From the NCBI RefSeq assembly GCF_037042905.1, contig NC_087245.1, positions 620,001 through 684,000 of the forward strand: a stretch of DNA of 64,000 nucleotides. The letters are read 5' to 3'. This document shows positions 1 to 64,000 of the stretch, piece by piece. Source of the stretch: Lytechinus pictus (taxonomy: Eukaryota). A program made the translations under genes and the position numbers. Each line of letters begins with the position of its first letter. Positions within the stretch are counted from its first letter, which is position 1. The notes beneath the pieces were generated by a model that had not been told where the DNA came from, ran no database searches, and saw only the letters and a program-made list of their open reading frames with translations.

Positions 1-461
1 AGTCCCCTGTACAGATCGCACTAAAATATTAGGTCTCTGTATATGGTGAGTGGAGCCAACGAGTAGTAGTTCAGCGGAACAACAATGCAACATGATAAAA
101 AAAAGTCATTAACAGAGACCGAAGCTTTTGGTCTAGATACATACTGCCACACGCGATAGACTAACCCAGAGAACTCCCGCCCGCGCAGCGGGCGGGAGCC
201 CAGAAGCTTACCGTGTATTTTACCGTTGTCACCGGACTAGGGTGATTTATGGTCTAAATATTTCTCCAAATGAATTGTGAAAACAGAAAGTATACAATTA
301 CCACGATTATATGGATGAAGGTCTAACGAGTGGCAGATTCCTGACATCTGGGCACAGTCTGGAACCTCAAAAAAACGAAAAGTTCTCTCCTTCTACCCCG
401 TCTCGATCGGCCATTTTTGTTAAAAATCGTAACAAAATGGCCGATCGAGACTGGGTAGAAG

Positions 462-1902
462 CACTCATCCTACGAACGAGGTTATATTATAATTAATAAT
501 ATAACCTCGTTCTCGTGTGTATACACTAGCATGGCCAAAAAAAGCATCGACTATTTTCCTCCTCTTCCCTCACCCAAACATCATGACCTTATCGAACTAG
601 ATCAAGTGTGATACTTGACATAAATTTATATAACAAATATGATCTAATTGCTGAAAATAATATGAAAAATGACTTAAAACTCACCGATTTTTCCACCTCC
701 GGTGACCGTCACTACTCTTGGTTCATTCAATGGTGTTTGACCGTGACAAATCGAAAAAGAAAAAAATATCACGAAGCCATAGAGGTCCATCCACCCGGAT
801 GGATGAAACACTACTCGTGATGCATTCTGGTAAACATGTCTCGATAGCCTCGACAGATTGGCAATTTTGTTTCGTCTAGATAAACATGTTTAAAGAATAA
901 AAAAGTCCAAAAACTCCAAATGGCTATTTTGGGGGGCTTATCTATAATATTTCTAGTACTGTATCCAGAGCATCATTTGTCTGTTTTCCTCTTCCCTTAC
1001 CCTTTCTTTCTTTTTTCTTTTGAGCGTAAATTAATTCTTTTGATTTTTTATTTCTTACTTTTTTCTCAGTCTTTGTTCTTTGTTTTTTTTTTCTTTATTT
1101 TTTAAGGGGAACTCTCCCCTCCTCCTGAAATTTAAGGGGTATTGAATGTGTAACCCCCCCCCCTCCGCCGCCTGTGACAACAATAATTCTTGTGTAAAAA
1201 AAAATAGTGAACAAAATATTGAGTGTCAGGCAGTGGCGTACCCAGGATTTTCCAAAGGGGGGGGGGGGGCAAATTCGTCCGCCAAAAAATTTGAAAAAAA
1301 AAAAAAAAAAAAAAAAGCTGGGTCTTCAAGTTCAAAAGAGGGGGCCACTTGTGGCTCGTCACAGGGATCAGTTGTGACTCGTCAGGGGGGCAGGGGTACG
1401 TCCCTTGCATGAGTTGTGACTCGTCAGGGGGTGCAGTGTGCCCTCCCTGCCCCTTAGGTACGTTAGTGGTGTCAGGTGAGAAAAAGACTACAGTCCCCGG
1501 ATCGCGGAGCTTCCTATTATTATGCTTCACCGGAAACAGGTAGGAGCTTATTGTAACCAGCTCTGTGGTTGCCACTGTTCAGTGGCTAGCTTTCTTTTAT
1601 TCAGCACAAGAGGGCGTGCTGAAATACTTACGTAGGAGACTATGGACCAGACGAGAATAAGGAAAATTTTCCTTATGATTTTACCCGATTTAGAAAGAAA
1701 TCTTCAATTGAAGGACGATATTTGACTCATTGGGCATTGGAATCCTGTTTAAGTAGAACCAAAATCAACACAAGAATTGGTAAGTCAGACTCTTTTACTT
1801 CGCGCGTTCCTACATAGAAATGACAGTGTTAGCGGCACTGGTCTCAGATCAGTCCCACCCCGTACATTTTTCTGTATGGCGAATGGTCGGGGTGAACCAG
1901 TG
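462..1902. mobile_element. CACTC-ended hairpin element (divergent member) inserted in the TAACCC MITE
   Basis: Starts CACTC, ends CAGTG; GGTAGAAG duplicated at 454-461 and 1903-1910; the uninterrupted site is visible in MITE copy 2 (~43930-43950); subterminal hairpin GAACGAGGTTA...TAACCTCGTTC. Confidence 0.65.
1231..1468. mobile_element. hAT-type MITE
   Basis: CAGTGGCGTACC...GGTACGTTAGTG imperfect TIR; 8-bp TSD GTGTCAGG at 1223-1230 and 1469-1476. Confidence 0.8.
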
Positions 1903-2134
1903 GGTAGAAGGAGAGAACTTTTCGTTTTTTTGAGGTTCCAGACTGTGCCCAGATGTCAGGAATCTGCCACTCGTTAGACCTTCATCCATATAATCGTGGT
2001 AATTGTATACTTTCCGTTTTCACAATTCATTTGGAGAAATATTTAGACCATAAATCAGCCTAGTCCGGTGACAATGGTAAAATACACGGTAAGCTTCTGG
2101 GCTCCCGCCCGAGTTCTCTGGGTTAGCGATAGAC

Positions 2135-2313
2135 CTTCATCCATATACAATGTAATCGTGGTAAGTGCATAATTTCTGTTTTCACAATTTTCTTTCCAAG
2201 TTATTGTGACCACAATCTACCCTAGTGACTAGTCCCGTGAGTAACTATGAGTAAATGCACGGTGAGCTCCTGCCCGCTTCCTTCGCGGGCCGGAGCTCCC
2301 TGGCCCTGGGTTA
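2135..2313. mobile_element. Right arm of an older, diverged TAACCC-family element that hosts copy 1
   Basis: Diverged direct match to 1975-2125, ending CTGGGTTA; joining 141-161 to 2135 rebuilds the family motif CTGCCAC..TAGACCTTCATCCATA. Confidence 0.7.
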
Positions 2314-2464
2314 ACTAGTGAGACAGCGAGAGAACGCACTCGCAGATCGAGAAATATCTGAATTTCCAAAGTAAAACATCAAAAATACCAAATCACCTTA
2401 TATCACCAGTTTCAACAATTTAATAATACTACAATTTACAAAATGAAATAAATGAATATCTCAC

Positions 2465-2530
2465 CTGCTGCAATTGAGCCTTGTAGGTAGCCAAATTAAG
2501 AGCGTATTCATCACTGTTACTAGTCGCCAT
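2465..2530 (-). CDS. SMNDC1: First coding exon of a survival-of-motor-neuron-related splicing factor 30 (SPF30)-like gene; the rest lies left of the window
   Basis: Minus strand AAAATGGCG start encodes MATSNSDEYALNLATYKAQLQQ, then a CAG|GTGAG donor (phase 0); resembles the recalled SMNDC1 N-terminus LASYKAQLQQVEAAL. Confidence 0.75.
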
Positions 2531-2866
2531 TTTAAATACAGTATGGTATCGTCTAGATAAACAAATTCACAGCCACAATGAAATAAACGAAAATAGGGGA
2601 GTTACCGGTTACCGCGCTTAACTTACCTCGGACCCACCCCCCCCCCCCCCGAACTAATCGAAACCTACATTTTCGTGATCCCTATACGCCCTACTAAAAC
2701 AATTAAGATGTTAACAGGAACAAAAAGTGATTGTTCTATGAGAAATTAAAGGGGGCATTCATATTTCATATTTTTTTCAATTGGGGCCCCTTTTTAGCAC
2801 CCCATGTCATTGACTATCTACCCCATAGGACGGTGTGTCCCTTCGCTCTCCTACGGGTGATGCTTT

Positions 2867-3069
2867 TCAATGCAGTAGAGGGAGACCCACATCTCGTCTG
2901 AATTGGTCCCTCCATCTTGAAGGGGGACGTCCTGGTGGTCTCCCCTTGTCAAAGTCATTTCTGTATGCCTGAACTGGAAAGCGGTTTTGTGACATACGGC
3001 ATATGTGCCCAAACCACCTCAGGCGTTTTTTTTGTAGCTTCCTCGCATATTGTGTTTTTGATATGTAAT
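2867..3069 (-). mobile_element. RTE-like non-LTR retrotransposon fragment (3' part)
   Basis: RLRWFGHICRM...GRPPGRPPSRWRD motif typical of the RTE-clade C-terminus; collinear with 12773-13022. Confidence 0.8.
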
Positions 3070-3300
3070 CAGGGCCGTCGCTAAAGGGGGGGGGTGTGGG
3101 GTGCAACACATCCCCCCCCCCCCCACTACTCTGGATATCGTCGGTAAATCTGCGCGCCCGTCGGGAAAAAATGAAAGAAAGGAGGAGAGAGGGAAAAAAG
3201 AAGGAAGGGAAAAAGAAGGAAGAAAAAAAAAGAAAGGAGATAAAGAGAAAAAGAGAAAGAAGGAAAGAGAAAAAGAAAAGCAGGGGCTGTTTGACCGACG

Positions 3301-4457
3301 CACAGTGGGCCAGAATGAGTTGAAAGTGCGCCAAAATTATTTTCCGTGTTATATTTTTACTTTAACATGTTGATTAAGGATAATTTTGGGCGTAGAATCG
3401 ACTGAACCTAATTTAAAGCCCTTATGACGTCACTTTGATACCAAATTTTGATTGGCTATAAACCTATCTGTAAAAAGACAAATTACGCTAAACAGTGTGC
3501 AGTACATAAATGTTGGTTTGTGCTTCTCACATGCTTAAAAAGTGTGTATGAGATCCTGAAAATAATTTTATGGCATCAAAATGATAATTAGATTAAAAAA
3601 TACTTAAAATTCTAGAAAATATTAACCGTGCTTTATCAAGCTGTGTAGACTTGGGTAAAACGCAGAGTATATAATACCACGAATGTTTTACTATGAGGAG
3701 GGTTTTTGGCTGAAATTATTCTACAAGTAACTTTTATCTCTGGAAGAGGGCTGGGTAGCCCTTATATGCGTTATCAACCTTCATTTTGTTTACATTATGC
3801 CCGGAATTTCATGGAATGGAAAGGTAATCGTCCCCGTCGTGCAAAATTGCAAAAATGAACGGCAATGTACACCCCACACGGTGCGCTGCGATGTATAAAA
3901 ATTACCGTTAGTGAACAGGTTTTGGCGGTGATGCCCATGTCTCAAGTAAAATCGGCTCTAACATGAAAACGGGCAAAAACGGGCAGCTAAATTTGGTATC
4001 GACTTAAAGCTTAGACATCGGGCGAAATCATCATAATAGAATTTAAACGGAAATTCCCGAATCTCCAAACGTTTCTCATGTAAATGCAAAAAACATGGAT
4101 TATCAGCCTATTTCGAGGAATAATTATCCTATAAACCTCCTGAAATGTGCCTTTTATCTACTTTGAACCCTTTCACATGAAAAAAAAAGAATATATCAGG
4201 ATTATGTGGGAGCCATTTCAGATTCCTACATGAAAAACCTCCTGTGAAATAGCTTGTTTTTCAACTAAGTTGTCATATACGCGGCATTTCGCAAAATGTC
4301 ACATTTTACGATTTGGGGTAGGAAATTAACAACCTTTATGCAAATTCCCGAATGAAATATTTTGCTGAAGTATCCTTCAAAGTGTCGTCTTTCAGCTGGG
4401 CTTGACATAAATTAAAAATCTGAAATTGCCCAGAATGACTTTTGGCGCATTTTTGTG
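3301..4457. mobile_element. Non-autonomous Transib-like element
   Basis: Begins CACAGTG, ends TGTG with an internally deleted right TIR (TTTTGGCGCA match); 5-bp GC-rich TSD CGACG at 3296-3300 and 4458-4462; empty site in the host copy at ~27365-27392 (minus). Confidence 0.75.
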
Positions 4458-4500
4458 CGACGCCTGTAGGAAAATGTCGGGTCACCTACGGCTGTTCCAA

Positions 4501-5837
4501 CCCAGAAGGAAAAACCAGATCCACTGGACCAGTTAGACCAGTAGAATTTTAACTGGTAACTCTGGAAATTGGAACATCGATTTACTGGTCTAACTGGTCA
4601 TACTGTTATTACTGGTCCAGTTAAAATTTTACTGGTCCAGTTAAAAATGAAACTGGTCTTGAATTACTGGAATTTTATACTGGTCTTGTTTCTGGTGGTT
4701 GTTACTGGTCTCACTGGTCTTCATACTGGTATCCAATTTAAGCTGGTCTTTACTTGTATTTTCTACTGGTCTGACTGGTCCTCGAACTGGTCGAACTGGT
4801 CCTCGTACTGGTCTTACTGGATCAATTTATTACATGCATTTGGGTTGTTATATACCATGGTCAGTGAAATGTGATGGAAAAGATGGTTAGTAAATTAATC
4901 TTTCTGCTGTTATTTTAAATGTGATATATGAAATTACACATTTTCATTGTGAATTAGTTCACACACTTATTTAGAAAGTTTTTAAACAACAATGAGTGCC
5001 ATTTCAAGGATATTCCATTCTAAATCCTGATTTTTCTTTTAAAAACAGGAAATATGCAAATGAGGTAAACCACGTGATCAGCATCATCAGAATTACTGGT
5101 ATTACTGGTCTTGACCAGTTCAATTTCAAACAATGAATTACTTTAGACCAGTTGACTATATCAGAGGAATATATCTTGCTCTTCATCATAATTAAAGGAA
5201 ATAATTATTTTAATGATGATGTTAATACTTGATAATTGTGATATTAATAATAAAAATTACAATATCAATAACAATGATAACAGTAATAAGAATGATAACA
5301 ACAATGATCATAATAATCATAAAATTAATAATTATGATAATTATAAGAAGAATGATGATAACAATCGATAACGATGATAACTTTTTCTGAATTGCGAGAT
5401 TCATTTTCCATAATTCGTCAAATGATCTGACTTGAAATAAAGTCATTTATTGGACCAGTAACACCAGTTTGATGAAAAAAAAATTAACTGGTATTACTAC
5501 TTTGCTTCAACTGGAATGCAATTGTTTGAACTGGTCTCCAGTTGATTTTTACTGGTCCAGTTAAAAATCAACTGCTCCAGTAAACATATACTGGAAACCA
5601 GTAAAAATCTACTGGAAACCATTTATTTGACCAGTAACACCAGTTTGATGAAAAACAATTTAACTGGTATTACTAATTGCTTCAACTGGAATGCAATTGT
5701 TGGAACTGGTCTCCAGTTGATTTTTTACTGGTCCAGTTAAAAATCAACTGGCCCAGTAAAAATATACTGGAAACCAGTAAAATTCTACTGGAAACCAGTA
5801 AAAATTCTTACTGGTCTTACTAGTTTTACCTTCTGGG
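4501..5837. mobile_element. EnSpm/CACTA-like non-autonomous element
   Basis: CCCAGAAGG...CCTTCTGGG termini, 2-bp TSD AA, many subterminal ACTGG/CCAGT repeats, ~177-bp internal tandem duplication, AAT-rich core. Confidence 0.75.
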
Positions 5838-8063
5838 AACGACAGTGATTAAAATTTACCGAATTTCGGTCTTAATCGCCTAAAAAGTGAACACGCGCTT
5901 TGTACTGACAGTGATCAAAATGTCCCGGTTGTCGGTCTACATTGCCAAAAAAAATTCAGCCCGCGCTTCGCGCTCGCATTATTCATTTTGTATGGTCGAC
6001 ACCTATCACAAAAATTATAAACTGCATGTCAGGTCACGCTGGAATTTTCCAAATGCCTCATGTGCCGACAAAGATTAGAATGTAAATGTCGGGTCATCCA
6101 GGGCTGATCCCAAGGGCTTCATCTACCGACAGTTATTAGAATGTCCCGATTATTTATAGGTCTAAATCACCCAAACTTTTCAGCTCGCGCTTCGGGATCG
6201 CATTATTCATTTAGTAAGGTCGACACCTGTCATAAAAATATAAACTGTCGGGTCACGCTGGAATTTTCCAACTGCCTCATGTATCGACAGTGATTAGAAT
6301 GTGAATTTCGGGTCATCCAGGGCTGTTCTAAGGGCTTCATCTATCGACAGTGATTAGATGTCCCGATTTTATAGTATACATCGCCTAAAAAGTCACGCGC
6401 GCTTTTACCGACAGTGATTAAAATAACCCGGTTGTAGTTCTAAATCGCAAAAAAAAATCGGCTCGCATTTCGCATCATTCATTAAGTGAGATCCATACAG
6501 TGTTGTAGTCAAGGCATAAACCTCCAAGGCCAAGGCTTTAATACCAATGGCCAAGGCTTCAATACCCAAGGCTGAGGCCAAGGCATGGAAACCCAAGGCC
6601 AAGGCCAAGGCCTGAAAACCTCAAGGCCAAGGCATTTCAAACTTTAATAGGTGAGAACGAGCGAACTGAGCGAGCAAAAATTTTGACTTTTGTACATGAA
6701 AAACAAAAATAATTTCATGGTAGATTTATACATTATATTAAAATAATAATATAGTTACCTTTGTTCATATAATTATTATCATTATGTTATTATTAAATTA
6801 TTATTATAATTTATTATTTTTTATGTGATTTACATTGCAATAATTATTATTACCACGGTCATCTGATCCTGGCATGCCCGTTCTCAATGTATGTCTTTCT
6901 CCACTCCCTGGGACAGGGGCGGCAGAACGTATTTTTTTTTTTTTGAGGGGGTCAAAACCAACAAGGTTACTTACATGTATATGTCAAAATTGGCCTTTCG
7001 GTGCAAACAGATGTTTTCAAAATGAGATTATCAACTACGTGAAGTAGTTGTGTATTTTGTGAAATTAGGTTGACCAAAGCCTTTTTAGTGATTTCTCATT
7101 GATAAGACAGATATTTTGATTTAGTGGTTTTTAAAAAATTCAATTTTGAAGTTGAAAAACTTGATGCTTGGTCAATTACAGGGCTAATCACTTTTAAAAG
7201 GGCATCCTTGCGAGATGTTGCCAGCGCGAATCATAAGCAAAAATTTTTTGACATTGAGACATGAAAATTAAATATTCCGGGCTGTTTTTGTAATCATGAA
7301 AAAGATGTGCATCTTACTAAGAATTAAGCGCGAGCTGAAATTTTTAATATACTGACAGGTCTGCATAGTAAGCTGTTAAGGACTGCATTTAGCATGTTTA
7401 GTGACTCATAAATATGATACATAACTCACCGATCAAATAATGCGAGCGCAGAGCGCGAGCTCAAAAATTTGTGATATTCTAACCTGAAAATTGGACATTC
7501 TAAACATTTTTTTTTGTAAACAGGAACATATTGAGTACCTTACATGTACCTAACAATAATTGATGCAAGTGCAGAACGCGAACCAAAAATTTGTGATATT
7601 CTAACCTGAAAATTCTAAACATTTTTGTAACCATGAATAGGATTAATACTGTACTAAACAATAAATGATGCAAGCGCGATCCAAAATTTTTCGATTTTCG
7701 AACCTAAAATGTATTATAATTTACTATTAAAAAAAAAGGTATTTTATTTTAAAAGGGCACATTTCATTTGGAAAAAAAGAGCATTTTTGATTTTGGAAAA
7801 GGGGCATTTTTCCTACAAGGATTTTTTCGGGGGGGGGGGGGCAAGAGAGCACAAGTTGAAATTTTCAAATGCTGACCTAAAAATGAGTCACTTTTAGGAC
7901 TCGTGTCCGTTTTCATGTTTTTTTCCTGCTCACAACCCCTTTTAAATTTCAATTTTCATTTCTTGTATCTTCTACACTTATTTTACCTAAAAAACCGGAA
8001 TAAAGAATACTAAGAAAATAATGTTATATTCCCTCTTTCTCACCTCTTTACAAATATCAGAAC

Positions 8064-9232
8064 TAGTGGCGTAACAGGTGGGGGGCAGGGGGGGCAAGTT
8101 GCCCCCCCTGGCGGATTTCACCGGGAAAATAAAATAAAAACGGGAAAAAGAAAAAAAAGGAGGGAGAAAGAAAGGGAAAGGGGAAGGAAAGGGGAAAAGG
8201 AAAGGGGGAAAGGGAAAGGTAAAGGGAAAAGTGAAAAGCCGGAAACGAAGAAAAAACTTTTTTTAATGGAAAAGGAAGGAAAGCGGGAAAAAAATCTGAA
8301 AAAGAACAAATCATTCCGAAATACGCCTATGTAATGCAGTAGCACGGTGGGAAATAAATTAAAAGATGTCAAAATGGCAAACAATAGTGGGAAACGAATA
8401 TAATGGAAAAATCTATCACATAATTAGAATTTAATTTCAATGGGCAATTTTTTCCATCTCACATTGCTATGTTTTGCCCCTCAAAATATTTGGTTCAATA
8501 CGCAACTGGGTTAAATAAATGTGCTGTGTAAAAGCTATATGTATATGCCCGCGATTTGATTAAAATAGCGGCAATCTGCGAGGTTTTAATGGCTTTGATA
8601 TCAAGAAGTTCCGGGGGCTCCGCCCCGGACCACAACCACACAGCACTGCGTATGGAAGGGTTGGGCCATGGCCCTAAAAAGTTCTACAGACAAGAACAAA
8701 AAAAAAGGAGGAAAGAAAAGCAAAGGAAAAGTGTAGGATATGATTTAATTTACTGAACATATAATGTCAAGAAATAGCTCAAAGTTAGATTCTCATGAAA
8801 AGATGATTTTTTTCTCGCTCGCTCGGGACATATACAAAGCAGCTTTTTAGCACATGTGCTATACTGCGCCCCTCACATTTTTTTTTGTTACTCTTCACGC
8901 TACTGCCGCAAAGAATCCTGTTCACAGTGGCGTATAGACCATAAAAAGGAATCTAAAGAGAGAAGAGTAAAATATATTATTATCTGGATATCATGTCAAA
9001 ATCTATCACAAAATTGGATTTTGGTATTAAAAAGGTCAAAATTTTTGCTCGCTCGCTTCGCTTGCTCGCAGCTTTTTTTAAAGATAAATTTTCCCCGATA
9101 GTCCTACACAATATCTGGCCTTCTCAAATAGTCGCCTCATTACACCATTACGCCTGTTCATACCATGATATGACCAGGAAATTTTTGGCTCTTGCCCCCC
9201 CCCCCTGGCCACTGACCCCTGTTACGCCGCTG
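8064..9232. mobile_element. hAT-type element nested in 6498-10438
   Basis: TAGTGGCGTAACAGG / CCTGTTACGCCGCTG; 8-bp TSD ATCAGAAC at 8056-8063 and 9233-9240. Confidence 0.85.
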
Positions 9233-9317
9233 ATCAGAACCCCCTCTCCCCCCCCCCCCCCTCAAAAAAGAGAGAGAAGTTCCTCTACCAAGAATACACT
9301 TAGAAAAGGAAAGGTAA

Positions 9318-9582
9318 CCGGTGTGTTGGCTCAATTGGTAGAGCGTCCGTCTCACAACCGGGAGGTCGGGGGTTCAAACCCCGGCCGTGTCAGACCAAAA
9401 GACGTTTAAAGATGGGAGTTGCTACTACCCTGACTACCCTGTTTGGCGTTCAATAATTAAAGGGATAGAGCCTCGTCGATCTGGCGCTGCACAGCGGCTG
9501 CCGGGCCCACGACCAATTGGGCAAAACAAATTTTAGGAGTATTTCATCTCTGGTGTCTATTTCGAACAATAAAATATGGATT
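9318..9582 (+). mobile_element. tRNA-derived SINE
   Basis: A box TGGCTCAATTGG and B box GGTTCAAACC followed by a ~190-bp non-tRNA body; flanked by a degenerate AAGGAA(A)G(G)TAA repeat. Confidence 0.7.
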
Positions 9583-12500
9583 AAGGAAGTAAATGTGATA
9601 TTATTTTCTTAACATATTGTCACAATCTATCACATAAAAATAAGCTTTTCTTATAGTAAGAGGGTGAAAATTTTGCTCGCTCGCTCACTTCAATAATTGC
9701 TTTCAACTTTTGTTGGCAGAAATGTTGCTCTATATATATGCCATGCTTGGCCCCTCAAAACTTTTGGTTCATCATGCCATTGACATAACCCATTTGGATA
9801 TGACAAAATTGAAGATTGTGTTCAAGTTTACCAAATCTTTTCAGAATATCATTAATACTTAAAACATTCTTCTTGGCCAAAGGAAATAATACAATGAAAG
9901 TCCTTGTTATTATTCTTTATGAAAATTGTTGTCGAAATTAGCTGTCAGATCTGTCAGAATTATTCCTGTCATCAAATCACTGTAATCTTTATCATAATGA
10001 TTATTACTATCATTATAATCATTAGTCATGATTACAACACGTTACCAATAAATAATGCTATTTTTCATCATTACTGTTTTCTTTGTCACATACATGAATA
10101 ATTATGATGATAATTCTTGATGATGGTGATAATCACAATTTATGGCACTGCTAGTACACTTACTACTGCTGACTGGAAGTAGTGCCATTGAATATACAGA
10201 ACAATTACTAATAATAACATAATAACATTTATAATTACTTATTTAAAAACAAATGAAAGTACAAAAAATAAAATGCCTTGAAAAAGTCTTGAAAATGCCT
10301 TGAAATTTCAAGGCTCAAAATCCTCAAGGCCAAGGCCCTCTCAAGGCCAAGGCTTGAATGTTCAAGGCCAAGGCTTTGAAAAAGTAGGCCTTAAGGCGCC
10401 TTAAGGCCAAGGCCGAGCATCAAGGCACTACAACACTGGATCCATACCGTCTTCACAATATTCTTACGTCTTGGACAGCGCTTAAAAGGTTCCCTATAGT
10501 ATAGAGGGTCAGTATGATAATAAAAAACAGCTTGCGCTTTGCGCTCGTAATTTATTGAGATAGGCCTACATAGTTATATCTTGATCTTTATGAAAAACAT
10601 CCTTCTTAGAATGTCCACTTGTCAGGTCTCAATTTAGACAATTTCAGCTCGCATTGTTCCATTGGACATCCAATGTCTTTTATTTGGCTTAGTAATCCAT
10701 TTTTCATATCGGAAAAAAAAAATCAGCTCACGGTTCGCGCTTGCATCATATAGTAATATATTTTTTGTGAAAAATGTCCATCCTGTTCAAGGTTATATCG
10801 CTTCAAATGTCTTCTTTGTTTTTTAGGTCTAAATCTACATTAAAAGCTAAGCTGGCGCTTCGCGCTCGCATAGTGAGATCCATATATCCTCTCCACATTT
10901 TTCCTTCATGTTGGACAGTGCTTAAATTCTCCCTCAGAATATCGAAAATTTCGGCTCGCGCTTCGCGCTCGCATTAAGATATACCGATTGTTAAATTGCA
11001 AATGCCGCACTTGAGTTTGTTCTTTTTTTTTATAAAAAAGGTGTAAAACTATTAAGTTTTAAGTCAAAATTTTAATTTTTATAAAGTCAAAATATCAAAA
11101 GATGTCAGCTCGTGCTTAACCGACAGTGATAAAAATGGTCCGGTTTAAAGTCTAAGTCTAAAAAATTTTCAGCCTGCACTTCGCACTCTTATCATATATT
11201 CAGTGAGATCAGTATTCTCTCCACAGTTTTCGTTCATGTTGGACAGTGCTTAAAATTTCACTTTCAGGTCAGTACTATACCGAAAATGTCGACTCGCGCT
11301 TCACGCTCGCGTTATGTTTTTTAAGGTACACAGCTTGTTCAATTACAGATGCAGGAACTAAGTTTGTTGAAAAGAAAAAACGTGTAAAAATTTTTAGTTT
11401 TCAAGTTAAAATGTCCAAAATTTTCTTCTCGCGCTTCGCGCTCGCTCTATTTGCTTAGTGAAAAATGTATCATGACTGCAAACGGTTAATAAACATGTCC
11501 TTTTTCAGAACAGTTAATTGAAAATATCAGCTCTCGCTTGCATGAATTGTTATACGCATATTATTCGTGCAAATGTGCTCTGAGAATGCAGTTTTCTGGT
11601 CGGATATCAACATTTTTAGCTTGCGTTTCGAGCTCGCATTATATGTTTTTTTTTAGATACACAGCTTAATTGTTCAATTATAGATGCAGAAACTAAGTTT
11701 GTTTTAATGTAAAAACGTGTAAAATGTTTAGTTATGATATCAAAAATTTTTAGTTCGCCCTCGCTCTATTTGATTAGTAAGATATGTATTCTATCAATGA
11801 GTCACTGCAAACGGTTAATTAATATGTCCTTTACCAGATCAGTTATTTAAGGGTATCGGATAACGATCACATGAATTGTAATATACGCACACCATTCATG
11901 CAAAAAGTGCTTAGAATGTCACGTTTTCTGGTCGGAAATCAAAATTTTCAGCTCGCGCTTCGCGCTCGCATCAATTGTTTGGTTATTATATCCATCCTTT
12001 TCATGGTTACACTCGCTCCATTTGATTAGTAAGAAATTTATTCTATTAATGATTCACTGCAAACAGTTAATCAACATGTTCTTTTTCAGAACACTTATAA
12101 TTAAAAGTTTTAGCACGCGTTAGCATGAATTGTCTAATTATATACACATTAGTCTTCAAAAAATTGCTTAGAATGTCCAGTTTTCTGGTCAAAATCACAA
12201 TTTTCAGCTCGCGCTTCGCGCTTGCAACGATTGTTTGGTTAATGTATCTATCCTCTTCATGGTTACAATCGAGTTTCAGGTAAATATATGACATTTTTCA
12301 GCTAGCGCTTCGCGCTCGCATTTTTGGATAGGTGAAAATTTTATTATATCACGGTTCACTGCGAATAGTCTTTAACTAATCTTTTGCTGGCCAGTATATT
12401 AAAAATTTCAGCTCGCAATTTGCGCTCACATTGATCGTTTAGTTAGATAACTCTAGTTTATGATAACAAAAGTGGTCAAAATTATCAATTTTTAAGGTCT

Positions 12501-12772
12501 AGATATATAAACCATCAAAAAAATTTAGCTCGCGCTATGCGCTTGCATTGTAACTTACAGATTTTGGCGGCCGCGACGTTGAAATGCGGATGAAAATATT
12601 TTCGCCCCCCCATTTATGAAAACTGCTCCTTGGCGTGACGAAAGAAAATGTGACTAAAGAGAACAAGAACAAGATTTATGGTCGCGGGACATACCTGGTA
12701 ATCGGTATTGATATTTGTCGGTAATCAGGGCCTCCACACCCCCCTACTGGAAAAGGCCAAGCGACGTCCCTG

Positions 12773-13022
12773 TATCTCCTCCTGATGTCCGCATTCCTGA
12801 CTTTGTCCAATAAATGTACACCTAACATGGTGCGAAGGCCACTTTCCGCAGGGTCCATGTTTCTGCACCATATAATACAATAGGAAGAATGAGGGATTTG
12901 TAGATCCTGATCTTCAGTGACCTTGGGATGTTTTGGTTGGTGTTGCTTTTTAGCCTCCCAAATGCCCAGGATATGCGACGTTTTACGTCATTCTCCACCG
13001 AGGGGACTACATAACTTTCCAC
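12773..13022 (-). mobile_element. RTE-like non-LTR retrotransposon fragment (upstream part)
   Basis: KIRIYKSLILPIVLYGAETWTL and LRTMLGVHLLDKVRNADIRRR motifs, frameshifted. Confidence 0.8.
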
Positions 13023-15485
13023 TAAAGGCCGAATTGCGATGTATTCAAAAGGTAACTAACAAAAATTGTTCTAACATATCATTAATAGATAAACATATAT
13101 TGTATGGCAGGTATAATATATGTTATTGAAATTGCCAGGCATTTTGGAATAAAATATTGTAGAAAAAGAAATCAAGTGGTAGGAAAATGGGTTATGGTAT
13201 ACAGTTGTCGTATCACATTCAATTACTAGTATGTCTTAATGAAAAGGAAATATATAAAGAAATAACGGAAACATGAAACAGTTTTATATTTTGATGTCGA
13301 AAAAGTATTTATAAACAAAGGTTATTCCACAGAAAAGATGTCTTTACGCTGATGGAACAAAAGTAAAGATTCGCCATATGACAACTTAATCATGTTAATG
13401 TACATGATAAACATGATTAGGCACGTATAAAAAAATTATTTATTGGGTACGCAAATTTACTTTTTTTTTGTCATAGTGCCTATTATTATCAGCTAGGAGC
13501 GTAACTGGGGTCGGTGGCCGGGGGGGGGGGGGAGCCCAAAATTTCCCGGATATCATGGTATACAGAGGCAGTGGCGTAATGAGGCAAAAACAAATATTGG
13601 GGGTAAGATATGGCGTATCGGTCAAAATAAAAAAAATTAAGAAAAAAAAAAGTTGCGAGCGAAGCGAGAGAGCAAAAATTTCGAAATTTTCATTACAAAA
13701 TTCGGCTTTTGTGATAGATTTTTAGATAATATTCAAAGGGAGATATGTCTTGTCTTTGGCTAAGGACTTTTTTGTCCTGATTGCGACCGTTATTGCATAA
13801 AATTTAGCAAGCTTATGATAGACTTTATTGACAATGTTATTATGCCATCCATATTTCTTCCCATTCTTTATTTTCAATCATCGGCAGCCCGGTAGTGAAA
13901 CCAAAACCCAAGAAGAAAAGCAATCTTATTGGAAAGAATAAAATGAGAGAAACAATTAAAAAAAGTTTCATCAAAACCGGTTATGAAATAAGCAAGTTAT
14001 GGGAGTTTGCAAACTCTTGTTGTACTGTCTATGAAGATCCTCAAATTGGCAAACGTGCTTCAACAAAGGCGGATCCAGGGGGGGGGCGGCCCCCTCCCCT
14101 ATTGGCGGAGCAAAAAAAGGGAAAAAGGCAGGGAAAAGAGAGAAAAAAGAAGAGGAAGACAAGTGAAAGACTTGGAAAATAAAAAGAATCTTTCATATTT
14201 CACTATATAAAATTTTCGCTCGCGCTTCGCGCTCACATTGCATGTTAGTTGATTTACATATCTTGTTCAATATGGAGCTTAAATATCAAGTTTGGAAGTC
14301 AATATACAAAACATATTTTGCCGCGGAAATCGAACTTTCATTATTTTCTTTGATTTACAAATTAATTGTTTAAAAGTGATTTGTAAAAATGTCAGTTTTA
14401 CGATCTAAATATTAATATTTTCTGCTCGTGCTGCGCGCTTGCAAATGTTAATTTATCAGGTACCTATATTATTTTCGTGTATTCCATAAAGTTTTCAAAA
14501 TATCCCTTTGCAGGTCTGATTGTCAAAACGTATCAGCTAGCGCTGCACGCTCGCATTTTGATTGGCGAGTAATGTATGTCTCAATATTGATTATACAACA
14601 AACTTCTTAAAATCCACATTTCATGACAGTCTATCGAAAGTTTCGGCTCGCGATTTGCGCTTGCATTAATTGTTAAAAATATATTCACTCATGCATCTTA
14701 TTCATAATTATCAAAATTCTTGAAATGTCCAGTTTTCAGGCCATGATATCATAAGATTTCGTGCCCTTATTAGGCATATTAGTTTAATAAATAAGATAAA
14801 TAATTTAATAATTAATTTAATAATTAATTGTACCTTTTGTTTCATCTCGCACTTAACAAGATTATCATTTTCATATATGATGACATGTCCTAAGGATGTC
14901 CCGCTCTCTTGTCAAAACTTAAAGTAATAATAAAGAAAAATATTAGCTGTTTATTAAGTACGATCCATATTATCCACCTCACAATTTTTTCTACAAATTG
15001 CTTGAAATATAAAGCTGAAATAGACCCCTTTTTATTGATTTTCATGATAAAAGATATATTTAGAATGCCTAGTTTCTAGGTCTCAATCTGAAACACACGC
15101 GAGCATGGTTCATCAGATACGCAACTTGTTCTCTATTTAAATCATTATCCAGTTTCAGATCACAATATCAAAATTTTTCTGCTCGCGCTTTGTGCATGCA
15201 TTATTAATATAGGAAGATCCCCTATTACTCATCCTATTCATGATTTACAAAACATGAATAGAGTGTCCCGTTTTTAGGACTAAATTTCGAAGTTTGTCGC
15301 TCGCGCTTCGCGCTCGCATCAATTATTTAGTTATATAGCTATCCTGTCCACGATTAAAGAAATTGATTGAATTTTTCAATTCTTTATGCAAAAAGGTCAA
15401 AAATATTCAGCTCGCGCTTCGCGCTCGCATTACTTTATTGTTGAAATATGTAAAGTCTTCATGGCTAAGTGCAAGCAGTCCTTAA

Positions 15486-18400
15486 TAGTAGACTTGTTAA
15501 CTGCAAAAAAAGGGGTGAACGCTGCATTTTTTAGTACAAATGTCCCACTTGGCACAAATGTTCCTTGACTCAAAAGAAATAGATTCATCCAAAGAGACAC
15601 GCTGTATCTATGCAAATAAGCAAGTAATTTGCATAAATTTGCATATTATGTCGATATAGCGAAAACGAGTATTCAAGAATAAATTTTTAACCAGAACTAC
15701 CCTAAAATTGGAAATAAAGACTTAGGGTAAGAAAGGGAAGAAAATTGTCATAAAATGATTGGGATATCCTTGTTTATTATAAACTAATTAACATAATTAT
15801 GCAAATTATAATTCAAAACAGAGTATTTGTTCATGAATCCTGAACTGTTTTATAAATAACAGCAATCAATACACAATGTCAACATTCTACATGAAAGAGA
15901 ATATATTAGCGAAAACATCGATATGCTTCATGACAGTATTAGTGTCTTAATTTGCTTAGAAAGAGGGCAAATATGTCAAAATGTAAGACGTGGTTTTGCG
16001 CTAAAACGAGACCAAAACAACCTCTATGTGACAGTCACACTCACGAATCGACAATAAAGCGATCAATGGTATTTCATTCGAGATAACACAATCCCAACAC
16101 AATAGCTTCCATCGGCTTCTCGTATCGCTTTTGTTGGTGTGTCTGCCACACCGTAATCTATGGTATATACGGGCAAAATGCATTTCGGTTTCGGTAAAAC
16201 ACCATTTGTTTTATTTGTTTCTAATTTGTTTCTCTTGGAAAATTTACAGGAGACATTGCTTTGCAGGTTACTGCTTTAATAAAGCTCTGGCACATGAATC
16301 GTGACGAATGTACCCCTCCTCAACAGATATTTTAACTTTGTTAAAATATATATCTTTTGGAGACCCCGAAGTGGCAAAACTGCATTCCCCGCGGCATTCC
16401 CGCTACTTTACAAAACCAGTTTGACCTGTATAATCGACTTGGAAAAGACAGATGTATGAGACATCAGTTAACATGATTCCTGAAGAGAGTTTTTTTTTTA
16501 TTTAAGCCCACGGGAGCCCTCCGAATTTACCCCCATCCCCTCTCCGTATTTCGACAAAAAAAAATATATCGTGTTTTAACGCCACCGGCAAGGCAAATTG
16601 CGTTTTTTTTTATAATAAAGCAACTTTTATATCTATATTTCATATTTATCAATATTAATATTATTATTATTATTGTTCTGCAGTTTGTAATAATGCTCTA
16701 TAGCACAGTAAAGGCCAGTGGCGTAACTACGGGGGGGGGGGCATGGGGGGCACGTGCCCCCCCCCAATCGGCTGACCAAAAAAAAAAAAAAAAAACGGGG
16801 AAAATTAGAAAAAAGAGGGAGAAAGGAAGAAGAACGTAGTGGGAAAGAAAAAATTATTATTCGTTATAATGGTATATTATATTATAATCATATTATGTTA
16901 TATTACATAGAAAACATTTTTTATCCTAACTTTATGAAACATTAATTGCTCAGGGCCTATGTTGTCATTGTTCCTGGTGCTCGCATTGTCTGTTTAAAGA
17001 GATACATGTATATAAACCTGTTGTACGAAAAACTCCCGTTTCAAGTCAATATACACCAAATATATTATTGTTTTATGCAGTCACGGTGACATATGCTTCT
17101 TTTTCATGACTACTTCAAGTGATTGCCCCATGTTAAGGTCTTAATATAAAATATTTCCTGTCCGTGATTACGTTCGCATCAGTTGATTGGTGATATATGT
17201 CTGCTCTCCGTGAATTCCTAAAATCAGTCCTTAAAATGTCCCTTTTTCTGATCTGAATATCAAAAATTTTCAGCTCGCGCTTCGCGCTCGCATCATTTGG
17301 TTAGTTAAATACGTATGGTCTTAGTGAATTCCTACAAACAAGCTATATAATGCCCCTCTTCAGTTCTGAATTTCCTACATTTTCAGCTCGCGCTTCGCGC
17401 TCGCAATATCTGATTAGTGAGATGCGTATGTTATTCATGATTACAATGAGTACAAGTGCTTCATAAGTGTTTAAATGTAATTCTATCAAAATCAGCAAGC
17501 GCTTGACATTGGCATTAGATGACTATGGTGAGATATGTATACTATTAAGGGATTATTCCTATAATATAGTCATTAAGATCTCCCTGTTTGGGGTCAATGT
17601 ATAAAAAAATTTCGGCTCGCGCTTCGCGCTCGCATTGTTTAGCGAGACAGGTACGTATCATGATTACAAAGTCGATTATAATGTCCCTTTCTAGGTCTGA
17701 ATATCAAAAATTTTAAGCTCGCGCTTCGCGCTCGCATTATTTGACCAGTGAGAGACATATCCGTTTAATGGCACTGTCCTTAAAATGTCTCTATTAGGTC
17801 AATATACCTGGCAACTGGGCGCGCTTCGCGCGCTCACTAAGTGACTCAAAATTTTTGCTGGTGCCCCCCCCCCAATGCCGTGACCCACGGTACGCCACTG
17901 GTAAAGGCTATAGCCCAACGGGAGTGTGCCTAGGATACCCTTTCCCCTTTTGGTTTTATGTATTAAAAAATAGTTTATTGTCTTTAGAACTCTTAAAAGA
18001 TTACTTTTGTTTGTATTTATATCTTGGAATAGATTGAGGAGAAAATACTGCACAATTGACATGTAGAAGAGCTGTGGTACACTGAAGAACAGCCACACGT
18101 AATCTCTGAAATACTCAAACCCCTTTATTGATTTCACTCTATGTTAAATTTAAATATTTTTAGAGCCCAATCGGAAGAAAGATACATTTCTACTACACAC
18201 AGCAAAGCCTCTTTACGTTCTCCTCTTGAAAAAAAAACATAGAAGGCATTGTTTTATATCGCATAAAATAATTTGTGTACATGACGGTGGCCTGTCGAAG
18301 TTGCCCAACCCTTTATTTTGTTTTGACAATATACATGTACATTTAAAATATCGTCTCAATGAAGCCTTCATCTGGAAAAGGGCACTTATTAAAGGTAGCA

Positions 18401-20617
18401 TCTACACTATATAGAGGAGGTCCTGGCACTGGGAAGTGGGGGCTGAAGCACCCGCAAGATTTTCCGGGGGGGGGGGGGTGTGCTGCGTGTATTATTTTCC
18501 ATAGACAGCACCCCCTGGAATTCCGGCAGATGTGACCAAAAAAAAAAGAAACGTTACTGAAATAGCCCTCATTTTGTAGTGCAATCCTTTTTGTTTATTT
18601 GCTTGTTAAAATGATGTAAATTTGAAAACAAAAAAGGTTCAATGTAAAGTTTTGGTCCAAAAATATTTAACAAGCAAATAAACAAAAAGGATTGCATTAA
18701 AAAATGAAGATTATTTTGGTAACGTTTTTTTCTTCTTCTTTTTTTCACATCTGCCGGAATTCCAGGGGGTGCTGTCTATGGAGAATAATACACGCAGCAC
18801 ACCCCCGGAAAATCTTGCGGGTGCTTCAGCCCCCGCTTCCCAGTGCCAGGACCTCCTCTATAGTGTAGATGCTACCTTTAATAAGTGCCCTTTTCCAGAT
18901 GAGGGCTTCATTGAGACGAAATTTTTAAATGTACATGTATATTGTCAAAAGAAAATAAAGGGTTGGGCAACTTCGACAGGCCACCGTCATGTACACGAAC
19001 TAATTTTATGCGATATAAAACAATGCCTTCTATGTTTTTTTTTTCAAGAGGAGAACGTAAAGAGGCTTTGCTGTGTGTAGTAGAAATGTATCTTTCTTCA
19101 GATTGGGCTCTAAAAATGTTTAAATTTAACATAGAGTGGAATCAATACAGGGGTTTGAGTATTTTAGAGCTTATGTGTGGCTGTTCTTCAATGTACCACA
19201 GCTCTTCTACATGTCAATTGTAGAGTATTTTCTCCTCAATCTATTCCAAGTTATCAATACAAACAAAAATAATCTTTTAAGAGTTCTAAAGACAATAAAA
19301 TATTTTTTAATACATAAAACCAAAAGGGGAAAGGGTATCCTAGGCATGCTCCTGTTGGGTTATAGCCTTTACTGTGCTAGAGCATTATTACAAACGGCAG
19401 AGCAATAATAATACTATTAATAATAATTATAATAATATCAATAGCGATGGATTTAAATATAAGAATATAAATATAAAAGTTGCTTTATTATACCAAAAAA
19501 ATGCAATTTGCCTTGCCGATGTCTTTGAAACAAGATATTTTTGTATTTAGTGTCGAAATACGGAGAGGGGATGGGGTAAATTCGGAGGGCTCCCGTGAGC
19601 TTAAATAAACAAAAATAAAAAACTTTTTTTCGAGAATCATGTTAACTGATGTCTCATACATCTGTCTTTTCCAAGTCGATTATACAAGTCAAACTGGTTT
19701 TGTAAGGTAGCGGGAATGCCGTGGGGATGCAGTTTTGCCACTTCGGGGTCTCCAAAAAGATATATGTTTTAATAAAGTTAAAATATGGATTGACGTATAG
19801 GATACATTTGTCATGATTCATGTGCCAGAGCTTTATTAAAGCAGTAACCTGCAAAGCAGTGTCTCCTGTAAATTTTCCAAGAGAAACAAATAAAACAAAG
19901 AGTGTTTTACCGATACCGAAATGCATTTTGCCCGTATATACCATAGATTACGGTGTGGCAGACACACCAACAAAAGCGATACGAGAAGCTGATGGAAGCT
20001 ATTGTGTTGGGATTGTGTTATCTCGAATGACATACCATTGATCGCTTTATTGTCCGATTCGTGAGTGTGACTGCGACATAGAGGTTGTTTTGGTCTCGTT
20101 TTTATAATAGCACAATATCACGTCTTACATTTTGACATATTTGCCCTCTTTCTAAGCATATTAAGACACTAATACTATCATGAAGCATATCGATGTTTTC
20201 GCTAATATATTCTCTTTCATGTAGAATGTTGACATTGTGTATTAATTGCTGTTATTTATAAAACAGTTTAGGATTCATGAAAAAACACCCTGTTTTAAAT
20301 TATAATTTGCATAATTTATGTAAATTAGGTTATAAAAAACAAGGATATCCCAATCATTTTATGACAATTTTCTTCCCTTTCTTACCCTAAGTCTTTTATT
20401 TCCAATTTTAGGGCAGTTCTGGTTAAAAATGTATTCTTAAATACTTGTTTTCACTATATTGACATAATATGCAAATTTATGCAAATTACTTGCTTATTTG
20501 CATAGATACAGCGTGTCTCTTTGGATGAATCTTTTTCTTTTGACTCAAGGAACATTTGTGCCAAGTGGGACATTTGTACTAAAAAATGCAGCGTTCAACC
20601 TCTTAACAAGTCTACTA
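15486..20617. mobile_element. Giant foldback element: two ~1.95-kb inverted arms with a ~55-bp spacer and 3-bp TAA TSD
   Basis: Left arm 15486-18610 (minus the insert) is the reverse complement of 18666-20617; termini TAGTAGAC...GTCTACTA; TAA at 15483-15485 and 20618-20620; removal restores host CAGTCCTTAACAGGTACC. Confidence 0.9.
16716..17900. mobile_element. hAT-type element inserted in the left foldback arm
   Basis: CAGTGGCGTA / TACGCCACTG; 8-bp TSD GTAAAGGC; empty site in the right arm (~19360-19380); same family as 55007-56360. Confidence 0.9.
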
Positions 20618-22163
20618 TAACAGGTACCTTTTCGATCAGTTCTAAACGTATATAAAAAAAAATTTGCTCGCGCTTTGCGCTCGCATTATTAGTGTAACGA
20701 AGATCCACAATTACTCATCCTTTACATGATTTACAAAACATGAATAGAGTATCTCGTTTTAGGTCTTAATCTGGAAATTTTCCGCTCCCCCCCCCCCCCC
20801 TATTGGCGAAGGCTGGATCCGCCCCTGCTTCAAAATGGCAGAATGTGGACAACTCTCCATTTGTTTTGTACACAAATTTTCAGATTTTCCTTATTATCTT
20901 TCAAATTGCATCTTGCCTCCTTCTGAGCAAAACATATGTCATGGGAAAATATAATTCACATCACATATGTCAAGGTCAGGAGGAGATAATGTAAAATATG
21001 TAATAGAAAGGGGAAAATCTGAAAATTTGTGTACAAAACAAATGGAGAGTTTCCACAATTTGCCATTCTGAAGCACTTTTGCCAATTTGAGGATCCCCAT
21101 AGAAAGTGCAACAAGACTTTTTAAACGTCCATAACTTGCTTATTTCATAACCGATTTTGATGAAACTTTTTTTTAATTGTTCCTCTCATTTTACTCTTTC
21201 TAATAAGATTGCTTCTCTTCTTATGTTTTGGTTTCATTTAAGTTCTCCTCTTCTCTCTCTTTTTTTTTTGTCTTGTCCCTTTTCTTCATTTTCCAACTTA
21301 GCTTTTAGCTCATTCCATTCTACATTTATTTCTTGATTTTGTTTGCCATTTGGTCAATTCTTTTAGATTATTTCACTTTCTTACTAATCATGCTAATGTA
21401 CTAGAATTTCGGTATGATTTTGTTCTTTCTCATGCACATGTTCTAAATTCCTTCCTTTTCCCGCTTTCCTTCTGTTTTCCCTTTTATGTTTTTTTTCTTT
21501 AATAACTTTCTTTTCTCTTTTTCCCTTTCCCTTTCCTTTTCTCTTTCATTTCCCCTCCCTTCCTCATTCCCCCAAATCCCCCGGGGAGGGGGGCAGCCTA
21601 CCCCCCTTCTTTTAGGCCTCTGATTTTTATAAAGCGCTTTGAGCATGTTCCATGGAAAAGCACTATGCATAGAAAATATATAAAAAATACATTAAAAAGG
21701 GGGAGCACGAGCCGGATGCCCCCCCCCCCTGGATCCGCCACTGCTTGTAATGCTATTAACATGAAACTCTCACCAATGACACTAAACAGAGTGGAAGATT
21801 AGAGAAAGAAAGGGGGCAAATTTCTTTTGAAATGTCAATTATGGTCTTTTTCGTTTTTGAAAGCTACCTTCTCAATATCGTTTACAATATTAAAAGTGCA
21901 GTCTATTAAATATCTTATTTGAGACACTTTGATCATCTATTTTTTTGTTCAGTCGATATAACTAAAATGATCGTTTAATGATGCTCTATTTTAAGAAGAC
22001 ATATTCTTTCATATTTCATCAATTGATGGCTTTATGTGATCTAGGGTGAGCGTTCAACTTATTTTTTTCAGAATTATAGTCTTAATACCTAGACTAGAAA
22101 TCTAAAGGTGCTGAACGAGAGGCGTCGTTGTAATTCGATTGAGCACCGTATTTTATAAGTGCA

Positions 22164-22236
22164 GCCTCCGTGGCCTAATGGATAAGGCATCGGTCTCCTA
22201 AACCGGGGATTGTGGGTTCGAGTCCCACCGGAGGTG
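22164..22236 (+). tRNA. tRNA-Arg (anticodon CCT)
   Basis: 73-nt cloverleaf: acceptor GCCTCCG/CGGAGGT, D arm GCCT/AGGC, anticodon arm TCGGT-CTCCTAA-ACCGG, T arm GTGGG-TTCGAGT-CCCAC, discriminator G; T5 Pol III terminator ~20 nt downstream. Confidence 0.93.
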
Positions 22237-24568
22237 GTGGTCAATAGGCGCCCTTATTTTTGTCTTTCCATATCATCTGAGAAAGATAGTTTTATTGTGT
22301 GTTAGGCGAGTGTATATCGGGTCAAGTAAACAATTGTGGCTATTGGTTTTTAGGATGGCCCCTTTATTGTGGACAACACTCGTCCAGTTTGTCAAATTGG
22401 ATACCAATTTTCTTCACCTAAAAACAAATCTATCCTCACCAAAATTAATAAATAGATAAATAAATGTTCCACTGTGTCCCAGATTATAATCATAATACAC
22501 GGGATTTTGCACTTTGAATGTTTACAGGAGCATTTAATGTTATATCTTATTCAAGACCAACAAACTGTTCACTGGACAAGGAACAATTTTTAAAGGTAAA
22601 GGGTATGGAATGAAACACTAGCGCTCCTTTCCCGGTCCTTTTCTTTGACTGAATGTCGTAGGGTGAGAAAATGGTTATTGTTTGGGTGGAGGGGCGAGAT
22701 AAGTCTATATTGTTATCCTTCTGTAAAATAGTCTTTGTGTGGACTCATGGGTCCATGCACTGGCTCGATCATTATGAAATCTAGATCCACTGCTATACAG
22801 TGAACTGCTATTGTCCCGGGATATTCACTTGAAAAGATAACCTAACACAATGTCGATGGTCTGATCTATTATTATCGCTTTTTGTCACGTGTTCTTGTAA
22901 ATACTGTTGACATCAAAGCAATGACATACAAGATTGGGAGATTACTATAGGCTAGAGCATCGATATTGGAGGCTATTTGAAACGTTGTGTATACCAGTAA
23001 AAAAAATTCGGTACTCGACACGTTACATAACAATTGTCATCTAATCTTCGTGTTTCGATGTTTTTTTTTTCAGGAAAGAAGCGGATAAGCACCCTTTTGG
23101 CCTTTTCTAATGTTTAATTTTAAACCTGCATATTTTTTATCAGGAGGTATCCACCGCAACATAGTCCAGGTAGTATGTGCACTGAAATCATAATCCAAAT
23201 GGACCCGGGGATGTAGGAAAGCCAGCTTTGATACAAGTTGAATAGATCACCAGCTTTGTCAGCCTTACGAGGAGTCGTCTATATAACATAATTATAACCA
23301 TAATGTTTTTCTTGTTTTGATGCATCGAGAATATCGGACTTTAATGTATAGGATCGAAGATTATACATTGGGCATCGAAAGCTATTTCATATCAGGACTG
23401 TGCACTGAATTATTTCGTTTCTTGTTTTCCTCGAGAAGAAACTTAAGAAATGATGATTTAATGCAATGCTGGAAAACACATTTTATATTTATCTCTACAA
23501 AGTCAATTGACCAACAAGATTGCATGACCTCATCCAGATACGGACTTTCTGTTGGCCCTATAGCTGCATCTTCTGAATAAATAAATATCTTCTTGTGGGT
23601 GCATGTGACATCTGGATAGTATATTTTCACACTTTGTGCAGTGCTGTAAACTTTTGTGCAGTGCTATATAGATATATTTGGACACCTTGGACTTCAAGTT
23701 GGTAAGTCACATCTTTCTAAATTAATTAATTAGTAACAAACCTTTTTGGGGATGAGTTCCTTTTGAGACAGCCACCCAAAGCGAACAATATACCGGTATT
23801 GGGGTCAGGGTTATGGTTAGGACAACTGGACAAGGGTTAATAGCTATAGGGCACTTGTTCACTGCAACCACCCTGCCTGTGGGGAATCTACAGGTTGGAC
23901 TATGGCATGCCAATGCTGTACAGAGCACACACTTTAAAAAATGATTAAAATATCACTTTTGTGACCAAAATTACTAATTTCCGTACAGTTGCAATTCATT
24001 TTTCATTAGTAACTTGGGATTATTTTTTGTATTCACTAGAGCGCTCAAAAACTTGAATTTTGGGCATATTTTTGTGAACGCCCTCTATTGGTGGAAAATA
24101 ATATGGCAATAAAATTTTCATTTTTTATCTCTATTTTTAATTAAGAAAAAAATAATTTAAAGAATCAAATTTACTTAAGGGCCAAGTTGTATGACGAATA
24201 GGTGTAATGGAAACTGTCAGTGTAAAAAAATCAAGCATTTGTCCCAAAGAAAAAGAGAAAATAAGCCAAACATTGCCATCCTTATTTTGCCACACATGGA
24301 GATATAACTGAGAACAAGGTTATATCATAACCTTGTTCATTGAATGAGTGCTATAGGGTTGGGGTCCATGGATGTCGCAAAAGGAACTCTTTCCCAAACG
24401 TTTCCACTCTCCATTATCCACTAGCAATGAATCATGTCAATTCTCTGGAAAGATTTCCTACTTATTTTTATTAACACATATGCAGATATTAATTTTACCA
24501 CATGTAGAGCATTTCCATTTATTTGATTCCAGTTAAAAAGAGCCATATAGACAAAATAATGCCTTGTC

Positions 24569-24737
24569 CAGGGGCCGCGGAACGGTTTTTAAAGTGGGGG
24601 GCTGAGCCAAAAGTGGGGGGCTGACCATGCTAAAAATCACAATCATATGGTAATTTTTACATTTTTGTACACGGTTTTGGAAAAAAGTGGGGGGGGGGGG
24701 CTGAAGCCCCCCCCCCCCCCCGGTTCCGCGGCCCCTG
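24569..24737. mobile_element. Short MITE (CAGGGGCCGCGGAAC TIR)
   Basis: Clear TIR; only TTGTC repeated in the flanks; second copy at 28232-28393 and partial copy near 29992. Confidence 0.75.
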
Positions 24738-25332
24738 TTGTCTATAAGGCTATGTGGTACGTACCGTGCCGGGAATCGATCCTCAAACTTTCACGCGTTT
24801 CCTGACGTATACAGTCTATCAGGCGCCATACAGACAACTCGGCCATAACAAGGTATACCTTGTTTTCTGCTATATGGTAATCCACATGACCATTTTAACC
24901 CCTGGATGATATACATCGGAATGCTTTCATAGGGCTCATCTCCGAAAGCAGCGGAGGGAGAAAATCAGAAAGAACACCGTATTAGTCTTCATTATATCAA
25001 AATAGGTAAGGGAGAGTGGGGAAAATATAAAGCCACCTTTTCATAATTCCAATCATAATTATCTTTGTAATGCATAGCAGTAGAAATTAACATGAATAGA
25101 TGTCTAATACAAGGTCTACAGTAGACTTACATTATCCCATACAAATATGAGAACAAATTTTATTTTGCATATTAATGAGCATTGAACATGGCTGTCGCAG
25201 GGGCTTTATTTGCCCCCATCAAAATGGGGTAAATGAGGCCCCTTTGTTTCTTTATTCAAGGTATATAGTTCAGTTGCTTTGATACAATCAATGAACATTT
25301 ACTAGTAACAATTACAGGATTAAAATTCATTC

Positions 25333-27772
25333 TAGTAGGGGTGTGGAGGCCCTGATTACCGACAAATATCGGTAGCGATTACTGACGTCCGGCAACCATG
25401 AATCTAATTGGAAGTGTTCTACATTCTCCTTAGTCACATTTTGCTTCGTCATACCGAGGATCAGTTTCAGCTTTTATCGATGAGGGGGGGGGGGGGGGAT
25501 ATTGTCATCAACATTTTCTCGTCGAGGCCGCCGAAATCTGATTCTATTTGTCTTTTTTCTTAAGGTGTCAGTGTACTAACCATATTTTGATTTTTAGAAG
25601 CAACATCAGGTATTTCATGTGGCCTGAATATAAATTACCATGCGAGCGTTGGATAATTTATATATTTAGCCCTGAAAATTGAATTTGAGCAGCTTTTGTA
25701 ATCATCATGGAGAAGTAAACGATACATGCGAGCACAAAGCTCGAGCTGAAAATGTTAATATACTGGCCAGCAAATGAAATAATACCTTTTTCTCCAATCC
25801 CAAAATGCGAGCGCGAAGCGCTAGCTAAATAATTGTATATTTCGACCTGAAAACTCGATTGTAACCATGAAGAGGGTGGATATACAATGTATCAACCAAA
25901 ACAATTGATGCAAGCGCGAAGAGCGAGCTGAAATTTTGATTTCCGACCAGACAACTGGACACATTTTGCATGATTTTTTTAAACACTTTTTGCATGAATA
26001 ATAATGCACATTTTATATAGCAATTCATTTGAGCGCAAGCTAATACTATTTTAATCAACCTTTCTGAAAAGGGACATGTTTATCACCTGTTTGCAGTGAC
26101 TCATGAATATAATACATTTCTCACTAATCAAAAAGACCAAGCAAAGCGCGAGCTGAAATTTGTTGAGATATTAATTGGACCTGAAAACTGGACAGGTTAA
26201 ACATATTTTTGATAAAGAACCATAAACAAGCGCGAGCTGAAGTTTTCTTCAGATTTAGAACTAAAAATAGAACATTCGAAGCAGTGTAACCATGAGGAAT
26301 GTCGGCATAGAACTAAGCAACTGTTGCGAGCGTTAACTGATTTTTTTTTTTACACCCTGAAAGTTTGTAATTTTCAACACTTTCTGCAATCATGAACATG
26401 ATGGTTATCTAATCAACTTAGTTTTAAAATCGGACATTCCGTTTAGTTTTTATACTCATGAAAGGAAGGGTATCGCTGAATGATGCGATCGCGAAGCACG
26501 AGCTGAAAATTTGGGATATTTTTACTTGAAAACTAAATACTTTTATAGGTTTTTACATTATTTAAGTTTCTGCATCTGTCATAGAACGAGCTGTGTATCT
26601 CAATAAACATTAATGTGAGCGCGAGCCGCGAGCTGAAATTTTTGTTGAGATTAAGACTTTAAACCGGGACATTCTTATCACTGTCGGTACAGAATCGCGA
26701 GCTGAGGACTTTTGATGTTTTTACTTGAAAACTTAATATTTTCACACGTTTTTTATATAAAGAACAAACTCAGATATGCATATGCAATTTAGCACTTTGT
26801 GTATCTCAATGCGAGCGCGAAGCGCGAGCAGAAATTGTTGATATTCTGAGGGAAATTTAAGCAACATTTTCAGCAAAATTTTTACTAAATATATGATGCG
26901 AGCGCGAAGCGCAAGCTGTTTTTTTTTTATTTAGACCTTAAATCGGGACATTCTAATCATTTTCGGTAGCCTACAAAGAGGTCCCCACGATCGCATTGCA
27001 AAAAAAATATCGTAATTTAATGACAATAGTATATGCCATTTGACATTATTTTGTTATATGTTATGTTATATCGAGGTTTTTTACCTGACTGCTAAGCACG
27101 AATGCCTGTGAGCAAGCAACCAGGGGACCGACAGCTTAAGGTCCTCTCCGAGGGACCTGGTAATGAGGATAAATGCCTTACCAAAGGGCACTAGCGCACC
27201 ACTTGGGAATCGAACCCGGGTCACCGGAATCCGAAACCCCCGCTCTACCAACTGAGCTATCGCGCCTCCACTACCGACAAAGATAATGGAACTCAAAGAC
27301 CAAGTAAGAACAAGGTGAGCAGTTGCAAAAGCCCTGCATGCGTGACCCGACAGTGTGTCATTTTCCCGACAAGCGTCAGTCTAACAGTCCTGCGCTTGCG
27401 TAACAGACAATTTATAATTTTTCCAACATCTCAGACTCCGCATCTTTAATCACACCGACACACAGATTTACCTATAATCAAAACCTTGTCTACCCCATTC
27501 CTTCTCTCTTTGATTTTTCTCTTTCCTTTTGTTTTCCTCTTTCTCTTGTCCCATTCTTTCTTTCTTTTTCTTTTTTTCTTCCTTCCTTCTTTCTCCCCCC
27601 CCCCTTAATTTTATCTTTCCCTTCTTTCCCTATTTCTTTCCTCTTTCTCCCCCTTTTTTCGCCCCTCGGTTTTTTTTTTCATTTTTCCCGACGGAAGCGC
27701 CGATTTACTTACGATAAATTAGTGGGGGGGGGGGGGGGTGTCGCACCCCCACCCCCCCTAGCGACGGCCCTG
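25333..27772 (-). mobile_element. Second, shorter inverted copy of the 3070-12772 element
   Basis: 27670-27772 is the reverse complement of 3070-3180 and 25333-25540 of ~12560-12750; one terminal TIR is missing. Confidence 0.75.
27076..27269 (-). mobile_element. tRNA-derived SINE
   Basis: Minus strand GGCGCGATAGCTCAGTTGGTAGAGC (A box), GGTTCGATTCC (B box), then a GTGCCCTTTGGTAAGGCATTT core-like body. Confidence 0.75.
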
Positions 27773-28231
27773 GCCATGCTGGCAGTACGCTAATCTATCA
27801 GTCAAAGTATGTTGAATCTTATTCTTGAACCCAGTAGGCTCTATATACAGCCTAGCTATAACCAATCCACTATTTATTTCTATTTTTCTATTTATTTATT
27901 TTCTTCTTATTTTTATTATCATTATTTCTTTTTTTGGGGGGAGCGGGGGTAATGAAACTTACTACTAGATATATGTATTTGAGTTTCTCCCTGATAATGT
28001 ATTTGCTCCCTCTCCCCCTCTCCCCCTCTCCCCCACCCTCCCCCTGCCCCCCCCCCCCCCTCTCTCGTGTCCATCTACAATATAATGTTTATTTTAATTC
28101 GATTTATTCATCTTCTCAGCATAAAAGTTATAAATAGCAGGCGTGCACTATATAGCTGCTGTATGCTGGATGTTGGATAAGAATGGAAACCATGGATAGG
28201 AGCATGGATATACATTCTTGATACTCCATTA

Positions 28232-28393
28232 CAGGGGCCGCGAAACGGTTTTCAAAGTGGGGGGGGGGGGCTGACCATGCAAAAAATCACAATCATATGG
28301 CATTTTTACGTTTCCGTACACGGTTTTGGAAAAAAGTTGGGGGCTGCTGAAGCCCCCCAGCCCCCCCCCCCCCCCCCGCTTCCGCGGCCCCTG
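28232..28393. mobile_element. Short MITE (same family as 24569-24737)
   Basis: CAGGGGCCGCG...CGCGGCCCCTG; internal sequence matches 24569-24737. Confidence 0.75.
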
Positions 28394-29639
28394 CCCTATT
28401 GACTGTTTATTGTTCACGGACTATAGACTTTGACACTGATACCATGTAATAGCTCCATGCTGATACCATGCCCGGTTAATACACATGCTTTATTGTGTCA
28501 AAATTTCGTGTTCGACACAATAAGTGTATGTTGTGTACACATTATGTTCAAGTCAAATCATCTATAGCTGGTTCGATGACATTTGCTTCGACGACGATTG
28601 GTCCGTTATAAATTCAACACACTAATCAAATAACTAACTTCAACCCTAGTGGATTTCAACACTATACCCTAAACATAAACCTAACATAAAACCCTATTAG
28701 AAAGCAAATCCAACTTAACACTACGGACCTATAAGCCCGGAATAATATTGTCGTTGGAGCAAATATCGTGTCACCTCTCTCCGTCTACCAGCTACCATGG
28801 GGCGGGGCTTTCCCTTAAAAAGGTGAAGGGAAATGAAAGGGCAAAGGGTAAAATATATGATTATAATTTCTGGACATTGTGTTTAAAAAATGTCACAAAA
28901 TTATATTTTAATTTAAAAGGGTTATTTTTGCTCGCTCACTTATTTCGCTCGATTGCGACTACTCACTTGGAAATTCCCTCGCATGATATGTGCCCCCTCA
29001 AATTGTTCACTCATTGATAATAAGGCATTGGTTTCTGTAGTTGACATACATTCATTTACCATACGTACATGACTCCTCCGAAAGACGCAGGAAATGAAAT
29101 TAGACAAGTTTTGAACTTAAAACAAAACGACCTGACTGCGTACGAGCTTCAGTTATCCATGCATTAAATGTTATATTCTTAAATTGCTGTGTATAATAGA
29201 ATAGCAATGCCGTATGCGCAGATTTTTTTCGCTGGGACCGGGGTAGCCTGTGCAAACTTTTTCGAGAAAAAAAATCGTAAGCGAGGGAGCGAGGCGACCG
29301 AGCTTGTCATTAGGGCGTTTTTGTATTTTTTCAAATGAAATTGTAGGTTTTGGTGCATACCTTTGGTGGATTTTTTGATTTTTTTTAGTTAAAATGGCCA
29401 AGTCCTCAATATAGATCATTCCAGATTTGAGTTCCGTTCACTTCTCCATGCTGTCTATGTCCAAACTCCCACTGTCATCATATACCTGGACCAAGCTGCT
29501 CTCCACAACATGCCTTCTCTCTATACTCTACACACTCAAGTTGGAAATCTACCTGTAAAAGAGCTACATAATTCTGGATTAATGGTGGAGGCGCGGGATT
29601 GCAATGTCTTAATTTCCCTCTTCCTTTAGAGAAACCTTG

Positions 29640-29893
29640 CAATGCTTCCCAAGACAAATCTCTTGTATCCTTCCTTACTTTCTCCACATCTTCGTGTTGC
29701 ATATGAGCCCAACTTTTCACCTCTACCTATACCATATACATTCAGCAACGTTTGGCAATTATCGGAAGATCCCAGATGCAGGCTATGTGCCCCTGAGGAT
29801 GGGGACTACATTCATCTCCTTGGCTCTAGCCCTGTCTTTTCGGGACGACGCCTCCATCAGAGTCCATCTCATTCGTTTCGCTGTAAACCTTAA
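29640..29893 (+). mobile_element. Degenerate non-LTR retrotransposon remnant (zinc-knuckle region)
   Basis: WQLSEDPRCRLC...IHLLGSSP resembles the CCHC knuckle downstream of RT in non-LTR elements; heavily decayed. Confidence 0.4.
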
Positions 29894-30191
29894 CCTTCCC
29901 ATCATAGAAACTTAAAGGATGATGACCACCTGATCTTTTTAACTTCCATCCTCTTTCCCTCTCAGACCTTCTTCTTCCTTCTCCTCTCTGTCAGGGGCCG
30001 CAAAATGTTTTTTTTTTCAGTGGGGGAGGGAGGGGGCTGACGATGCAAAAGGTATCACAATTAGATGGTAATTTTTGCGATTTTGTAAACGGATTTGGAA
30101 AAAAGTAGGGAGGGTTAAACTCTGGCGTAAATCCGATCTGAGCAGTGTGTGTGTGTGTGGGGGGGGGGGGATGATATAGCAATATATTGGA

Positions 30192-30386
30192 AGTGCCGTG
30201 ACCGAGTGGTCTAAGGCGCCTAGCTATACATGGAAAGTCCGGGGTTCGATCCCCGGCCGCGGCACCTATGCCCGTGAGCAAGCCCGGTGAGCAAGGCATT
30301 TATTTAATCTACAATGCTCTTTTCTCCTGCTTTAAAATAAATGGAAATGCTATATGCATTGTTGATAACTAGGTGTGCACTTGTTT

Positions 30387-30390
<4 letters not shown>
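30192..30390 (+). mobile_element. tRNA-derived SINE followed by (TA)n
   Basis: GTGACCGAGTGGTCTAAGG A box, GGTTCGATCC B box; the 3' body recurs inverted at ~33900-34000. Confidence 0.7.
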
Positions 30391-30444
<54 letters not shown>

Positions 30445-32293
30445 ACAAAAAAAGTAAGTCCCCCCTAAATCAAATTGCTGTAACTTTTGAACGGAATTAT
30501 TTTGAGATATGAAATATCGTGGTTCTTTACACTTATTAGGCAACTCCTGGGGAAAAATGAGATTAATCGGTTGAGTCATGCATGAGTAATTAAAGATTGA
30601 ATTAAAAATGACAATTTTTGAAAGTCACAAAGAGTCGTTTTCCAGATTGCGTAAATACAAAGATGGGCAAAAGTTGTTTTTAGGTGAATTTTATAGTGTT
30701 AATGCTGTTTTACTATCCATCATTTAGCCACTCCACACACAATTTAGATATTGTATGTTCATGGTTGAGTGAGCACAATGTATTGTGTCGTATCATCATA
30801 GGGGTTTATGGTAGTATCCTCTACAACTTGTTAGAACATGTTAAAATTTGAAAATGTTGGTTACTCCCCCGATTATAGGCCCCTCCCCCATTTTAAAATT
30901 CTGGACCCACCACTGATTTGTCCATACATTCAACTGATCCTGAGAAATTGTTGGAAAAGAATACATTTTATGCAGTATAAAGAGTATTCATTCCCATGTT
31001 TTCGAATGTGCTCGCTCAACCATGAAAATGTTAAAAGTTCGGAAAGCGTGTGGTGATAGAAATGATGGATGATAAAAACAACAGCAATTAAGTCACATTT
31101 GAAACCGAATTTTTCCCCATTATTCACTTTATTCCTTTAAAATTAGTCTGTGGCATTGAAAATACCCCTTTTCCCAATTTGATGCGTGCTCACTCATCCA
31201 TAAATAAACAAATCGATTTCAGTTTTGCACAGAATTCTGCCCATAGGTTGATGAACTTACTGCCAAATGACATTACTAAAGACAGCCTTGAAAAAAAGTT
31301 CCACCATATTGAATAAGGGGTTACTTATTCTTAAACATATATGCACCCATAATGTACACAATGTATATAAATTATGAGAGAGGAAGTCAAAATTTTAACA
31401 AATGTGAAATGAGGGTTTGTTTCATGGACGGTTTTTGTTACTTCTGCCAACAGTTATTTCATGAAACTTTGCACATGGCTTCAGAGTAACACTATCCAAA
31501 AGGCACGCACACCAAAATAACCATTCGATACGGCACAGAGTGGGGCCAAGGCCTTGAACTTTCTTCTCATTTGCGTAATTTTCGAACAGTGTGTGCTCAC
31601 TGATGCATTAGACATCGGGATCTTCATAAAAATCAAATCAAATGAACTATGCAAGGTTTGTAACAGATATCCATAGTCAGCAATTGCATTTTTTCCAATA
31701 ACGTAAAAAAGAGCTAATCACATTCCACATGTTCATTCAAGCGTGAATGTTTAATTAAACGCCGTTGAATCATTGAAGCATGTTAATTGGTCATGGCACA
31801 ATGAAAAAAAGTTGATATGAAAATTTCAGTTCCCAAAATGAAACAATACTTGCCTATGATATTTGAAAATCGTATTTTTTGTTTTCTTTGAATGTTCATT
31901 GAACCGTGAAATGATGAATATTGTTGAAGATACTCTTCCAAAAAATAACTGTCATCATATTCGATCTTTTTTATCGATAGAAATGTGTAAAAATCCAATT
32001 ATAGCAAATTTGGACTTGTGTTTATATTTAACCGTGAAATTTAGCCAAAAAAATGTTTCGTCTTTTAGAAAGTACCTTTTACAAGCCTCTTGACTATTTT
32101 TCATGATGAGAATGTGGAATTCGTTCAAATAAAAAGGAATCAAAATCGTGATATTTGGCTTGTGACTTTTGAAAAGTGACAATTTTGCCTTCTGGCGGTG
32201 CTCACTGAAGCATGACATAAAATATACGTCCATAACATTTACTCAGAGGGTAGCTTATAAAATTACCTACACGCTCATGTAAAAATATATTAA

Positions 32294-32813
32294 AGGACAA
32301 GTCCAACCCAACAAAATTATTTGAATAAAAAGAGAAAAATCCAACAAGCGTAACACTGAAAATTTCATCAAAATCGGATGTAAAATAAGAAAGTTATGAC
32401 ATTTTAAAGTTTCGCTTAATTTCATAAAACAGTTATACGCACATCCTGGTCAGTATGCAAATGAGGAGACTGATGACGTCATCCACTCACTATTTCTTTT
32501 GTATTTTATTATATGAAATATGAAATATTCTAATTTTCTCTTCATTGTCAAGTGAAAAGGTGATTAATTCCTCCCTATTCATCTGGAATTAGCATTGTTT
32601 AATACTATATGGTTCTGTCAAGTCGGTCCCTATGGTCAAATCTGTAAAAAATGAAATATTGTATAATTCAAACAATAGAAAACAAAAGAAATAGTGAGTG
32701 ATAGACATCATCGACTGACTCATTTGCATGTCACTGAGTTGTGCATATCATTGTTTTGTGAAAAATAAGCGAAACTTTAAAATGCCATAACTTTCTTATT
32801 TTACATCCGATTT
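32294..32813. mobile_element. Kolobok-like palindromic MITE, right end truncated
   Basis: TTAA|AGGACAAGTCCA start; closely matches the complete copy at 50201-50790. Confidence 0.75.
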
Positions 32814-33030
32814 TGTGGTCTAGTGGTTAAGGCACCGGCGTTCAAAGCTGGGGGCCCGGGTTCGATTCCCGGCAGAGACATTTTTTCGGCGTCACCAATT
32901 TTTCCAAAGGGTAGATAGCTCTGGGGAACCTTGATTTAAGTTAGGCCTACTATTGTTCTCTTCATCCATTTCTTTCACACGGTGTTTAAATAGAGGAGTT
33001 GTCGGGGCTGTTGTGCATGTATGGCTTCAC
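32814..33030 (+). mobile_element. tRNA-like SINE head, 5'-truncated
   Basis: TGGTCTAGTGGTTAAGG and GGTTCGATTCCCGG boxes; acceptor stem incomplete; followed by (CA)n(TA)n. Confidence 0.55.
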
Positions 33031-33054
33031 ACACACACACACACACATATATAT

Positions 33055-33122
<68 letters not shown>

Positions 33123-35579
33123 CTCGTGAAAGAGACAAATATCTCACCAACAAATTAATGCGAGCGCAAAGCGCGAGCTGAAATTTTTTAGTATACTAAC
33201 CTGAAAACAGGAAACAGGTACCTGTTTAGGGCTGTTTGTAGTGACTCATGAGGAGGATAAATATCTCACTAAACAGATAATGCGAGTGCAGAGAGTAAGC
33301 TGAAATCCTTTATATGGTGACCTGAAAGCTTGATATGCTAAGCATTTTTTGTACCAATTATTAAGATGGGTATCTCAAAGAATAATGAATGCGAGCGCAA
33401 AGCGCGCGAGCTGAAATTTTTGATATTTCGATCTGAAAAAAAATGACAGTTTAATGGACGTGTTTAATAAAGAGCAAGATATATATCCAATAGACGATTA
33501 TTGCATATCGAAGCGGGAGTTCTTTTGAGGGTTAGAACTAAAAACGGGACATTCTATTCACCTATTTAATCATGAAAAGTATGGGTTTTTTTTGCTAAAG
33601 AAATTATGCGAGAGCGAAGCGTGAGCTGAAAATGTTTATATTCCAATCTGAAAAGCGGACATTTTGAGCACGATTTTAAATAAAGAACGAGTTGTGTATC
33701 TCAATCTCGCTTGCCGATTTCTGTGTAACATTACAATCTTGTTTTATTTTTGCACATCCGTAATTATAGAGGGGGCAAAACGTTATGTTTGCCCCCATAT
33801 TTTCATCGGTGGGGCGATCGCCCCCCATGGATCGACGCCTCAGCTATATAATACGGGGGTATATGGCCGTGTTCATACTACCATCTCTCGTTTTTTTTTT
33901 AACAAGTTCACACCTATAGTTATCAAGAATGCGTATAGCATTTCCATTTATTTGAATGCAGGATAAAAGAGCATTGTCGATGAAATTCCTTGCTCACGGG
34001 CTATATAGCAATGGTTTAGTAGTGATATATACTACTTTTGTCATGTTGGCCTATATGTGTTGTCACAATGTTGTTTCTTTCTATCTACCGGTATAATAGA
34101 TGACAAGAATTACTGTATAGAGTTGAATTCAAACATTCAAATGTTTTTACTCGGCCGGGATTTAATTGAAGATTATTGAAGATCGCATGATTACATCATT
34201 TCATAAAAATAATGAACCAATATAAATGCCATAACTTCATTTTATTTTATCTTATTTGATGATACATATAATGATTCTCGTCTTTCGTTTGTTTGATTGT
34301 ACCCATGGGCTGCGGAACAATTTCACACTGAGGGGGGAATGCATGGTTGAACATAATTTATTTTTCTAGTTATTATTATTTTTTGTTTTATAACATGTTT
34401 TTATTGTCTACTCTCAAGTCAAATACATGTATACAATAACAATTATAAGTCTCAAGAGCAAAAACCAGTATCACAGAATTATACATTTTGTACAAACGAT
34501 CATTGAGAAAGGAAAATATAATTTTGCACTATAGCTAGATGATCGATGGCCATTTTGACGTGTGTGTGCGTGGGTAGGGGTTACATCTACATGGTTACTA
34601 AAAAAAATTGCTGGACTCCCCGCAACCCCGCCCCCTTGTCCGCTGCCTGTGTATAGGCCTACATGATTTCGGATAGAGTGTCGAATCCGATTCCTCTTCA
34701 AAGTTCAAGTTATTGAAGAATTGCATATATAATCTAAGCCTGCGAAGTTTCACAGATAAATTATTGTTCCATATCTCCCTTCACAAAACAAAAGTCACAC
34801 TTGGTGATCGTGCGCATTTGCTCTTGCTGCCCCAAACCAAGGAGGTTTCAAATGAGATGGAGTAACAGCATATTAAATCTCTTTGAACAAGGTTAAAAGC
34901 CGCCAGCAGAAAGTATGTCAGGCATGCACTTTGCTCAACATCTCTTGCAATTTTGTAGACAAATGATTCCCGCATGACTCGCAGCTATAGGTAATACATA
35001 AAGGGAAATATGCTTTTGTGATGATAATTACTTTTTCGCGGCATCTTCATGATCTTGGTCTGGTTATATGTGTAGTACATAATTCGGAGGCATGCGAAAA
35101 TAAACTATGCAATATGTCCTGAAATATGACTCAAATTTGCTCGACTGGACATGTGCGGGCACTCATCTGGCATACAGTAATGAACAACAATATTCCACCG
35201 ACCACATTTGAAATTTTTATTCGCCGCAAACGATCGAAAAAGTGTTTAAATCTGGTTTCAGTAAAGGTCAAATTCTGTCTTTTTTTCGCCAATAAAGGTT
35301 AATTGATATAGTCTGGGCAAATATCTTTTCGTAATAGTGCTTGGTTATTGATGTTTTGTCATGCATTCAAATTTCAGTTTGTTTATTATAATATGAAAGA
35401 TGGAAAATTGATACAAATGGATATTCGTAAAATTTCACCCCTCGGATTTCTTCACTGAAACTGGCGGCTTCGAAGGCGGACATCAAAAGGTTCTTATTGC
35501 CGTTCTTTCTTTTGTGCTTCTTTAGAAATGAACATCTGCTTGAATACATTTGTTGCCTGTTGGAACTCCATATCATAGA

Positions 35580-35810
35580 ATCTTCTTGCCCAAACTATGG
35601 TAGAAAAGTCTGCTATATAAGCTCTCCATCATTGACTATCTTCAAATCAAAATTAAAAACATATTTCTTTAGATAAAATTTGCTGTGTAGAATCAGTGAC
35701 GTGTCTCCCTCTCACGTCCCTGGTAGAATTAAGTAAAAAGAGTTCTAAATTAACAAGCCGCAGCTAAATATATTCATGTAAAAGCTGCGCTATACAAATT
35801 AATGCTATAA
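35580..35810 (+). mobile_element. L2/CR1-like LINE 3' end remnant
   Basis: PKLW...SPSLTIFKSKLKTYFF-like translation and a GCGCTATACAAAT tail motif. Confidence 0.45.
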
Positions 35811-36178
35811 TTTTAGATAGGGAAAACAGGAGAAAGAGCGCCACCTCATTGCGCGTTCATCAATTAATTTTTGTAAACAACTGCATCGATATAGCCTCCC
35901 CTTGGATCAGGATCAAGCCAAGGCCAGGGATTCAAGGCCTAAGTTTCCCCTTGCTTAGCTTTTTGGAACCAAATCCATGATTTTCTTAGAACCTTGTGCC
36001 TCATTCATCGATTTTCTGCGTATTACAATGGTAAGCTACGCTAAAATTGCATATGTCAATGGAAATTATACGCCCCAGCTATACGTTTTTTGGACTGTAG
36101 TCCCATATGTTCATTTTTATGATGGTGTTCCGTAGGCCTAGCCCACTCAAGCCAAGGCAAGGGTAGCCAGGCGGCTTC

Positions 36179-38350
36179 CACTCACACAACATGCGAGGTT
36201 AGTATACTAACCTCGCACAACACATGTGATTTCATAGTGCATTTTGACGTTTTCATCCATCACACGAATGTGAGGGACTAAACTACGCTAAACCTTTCAA
36301 TATTTGTCCACTATGTTTATCTTGATCGTATGATCAAGTTTATTGCAAAAAGCAATCATAAATTATTTATTAAAGTGTTTTTATCGCTTACCTCCAAATC
36401 TCAACCAGGATACTTCGCTCGGTCCGTCCTTAGTCATCCTTCGTACTGCGGTGGAAATTACGCAAACAACAATCGAAATGCGAAATTTTCCTATCGAACA
36501 TTCTCGATTCAAGTCGTCGGCGCATAATAGGAAATTGTACCAAAAATCAACATAGTTCTCTATTTATTCAAACAATTTTTTCTGGGGTGTACTTGACCTT
36601 TAAGAGATTTTCCGATGAAAATATTACATGGAACTTGGAAATACAAATCATAATTTGGTTGAACAAAATGTTTTCTGTTAAAGTATAAAACAGAAGAGGA
36701 ACATATATCCTTCACGTATTTTTATATCCAAAATATGTTGCCTTAGTATGGAATAATCACAATGACATAAAATGAAAATGGGTAAAGTACCTTTCTAATG
36801 ATCATTGAGATTTCGCCTGTGGAATCATTGTTTGATAATTTTCAAAGCTTTAAATAGATGAAAATGTTCATTGAGAAAATATACATATATATGTATGAAC
36901 AAAATGATAATGTCCCGATTGTTTCGCATTACGTGTGTTAGATTGCGGGCGTTTGTGTGTGTGTGTAGGAAGCAAGATGTTCGTGTTAATGTTTGCACAA
37001 AAAAGGAGAGGGAAAGGGAAAGGAAAAGGGAGGGGGAAAGGTAGAGGAGAGAGAGGGAAAAGGAGACCATAAAATAGAAAGAAAACAAAGGAAAGGAAGA
37101 GGGGAAGGGAGAGGGAAAGAAAAATGGAAAGAGCGAGAAAAGAGTATATAGGGGAGGGAGAAAGGAAAGAAAAGAAGGGAAAGGAAAAAGCGAGAAAGGG
37201 AATGGAGGGGGCGGGAAAGGAAAGGAGAGACAATAAAAGACAGATCAGGGGAGGGGGAAAAGTAGAGGAGAGAGAGGGAAAAGGAGACCATAAAATAGAA
37301 AGAAAACAAAAGAAAGGAAGAGGGGAAGGGAGAGGGAAAGAAAAATGGAAAGAGCGAGAAAAGAGTAGGGGAGGGAGAAAGGAAAGAAAAGAAGGGAAAG
37401 GAAAAGCGAAAAAGGGGAAGGGAAAGGGAGAGAAGAAAAGAAGGGAGAACGAAAATGGGGAAAGGGAGAAGGAGAGGGGATAATGAAGGGGATAGGAAAA
37501 TGTCAAGTTTGAAGATCTGAATATTAACACTAAAACAAAATTAGACTCCCATGTTTTATTTATAAAAATACCATCTTTTTCATGATTATAAAGGTTCAAC
37601 GTCCCTGTTCTAGGTCTAAACTTCAACATAAATCTACTGGCGCTTCGCGCTTGAATTCTGGAGGTCATTCCTCTTTTAAAAGTATAGGTAATCTGTCGGA
37701 CTTTTCAAATCCCAAATTTAAATCTTAAGCGCAAATGCCCTCGCATTATTTTTCATTTAGATACAGTCCTGTCATCAATATCAAAAACTCTAAGCGCGAG
37801 CTTCGCGCTGGCATCATTTTTGTAAGTGACATTTATGATGTTGTTCATATTTAAAAAATGTCCATTTGTTGAGGTTTAAATGTCCAAAAGTTCAGCGCTC
37901 GCATAATTTGTAAGGTAAATAGACCTACCCTTTTAATTGTTATACAAAGGCGCTTATACAACGTCCAGAATGCAGTTCGGAATATTGAAAATAACTATTG
38001 GTCCCGCTATTTCTGCCCGTGCGACAAGCATTTATCATTTTGAATCATGAGATTCACCTTTAAAATATGATGAAAAAGTATCGTTAAGACTGAATTAAGA
38101 AAAAAAGAAGCTTACGTTTCACGCTCACATTTTAATTGATCCGTTAGCTTGTGATAATAATGGTGACTTCGTTAATATATCTTAGCGGACATGTCCACCT
38201 TTTGGTGCTTCAAGAAAAATAAACACAACACACAAATAATAATAGAAAAACGAACAAGAATAGAATAGATAGTTACCTATCCCACTCATGAATTCTTATT
38301 TAACAGTCCCCAAAACGTATTTTTTTCGTGTTAGCTTATTTCATATACAT

Positions 38351-38383
<33 letters not shown>

Positions 38384-38402
38384 CGGGCGTAAATAAATCA
38401 AG

Positions 38403-38458
<56 letters not shown>

Positions 38459-38512
38459 TTCACACAATATTTAAATAAAAGAGTTGCCAAAGCTGTAGTA
38501 CACGTATAACTT

Positions 38513-38586
<74 letters not shown>

Positions 38587-39751
38587 TCTCCTCATCATGG
38601 TTATAAAAAGTGCTCAGAATGTTTTATTTTCAAGTCCTTGTATCAGAATCTTCAGCTCGGGCAGCTCTATCGCATTTTGATTACTATCCTGTTAATTTAT
38701 TTACTTGAACAAAATATTTAAAATGTCCAGCTTTTAGAACATCTATATCAAAAAAAAGGTATTCACCTTTGATCATAGATGAGGAAGAAGAAAAAAGTGA
38801 AAAAAAATAGGAAACAAACTAACGAATTAATGTGACATAATTTTTCTTCATTTCAAGGCGACTCTTTACATTTCATCATCGCTGATGGCGCTACAATAGA
38901 AAATACCGCTTGACAGCAAAAAAAAAACAGAAAGAGGAAAATAATGCTGAGCGTCTAAAATGCAGCTAGCAGTACAAGCTGCAGAACCGTAAACAAGGTG
39001 TCACGCGCGTAAAACATTCCCCATAGACTTGTGTGTTAAAATGGCACTTTTGAAAAATTCATAAAAAATAAATGTGAAATTAGAGGGTGGAATGTTTACT
39101 ACCAATGGATTGGATATATATCTGACATTCCAAATCTGACCAGGAAAGGGTACCGTAGCCAGCTCATTTTAAAAATAAATCGCCATTTATGAAGATAACT
39201 ATGAATCGATCGAATTCATCAACTGAAACAGTAAAATAGCCCTAATTATTCCGCCAGTCAAAAAAAAGTTCCAAGTCACTTATTTATCTTCCCAATTTGG
39301 GCGAAGTAAGTTCAGTAGTTACCATTTCTAGAATCAGTGTTAGATTTTGAATCACATTCATACATTTTTGTCAATCAGCAATATCAAATTGACAAAAATT
39401 CGAATGGGTTGGGTCGAACGAATATCTTTAGCCCTCCTGATGTAATTAGGCTCGTGGAACCACAAACATCTTGTGAATAATATCGCGCGCCCTCTTTAAG
39501 CAAAAGTTTACAACCACAATTACCCTGCGGTATCTACGTGAAGATCACGAGAAAATGCATTTTTTTTCTTAAAAACACACCAAAGAGAAGACAAGAAACG
39601 ATCCATATGGTTCGGTAAGTGTCATAGCACAATTAGAAACATTATTTTAAAAGGAATGGCTTAGTTATTTTAGTAAAAAGGGTGTGAAAAATTCGCGTGC
39701 ACCATGTGCATATGAATCCTTCGCACGCGAGATGCATTGATCCCATGAGTG
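36179..39751 (+). mobile_element. CACTC hairpin element copy A
   Basis: CACTC...GAGTG ends; 9-bp TSD GGCGGCTTC at 36170-36178 and 39752-39760; subterminal palindrome TGCGAGGTTAGTATACTAACCTCGCA. Confidence 0.85.
38997..39461. mobile_element. 465-bp insertion with 4-bp TSD inside copy A
   Basis: ACAA duplicated; imperfect TIR GGTGTCACGCGC / GCTCGTGGAACC; absent from copy B (empty site ~40160-40172). Confidence 0.8.
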
Positions 39752-39876
39752 GGCGGCTTCTAACCCAGGGAGCCCAGGGGCTTACCGTGTATTTGACCAT
39801 ACTCACAGGACTAGGGTGATTTATGGTCTAAATATTTCTCCAAATGAATTGTGAAAACAGAAAGTATACAATTACT

Positions 39877-42115
39877 CACTCATGGGATCAATGCATCTCG
39901 CGTGCGAAGGATTCATATGCACATGGTGCACGCAAATTTTTCGCACCCTTTTTACTGAAATAACTATGCCATTCCTTTAAAAATAATATTTCTAATTGTG
40001 CTATGACACTTACCGAACTATATGGATCGTTTCTTGTCTTCTCTTTGGTGTGTTTTTAAGAAAAAAAAAGCATTTTCTCGTGATCTTCACGTAGATACCG
40101 CAGGGTAATCGTGGTTGTAAACTTTTGCTTAAAGAGGGCGCGCGATATTATTCACAAGATGTTTGTTTACGGTTCTGCAGCTTGTACTGCTAGCTGCATT
40201 TTAGACGCTCAGCATTATTTTCCTCTTTCTGTTTTTTTTTTTGCTGTCAAGCGGTATTTTCTATTGTAGCGCCATCAGCGATGATGAAATGTAAAGAGTC
40301 GCCTTGAAATGAAGAAAAATTATGTCACATTAATTCGTTAGTTTGTTTCCTATTTTTTTGCACTTTTTTCTTCTTCCTCATCTATGATCAAAGGTGAATA
40401 CCTTTTTTTTTATATCTGTTCTAAAAGCTGGACATTTTAAATATTTTGTTCAAGTAAATAAATCAACAGGATAGTAATCAAAATGCGATAGAGCTGCCCG
40501 AGCTGAAAATTCTGATACAAGGACTTGAAAATAAAACATTCTGAGCACTTTTTATAACCATGATGAGGAGACCTATATATACATATGTATATGAAATAAG
40601 CTAACACGAAAAAGACGTTTTGGGGACTGTTAAATAAGAATTCATGAGTGGGATAGGTAACTATCTATTCTATCCTTGTTCGTTTTCTATTATTATTTGT
40701 GTGTTGTGTTTATTTTTCTTGAAGCACCAAAAGGTGGACATGTCCGCTAAGATATATTAACGAAGTCACCATTATTATCACAATTAAGCTAACGGATCAA
40801 AATGCGAGCGTGAAACGTGAGCTTCTTTTTTTCTTAATTCAGTCTTAACGATACTTTTTCATCATATTTTAAAGGTGAATCTCATGATTCAAAATGATAA
40901 ATGCTTGTCGCACGGGCAGAAATAGCGGGACCAATAGTTATTTTCAATATTCCGAACTGCATTCTGGACGTTGTATAAGCGCCTTTGTATAACAATTAAA
41001 AGGGTAGGCCTATTTACCTTACAAATTATGCGAGCGCTGAACTTTTGGACATTTAAACCTCAACAAATGGACATTTTTAAAATATGAACAACATCATAAA
41101 TGTCACTTACAAAAATGATGCCAGCGCGAAGCTCGCGCTTAGAGTTTTTTATATTGATGACAGGACTGTATCTAAATGAAAAATAATGCGAGGGCATTTG
41201 CGCTTAAGATTTAAATTTGGGATTTGAAAAGTCCGACAGATTACCTATACTTTTAAAAGAGGAATGACCTCCAGAATTCAAGCGCGAAGCGCCAGTAGAT
41301 TTATGTTGAAGTTTAGACCTAGAACAGGGACGTTGAACCTTTATAATCATGAAAAAGATGGTATTTTTATAAATAAAACATGGGAGTCTAATTTTGTTTT
41401 AGTGTTAATATTCAGATCTTCAAACTTGACATTTTCCTATCCCCTTCATCATCCCCTCTCCTTCTCCCTTTCCCCATTTTCGTTCTCCCTTCTTTTCTTC
41501 TCTCCCTTTCCCTTCCCTTTTTCGCTTTTCCTTTCCCTTCTTTTATTTCCTTTCTCCCTCCCCTACTCTTTTCTCGCTCTTTCCATTTTTCTTTCCCTCT
41601 CCCTTCCCCTCTTCCTTTCTTTTGTTTTCTTTCTATTTTATGGTCTCCTTTTCTCTCTCTCTCCTTTACCTTTCCCCCTCCCCTGATCTGTCTTTCATTG
41701 TCTCTCCTTTCCTTTACCGCCCCCTCCATTCCCTTTCTCGCTTTTTCCTTTCCCTTCTTTTCTTTCCTTTCTCCCTCCCCTACGACTTGAATCGAGAATG
41801 TTCGATAGGAAAATTTCGCATTTCGATTGTTGTTTGCGTAATTTCCACCGCAGTATGAGGATGACCAAGGACGGATCGAACGAAGTATCCTGGTTGAGAT
41901 TTGGAGGTAAGCGATAAAAACACCTTAATAAATAATTTATAATTCCTTTTTCAAATAATACGATCAAGATTAACATAGTGGACAAATATTGAAAGGCTTG
42001 GCGTAGTTTAGTCCCTCACATTCGTGTGATGAATGAAAACGTCAAAATGCACTATGAAATCACATGTGTTGTGCGAGGTTAGTATACCGTACTAACCTCG
42101 CATGTTGTGTGAGTG
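39877..42115 (-). mobile_element. CACTC hairpin element copy B (inverted, near-identical to copy A, with deletions)
   Basis: CACTC...GAGTG; 9-bp TSD ACAATTACT at 39868-39876 and 42116-42124. Confidence 0.85.
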
Positions 42116-42123
42116 ACAATTAC

Positions 42124-42810
42124 TAGGGTGTTTGGAGAAAAATATTATTTTTCTTATTTCAAGAAAATATCACATTTTCTTTGTGAATTTGAAGAGAAAT
42201 GACCTTCAGACTGACAGAAATGTAACATTTTTGAAAAAAATCTGATTATTGGCTACTAAAAAGAAGAATGAAATTGGGTCAATTTTCAGCATTTCTCTGC
42301 CATAGACTGTGTAGTTAAGAAATGGACACACACAAATCCAAATTTTTAGCTTCCGAGAGCTGTTAAGTGTTATAAATTTATTATTAATGCCAAAAACTTG
42401 TCCATAAAGAGTCCAATAGGATTTTTTATGCTCTTTCTGATGGTATGATTTTTATAAAGATTTGGAAACCAGATCACAATGAAAAATTGCGACAAAGTGC
42501 AAAATTGTGCAAAACAGAAATTTCATTTTCCCATAGAAAACGCATGGGGAAATGGCAATCTCAACACACACAAAAATAAGGGTTTGCAATTTATCTCTAA
42601 ATCCTCAATTCAAATGATCATATAAACTTGTCCTTACTGTCAAAAGAAGCCCCTGAATTTTCTCTTTCCATACATGCCAAACACAAGTTAATAATCAATT
42701 CAGATCACGTTTTTCTAGTAGCCTGAACTTCCCGAAAAAAATGTGCCACATTTTCCCCTAAATCAGCCTGTCTTATGCTGACACTTTTCAGTGTGGCTTC
42801 AGACACCCTA
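42124..42810. mobile_element. TAGGGTGT-ended non-autonomous element (hAT- or P-like)
   Basis: TAGGGTGT / ACACCCTA; (A)CAATTAC duplicated (7-8 bp); the host MITE sequence resumes afterwards. Confidence 0.75.
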
Positions 42811-42940
42811 CAATTACCACGATTATATTTATATGGATGAAGGTCTAACGAGTGGCAGTTTCCTGACATCTGGGCACAGATTGGAACCTCAAAAAAACGA
42901 AAAGTTCTCTCCTTCTATCCCCGTCTCGATCGGCCATTTT

Positions 42941-43900
42941 TGTCTCACCTGCATAGCAGAGTGAGACTATAGGCGCCGCTTTTCCGACGGCGGCGGCGAC
43001 GGCGGTGGCGGCGTCAACACCAAATCTTAACCTGAGGTTAAGTTTTTGAAATGACAGCATAACTTAGAAAGTATATGGACCTAGTTCATGAAACTTGGCC
43101 ATAAGGTCAATCAAGTATTACTGAACATCCTGCCTGAGTTTCATGTCACATGACCAAGGTCAAAGGTCATTTAGGGTCAATGAACTTAGACCATGTTGGG
43201 GGAATCAACATCAAAATCTTAACCTAAGGTTAAGTTTTTGAAATGTCATCATAACTTAGAAAATATATGGACCTAGTTCATGAAACTTATACATAAGGTT
43301 AATCAAGTATCACTGAACATCCTGCATGAGTTTCACATCACATGACCAAGGTCAAAGGTCATTTAGGGTCAATGAACTTTGGCCGAATTGGGGGTATCTG
43401 TTGAATTACCATCATAACTTTGAAAGTTTATGGATCTGATTCATGAAACTTGGACATAATAGTAATCAAGTATTACTGAACATCCTGTGCAAGTTTCAGG
43501 TCACATGATCAAGGTCAAAGGTCATTTAGGGTCAATGAACTTTGGCCAAATTGGGGTATTTGTTGAATTACAGCCATAAATTTGAAAGTGTGTTGGTCTA
43601 GTTCATAAAACTTGGACATAATAGTAATCAAGTATCACTGAACATCCTGTGCGAGTTTCAGGTCACATGATCAAGGTCAAAGGTCATGTAAGGTCAAAGA
43701 ACTTTGGCCACGTTGGGGGTATTTGTTGAATTGCCATCATATCTCTATAAGTGTATTGGTCTAGTTCATAAAACGTGGAAATAAGAGTAACCAAGTATCA
43801 CTGAACATCTTGTGCGAGTTATAGTAGTTTTCAAAATCAGCACTGCTGCTATATTGAATCGCGTGATGCAGGTGAGACGGCCAGAGGCATTCCACTTGTT
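42941..43900 (+). mobile_element. Helentron-associated (HINE/DINE-like) element with internal tandem repeats
   Basis: 5' GTCTCACCTGCAT with subterminal inverted ATGCAGGTGAGAC at 43866-43878; (GGC)n-like tract; about five 160-190-bp tandem units; inserted in a T-run with no clear TSD. Confidence 0.75.
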
Positions 43901-44113
43901 GTTAAAAACCGTAACAAAGTGGCCGATCGAGACTGGGGTAGAAGGAGAGAACTTTTCGTTTTTTGAGGTTCCAGTCTGTGCCCAGATCACTCACACTAGT
44001 AGTAGTACGAGGTTAGTAGTATTAGTATATATATACTAACCTCGTACACCGAACCGTGTTTGTCCCTTGATTTCGAAGTAGTCGGCAAACATCGCTTCAT
44101 TGCTGAAGTAATA

Positions 44114-45814
44114 CACTACTCAAAAAAAGTTAAGGACCACTTTTTAATGTGTGTATACAATTTTCAAACCGGGTGTTGTATTTCTAGAAATACCCGAATA
44201 TGGCTGTCTTGAATCTCCTCAAACACCCTGTAACAATTTCACACATGGGTGGTTTCAGTTGTTGCATGATGTCTCTCGCATTATTGCATATCCTGAAAAG
44301 TGGGCCCATTGTGAAGTGGTACAAATGTGGATTCAAATGCATTTTCTGTCTTTAGTCTCTACAATCAACAAATTGCTGACAACAGCAATGCCAAGATACA
44401 GCTGTCCAGGATGCCATCAAACACAATGAAATCAATTTCACACATGCAGTTCTTTCATGTCTCTTGCATCATTGCAATGTGCCCGTACAAAAGTGGCTTC
44501 CAAAGCATTTTCCGTCTTTAGTCTGTACAATAAACAACTTTCCTACAACAGCAATGCCAAGACACCACCTAAGTGAAACAGATGTAGCCAGAGCCCTAGG
44601 GATGCTGGAAGCTGGCCTCAGTCAGCGAAGAGTAGCCAGAATGATGGGCGTGTCACACAGTGTCATTAGCAGAGCAAATCAAAGACACCGAGAGACAGGG
44701 CTATACTCCGAGAGACCCCGCAGTGGCCGACCAGTTTCGACAACCCCTAGAGATGATCGCTACTTGACGAATCTCAGCCTCCGCAACCGCTTTCACAGTG
44801 CACGCCGCCTCAACAATGACTTCGCTGCAGCAACTGGAGTGATTGTTTCCACTCAAACAATCCGTAACCGACTTCACAGAGCCAATATGCATGCCAGACG
44901 GCCAGCTCAGTGTGTCCCACTCACCCCTGCTCACAGAAGAATTCGTCTCAACTGGGCCCGGGAGCATGTCAGATGGACCAGACAGCAATGGCGTAGAGTT
45001 CTGTTCACAGATGAGAGCAGATTTTCCCTTGACCACAATGATGGACGTTCGAGAGTCTGGAGGCGACCAGGAGAGAGATTTGCAGACCCCTGTATTGCAG
45101 AACATGACCGTTATGGGGGAGGCAGCGTCATGGTGTGGGGAGGCATCACCTACGCCAACCGTACTCGTCTCTACGTGGTCCCAGGGGGAGCAATGACAGG
45201 AGTGAGGTACAGGGATGAGGTCCTTGAACCTAAAGTGGTGCCATTTGCAGAAAATGTGGGACAAAACATCATTTTCATGGATGACAATGCCGGTGCCCAC
45301 CGAGCTAGGGTGGTGACCGAGTTCCTTGAGGGCCAGGGGATTGAGCGTATGGAGTGGCCAGCGAGGTCCCCGGACTTAAACCCGATAGAGCACGTCTGGG
45401 ACATGATGGGGAGGAGTCTCGAGCAGCTCGAAGCCCATCCACTTGGACTGCAGCAGCTGGGTGTGGCTCTGGAGGCTGCATGGGATGCACTGGACGTCAG
45501 AGACATCAATCGCCTCATCAGCTCCATGAGACAGCGCTGTGAAGCCGTTATTGCTGCAGGAGGTGGTGACACTCAGACATTCGTTTTTACCACTTCATGT
45601 CGGTAGCTGATACCCCTCGGGGCCCACTTTTCAGGATGTGCAGTGATGCGAGAGACATTGTGCAACAACTGAAACCACCCATGCGTGAAATTGATTACAG
45701 CGTGTTTAAGGACATTTAGGACAGTTGTACTGAGGTATTTCCAGAAATAAAACACCTTGTATAAAATCTTTATGTACGTTTTAAAAAGTGGTCCTTAACT
45801 TTTTTTGAGTAGTG
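44114..45814 (+). mobile_element. Full-length Tc1-family DNA transposon
   Basis: TA TSD; perfect 34-bp outer TIR extending imperfectly to ~195 bp; intact transposase ORF. Confidence 0.95.
44554..45606 (+). CDS. Tc1 DD34E transposase (350 aa from the first ATG)
   Basis: N-terminal HTH region, RSGRP motif, catalytic FTDESRF / MDDNA / SPDLNPIE with 34 residues between the second D and E; the ORF-track start at 44464 is TTG. Confidence 0.95.
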   Translation: MPRHHLSETDVARALGMLEAGLSQRRVARMMGVSHSVISRANQRHRETGLYSERPRSGRPVSTTPRDDRYLTNLSLRNRFHSARRLNNDFAAATGVIVSTQTIRNRLHRANMHARRPAQCVPLTPAHRRIRLNWAREHVRWTRQQWRRVLFTDESRFSLDHNDGRSRVWRRPGERFADPCIAEHDRYGGGSVMVWGGITYANRTRLYVVPGGAMTGVRYRDEVLEPKVVPFAENVGQNIIFMDDNAGAHRARVVTEFLEGQGIERMEWPARSPDLNPIEHVWDMMGRSLEQLEAHPLGLQQLGVALEAAWDALDVRDINRLISSMRQRCEAVIAAGGGDTQTFVFTTSCR

Positions 45815-47993
45815 TATTTGCCGAAACTCCTTCTCGCTACTCACCGGGGCTCTTTCCGGTAAGTAGCAATACATTAAAAAATTTTAAATGTAATTTGAAT
45901 ATAATATTAATAATCGGTCAAAAAGAGCAAATTTCGCTTACCTCGGCCTGGAAAGTAACTTCGCTTGTCTCTTCTACGGAAATACAAGGAGGCCCGTTGG
46001 TGGCGCTAATAAATTTCACAACCTTGATTCAGCTCCTCGGTAATTTTATAACTGTGTCTAAATTCTTTGAATGCGCAATTCTTATGATTAATTTACTAAT
46101 TATGGGCACCAATAAATGAAATACCTTCAAACATGTCAAAAACATAATTCAATATTATTATTGGCGATGACAACACTTTTCTGCAATTAATTTAAAACGA
46201 TGACTAATAAAGAAAAATTGAAAAAAATATACGTGCCTGGAACAAAACCAGCAGTACAGGCTTTAACGAACATCAATAATACGGTATATACCAAAGTCTT
46301 TACAATGAAAAGATTGGACACTTCACGGACTTTGCGTAATGACCTGCGTCAATTTGCGTGTAAAATAGTGTAGGTGCCTAGTCTTTCCCTTGTCGTGTCT
46401 TTGATATGAATATAAATCGCGCGCCCTCTTTAGACGAAAATTGATATCGGCGCTGACCAAATTTTATCTTCACTAAAGATCAAGAAAATATACATATATT
46501 TTAGAAGAAACTTCAAGGAGAAGTCACGGAAGGATCTAAATGATTGGGTAAGTGTCATAGCAAAATGTGAAATCCCTAATTATATGTGATGTTTTATGTG
46601 GGCGAAAGCCCAGTAGTATATGGATGTGTCGTGTGTGTCGCGTTATTATGAATGATATTCCTTTGCACTCGAGATGATATGAGCCCATGGGTGGCCCAGA
46701 TGTCAGGAAACTGCCACTCCTTAGACCTTCATCCATGTAATCGTGGTAATTGTATACTTTCTGTTTTCACAATTCATTTGGAGAAATATTTAGACCATAA
46801 ATCACCCTAGTCCCGTCAGTATGGTCAAATACGCGGTAAGCCCCTGGGCTCCCGCCCGCTGCGCGGGCGGGAGCTCCCTGGGTTAGGAGGCTTCTAGAGA
46901 GTAAAAATCATTTACTAACGTAAGGTTACTCTCATACGAAGCCAGGGAGTCCTCCCTATTCATCTGCGTGTACCGCAAAAAATCTGAAACTTTTGCCCCC
47001 GAGATTTCTACTTTCCTTCTAAAAAGTCTAGTTCTAAATCATGTACATGGGATAAAACTTCATTTCCGACATTTCTATGCTCTCACGCTCGCGTCCGTAA
47101 CGTTGGGGAAGTACAATAAGAAACAAGATGGCGGCTTAAACATCGGGCAAGTCTCTTCCGTCTTTTCACAATATTTTTTCATTTTTTTAAATGAATTCTT
47201 GTTTAAAAATAACAACGAGAGCGTAGAAATGTCGGAAATTAAGTTTTATTCCATGTACATGATTTAGGTCTAGATCTTTTAGAAGGAAAGTAGAAATCTC
47301 GGGTTGAAAGTTTCAGGTTTTGGCTTCCTTTGTGTGGGTCTATAAGATAGAAGCCCTGGCTTCGTATGAGAGTAACCTTACGTTAGTAAATGATTTTTAC
47401 TCTCTAGAAGCTGCCTGGCTACTCAAGGGTTCGATACATGCCGCCGTGCTAGTATTGAGGACTCCATGATGATGTCTTTATTAAATACTTTGACATATAC
47501 TTCTTCATCATTGGAGTCTTGAACCGCCCTATATGTATAAGAGACACATGTAAACAAAGATGGATTTCCCTAGGAAATCCATCTTTTAACAGTGAGTAGG
47601 CGCTGGTCAAAAAATTGGGAATGTCCCAGTTTACAGAATACAGGGACTGTCTCAGTTTTCAAAGATTTCTCCACACAAGAAATCTAGGAAAGTTCATTCA
47701 CCTGTCAAGTGCCGACATCAATTGAGTGCGCTAGTCAATGTAAACATATCAGGTTTCATATAACAAGATTATTGGAAGACAGCAAGTCATGAAAAATAGA
47801 CGGTGAACTGGGGGAATTGAGGTCACTGAATCTATTTTAAGCACTCTCAATCCCCGTAATTACTGTCTATGTCCCGCAGGGGTAAGTGAAAAAAAACTGT
47901 CCCCATAAACAAGGATAATCTCAATTTATCAAGACATGATTTGTCCTGGTTTAAGAGGATATGAGGATATGTTTAATATAAAAATCACGTATA

Positions 47994-49323
47994 CAGACCT
48001 GCCAACTGTCCCGATTTTATCGGGATCGTCCCGATTTACAACTTCCAAATGGCCAAAAATCGGGACGTCCCGATTTTTGAAATTTCATGTGAGAAAAAAA
48101 AACATTGTAAACTAAACCGAAAGAGGGCGTCATCATATTACCGCCGTATTTTTTCTTCATGCTATGCTACGTACTGCGATTCGCACAGCGTGTGTACAGT
48201 ATGCACTCTGCAGTTTAGTGTTCAGCAGTGCGTAATAGGTAATACATGTAGTATGGTTTGCTGAACCGCACTACGAAAAAAAAGTGACTTGGCCGTCGCA
48301 CACGGAACATGTGTTATTGTGTTTTTGTCTAGGCTTTTCGATTAATCTTCGATATCCTGGCGAATCAGTGCGGGCGACAAGTTCCGAACGCACGCACATC
48401 TAAGAGCGCAAAGCAGCGGCACAAATCGCGATATATAGCGACTGGTAAATACGTCTGTAAGGATGATGACGTCATCCAAGATGGCAACTTACGTTGACCA
48501 ACGAAAGGATCGAAGGTGACGATGTTTCGATTATCATTTGAAAGGAATTATAGCGGTAACTGCGGTCTAAGGTACAATATTTCTGAATTTTATACATTTT
48601 TACGAAAATATGAATGTAATTTCTTTTTCATAATGTGGTATTTTATGTACAAAAAAACGATCGGAAAATCGGTTTCCGCCGAATGTTAGATCTAACATTA
48701 CTGCTAATACGTTGTCTGTACGTACGGACCTCCAAGCTCTTCAGTCTATGTATTGGTGAGTGAGCCAACGCAGTTCAGCGGAACAACCAAAATACAGAGA
48801 CTGAAGCTTTTGGTCTAAGACATTACATGCTACGCCGCTTCTTACAGTGTAAGTGTGCTCAAGAATGCAAAGACAGCCACGTACAAAGCACTCCATCAGA
48901 AGGAAGGTGCTTCAAGTTCCACAGAATAATATTTAAGTTCAGTTGAAAGGTAGGTATATGTATAGTGTAAATAGTGCAAAATGTTGGGTGACATCAAAAT
49001 TAAGAGACTTGCTGTTGTATTAATTTACAAATAAATTACAAATAAATACAAATAATTTACAAATGATAAAAATGTACAAGCCCACTTTGATTACACCACA
49101 GTGAATTTCAAAAGATTTTGCAACCTTCAATACATTCATTTCAAGTATGAAAATTGTGTTCCCTTGGCCTTTATAGTTGCTAAAATCCAACAGCTTCGCG
49201 GGGCGCTGCCCTCTGAACCCCCGCAAGGGGCGCTGCCCCTGGACCCCGCTGGGGGACTAGGCGACCCCCAGCCGGTGGTTGTCCAGATTTGGGGTTTCCA
49301 ATTTCCAAATGTTGGCAGGTATG
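47994..49323. mobile_element. hAT-like non-autonomous element
   Basis: CAGACCTGCCAAC / GTTGGCAGGTATG TIR; GTCCCGATTT subterminal repeats; only CGTATA duplicated. Confidence 0.65.
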
Positions 49324-49716
49324 CGTATATTGTTGTGATTTTATTAATCTCTACGCCTAATGCGTAGGAAGGTTTTTAAAAATAAAGGTTTCTTACCAGA
49401 CCGATGTCGTGTAGATCCCTCGATCCAAATGTACACAACGCAAATACAATAGGGTTGACCCTTGAACCGCTTATGTATGACGTACATCCGGTTAGCAATG
49501 CCGTTTTGAAGAACAATTTATAGATAAAAATTATTATTTCACAAATACTAAAATTTATTACGTGATTATCAATAATTAGCAGTATAACACTAATTATTTA
49601 TAATCACGTAAGTTCTCGAAGTTCGGGTAGGTGAAGCGTAGTGTAGCGGTAGTGTTAAAAGTGGAGTGGAGCCTGCACAAACTTCGCTCGAGGTAGGTAA
49701 AATCAAGGCACGACGT

Positions 49717-52700
49717 CACCCATGGGTTCATTTCATCTCGCGTGCGAAGGAATATCAAATGCACATGATGCACGCGACACATGCAAATCTTTACAAAGAT
49801 TACATTAAATTTAAATTTCACATTGTGTGATAGCACTTACCAGGCATATGGATCCTTTGGTGACTTCTCTTTGCTGTTTTAAAAAAAAAGGATTTTTTTT
49901 TATCTTCACGTACATGTAGATGCCCTTCGATCAGCGACAAAATCAATTTTGGCCTAAAGAGGGCGTGCGATATTATTTATGAACCGGTTTGTTTACGCAT
50001 GAAATAACGGGTCTGAAGCTTGTACTGCTAGCTGCATTCTAGGCGCTCAGCATTATTTTCTTGCTCGTTCAGTCCACTTTCATCATCTTGTCAAAAGATG
50101 GCGTACATGTACTTCACCTAGGTATGTGACAAAAAAAAATAAAAATCATGGAATTACGTTGTAACCTAGTCCATTTGAAAGGGCTGAAAAAAACATTTAA
50201 AGGACAAGTCCACCCCAACAAAAAGTTGATTTGAATAATAAGAGAAAAATCCAACAAGCATAACACTGAAAATTTCATCAAAATCGGATGTAAAATAAGA
50301 AAGTTATGATATTTTAAACTTTCGCTTAATTTTATAAAACAGTTATATGCACATCCTGGCTGTTATGCAAATGAGGAAACTATGACGTCATCCACTCACT
50401 ATTTCTTTTGTATTTTATTATATGAAATATTCTAATTTTCTCCTCATTGTCAAGTAATACAACGATTAATTCCTCCCTGAACATGTGGAATTAGCATTGT
50501 TTAATACTATATGGTTCAGTCAAGTTGGTCCTTATTGTCAAATCTATAAAAAATGAAATATTGTATAATAATAATTCAAACAAAAAACAAAAGAAATAGT
50601 GAGTGATGGACATCATCGACTGACTCACCTAGTAATGTGCATATCACTGTTTTGTGAAAAATAAGAGAAACTTTAAAATGTCATAACTTTCTTATTTTAC
50701 ATCCGATTTTGATGAAATTTTCAGCACTATGCTATGTTTGATTTTTCTCTATTTATTCAAGTAAGCAATTTCCTGGGGTAGACTTGACCTTTAAAATGGT
50801 ATATTTATTATAAACCATTACACTAGGCCAAATATTAAGAGAGTTATGATTTTTTTAATATTAAAAATCTGATTGAATTATTGCCATTGTCTTACCATTG
50901 CGACCATTGAAAATGTGTGACCGACCGTGACCAAAAAATGTTTTTTTTACAAAATTATACAAATTATTAATTTTACTCTATAAAACTGAGTAAAAACAGG
51001 TGATGAGAAAGGATATCAATATTTGTCTTAATTCATCAATTTTTTAAATATTTAATTAATAATTATCAGTTAGTAAATTGATATGTTAATTGTTCATAAA
51101 CTCATTACCAAACACATACAAACTTATATAATTTCCTTATTGTTTGGAATTTTTTGACAGGAACTTCTGCAACAACACATCTTCTAAATAAAACTTTCAG
51201 AATGATAAAACATTGAATACTTACAGAAAGATCTCAGTATTTGATAAATGTATTGATTAGTAATTATCAATTAGCATATTAATTAGTTATCTATTCAAAT
51301 CTCACTGCTGCAAAAAAAAAATCCTGATTTGGTATATTTTGATGGAAGTTTCTGCTAAGGAAACATGGAATATAATGGATATGTGATCTATGAATATAAG
51401 GAATGGAAGTATTTAAAAAACATTCAACAATTTCATGTACATCATTTACAAACATGTACATGTATGACAACTATTATTGGTTGGCATCCATTGAATTTGT
51501 ACCAAATGGGAAAAGCCGTAGATGGCGTCAACCAGTGTTCGCCAGTTTCTGGTCGCTTTAACATGTGTTTTATTGAACAAAATTTTGATGTCAGTTTCTA
51601 CTCTTATATATACATGTATCAGTAACAAAAATAAAATCTTTTATAATTTATAATTAAACTGTGTATGAGCACATGATTCAATGCAGGACCTAGAATTATA
51701 TTATTTTTTATTATTATTATTTTTTCATTATTTTTTTCTTGGGTGACCTCAGGCTAAGTTTGCCTAAATAAATGATAAATGACATCCCTAATATCTTACA
51801 ACAAAACACTGAAAACAAGCTAAAATTGTGTAATGTGTATATTTATATTCATCAAAGGATGTAATAACTAATGATCTGAATATAAACAAGTAGACTCTAG
51901 ATCTCAAAAGCAAATAATATTTCAATCAATGCAATGCACAAACTGCTAGCATAACCCCTCTGAGCCGGTGCACCCATAACAGGCCTCCCGGCGACACTGC
52001 ACTCATCATGATGGTCGCATAGCACGCAACACTCGCGGCAGTTTGCTATTTCTGGCAATCAATTTTTAGGATGTAAAAAATAAATGATCTGATTTTTAGA
52101 TTCGATTTATATTCACCACACACCAAGAAAAATATATGAACAAGCTGTTAAAATAAGGTTTAAAAACTGTCAAAAGTTACCTTCAGGGCTGGTCACGATG
52201 TATAAAGACAACATTAGACTTTCACATGAGCCAAATCCAACTTCCATGCTTCCGATCTTCAAAATTTGACATCGAGGCGAAGGGGATTTTTTTCAGCTAC
52301 GTCATCAGTGAAAATAAGCCAAATTGGCGAGAAACCACCAAATCTACACCCATTTGAAGCCACCTCTTACAGAGCAACCCAAGCTCGTTTTGAAACCGCT
52401 GCCGGTGCCGCGGTATTGAGATCACATCGCGCGATAGTCACATACCTACTTCACCTATAAGTATATACATGAGATGCACCCTGTTGATTTTTTGTACAAT
52501 TTCCTATTATGCGCCGACGACTTGAATCGAGACTGTTCGATAGGAAAAATTCGCTTCTCGATTGTTGTTTACGTAATTTCCAGTATCAAGGATCTTCGGA
52601 CGGACCGGACGGAGTATCTAAGCGTTAAAAATCATTTATAAATAATTTCGTCTATATTTTTTAAATTAAGTTATTTAATAAGATTTAAATTTATGTAGTG

Positions 52701-52832
52701 AATAAATGTATAAGGTTTTGGCGTGTTTTATTCCCTCACATTCGTGTGATGAATGAAAACGTCAAAATCCATAGTCAAATCACATGCGTTGTGCGAGGTT
52801 AGTATAGCTAACCTTGCATGCATGTATGAGTG
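49717..52832 (-). mobile_element. CACTC hairpin element copy D (older)
   Basis: CACCCATGGG...TGAGTG; both ends homologous to copy B; decayed 9-bp TSD GCACGACGT / GCACAACAC (two CpG>CpA changes). Confidence 0.75.
50201..50790. mobile_element. Kolobok-like palindromic MITE
   Basis: TTAA TSD on both sides, AGG...CCT termini, long inverted arms. Confidence 0.85.
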
Positions 52833-52891
52833 GCACAACACATGCAACTCTCTTTATGAGCTGATCCTTCCACAGAATTTGGAGATTCCTG

Positions 52892-53919
52892 GGGCCCGTT
52901 TCTCAACACCGTCATAAGTCTAACTTCTTGACTAAATCGGAGATAGTGAGCTACTTGTCCGCTAACCGTTTCACGAAGCCCTCTTTACCAAGATCAGGTA
53001 CAACAACCTCACTAAATATTTATGACACCTCCGAACCTGTCATAACTTATTTCTTAATGACGTAGTGGCATCACATGGGTAGACTATGACATGCAAAAGT
53101 GCCTAGAAATTTGAAAATAATAATCTTACGTAATCAATCATAGAGGTTGAAATTACATCATAAAACAAGTGGGATAATGCATTCAATGATAATTCTAATA
53201 CAAAGAAACTATAAAAACTGTTGGTAAAACGCCACAAAACCATTCACTTTGAAATAGTAAAATGATTTAATCGATAAAGATTCTACCACGTCAGGCCATC
53301 CATAACTGGACTCGTATTTTTTGTTTTCAGACCCCTATTAACATTTGGATAAATTCTATCTCTAATTTATGCATATAAATTGTCAAATCGTATGTTTCGG
53401 TATCAAATATTTATTTTTGGTTTTGTTAAACTATATTTTGATGATGTTTGGAATCGTAGAAGGGCGTATAATTATCATCATTTTAAAAAGAAAACCGTTA
53501 TGGTTTACTTTCGTAAACTATTAAAATTCGATGTCACGGGGGTACCCATCTCAACGTCCACATGTGATTTTCTAGTCATGAAATAAACTATTCATAATTT
53601 AATTTTCTCAGCAATTGAATGCTCCAATCTTCATGGTCTAAGTATGTATGATGCATAATTTACATGTGCTATTATTTTGAAAAGATGTATTTCCCAATTT
53701 ATCACAATATTTGCAATTTTGTCATAATTTTTCTTTTTGAAAATTATGATATTTTGTGACTAAGGCTACGTCTCGTCTGCTGTTTTTACCGATAGTATCG
53801 ATATCACGGTATTTTAGTTAGGAAGCCTTTCGTGAAACAGGTTTAGTAAGATTGGAACTAACTCCGTGGTTGGTGGATAAAGATATGACTAACTTGTCCA
53901 GGTGTTGAGAAACGGGCCC
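52892..53919. mobile_element. PIF/Harbinger-like MITE
   Basis: GGGCCCGTTTCTCAACACC TIR; 3-bp CTG TSD. Confidence 0.8.
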
Positions 53920-54898
53920 CTGGAGTCCAGATAAAATACTTCCAAGCAATTGCATGAAAAGTCGAAATAGATATTGCTACGAATATTATAATCTCATCAA
54001 ATTTTCCATTTCACTTTTACCGATCCATTTGGAGTCCATTTGGTGACTTACTTGAGCACTCTGTTCCCTCTGTTCCTCATCTTTTCTTGCTCTTGACGTC
54101 GCGTGCTGCCTGTCCAACAACATCAATTTTTGGCCTATAGAGGGCGCACGATTTATATTCATGTCAAAGACACGACAAGGGAGAGACTAGGCACCTAGGC
54201 CTAAACTATTTTACACGCAAATCGACGCAAAGCATAGGTATAGTCACATATTGTATTACCGGACACTATCATGATTCTGGACGTGCGTATTAGTGCGTAA
54301 AAAAACAATTTCCTACTGTAGGACTTCCGCAGTTTAATTTCACAGAGCAATACATAGAACAAGATTGCAAAAACAAGGCGAAAAAATCAAACTTTTACCT
54401 TATTTATCTCTAAAATTACAGAAAATGCTTAAAATATCGTATAACATTGTTTTGCATTAATATATTTTCTGACGGAAATATGGGCCTGATTTGCCGAATT
54501 TCAATCTAATCGCTCCTTCGATCGATTGTGTTGAGGTGTGTTGTGGGTGATATCGTCGATGGCTGGTTCTCAAGTTACCGTGCGCAAGGTTTTCCGAGAA
54601 TGTATAGCCGTCGACGATCGAAAGCGCGTTGATAGATCTTAATGCAATGAGCGTCATGCGCACACTAAGAACGAGCATGATATTGGAAAGTGCCATGGAA
54701 CATGCAGAACTTTAAAAAAAAAATAATTAGTTAGCAAACACAAATTTATTACCAACATCTGCTTAGATTCGATATAAAAAAAAGCAAACAAAAAACTTAG
54801 AATTTACTCATGATATGGGCATTTTCACCACAGATGGACACAAAGGCAAAAAAAATCAAATTGATATTCATGTCAAATGAATTATGTTTTATAATAAT

Positions 54899-56778
54899 CA
54901 CTGGCGTAAATCCGTGTTGATGGATGGGGGGGATGACTGAAATATTTTGGCATTTTTTTTGCAATCATGTTTTTAGATATGCAAGAAATTGCCATTGATA
55001 TGTCCACAGTGGCGTACCGTGGGTCACGGCATGGGGGGGGGGCACCAGCCAAAATTTTGAATCACTGAGTGAGTGCGCTAGTGAGCGCGCTCAGTTGCCA
55101 GTTATACTGACCTAATAGAGACATTTTAAGGACAATGTCATTAAACTGATATGTATCTCACTGATCAAATAATGCGAGCGCGAAGCGCGAGCTGAAATTT
55201 TTTTTATATTCACACCTAAAAAGGGACATTATAATCAAATTTGTGTAATCATGATAGGTACCTGTCTCGCTGAACAATGCGAGCGCGAAGCGCGAGCTGA
55301 AAATTTAGATAATTCAGACCTGAAGTGGGTATTCTAAGGTTTTTTGTAAGAATTAACTAGGACCATACGTATTTCATCAACCGAATGATGCGAGTGCGAA
55401 GCGCGAGCTGAAAATTTTTGATATTCAGATCAGAAGGGACATTTTAAGGACTGATTTTAGGAATTTATGAAAAGCAGACATGTCTCACCAATCCACTAAT
55501 GCGAACGTAATCACGGACAGGAAATGTTTCATATATACGAAGACCTTAACATGGGGCAATCACTTTTTGAGTCGTGAAAAGAAGCATATATATGTAACTA
55601 CATAAAACAATGATAACTCAAGTGCTAGGAAATATATTTGGTTTATATTGACTTGAAAACGGGATGTTTTAGTACAAAAGGATTATATATCACGTTAAAC
55701 AGACAATGCGAGCACCAGGAACAATGAAGATGTAGGCCCTGGGCAAATTTTCATAAAGTTATGATAAAATTAATATGTTTTTTATGTAATGTAACATAAT
55801 ATAATTATGATATAACATTATAATGAATAATATTTCCTTCTTTCCCACTACGTTTCTCTTCCTTTCTCCCTCTTTTCTCCTTTTCCCCTTTCCCCGTTTT
55901 TTAATGCGAACGTAATCACGGACAGGAAATGTTTCATATATACGAAGACCTTAACATGGGGCAATCACTTTTTGAGTCGTGAAAAGAAGCATATGTAACT
56001 ACATAAAACAATGATAACTCAAGTGCTAGGAAATATATTTGGTTTATATTGACTTGAAAACGGGATGTTTTAGTACAAAAGGATTATATATCACGTTAAA
56101 CAGACAATGCGAGCACCAGGAACAATGAAGATGTAGGCCCTGGGCAAATTTTCATAAAGTTATGATAAAATTAATATGTTTCTTATGTAATGTAACATAA
56201 TATAATTATGATATAACATTATAATGAATAATATTTTCTTCTTTCCCACTACGTTTCTCTTCCTTTCTCCCTCTTTTCTCCTTTTCCCCTTTCCCCGTTT
56301 TTTTTTTTGGTCAGCCGATGGGGGGGATGTGCCCCTCATGCCCCCGTAGTTACGCCACTGTATGTCCATATGGCAAATACCCCTCCAATATTATTATCTT
56401 TTTTATGATGGTTTAATGGTTTTATTAGAGATTACATTTAAAAAAATTTGACATTCCATCTTAATCCCTTCCCAAAGACCCCAACATTGATGAATTGGAA
56501 GAAACGGGGGTTTCTCTTCAATGTTATAATAAGGACATAAGTATTTCGTTTGGAAATGGTGAACTGGCTCTTTATTTGCATTTTATGATTCAATAATATT
56601 GTTTTATTTGTTAAGCGGTATTTTAGGAAGAATTTTCACCAATAAAACAATTATCTCTTGTGATTTTTTTTCATTTCTTTCGTAAAAAGTGGGGGGGATG
56701 TTTGTACAGGCCATCCCACCTTCCTCGAAAAGTGGGGGGGATATATCCCCCCCATCCCCCCCGGGATTTACGCCAGTG
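54899..56778. mobile_element. hAT-type element hosting 55007-56360
   Basis: CACTGGCGTAAATCC / GGATTTACGCCAGTG; 8-bp TSD ATAATAAT. Confidence 0.85.
55007..56360 (-). mobile_element. hAT-type element (inverted copy of the 16716-17900 family) with a ~405-bp internal tandem duplication
   Basis: CAGTGGCGTA / TACGCCACTG; 8-bp TSD TATGTCCA; ~55498-55902 repeated at ~55903-56305. Confidence 0.88.
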
Positions 56779-57698
56779 ATAATAATACAAGACCTGAAGT
56801 TTCTGGGACAATTTTTTTTCCGACTCTGGCAGCCATTTTTTATTTCAAAATGGCCACCAAAGTATGGATACAAATTACATGTAGTGTTGAAAATGGTATA
56901 TTGATACATATCTTGTTTTGACAGATTTTTAAAGAACAGGTTTGATCATGATGTTTTCCCCTGTGATTTAGCTTGCTATCATAACACTTTATAAAATCCC
57001 ATAGAAAGAAACACCAGTAATTTATTTATCTGATAACAAAATATTGATGAAGTATGTGATTGGGTATGTAACGTCAGTTACAAAAAACATGAACTTTTTT
57101 TTCTCATTTCCCAGAAAAGAGGATATATTATATGAAACTTGGTAGATTTCCTCCTTAGGTAACACCCTCCCTTCTACACCAAACTTAAAAATGATCAATT
57201 AACAATCAAGCTATAGGGTACCATTAAATATGTGTAACGTCAGTTACCAAGTGGAAAATGTAATGTCAGTTACCATGATAAAATGTTGGTTACCAATAGT
57301 GAAATGCAAATGTCAATTTTATGGTGAAGAAATATTGTATACTTGTTATTTAAGTCTTTCACTTAGTTAAATCACACCAGAAGGAGCTTGCTATTGACTT
57401 TTAAAAGGTATAGTTCACAAGGAATACTAAATGAAATTATGAAGGAAGTTGCATTCCCATTTTTTTTAGGGGGGGTACTTTTCCAAACCTATTGCCTAAA
57501 TCTGCAACATTTGATAAGCTTAACATTTCGATGTATGGGGTTTCCAGGGCCCCTTTTTTAGTTCCTAGGATTCTTTTGAGAATTGCCAGGCTTTAAGTAA
57601 ATTCCTGGTTTTTATATCTGTTAGTAGTGTTTGATGTGTGATATAACTTTTCTTTTTGGTTTACAAGTATAGATGAAAAGTGAAATTTGACAGTTCTG

Positions 57699-57843
57699 GG
57701 GCCCGTTGCAGAAAGAGTTGCAATCAATCACAACTCTAAAAATCATGCGCAACTTGATTTTCAACCAATCAACAGCACGCATTTGGGACTTGCGATTGAT
57801 TTTTTGACTTGCGTTTAAACGCAACTCTTTCTGCAACGGACCC
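57699..57843. mobile_element. Short PIF/Harbinger-like MITE
   Basis: GGGCCCGTTGCAGAAAGAGTTGC TIR; CTG TSD. Confidence 0.75.
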
Positions 57844-59376
57844 CTGATCTACTAAAACTGTCTTTTTTCTAATTTACAAATAGTTCAGTTTCAGTTTAGA
57901 AGAGCTGGAGTTTATTTTTGACAGCTTAAAATAGAAATTAGCAAAGAGAATGATTAAACAAATTATGAAGAAAATTGAAATCTAACAGATATGAACAAGC
58001 ACTGCTTGCACTGACCAGAATAGAAATCAATAATAAAACTGCATGGCTGCTTGAGATTTGGGGGAGGGGTAGCGTAGGGGAGGAGACCCTTATTCATTTT
58101 GCCTTTTATGAGGGGAGGAGGGGGTTGGAGAAGGAAAAGGTTTATAAAGTCAATATAAAACTGATGAATATAAATGGGTGTATAGTCAGAAAAATTCATG
58201 TGTACAGTCAATGCAATATTAAATTACTATAGGAATACATGTAGCTGCTTTGACCCCCCCCCCCCCCAAGTAAGTAAAACATACATTTCTTATCTTTTGA
58301 TAATTTAAAATGTGAAGTATTATAAAAACTTTTATGATTAAAAAAAAAAGCCTTTACATATAAGTACCAAGAAAATTATGCCTTTGAAAATCATATAGGA
58401 CTGGTAAATGTTTATGTGTAATGTCAGTTACCGACAAGTATGTTCAAATGAAAGAAAAGGAATTAAGAAAAATAATTTTTTTTTCATTGAAATGTTCCTA
58501 GAAACTCATGTATACTTCCACATCAAGTTCATGAGGATGATAAGGTCTAAGGTCATCTATATCATATTATTTATTGATGGCGAAATCATGTGAGACTCGT
58601 TCATGAATCACCTTGTTTTTTTTTGTTTTTTTTTTGACGAAATTCGTCAGTGACGTTATTTCAGTGTGGTCAAATTTTATGACTCTTGTCAAATAAAGTA
58701 AAAACAATTACACGTTTATGAACTTTAGCTGAAAACACAATCTGTATTAATTTTGTACATGAAAAAATGTTTTTAGCAATTGTTGGTCTGACCTTACCTG
58801 GGCATCATGAATTTGGTCTTAAAAGTTGGGCGAGATTTGAAAGTAAAAGGTCAGTGAGCAGCACAGTCAAAAACATTTTGTGTGTGCAGATGTTTGGGGC
58901 CATCATGCCCCCACCTTCCCGGAGTATTAAGAGTTAAATAAAAATGCAATTTTTTAATTAGCCAGAGGAAGATGACAGCTTGTTCCTTGGAGAATACTTA
59001 TCATCTTAAGATGCATTACTGTAAGTTCCAAGTCTTCTTAAAATTACCTTATGAAGACTTACTGTAAGACATAAAATTCTGGAATAACTTGTGGTCAGTA
59101 AATTCCAATAACTTATTTTGTGGTGCCTTATATTGATATAAGATTGTTTGATGACCTCACATCCTACATGTATATTAAAAGAGCAGACACCTAATTTATC
59201 ATAACTGTATGCTAGATAAAACAACCTTGCCCTCTCATTAACCAAGAGTAACATGATTTTTTTTTTTCAGATGACACGAAAACCTGAACACTTTGTTCCT
59301 CCCTCAGCGGATTAGCTATTTGGAAAGCCTACATTCCTTCCGTGTTATGTCATACTTCAAACTGGATTTTACAATC

Positions 59377-60070
59377 ATGGAATCTGACCCTGACCTCAGT
59401 TCAACTAATGAACTCAGTGATGAAGAAGAAGCTGATACCCTTCTGGATCGCATCCCACCTCCACCTGTTGACAGGACACACAAGGCCCGACAAGGAAGCA
59501 GAGTCATCAAACCAAAGGAGCGGAAGCATATCCTGATAGCTCTAGTAACAGTACTTGTCTTCACCACACAGTTTGCCTGTAGAGGATACCTGACAGGGGT
59601 TCTCTCCACCATCCAGCATAGTTTAGATATCTCACAAGCCGAAGCATGGCTTATTGATATAGCCTTTGATTTTGGCATCGTCATTGGGATTGCCTTGTTG
59701 TTATCCTGCAGAAGATGTGTCAACCGACCCCGTTGTGTCGCTGGTGGGGCGTTTCTGATAGGAGTTGGTCTCTTTGCTTCGTCTGTGCCTTACTTTATGC
59801 TTCATCCATCTCCTGCTTGGCTGAAGTCACCTGGTATCTCTAAAGTACCTCAGTATGAACTATGTGATCTTGGTAAGGTGCCAGACAGTAATCCTGTTGA
59901 TAATGATGATGATGATGATGAAACTCTGGATTACATTAAGAGTTTGAGTGGTAAGGAGTTGGCTATCATATGTGGGATGTTTGTTGCTGGTTTAGGAGCA
60001 GCTCCTCAGTGGGTCTTTGGTTTTCCCTATCTTCAAGATCGTACTCAGAAGCATCCTATCGTGATTGTTA
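59377..60070 (+). CDS. SLCO/OATP-like transporter, first coding exon (alternative ATG at 59347; acceptor at 59270)
   Basis: GYLTGVLSTIQHSLDIS..., RPRCVAGGAFLIGVG...VPYF and GLGAAPQWVFGFPYLQD follow the OATP TM1-TM4 pattern; GTAAGT donor, phase 1; in-frame stop at 59272. Confidence 0.8.
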
Positions 60071-60499
60071 GTAAGTATGACCAGACATTCTATTATTTAT
60101 ACAATGTTTACAGGGGCCTGATGCATAAAACTGTACCCCTCAGGTCAGCACATTTCTGCCACTGACTTGAACACAGGAAAAACTTATGAAATAAAAATAA
60201 CCTGACTCATACCTGAGTCTCTTTGAGTGAAAAGACAGCTCAGGGATAACTGATCTATGTTTCAACAAAACTTTTTGTCAATATAATATTATCTTTCAAT
60301 ATAGGTCTTTTAAATTGATACAGTCTTTAACTTCATTTTAACCCAGCAATTTGATTTTTTTTTCATTCAGTAAAATGCTTACAGGTAAATATTTCTTGAT
60401 GCTTTCAGATACCTAATTCACTCAGATAGTTATTAACTGATTATTATTAATTGATGAGATTCATTGTCTTGTACTTTTATCTTGTTTTTCTACTTGTAG

Positions 60500-60631
60500 C
60501 TTTGTACACAATAGGATCACTATTAGGCCGTTGGACTGGAAGTCTTTTGTCTTTTATCATTGAGCATAAGACAGAACCAATGAGCTCATACGGTGCTATA
60601 TCAAGATGGTGGCTTGGATTCCTTTTGCTTG
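60500..60631 (+). CDS. SLCO/OATP-like exon
   Basis: TAG acceptor, GTAAGT donor, phase 1-1; ends ISRWWLGFLLL, a degenerate OATP signature. Confidence 0.82.
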
Positions 60632-61681
60632 GTAAGTAATTTCAATCTTTGAGCTAATAGGAAGTAAGGGGCATTTCACAAAGAATTATGTCCAACTGAA
60701 AATTGCACTTTGATTCCCAGAGGATGAGTTACATTTACATCATTGCATTGGTGAGATTCTGCTGAGAGGATGTGGTGGATCAATGAGTGTTTGTATTAAA
60801 GTAAGACTTTATTTCATACGTAACTCTTTGTAAAACACCTGTCAGATCTCTAACTAATGAAAAATACCTAGTTTTGTCTCGCTTGACAAAGTTTGACAGA
60901 GACATAGATGTAGTAGCCACTTTTCCTGTTGGTCTGTTATGCTGCTATTACACTTGCAAGATTTTTGGTTCCCGCATTCATTTTGGCATAATTCTATCGT
61001 GCCAGTTCATGACAATGCAAGACACTAAACGCATCCATGGTTCGTGCCATAGTCCCGACTTGTTCACGCCATATTCACGACAGGTTTACGCATAGGCATG
61101 ACATGTTTGCGCAGTATTTACAAATAGTTCGCGCACTGTCACGTCATTCAATTGAAGCATAAAATCGAACTCCATGAATTGCCGTTCGTTATAGCCAAAC
61201 TGCATGCGTATACATGCGTTTTCGGCAAGCAATTCTAATATTTGCTGGAAGTCTCACAACCGATTCGTGAGCTGCTCGTGAACTAGTCATGTACCTGTCG
61301 TAAACTAGTTGTGGAATGCGTGCCACTCGTGCCATGCCACGACATGGTGTGATGAGGTTGCGCATAGTTAACAAGTAGTTCACGCCAATAACCCCCCCCC
61401 CCCCTTTATAAGAATGATTATTTTAGATAGTTGACACTAAAATGATGAATGTAAACCAATGCTTACATTTTATAGCATCCATGCTTTTTCTTATTTTTTT
61501 TTCATTAATGGTGAGGGTCGTGACACCACACCCCCCCCCCCCATAACCCCCAAAAATTATTTTCCAAATGAAAGATGGATTGCACGCAAATGTTTCAGGA
61601 AGGTATTTTTAGCAACTGTCAGTAGAGAACAACCAGTTGTTGCACAACCAAATGTGATAGCTCATATACTCTTGAATTCAG

Positions 61682-61921
61682 GTCTAAATGGTTTTTTGAC
61701 TGCACTCATTCTTGTGATGTACAATGATGTACCAGAGGGTGGTGGCTCAAAGACAACTAGGAATGGACGTCACACTAGACTGGACAGTGAATCTTCAACC
61801 CACGGCAACAATGACCAATTATCAGCCATTGGATCTCCTATGGGGGAACCTGATCAGAATGATAGTTTCTACTATATGCGTTTGGATGACGCTGGCAACA
61901 TGCCTACAGGCTCAAGACACT
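61682..61921 (+). CDS. SLCO/OATP-like exon (end of TM6 and cytoplasmic loop)
   Basis: CAG acceptor, GTAAGT donor, phase 1-1, open frame LNGFLTALILVMYND...TGSRH. Confidence 0.75.
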
Positions 61922-62381
61922 GTAAGTTTACTAATTTTCTAGCATTATTTGATGGAAATTATGTGTCTACCATCTTTCAGCCGTCAGCCAACACACTTTC
62001 ATGACACCCAATCAAGAATACACACACTATATTGCTACACACTGTTCTATGAACAACAAATGGCAAACCATAGTATAGATTTTGTGGATTACCAAAAAAA
62101 GGTATTAAGAATGTGACCATGCATGGCAAAACCCAAACAAAGTTTCACTGTGTGATTTTTCAATAGGACATCATGAGAGGTTTTGATCAGAATGGTTGAA
62201 TTTTAGTTTTTAGTATTTCTTGAAAGAATCAACTTTGTTTTTCTATGCACTATAAGAATAAGAAATACAGGGCTCCATATTAATTCAGTGATTTAGATAT
62301 ATTTTTTCATTGTTATTGAGGTAAAATATTAATCAAGTTTAGAGTGAACTAAATTGACCATTAACTCTTGCATTTTCACAG

Positions 62382-62549
62382 CACACATTGCTGAAGCCTG
62401 TTGCACTGTGTACAAGCAGAGTAACTTAGTCTTGTTGTGCATAGCAACAAGTTTTGAGGCGGCCATTTTAACAGGTTTCCTGGTCTTCCAGCCAAGGTTT
62501 TATGGCATCGTATCAGGCATTGGTATTTTCGATGCAGAATTCTACTTCT
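62382..62549 (+). CDS. SLCO/OATP-like exon (TM7)
   Basis: CAG acceptor, GTAAGT donor, phase 1-1; LCIATSFEAAILTGFLVFQPRF matches the OATP GF..F.PK region. Confidence 0.8.
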
Positions 62550-62800
62550 GTAAGTATGCAGTAGATACAAGGAGAATATTTGTTATCTTGTTGAAAGCTA
62601 TTTATGTATGCATGTATCTAGTTTAATTGTTGTTACTGTTATTATTATTATTACTCATTTTGACAAGGATAGTACATCAAGGAATTGATATACGATGTCA
62701 TAAAGCACAATAGAATAGATTGCATACCCACTGGATTGCCAAGGCCTAGTTCTTCTTCTCTTGGATGTATTTGATGTGGAAATAATTGCGGCCCATTTCC

Positions 62801-63551
62801 CGGCCCAGTCCCACTGCACTTACTGATCAAAAGCGGATGTAAAACGTAAAAAAATCTTGCCATCCATCAGAAAACGCTATGCATCTGTTGTGTACTCATT
62901 GCATATGTGTTACCTACGCTCTATCCATCGAGCATCCGTCAACTATGATTTCATCCACGCAAAAAGTTTTGAGCTGTACAAAACTTGTAGAACGGATGAA
63001 CTTTCTGCTGGTACGATGTAAATCCGCTTATAGAACAGATGAACTTTTGCTGGTACGATGTAAATCCGCAACATATACGAGCAAAAAATGTTCCATGTCC
63101 GTTACCATCTGTTAAACGTCCGTTGTATCCTCTCTGCATCCACTGGGCATCCTCGCAACTCAGATCCACTGAAGCTGAACAACCGAAAGAGGGCGGAAAG
63201 ATAAGGTACATGGAACGTCTATACATCGCTAGTAGCTACATGTAGTAGCATGGAAATAGAAAGGATGTAAGCGTATGCATCTCATAAATAAAGTATTTGA
63301 AACCCCCGGTAACCCCTTCGGAGCTGTCATCCACTTCCATCCTTATCTGCAAGGTTTCCGATGAACTACCGTTTAACATCCGTGCTACATACTACCCATG
63401 TCCGTTCTTTTCTGTTATGTTTTTGCAAATTTTCAGCAATTCTGTCCATTTCTGGAGTGAATGAAAACGGATGGAGCCACCCGCAAAATTTTGCTCGTCC
63501 GCTGTCTCCTTTATGAATATGTTTTTTATCCGTCAGCCAGTGGGGCCAGGC
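62801..63551. mobile_element. Probable Harbinger-like MITE in an SLCO intron
   Basis: GGCCCAGTCCCACTG / CAGTGGGGCCAGGCC imperfect TIR; internal CATCCG/CGGATG repeats. Confidence 0.45.
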
Positions 63552-63862
63552 CTTTAGGTAATATAAAAGCCTTTCAAATAAATTTCAGGTATAGTAAAAA
63601 AAAAATGCTGCACAAAAACTAATTAGATTAGTTGACTTGCAAATTTGTACTCTTTGACTATTTTCAGTTAGCAGTACATAGAGGTGTATTTTATAACAGA
63701 AGTGTATTTGTGACATCGAGGTGTGTTTGTGACATACTGTATTAAAGCTCACACATGTCTTGCAGTACATGTAAATCAAATCAACCTGTTTGTCTTCAAC
63801 CTAAATTATAGTTATGGATATATTTACGTACATGTCATCTTTTGTTAACTATCCTCCAACAG

Positions 63863-64000
63863 CAAGTGCAGTACTGATGGGTGTAATCGTTGGTGTCATC
63901 ATTGGTATCATAGCTCTGGTTGTGATGAAGCCCTCTATCTATCACATGTGGAGAGTAACATGGATCGTGTGTTTAGTTACTATGGGTATCATGTGGGTTC
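63863..64000 (+). CDS. SLCO/OATP-like exon (TM8-9), truncated by the window end
   Basis: CAG acceptor, phase 1; open hydrophobic frame SAVLMGVIVGVIIGIIALVVMKP...WIVCLVTMGIMWV. Confidence 0.75.

Follow-up and report, generated by a model that had tools for sequence, protein, structure and literature searches.

Two target sites within one transposon nest were each used twice, by elements of different families. The nest lies in the window, by which we mean the whole 64-kb stretch of DNA that was analysed. Judged from the flanking letters, both groups of three TSD copies, here called triples 1 and 2, are shown to be separate cut-and-paste insertions with host-derived TSDs. The explanation that we favour, at a probability of roughly 0.52, is that hot sites within a MITE serving as a landing pad each received two insertions in succession.

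Copy A and a TAACCC MITE share one 9-bp site

The initial annotation had placed GGCGGCTTC at 36170 and 39752, and GGAGGCTTC at 46886, bracketing one element and then another, and our analysis bore out these positions and the TSDs. Triple 1 reads, in order, GGCGGCTTC (36170), a CACT-ended element (copy A), GGCGGCTTC (39752), a TAACCC MITE, and GGAGGCTTC (46886). Its parts, and the host MITE that carries them, are as follows.

36161..47424: host MITE with ends G[G/A]GTAGCCAGG and 2-bp flank AA; about 550 bp of its own sequence, split in the left end
36170..36178, plus strand: first TSD copy of triple 1, GGCGGCTTC, equal to positions 10-18 of the host MITE
36179..39751, plus strand: copy A, a non-coding CACT-family element, CACTC...GAGTG, with unlike ends and a 6-bp TIR
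38997..39461: 465-bp insertion inside copy A with GG...CC ends and 4-bp TSD ACAA, absent from copy B and high-copy in public runs
39752..39760, plus strand: second TSD copy of triple 1, GGCGGCTTC, common to copy A and the TAACCC MITE
39761..46885: TAACCC MITE copy 2, which holds copies B and C and elements E and G
46886..46894, plus strand: third TSD copy of triple 1, GGAGGCTTC
47407..47415, minus strand: single empty counterpart of the triple 1 site, GGCAGCTTC, in the other host arm

The two arms of the host MITE are 83% alike (blastn). As had been claimed, the other arm contains the site only once, in the form GGCAGCTTC, and the 9-mer therefore pre-dates both insertions. Exact GGCGGCTTC matches three times in the window, against 0.08 expected, a number reached in none of 100 shuffles; the third match, at 35463, is at no element end that we found. 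The TSD of copy A, which has a hairpin 14 nt inside its left end, is exact at 9 bp, the only length between 5 and 12 that fits. TAACCC MITE copy 2, which amounts to 508 bp after subtraction of the nested elements, has a 9-bp TSD with one mismatch on the right side. It can alternatively be read as CTAACCC...GGGTTAG with a 7-bp TSD, but the 9-bp reading is favoured because an older relative ends in GGGTTA followed by A.

Since the 9-mer belongs to the end of the host MITE, and both elements have sisters with different flanks, the comparison supports independent use of the same 9 bases by two different elements, not one composite. The claim that two different elements had used a base-identical site thus held. 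The TSDs are silent on the order of insertion, and one substitution in the third copy is needed whichever element came first. We infer that the MITE probably arrived first and copy A second. Copy B, a near-sister of copy A, is nested in the MITE and is therefore younger than it, and the divergence between copies A and B (42 differences in 2215 aligned bases, 1.9%) is lower than that between the arms of the MITE (8 in 219, 3.7%).

Public data were consulted for the junction at 39752-39760. No bridging piece was present among the 32 listed from four runs over 39000-39915, out of an output with 7889 further pieces and 866 loose ends in which the high-copy insert of copy A dominates, and this result has no bearing on intermediate alleles. 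A dip in read depth at the same junction is likewise uninformative on such alleles. The search of public runs gave 15 rows, none with half the words.

A second triple lies in the left arm of the TAACCC MITE

The same nest contains another tandem of the type TSD-element-TSD-element-TSD, for which a search had been suggested as a check, and it is absent from the initial annotation. Triple 2 sits within the left arm of TAACCC MITE copy 2 and consists of ACAATTACT, copy B, ACAATTACT, element E and ACAATTACC.

39868..39876, plus strand: first TSD copy of triple 2, ACAATTACT; the empty MITE arm reads ACAATTACC
39877..42115, minus strand: copy B, inverted sister of copy A, without the counterpart of 36521-37148, exact 9-bp TSD
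42116..42124, plus strand: second TSD copy of triple 2, ACAATTACT, whose last T is the first base of element E in the 7-bp reading
42124..42810: element E, TAGGGTG...CACCCTA, exact 7-bp TSD CAATTAC
42810..42818, plus strand: third copy of triple 2, ACAATTACC

The TSDs of both triples derive from the pre-insertion locus, those of triple 1 from the host arm (GGCAGCTTC) and those of triple 2 from the empty MITE arms (ACAATTACC). The 9-mer ACAATTACC also occurs inside copy A at 39516, where it resembles the target of B and E; by our own arithmetic, a shared 9- to 11-mer of this kind is expected by chance.

Element E can also be read as AGGGTG...CACCCT with a 9-bp TSD and one mismatch. On its letters it most likely makes 7-bp duplications, because this reading needs no mutation while the 9-bp reading needs a C-to-T change, a difference that we estimate to favour 7 bp by some tens to hundredfold. 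Galileo elements make 7-bp TSDs. A TSD of this length, as in a hAT or P/Galileo type, is exact for element E and for the similar element H described below, although 9 bp also fits both, and hATs with 7-bp TSDs exist (PMC12730594). An 8-bp hAT reading was rejected for E and H, as each would need a 1-bp deletion.

In triple 2 the letters also show the order, element E having inserted first and copy B second. Under either TSD reading, copy B duplicated a T that was absent before E arrived; that T in the outer TSD of B can have been supplied only by the end of E, or by a mutation after its arrival. When E is read with 7 bp, the 9-bp target of B is the TSD of E plus one base on each side, so that the two insertions have the same axis and different staggers.

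Copy B is 98% like copy A and lies 125 bp from it in inverted orientation, and may have come from A by a local, inverting hop. The stretch of A that B lacks (36521-37148) is in part common to copy D. A compound transposon running from A to B was considered and rejected, since the outer flanks differ.

The CACT family combines features of known superfamilies

The window is repeat-rich animal DNA of 37% GC with an OATP-like exon near 59275-60165. The other elements that bear on the nest are the following.

162..2125: TAACCC MITE copy 1, exact 9-bp TSD GCGATAGAC, inside an older relative
462..1902, plus strand: copy F, a distant CACT-type element in MITE copy 1, exact 8-bp TSD GGTAGAAG, not stacked
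42940..43900: element G, with a 163-bp tandem core, at the centre of MITE copy 2; ends placed by eye
43988..46693, plus strand: copy C, a diverged CACT-family element, exact 8-bp TSD GCCCAGAT, not stacked
44114..45814, plus strand: Tc1/mariner element inside copy C, TA TSD, with an ORF at 44380-45606 (DDE_3 and HTH_Tnp_Tc3_2)
49717..52832, minus strand: copy D, CACT family, decayed TSD (6/9), not stacked, outside any TAACCC MITE
50119..52448: element H, TAGG ends, exact 7-bp TSD CTTCACC with TA on both sides; 9 bp also readable

Five CACT-type copies are present in the window, A, B, C and D with related ends and the distant F. Near one end, each of the five has a hairpin whose stem is of the GAGGTTA type, and a strong hairpin 10-15 nt inside one end is found in both the CACT family and the TAACCC MITE (z from −2.6 to −8.6). 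The TIRs of the family are 4-6 bp in length. Its TSDs vary within the family, being 9, 9, 8, decayed (6/9) and 8 bp in copies A, B, C, D and F; the 9-bp TSD that had been described for the locus is exact in copy A and has one mismatch in the MITE, whereas copies C and F have exact 8-bp TSDs. Among 19 ORFs chosen by hand (14 of them among the 70 listed or overlapping that region), a scan for transposases found only that of the Tc1 element, and the other 18 gave no transposase family. This Tc1/mariner element is a passenger in copy C, not the mover of the stacks.

Variable TSDs of 8-11 bp within a family match the Mutator/MULE superfamily, and the Mutator-like Muta1 of Aedes aegypti makes 8- or 9-bp TSDs in one family with no sequence preference (PMC5225508). 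The CACT copies differ from Mutator-like elements in their short TIRs of 4-6 bp and their CA...TG ends; long TIRs are typical of MULEs but not universal, a survey giving lengths of 14-500 bp or none (PMC6446971). The TAACCC MITE, with arms of about 250 bp as long TIRs and a 9-bp TSD in both copies (7 bp is also readable), agrees with Mutator/MULE. Within KDZ, Zisupton and Dileera make 8-bp TSDs, and Kyakuja has a 7-bp TSD, CA...TG ends and no TIR (PMC12730594). The CACT family resembles these in its CA...TG ends, near-absence of a TIR and long TSD. Against TSDs of 7 or 8 bp in KDZ, however, 8 bp is seen in two of the five CACT copies and 9 bp in two, the fifth being decayed; the available text of PMC12730594 gives no 9-bp TSDs for KDZ, and the Kyakuja families it describes are fungal. 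EnSpm/Transib (CMCT) elements make TSDs of 2-5 bp (PMC12730594), unlike the 8-9 bp of the CACT family. From these likenesses we describe the family as Muta1-like in TSD behaviour and more KDZ-like in its ends, and file it under neither. The weak target consensus of Mu (PMC2774946) adds little here, as does PMC5751038.

Stacking and clustering within one selected window, and no shared target motif

Every count comes from one 64-kb window picked for this nest, and all figures are post hoc. Most of the 613 rows from the TIR/TSD scan were TA runs or chance pairs; the elements were picked by hand, drawn partly from the matches listed. The 13 with long TSDs (at least 6 bp) were counted; short-TSD elements and candidates without clear ends were left out. 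Nine of the 13 are not stacked, and the other four form the two stacks, A with the MITE and B with E. Two of the five CACT copies are stacked on an earlier TSD, and the eight other long-TSD elements are stacked only with CACT copies, if at all. TAACCC MITEs account for 2.8-6% of the background, and four of the five CACT-type copies are inside or directly against one; with A and B counted as one event, such clustering has a P of about 8e-5 to 8e-4. When A is taken as the selected case, the chance of a second in-register insertion among the four other copies is 0.16-0.5% under a whole-window null. Under a landing-pad null without hot spots, a second such insertion among B, C and F has a chance of up to 2.6% on the exact axis, or 7.8% within one base, and the chance is higher still if some arm positions are hot.

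The flanks of the five CACT targets have no shared motif, since the best 6-column score, 20, was matched by 226 of 300 random sets; the five sites are too few copies to derive a preferred target motif. No shared motif at a fixed offset was found. A CTCF-like motif five bases from the cut was not borne out, its core scoring 2-8 of 12 at that offset over nine sites, on no common side. Across families, the TSDs have nothing in common beyond a purine first base. Scans for the exact patterns of the family ends gave no loci in viral contigs, metagenome contigs or prokaryote genomes, as expected for an animal repeat.

Proposed re-use of hot sites compared with other explanations

On the basis of the clustering, we propose that the TAACCC MITE acts as a landing pad, possibly by virtue of GC- and CpG-rich, accessible DNA. 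CpG frequency is 53 per kb in its left arm and 100 in its outer 60 bp, compared with 28 in the window, and CpG-rich arms may imply accessible DNA. A few positions within the MITE would be favoured by shape or accessibility, not by readable sequence. The first insertion would duplicate the site, and its own first bases would restore most of the flank, host TAG becoming TAA after the MITE, and CACG becoming TAGG after element E. As with P-element dimers, the site would be re-used because it survives the first insertion almost unchanged, and a CACT-family transpososome with a Mutator-like 8/9-bp stagger could then cut on the same axis. The CACT enzyme would be encoded outside the window, and stack partners need not share a transposase. 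Counting against this reading, we infer the hot site rather than see it, and the five CACT targets appear to have no motif in common. The lack of any stack among the eight non-CACT elements that does not involve a CACT copy fits family-specific behaviour better than a general one, and without hot spots a coincidence of 2.6-7.8% is still required.

Insertion directed to a transposon end, as had been put forward before, is unlikely though to be taken seriously. In this case the CACT transposase would be drawn to the boundary of a resident DNA transposon by a bound protein, a nick or a bend; with the same limited likelihood, one of its two cuts would fall within 1 nt of that boundary, whatever the family of the resident. 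Two of the five CACT copies do lie next to another element, 9 and 8 bp from it and both on the left TSD of the resident, a CACT copy takes part in every stack of the window (2/2), and the whole-window chance of a second in-register insertion among four copies is small (0.16-0.5%). The residents differ in their ends and probably in their stagger, and the junction of copy A, CTAACC, repeats six letters of one arm of the subterminal hairpin of the CACT family. However, this match is missing from the end of E, and copies C, D and F (3/5) touch no element end. The near sisters A and B, 125 bp apart, may not be independent, and the landing-pad null lifts the chance to 2.6-7.8%. What stands of the earlier proposal is the placement of two CACT copies on an earlier TSD, which the hot-site landing-pad model also explains, at a few percent. 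We regard as slightly more doubtful the wider notion that the CACT family seeks out DNA transposons, homing on TAACCC MITEs and cutting with its 8/9-bp stagger centred over the TSD beside a resident element, even if another superfamily with a 7-bp stagger made that TSD, with resident ends serving as a safe haven and no target sequence being read. If end-seeking were true, it would amount to sequence-independent targeting of other transposons by a eukaryotic DNA transposon, and would account for the growth of dense nests that spares host DNA.

Copy A and the TAACCC MITE might both have been moved by identical or related transposases that have a 9-bp stagger and prefer one kind of target, and B and E alike if E makes 9 bp; otherwise triple 2 becomes a separate coincidence. 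This explanation, which the initial annotation had also offered, seems to us quite improbable. It is possible for A and the MITE, where 9-bp TSDs occur in A, B and both MITE copies and a strong hairpin lies 10-15 nt inside one end in both families, and E and H are readable as 9 bp with AGG ends. The termini CACTC and TAACCC are unrelated, though, the TSDs of the families are alike only in their purine first base, and triple 2 pairs a CACT element with a probable 7-bp one, the 9-bp reading of E being the one that needs the C-to-T change and that our estimate disfavours. A common 9-bp transposase is weakened as a general cause because the 9-bp cut of B is centred on the 7-bp site of another family. 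If two alleles, each with a single element at this site, had recombined inside the 9-bp TSD, the same sequence would result for triple 1, where the TSDs leave the order unread. Such joining of alleles cannot yield triple 2, in which B duplicated a base that existed only after the arrival of E, and would still need a hot site plus a crossover within 9 bp, and we judge it very unlikely. Scarcely credible, and already largely refuted, is that A and the MITE form one composite with an internal 9-mer, or that the inverted pair A/B is an assembly artefact. The whole locus is read from no outside copy, which leaves some room for such readings, but the 9-mer belongs to the host arm, and the fixed unit of A and MITE around GGCGGCTTC that had been envisaged fails in the window, where the flanks are ACAATTACT for B and GCGATAGAC for MITE copy 1. 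Copies A and B are also set apart by a deletion of 628 bp, an insertion of 465 bp and TSDs of their own, and one contig of run X1 tracks the end of A to 39752 and then leaves it for 29 letters not on this stretch.

Relation to known double insertions

Tandem dimers of P elements arise by double insertion at strong sites and consist of two adjoining elements separated by a single TSD copy, and such double insertion is also described for hobo, jockey and R1 (McGurk and Barbash, 10.1101/158386). Like these dimers, both triples have a middle TSD copy that separates the elements and two more that border the pair on the outside. Unlike P dimers, which are described as formed within one family, the partners here are CACTC with TAACCC and CACTC with TAGGGTG, and the staggers in triple 2 are probably 9 and 7 bp. 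P termini restore the target, as in the singed-weak allele, and distinguishing TIR from target can be difficult (Linheiro and Bergman, PMC2577343); the 7/9 ambiguity in our elements parallels the latter. In a similar manner, the first bases of the resident rebuild the flank of the TSD here (TAG to TAA, and TA-N7-TA after E). In contrast to P, no palindromic target motif is evident for the CACT family from five sites.

The MITEs of rice and maize have short targets (TA or TAA), which make site sharing much easier than the 7-9 bp TSDs of our stacks. Their multimers resemble the present nest in that they consist of adjacent or nested elements from independent insertions, some families being targets for many others (review PMC5172404). 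A narrow search of the literature found no description of a long TSD shared across families. Fruit flies already provide examples of double insertion with a shared TSD; the present cases differ in that they cross family lines. In the ordinary reading, annotators of such nests should regard both 7/9-bp TSD calls and apparent "composite" elements as ambiguous, and the double-insertion rule of the P element is extended across family lines.

Subterminal hairpins and MITE copies

Each of the five CACT-type copies in the window (A, B, C, D and F) retains a hairpin, located 13-20 nt in from one of the two ends. The stem, AGGTTA...TAACCT, is constant across the five copies, and the loop, enlarged via short duplications, is different in each. 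A solitary short AGGTTA...TAACCT palindrome without CACT ends was observed at 24317-24335.

Hairpin regions of the CACT-type copies
462-530, copy F
36179-36240, copy A
42050-42115, copy B
43988-44065, copy C
52770-52832, copy D

In each of the two TAACCC MITEs, a GC-rich subterminal hairpin is partly gone from one arm (39761-39780; 2095-2125), a loss representing deletion between short repeats. MITE copy 1 (162-2125) itself sits within an arm of an older TAACCC relative (region 162-2125 plus 2135-2313). Six insertions are thereby spread over three MITE copies, each about 500 bp long: copy 1 in the older relative, plus B and E of the stack, C, F, and G, the element with a 163-bp tandem core.

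Other elements and coding DNA

Within copy D, the TAGG-ended element H (50119-52448) occupies a TA-N7-TA site, which is recreated on both sides by H's own ends. The CAGTGGCG element of the second nest is not stacked there on a shared TSD; the other, at 55007-56360, contains a 401-bp tandem duplication (55497-56303, 98% identity).

Further elements
13896-21236, second nest
15486-20617, its long inverted arms, with TAGTAGAC ends and a 3-bp TAA flank
16716-17900, CAGTGGCG element with 8-bp TSD, within these arms
44114-45814, Tc1/mariner copy; open frame spans HTH and DDE_3 domains
50202-50789, 590-bp MITE with TTTAAA flanks, within H
55007-56360, other CAGTGGCG element, 8-bp TSD

The Tc1/mariner copy is possibly recent. 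Coding DNA was found about 12 kb from the nest of stacked transposons, as an OATP-family exon at 59275-60165 (Pfam PF03137, E 7e-18).

What the first reader, a model, noticed from the sequence alone, without database searches (positions are those of the whole stretch)
36161..47424. CACTC elements appear to target the TAACCC MITE
Seen: four of five CACTC copies lie inside or flush against a ~0.5-kb TAACCC MITE. One is in copy 1 (462), two are in the arms of copy 2 (39877, 43988) and one abuts its left end (36179). These are at least three distinct subfamilies at two loci ~36 kb apart, and the emptied MITEs make up only ~1 kb of the 64-kb window. Inference: a transposon-on-transposon targeting system, by cruciform recognition or a shared transposase that binds the MITE arms.
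Basis: partly seen in the sequence, partly recalled or inferred. Interest (0 to 1): 0.75.

Follow-up and report, generated by a model that had tools for sequence, protein, structure and literature searches.

The report
Foldback MITE as shared landing pad
A 0.5-kb hairpin-shaped jumping element has been hit again and again by several unrelated jumping-gene families, so it is likely a general landing pad for mobile DNA rather than the private target of one family.

Summary
The four junctions are real: exact 8- or 9-bp target duplications at 462, 36179, 39877 and 43988. Only two targets are wholly TAACCC DNA. TAACCC-type DNA is also hit by three non-CACTC elements (3 seen, about 0.44 expected). 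The one CACTC junction read outside this assembly lies in a different MITE family. Insertion points share no position, no motif, and no word with CACTC ends, and one landed after the palindrome was probably already broken. Cruciform and shared-transposase models therefore lack support. Best reading: a general MITE hot spot, like rice Ditto, hit by a gene-less 8/9-bp-TSD family of uncertain superfamily. One oddity remains: both young twin copies are centred exactly on the target duplication of another element. The genome-wide test could not be run, because no genome is held. The scan has not noted these families on other DNA (four sequence look-ups), but its unchecked notes report similar MITE hot spots elsewhere in this genome.

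The parts
162..2125 (.). TAACCC foldback MITE copy 1 (515 bp when emptied), 9-bp TSD GCGATAGAC, arms 1.4% diverged
462..1902 (+). CACTC element, 462-type (A end with hairpin, B end CACTGGTTC), 8-bp TSD GGTAGAAG (9 bp if the last G is counted as target); carries a small element with CAGTG end and 8-bp TSD at 1231-1468
2135..2313 (-). older TAACCC-like arm (15% diverged) into which MITE copy 1 itself inserted
23745..24398 (.). small inverted-repeat element (30-bp arms, 147 bp emptied, GGGTTA-rich interior) that hosts the sixth copy
36161..47424 (.). outer palindromic MITE (548 bp emptied, arms 11% diverged) hosting the whole cluster at its bases 10-18
36179..39751 (+). CACTC element, subfamily 1, 9-bp TSD GGCGGCTTC, identical to the TAACCC copy 2 target; carries a 4-bp-TSD element at 38997-39461
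39761..46885 (.). TAACCC MITE copy 2 (517 bp emptied), TSD GGCGGCTTC/GGAGGCTTC, arms 2.9% diverged
39877..42115 (-). CACTC element, subfamily 1, inverted twin of 36179 (3-4% different at ends, 1.2% inside), 9-bp TSD ACAATTACT centred on the TAGGG element's 7-bp TSD
42124..42810 (.). non-CACTC element with TAGGGTGT ends and 7-bp TSD CAATTAC, in the MITE left arm
42942..43899 (+). non-CACTC, Helentron/HINE-like element (12-bp subterminal inverted repeats, GGC microsatellite, 163-192-bp tandem repeats, T-rich site) at the MITE axis; ends approximate
   Evidence: features compared with PMC4067079 passages
43988..46693 (+). CACTC element, subfamily 2, 8-bp TSD GCCCAGAT, in the MITE right arm
44113..45815 (+). 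Tc1 transposon with an intact ORF (44560-45606), a passenger inside the 43988 element; not the CACTC transposase
47043..47051 (.). position in the outer MITE arm that matches the flank of a subfamily-1 CACTC B end in run X1 (target inferred; same or paralogous MITE copy)
49717..52832 (-). older CACTC element outside both MITEs; 15-16% from subfamily 1; flanking 9-mers match at only 6 of 9
53997..54235 (+). relic of CACTC B-side sequence without termini

Best explanation
The TAACCC foldback MITE is likely a general insertion hot spot that collects several unrelated transposon families, and the gene-less CACTC family (8- or 9-bp target duplications, two unlike ends) is one frequent visitor that probably leans to small inverted-repeat elements in general, not to TAACCC alone. 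Shown: the nesting, the TSDs, the three non-CACTC insertions, two CACTC copies outside TAACCC in the window, and one outside junction in another MITE. Inferred: a trans-acting cut-and-paste transposase (MULE-like by its 8/9-bp TSDs; superfamily untested) picks targets by local DNA or chromatin properties such as GC-richer, bendable or accessible DNA, not by reading a TAACCC sequence. Sites already used once are then reused, so insertions pile up.
For: TAACCC-type DNA (1.22 kb) holds three non-CACTC insertions: TAACCC copy 1 in an older arm, the TAGGG element and the HINE-like element. About 0.44 are expected from a hand catalogue of 17 others (P=0.010). A contig of run X15 joins a TAGGG end to TAACCC-like arm sequence at a second position (joint 42917 to 42121, depth 3). 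Two of six window CACTC copies are outside TAACCC. The X1 B-end flank matches the outer MITE arm 30 of 30. Four of six window sites fall inside inverted-repeat elements up to 1.5 kb, which cover 15% of the emptied window (P=0.006; 0.012 by locus). No fixed position and no shared motif (null at or above observed in 290/300 and 271/300). TSDs are 27 of 51 G+C against 37% for the window (P=0.016). Precedent: rice Ditto MITEs are targeted by many families (PMC5172404, passages).
Against: CACTC makes up 4 of 7 insertions in or flush with TAACCC DNA against 2 of 19 elsewhere (Fisher P=0.028), which leans to family preference. Three subfamilies hit two separate MITE copies. The twins look like separate insertions: X1 carries the left twin's base at 7 of 8 positions. 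The inverted-repeat preference vanishes under other cut-offs (P=0.016-0.53), and that automatic test scored 36179 as outside. The background catalogue was made by hand, and one entry (17901) is probably the inner half of another. A general hot spot does not itself explain two concentric reuses of earlier target sites. The X15 TAGGG joint is a single low-depth contig.
Confidence: 0.55

Rival explanations
1. Family-specific targeting: the CACTC transposase, or a partner, recognises TAACCC MITE sequence or its cruciform and inserts in or beside it.
For: 4 of 6 copies in or flush with about 1 kb of 48.7 kb (P=2.9e-6 naive; 0.0026 by locus). Three subfamilies and two MITE copies are involved. Fisher P=0.028 with the flush copy. 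An RGGTT word like the CACTC hairpin arm lies within 25-44 bp of 3-4 of 7 targets (P=0.04-0.08, chosen after the fact).
Against: The young sixth copy and the X1 junction are outside TAACCC. None of the 7 plus 8 joints listed for the four runs links a CACTC end to TAACCC DNA, while the empty MITE joint has depth 406 in X15; this is weak, because contigs drop rare junctions and 108 loose ends were not shown. Targets start at MITE positions 134, 293 and 337, and one lies just outside the end, around an axis at 264. The longest shared word between 10 CACTC ends and the arm is 7-10 nt, matched by 10-196 of 200 shuffles. The 39877 target was probably already split by TAGGG, which would preclude a cruciform there.
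Confidence: 0.15
2. Target-site reuse across families: subfamily-1 CACTC elements are drawn to the junction left by another transposon and cut concentrically on its target duplication, whichever family made it.
For: The 36179 TSD is exactly the 9-bp TSD of TAACCC copy 2. The 39877 TSD is the TAGGG element's 7-bp TSD plus one base on each side. By hand arithmetic (no call), an exact hit on one of about 5 earlier TSD copies in about 1.1 kb is near 0.5% per insertion. Double insertion at one site is known for P and hobo within a family (PMC5932611, passages).
Against: Only two cases, both at one locus. No earlier element is visible at 462, 23852, 43988 or the X1 site. Intrinsically good target sites would be reused with no attraction to ends. 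The order of insertion at 39877 rests on one base.
Confidence: 0.15
3. One local pile-up plus chance: copy 2 lies in a locus that tolerates or attracts insertions, copy 1 was hit once by luck, and the pair of families was picked after the fact among many possible pairs and windows.
For: Three of four cases are within 8 kb. Many catalogued elements in the window are nested in others. The strict count is 2 of 6 (P=0.0064 before any correction).
Against: Copy 1 and the older arm, 36 kb away, hold two further insertions. The twins seem not to be a direct local copy of each other.
Confidence: 0.15

Closest known systems
Nested MITE multimers of rice and maize, especially Ditto (Jiang and Wessler 2001, as reported in the review PMC5172404; passages read)
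   Same: A MITE family hit by many other repeat families, plus self-insertion; nested copies arise from independent insertions.
   Different: Animal genome; the target is a long-armed 9-bp-TSD foldback and the visitors include an 8/9-bp-TSD family with unlike ends; no genome-wide count here.
Double insertion at one target site, P element and hobo (PMC5932611; passages)
   Same: A second element reuses the first element's target, leaving a TSD copy between the two, as at 39752-39760.
   Different: There within one family; here across families and across TSD lengths (9 on 9, 9 on 7).
MULEs such as Aedes Muta1 (PMC5225508, PMC6446971; passages)
   Same: Mixed 8- and 9-bp TSDs without sequence preference; long TIRs with a 9-bp TSD fit the TAACCC MITE.
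   Different: CACTC elements have only a 3-6-bp terminal match, unlike ends and a subterminal hairpin; no transposase was found.
Dada target-specific DNA transposons (PMC3706591; passages)
   Same: DNA transposons without long TIRs that were proposed to use a short repeat shared with their multicopy target.
   Different: Dada inserts at one fixed site with 6-7-bp TSDs; CACTC sites are scattered and share no word with the element.
Bacterial IS4321/IS5075, which target Tn21-family inverted repeats (recalled; only a search listing seen)
   Different: Fixed position in a defined repeat; not seen here.

Membership tests
Dedicated transposon-on-transposon targeting system | Insertion at a fixed position or fixed distance from a motif in the target | tested here: not met
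   positions 134, 293, 337 and outside the end; motif score reached by 290/300 and 271/300 null sets
Dedicated transposon-on-transposon targeting system | Young copies confined to the target family | tested here: not met
   23852-24350 with perfect TSD outside TAACCC; X1 junction in the outer MITE family
Dedicated transposon-on-transposon targeting system | Genome-wide enrichment in the target family | not testable with these tools
   no genome held; four collection scans empty
General MITE insertion hot spot (Ditto-like) | Hit by several unrelated families above background | tested here: met
   3 non-CACTC insertions vs about 0.44 expected, P=0.010, hand catalogue, this window only
General MITE insertion hot spot (Ditto-like) | Excess holds over many copies genome-wide | not testable with these tools
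   the empty MITE is the common form in X15
MULE (CACTC family) | TSD of 8-11 bp, 8 and 9 mixed as in Muta1 | tested here: met
   three 8-bp and two 9-bp perfect TSDs; PMC6446971, PMC5225508
MULE (CACTC family) | Long TIRs (absent in non-TIR MULEs) | tested here: not met
   terminal match of 3-6 bp only
MULE (CACTC family) | MULE DDE transposase in an autonomous partner | not testable with these tools
   the only transposase inside a copy is a Tc1 passenger
MULE-type foldback MITE (TAACCC family) | Long TIRs and 9-bp TSD | tested here: met
   arms over 200 bp; TSD 9/9 and 8/9
CACTA/EnSpm (CMCT clade) | CAC..GTG termini | tested here: met
   PMC12730594 passages
CACTA/EnSpm (CMCT clade) | 2-5-bp TSD | tested here: not met
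   8-9-bp TSDs
Zisupton / KDZ or hAT | 8-bp TSD | tested here: inconclusive
   3 of 5 perfect TSDs are 8 bp, 2 are 9 bp; the Zisupton paper is not held
Dada | Fixed site in a multicopy small-RNA gene, 6-7-bp TSD | tested here: not met
Helentron/HINE (central insert) | 12-15-bp subterminal inverted repeats, microsatellite or tandem repeats, T-rich site | tested here: met
   against PMC4067079 passages; 3' stem-loop not folded, autonomous partner not sought

The most novel reading that the evidence does not exclude
The CACTC family is a eukaryotic cut-and-paste transposon that seeks out other DNA transposons, landing in small foldback MITEs of several families and centring its cut on the target duplication at their ends: cross-family, end-directed targeting by a transposase of a still unassigned superfamily.
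Probability: 0.2. Interest if true: 0.7.

Novelty: new member of a known kind. Interest (0 to 1): 0.32.

Why it matters
As a general hot spot it is an animal example of a pattern known from plant MITEs, and useful mainly for annotating this genome. If the end-directed or family-specific reading held genome-wide, it would be a rare eukaryotic DNA transposon that uses other transposons as safe landing sites. That would make target capture by such a transposase testable, and it would give a reason to find the autonomous partner of this unclassified family (unlike ends, conserved hairpin, mixed 8/9-bp TSD).

Tried and rejected
Genome-wide test: no assembly is held. Exact-pattern scans for the CACTC A end and the MITE arm in metagenome contigs, and for the MITE arm and B end in viral contigs, gave 0 matches each. 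Earlier-findings look-ups by sequence gave nothing for three stretches and one unrelated 3-of-96-word hit; by place 'near' and by the word TAACCC, nothing. Of four runs laid, X24 (raw reads) and X18 covered only 7 and 9 of 30 bins, mostly low-complexity DNA, and were set aside as not this species; contig depths of X15 and X1 were not used as copy numbers. Idea that the twins are a simple local hop with deletions: weakened, because the left twin's extra B-side piece is a 4-bp-TSD insertion and X1 carries the left twin's base at 7 of 8 positions. Idea that the fifth copy is nested in an older CACTC tip: junction match not significant (E=0.39). Fixed-distance motif and shared-word tests were negative. 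CACTA/EnSpm rejected on TSD length. Tc1 rejected as the mobilising enzyme (TA-type element nested inside one copy). Passages of PMC6839031, PMC9297572 and PMC11071193 gave nothing usable; PMC6911290 was seen as abstract and outline only. The Fisher and Poisson figures used a rough count of 14 and are superseded. I make no claim that this is absent from print: seven literature searches cover open papers only, and Repbase was not available. No supplements were read.
Full report
Setting. The window is 37% G+C, repeat-dense animal DNA.

Anatomy. The TAACCC element is a foldback MITE of 515-517 bp with 9-bp TSDs. Copy 1 (162-2125) has arms 1.4% apart, copy 2 (39761-46885) 2.9% apart, and the two copies differ by 5.7%. 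The CACTC family has two unlike ends. End A is CACTCA followed by a hairpin with arms like CGAGGTTA/TAACCTCG; it folds better than shuffles in all 4 A ends folded (z -2.1 to -8.2). End B begins CACTCATGGG, CACCCATGGG or CACT(G/T)GTTCAC. A scan of all 367 CACY starts and 359 RGTG ends for exact 8- or 9-bp flanking repeats gave 7 pairs: five CACTC-family elements (462, 23852, 36179, 39877, 43988), one artefact of the inverted twins, and one unrelated element. Shuffled windows give 0-1 such pair. The copy at 49717-52832 has only a 6-of-9 flank match and is 15-16% from subfamily 1. No copy has its own transposase; the one long ORF (44560-45606) is a Tc1 passenger.

Observation. The element at 23852-24350 is young (perfect TSD), carries the hairpin, resembles the 462 copy at both ends, and sits in a small element with 30-bp inverted arms, not in TAACCC DNA. 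Of the four, only 462 and 43988 cut pure TAACCC DNA. The 36179 target is bases 10-18 of an outer 548-bp palindromic MITE and is the same 9-mer that TAACCC copy 2 duplicated. The 39877 target is the 7-bp TSD of a TAGGG-ended element plus one base each side, the last being that element's first T. On the 48,729-bp emptied window, uniform chance gives P=2.9e-6 for 4 of 6, 0.0064 for 2 of 6 and 0.0026 for 2 of 4 loci, uncorrected for picking this pair afterwards.

Is it specific to CACTC? TAACCC-type DNA also took a TAGGG element (42124-42810), a Helentron/HINE-like element at the axis (about 42942-43899), and TAACCC copy 1 itself, which sits in an older arm (2135-2313). Against a hand catalogue of 17 other elements (one probably counted twice), 0.44 are expected and 3 seen, P=0.010. 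The CACTC share is 3 of 6 in TAACCC DNA against 3 of 20 elsewhere (P=0.11), or 4 of 7 against 2 of 19 with the flush copy (P=0.028). So the MITE draws several families; an extra pull on CACTC is possible but not shown.

Outside evidence. Four public runs were laid on 39752-42945. X24 and X18 do not hold these families. X15 (283 records laid, 30 of 30 bins) and X1 (24 records, 29 of 30) do. In X15 the empty-MITE joint has depth 406. None of the listed joints (7 in one table, 8 in the other) links a CACTC end to TAACCC DNA. This is weak evidence, because assemblers drop rare junctions. Of 20 loose ends shown (108 not shown), one lies at a CACTC terminus. It is on an X1 contig of 735 letters with 9 differences from the 39877 copy, and it runs from end B into 30 letters that match the outer MITE arm at 47043-47072 exactly. 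That insertion is absent from this window and lies in a different MITE family, either at this locus in another haplotype or in another copy; contig cleaning may favour junctions into repeats. One X15 contig (depth 3) joins a TAGGG end to TAACCC-like arm sequence at another position. X1 carries the left twin's base at 7 of 8 B-end positions, and the twins differ by 3-4% at the ends, so they are probably separate insertions rather than a direct local copy.

Mechanism tests. Targets start at MITE positions 134, 293 and 337, and one lies outside the end, around an axis at 264: no fixed or mirror position. No fixed-distance motif appears among 6 or 7 targets (null at or above observed in 290/300 and 271/300; 42/60 with free orientation). 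The longest word shared by any of 10 CACTC ends and the MITE arm is 7-10 nt, reached by 10-196 of 200 shuffles. The 39877 target most parsimoniously formed after TAGGG had split the arm, which argues against cruciform capture there (inference from one base). Weak positives: TSDs are 53% G+C against 37% (P=0.016); an RGGTT word lies near 3-4 of 7 sites (P=0.04-0.08, post hoc); 4 of 6 sites fall in inverted-repeat elements up to 1.5 kb (15% of the window, P=0.006), but P ranges up to 0.53 under three other cut-offs.

Reading. Most likely (0.55) the TAACCC MITE is a general landing pad and CACTC a frequent visitor with a loose leaning to small inverted-repeat elements, with good sites reused. Family-specific targeting (0.15), cross-family reuse of earlier target duplications (0.15) and local pile-up plus chance (0.15) remain. 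The concentric reuse at both twin sites is the least ordinary feature and the one worth a genome-wide count.

Comparison. A review reports MITE multimers in rice, with Ditto targeted by many families (PMC5172404, passages). P and hobo double insertions keep a TSD between the elements (PMC5932611, passages). Muta1 makes 8- or 9-bp TSDs without sequence preference, and MULE TSDs are 8-11 bp (PMC5225508, PMC6446971, passages); this fits the TSDs but not the very short termini of CACTC. CMCT elements share CA..TG ends but make 2-5-bp TSDs; Zisupton makes 8-bp TSDs (PMC12730594, passages). Dada inserts at fixed sites (PMC3706591, passages). The superfamily stays unassigned. Unchecked notes on this genome describe other MITE hot spots, motif-guided stacking and a two-ended family nested in itself. 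They prompted my motif and self-nesting tests, which were negative; I could not tell whether that two-ended family is this one.

Verdict. Real nesting, partly miscounted; a targeting system is not shown. New member of a known kind, interest 0.32.

Noticed in passing
window 44113-45815: Tc1 with an intact ORF; two database proteins are 98% identical. Nineteen runs under nine organism codes and several metagenome labels hold 44-56% of the words of 43880-46900, about the Tc1's share of that stretch. X18 holds 51% of them yet lacks the neighbouring families.
   Followed up: partly
window 36179-39751 and 39877-42115: The inverted twins differ by 3-4% at both ends but 1.2% inside; recombination between variants or gene conversion could explain it.
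   Followed up: partly
window 39881 and 40011 (run X15): A contig joins B-side sequence back to the B tip through 9 letters that complete a perfect hairpin around the terminal CCCATGGG palindrome. Unexplained rearranged end.
   Followed up: no
window 42124-42810 and 50119-52448: Two elements with TAGG ends and 7-bp TSDs (the second can also be read as 9 bp); the second lies inside the old CACTC copy.
   Followed up: no
window 15486-20617: 5-kb palindromic element holding an 8-bp-TSD CAGTG-ended element (16716-17900) in one arm.
   Followed up: no
window 33-135 and 48744-48817: The sequence left of MITE copy 1 recurs inside an unrelated element (47994-49323), a shared internal module.
   Followed up: no
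window 23745-24398 and about 28620-28780: Small inverted-repeat elements with telomere-like GGGTTA/TAACCC-rich interiors.
   Followed up: partly
window 59275-60165: Open frame that looks like an organic-anion-transporter (SLCO/OATP) exon; the name is recalled, no search was run.
   Followed up: no

Follow-up and report, generated by a model that had tools for sequence, protein, structure and literature searches.

A group of gene-less sea urchin transposon families with a covarying hairpin at one end and a possible relation to the P superfamily

Which enzyme moves transposons whose two ends match in only a few terminal bases, and what is the role of a hairpin that is present at just one of these ends? 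The question is raised by a stretch of 64,000 nucleotides of Lytechinus pictus DNA (C1:620,001-684,000 of a genome assembly of 812 Mb), henceforth the window. For two of the genes examined the nearest named proteins are those of Lytechinus, as expected for a sea urchin. The region contains many repeats and is located ahead of an OATP exon. A first-pass annotation had delimited five elements with CAC..GTG termini and one hairpin apiece; coordinates, termini and hairpins were all borne out. The five had been taken for a single family. In fact they belong to four: elements 2 and 3 are about 97% alike, elements 1, 4 and 5 differ. A sixth element on the minus strand, with an 8-bp target-site duplication (TSD), had been overlooked. 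The features are as follows.

462..1902, plus strand: element 1, family F1; hairpin end on the left; 8-bp TSD; sits inside MITE M
479..507, plus strand: hairpin core of element 1, from AGGT at nt 18 through ACCT
23852..24350, minus strand: sixth element, family F6, 499 bp; core CAAGGTTA/TAACCTTG; 8-bp TSD
36179..39751, plus strand: element 2, family FA; 9-bp TSD
36196..36213, plus strand: hairpin core of element 2
39761..46885, no strand assigned: host MITE M, another kind of element, with TAACCC termini and its own 9-bp TSD
39877..42115, minus strand: element 3, family FA, in opposite orientation to element 2; 9-bp TSD
42076..42098, minus strand: hairpin core of element 3
43988..46693, plus strand: element 4, family F4, about 1 kb without the nested Tc1; 8-bp TSD
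44010..44042, plus strand: hairpin core of element 4, displaced inward by a short near-terminal duplication
44114..45814, plus strand: Tc1 nested in element 4, 1.7 kb, with a TA duplication and a 408-aa DDE_3 frame
45935..45944, minus strand: F4 splice donor in element 4, directed at the hairpin end
49717..52832, minus strand: element 5, kin to FA/F5; decayed 9-bp TSD (6/9); one mismatch in the hairpin core
52796..52814, minus strand: hairpin core of element 5

A TSD of 8-9 bp had been assigned to every element. It is exact for elements 1 to 4 (GGTAGAAG, GGCGGCTTC, ACAATTACT and GCCCAGAT, respectively). In element 5 only six of nine positions are identical; the mismatches are transitions, and homologous empty sites in two other genomic stretches (L051, L053) show the 9-mer once. 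Single-copy empty sites for elements 1 and 4 exist within the window itself, at 43933 and 1945, respectively. The MITE M at 39761..46885 encloses elements 3 and 4 and adjoins element 2. The 9-bp TSD of element 2 is identical to the 9-mer which flanks the neighbouring MITE M copy, and that of element 3 overlaps the end of a repeat X. The Tc1 nested in element 4 was considered as its partner enzyme and rejected as a passenger, having a TA duplication and TIRs of its own.

Are these few elements part of something larger? Hairpins with the exact arms CGAGGTTA..TAACCTCG (CGAGG core) occur 1129 times in the genome compared to 2 for the reversed control, and TSD-like matches between unrelated flanks were obtained in 10 of 5472 control pairs; therefore the hairpins are not chance occurrences. 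A CAAGG core is present in a further 680 hairpins (control 8), mixed arms in 116 (control 2). A further pattern has 593 matches (control 17), and F8 accounts for 95 of the first 100 listed. The sum of these exact-pattern counts is about 2,500 hairpin ends. For closer inspection a script located 107 candidate ends in 167 stretches (1.72 Mb), of which 10 were spurious and removed by eye. The remaining 97 are a non-random sample, drawn from the first listed places on C1, from 17 of the 40 best FA hits and from transposase surroundings.

At least seven related families are represented, all non-autonomous and gene-less: FA (1.8-4.8 kb), F1 (1.0-1.4 kb), F4 (about 1 kb), F8 (about 880 bp), F5 (about 775 bp), F6 (about 500 bp) and the smallest, F180 (180 bp). 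This is a real transposon group, abundant, young and structurally unusual. The initial description as an unclassified transposon with a conserved, covarying hairpin thus stands in so far as the group looks unclassified, and is widened from one family to seven. A long copy of 8.7 kb (L065) was examined as a potential parent and discarded; it contains a LINE. A pattern scan of metagenomes gave 35 matches, about the estimated chance level, and no group members; viral contigs contained no P relative, a comparison with Rfam returned only three tRNA matches, and the run index listed no RNA holder. No paper on such an end architecture was found in the literature covered, which excludes most subscription papers and Repbase Reports.

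The tabulation of TSD lengths and stem pairing in genomic copies, as suggested by the first-pass annotation, was carried out, and both TSDs and pairing are present beyond the window. A second end together with a TSD, accepted with at most one mismatch, exists for 57 of the 97 hairpin ends. The TSD is 8 bp long in 17, 9 bp in 37 and 10 bp in 3 copies, lengths to which the longest-match rule adds a chance base in some copies. Families F1, F6 and F8 have mostly 8 bp, the other families mostly 9 bp. The remaining 40 ends are truncated, rearranged, decayed, or cut by the border of a stretch. The 9-bp targets share a weak GC-rich palindromic motif (symmetry r=0.76, 0 of 5000 permutations, n=33). In 9 of the 57 insertions, two of them probably spurious, an end motif is located no more than 30 bp away, compared to a background of 3.6%.

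In the hairpin, eleven stem positions are paired in 83-97 of the 97 ends. At seven of these eleven at least two Watson-Crick types are found between families, although the switches are family-level events and independent changes are few. The outer pairs named earlier covary in the way stated. The conserved stem-loop itself is real as well; the supposedly constant core CGAGGTTA is not, its invariant part being AGGT/ACCT. These four core pairs do not switch type in any of the 97 ends. Folding z-scores, with one representative per family, range from -3.8 to -6.8 for the hairpin end and from +0.6 to -2.9 for the other end. As had been noticed in the window, the loop is free to vary in length: the distance from core to core is 7 to 28 nt. 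Of the 64 copies that could be aligned (33 of 97 could not), 20 have indels in the loop, compared to at most two per family in other 10-nt bins. In three copies a breakpoint lies in or at the loop.

To read the hairpin as a structure-based recognition signal, as was done initially, is plausible. A reading that we rate only a little short of an even chance is that the hairpin consists of two inverted binding sites which are recognized as duplex DNA, and that the arms covary via correction by template switching and not via selection for folding. The fixed core of four pairs suggests that sequence is being read. Further, in F1, F6 and F8 the right arm plus the bases downstream resemble, by eye, the 11-13 outermost nt of the opposite end, and the 116 copies with mixed arms are in line with it. 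Yet a spacing of 7-28 nt between cores is hard to reconcile with a rigid dimer, and the stem is kept at one place across families whose interiors have no similarity.

AGGT begins at nt 18 in 72 of the 97 hairpin ends. The same holds for six of the seven consensuses, the exception being F4 with a start at nt 17. Short duplications outside the core, which push AGGT inward, were observed in 11 of 97 ends. At the second end nt 4-17 are variable, but position 18 is a C in 55 of 57 copies and in every one of the seven consensuses. All seven consensuses have CAC at both ends, corresponding to the CA..TG termini of the P superfamily. The TSD lengths (17, 37 and 3 copies with 8, 9 and 10 bp) compare with 7-8 bp in the P superfamily and 8-9 bp in its repleta lineage. 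The TIRs of that superfamily, either 13-32 bp or 3 bp plus sub-TIRs common to both ends, are absent here: only 3-7 terminal bases match between the ends, and the inverted partner of nt 14-29 is located in the same end.

Taking these sequence features together, the P superfamily, which was absent from the candidates named initially, fits best. In P elements the transposase cleaves 17 nt inward of either end, and its HTH domain binds the inner half of the TIR (PMC7776569). In the Drosophila melanogaster P TIR, given as a gRNA target and counted from the first C, AGGT occupies nt 18-21 (PMC11368186), a likeness of four letters to a single P family which was spotted after the fact and from which F4 is off by one. 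Beyond AGGT and the CA start, D. melanogaster P shares functionally unequal ends and a long TSD with the present elements (PMC7776569, PMC11368186); it differs by 31-bp perfect TIRs, a strictly 8-bp TSD and the lack of a hairpin, as far as the accessible part of PMC7776569 describes it.

Also close are the P element of the Drosophila repleta group and its MITE BuT5, with 3-bp TIRs, mixed 8-/9-bp TSDs and sub-TIRs ending at nt 30-32 (PMC3698922). Like our families BuT5 is non-coding, about 1 kb long, has a conserved segment that ends near nt 30, and is a secondary coloniser of repeat clusters (PMC3698922). Unlike here, the BuT5 sub-TIRs of 16-17 bp match between ends and the parent is known; the accessible part of PMC3698922 does not mention a hairpin. 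In the sea urchin the matching segments lie in the same end, and copies number in the thousands, spread over at least seven families. With regard to THAP binding sites near the ends, the second end of F180 matches a site in Table 1 of PMC3698922 at 7 of 8 positions; by our estimate chance alone would yield about one match of this quality. Because TIRs common to both ends, a defining feature, are lacking, we refrain from placing the group in the P superfamily. It likely works like P. We consider it slightly more probable than all other assignments combined that the families owe their mobility to a divergent transposase of the P superfamily, whose parent gene was not found among the genes screened.

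The screen for enzyme genes was confined to KDZ, MULE, DUF6589 (Academ) and P, and intron-rich genes can escape it. The genome contains 41 P-type RNase H matches, some within open frames of 601-959 aa. Among the 7 of 41 that were viewed with their flanks (six 10-kb windows and one in L124) none is enclosed by hairpin ends, and no delimited element contains P or THAP remnants. By position alone, F8 ends at C2:50,379,758 and C1:38,646,234 face P fragments at a distance of 13-19 kb, where chance would produce about 0.6 such cases. Four patterns for P-type footprints (about 17+17 nt) gave 1, 1, 2 and 2 matches, one of them shared, which is near chance. Rescanning the transposase windows with all end types yielded two intact hairpin ends, neither around a gene.

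One of the two, at the locus L287, is the only hairpin end next to a P gene, where it occupies the first intron of a THAP-P gene. Its alignment to F6 extends over about 490 bp, and it is without a second end. The P gene of this locus and a relative with 53% identity (L291) possess different, TIR-like ends which are similar to each other. In view of the F6 alignment, the missing second end and the gene's own TIR-like ends, we regard the hairpin end as an incidental insertion. A composite P element, in which the hairpin unit would serve as terminal repeat, was rejected, as the L287 end is F6-like (local score 95, the highest score after shuffling being 45) and the P gene has other ends. An FA arm and a THAP exon junction match over 15 nt, which was treated as chance; the frames are not conserved across families. 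At four THAP exons a hairpin is located 17.5-21 kb downstream; these cases were set aside, the hairpin being, to judge from its position, probably a passenger F180.

How might a P-like enzyme operate on such ends? In the P strand-transfer complex the nicked strand regains base pairing over its 5' part, a step which is required; the route by which P ends reach the re-paired state is stated as unclear (PMC7776569). We envisage that a P-like enzyme would cleave at the 3' ends and, as P does, introduce a nick into the opposite strand 17 nt further in. The inner half of a P-type TIR would then be represented by the left arm (nt 14-29), with its inverted partner next to it and not at the opposite end of the element. 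Once released by the nick, the 5'-AGGT strand may fold onto the right arm and so take the place of the re-pairing on which P ends depend. Repair in the vicinity of the nick could then give rise to the unstable loop and to the short duplications in the outer 17-20 nt. Tentatively, and with more doubt than trust, we extend this to a TIR-less lineage, P-derived or new, with some 2,500 copies, in which the hairpin of one end would supply both inner arms and fold at the nick 17 nt inside, recognition would depend on structure at one end only, and promoters or first exons would be handed to host genes. Ends which keep the nt-18 register without a TIR and with a covarying stem would be a natural test set for P re-pairing. 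A P placement would classify a large, young group of sea urchin repeats; should it be wrong, the group points to an undescribed enzyme.

The latter, i.e., an undescribed transposase lineage with a P resemblance by chance or convergence, we hold to be unlikely. It would accommodate the failure to find a parent in four screened superfamilies, the accessible P literature being without mention of a hairpin, and the difference from the P ends of L287 and L291. But the screens took in only part of the genes of these four superfamilies and can miss intron-rich genes, and both the nt-18 register and the precedent of BuT5 agree with P.

The first-pass annotation had named KDZ, AcademH and MULE transposases as candidate partners; in the windows inspected none is enclosed by hairpin ends. 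An origin from a KDZ enzyme, Kyakuja or Zisupton, is improbable. Kyakuja has CA..TG termini and lacks TIRs, Zisupton generates 8-bp TSDs (PMC12730594), and a KDZ gene is present in the genome. Kyakuja, however, has a 7-bp TSD, a length seen in 0 of 57 copies here where 9 bp prevail; its examples are fungal, and the accessible part of PMC12730594 does not mention a hairpin. No linkage was seen in the 250 kb examined around one whole, intron-rich KDZ gene and four fragment loci, which contain no enclosing ends. A search with CxC4 for KDZ gave no match, with a query that was silent everywhere. Equally improbable are non-TIR MULEs or hAT derivatives. MULE TSDs of 8-11 bp and TIR-less groups such as Curupira (PMC6446971) would agree, as would clustering near genes, but 15 windows centred on 15 of 17 MULE matches are devoid of an intact hairpin end. 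AcademH is less probable still: its TSDs are 9-10 bp (PMC10045372) and DUF6589 genes as well as a RecQ-type helicase are present, yet no hairpin end was found near 26 DUF6589 matches, surveyed in 15 windows of 20 kb that some elements may exceed, and three families make 8-bp TSDs. The CMC group (EnSpm, Chapaev, Transib) was rightly excluded at the outset, with TSDs of 2-5 bp (PMC12730594) compared to 8-10 bp here.

Helentrons and DINE-1 elements also have unequal ends with a subterminal palindrome, a feature seen here. Helitrons and Helentrons are rolling-circle elements and are not known to make long TSDs. In contrast, the present elements have TSDs of 8-9 bp, and across the genomic sample 51 of 57 TSDs are exact over 8-10 bp.

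Finally, as regards host genes, F1, F4 and F5 retain a central region with splice donors. In one RNA run (X19) eight reads splice the reverse donor of F4 to single-copy genomic sequence; the partner is an acceptor ahead of an ATG on C3. About 30 kb upstream of this acceptor and in the right orientation is an F4 copy (L052) with the same donor as element 4, presumably the source of these reads. Because RNA reads join the F4 donor to a host exon, it is likely that the elements rewire host transcripts. A second set of three spliced reads, with a match of 15/19 and located on C21, is only suggestive.

Besides the hairpin elements, the gene-less transposons with a stem-loop at one end, the window contains:

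162-2125 and 39761-46885, MITE M, a near-palindrome of about 530 bp with TAACCC termini and a 9-bp TSD
42124-42809, repeat X, about 685 bp, with TAGGG..CCCTA termini and an apparent 7-bp TSD
44114-45814, a Tc1 transposon inserted within element 4 and carrying a 408-aa open frame
9320-9392, 22164-22236 and 32809-32880, three tRNA-like matches

The Tc1 transposon is possibly young, and the tRNA-like matches are probably SINE heads. MITE M and the hairpin elements are frequently nested, in both directions. The 9-mer duplicated by element 2, a member of hairpin family FA, is identical to that of MITE M. Further copies of repeat X are present in the stretches L063, L079 and L031.

At three positions (L046 2203, L035 4116 and L031 586) the hairpin of one family member is the direct insertion site of another member. 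In L030 (9213-9236) two second ends of the 180-bp family F180, i.e., the ends without hairpin, face each other across 22 bp within which the target 9-mer is inverted, an arrangement as after aberrant or local transposition. A copy of family F4 upstream of a host exon is broken in its loop and contains an F1 element:

G000:C3:69,774,659-69,807,723 (L169-L173), F4 copy and downstream host exon, with F4 RNA reads spliced to the exon

This exon has no Pfam match.

P-type elements and transposases were also observed:

L287 (C6:10,242,970-10,250,940) and C3:72,539,073-72,542,497, a single THAP-P element whose frame is broken, together with a deleted derivative
L288, 5058-6947, a P-type transposase in which a RAG1-like N-terminal region replaces THAP

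Hagfish, toadfish and limpet carry close relatives of the L287 element, 53-83% identical, and so does a eukaryotic-looking contig (L291) of a bacterial MAG, a distribution that hints at horizontal spread. The N-terminal region in L288 matches RAG1_imp_bd at E 0.0015, below the cut-off. A THAP exon family of about 25 genomic copies (e.g., C1:23,529,189) is apparently carried within 27-kb palindromic elements.

KDZ and P transposase exons have expanded into tandem repeats (G000:C6:8.765-8.804 Mb, C20:17.19 Mb, C1:38.665-38.685 Mb). L145-L158 contain several Academ-like genes, 1,450-1,850 aa long, with a second frame upstream; the presence of near-identical copies suggests that activity was recent.
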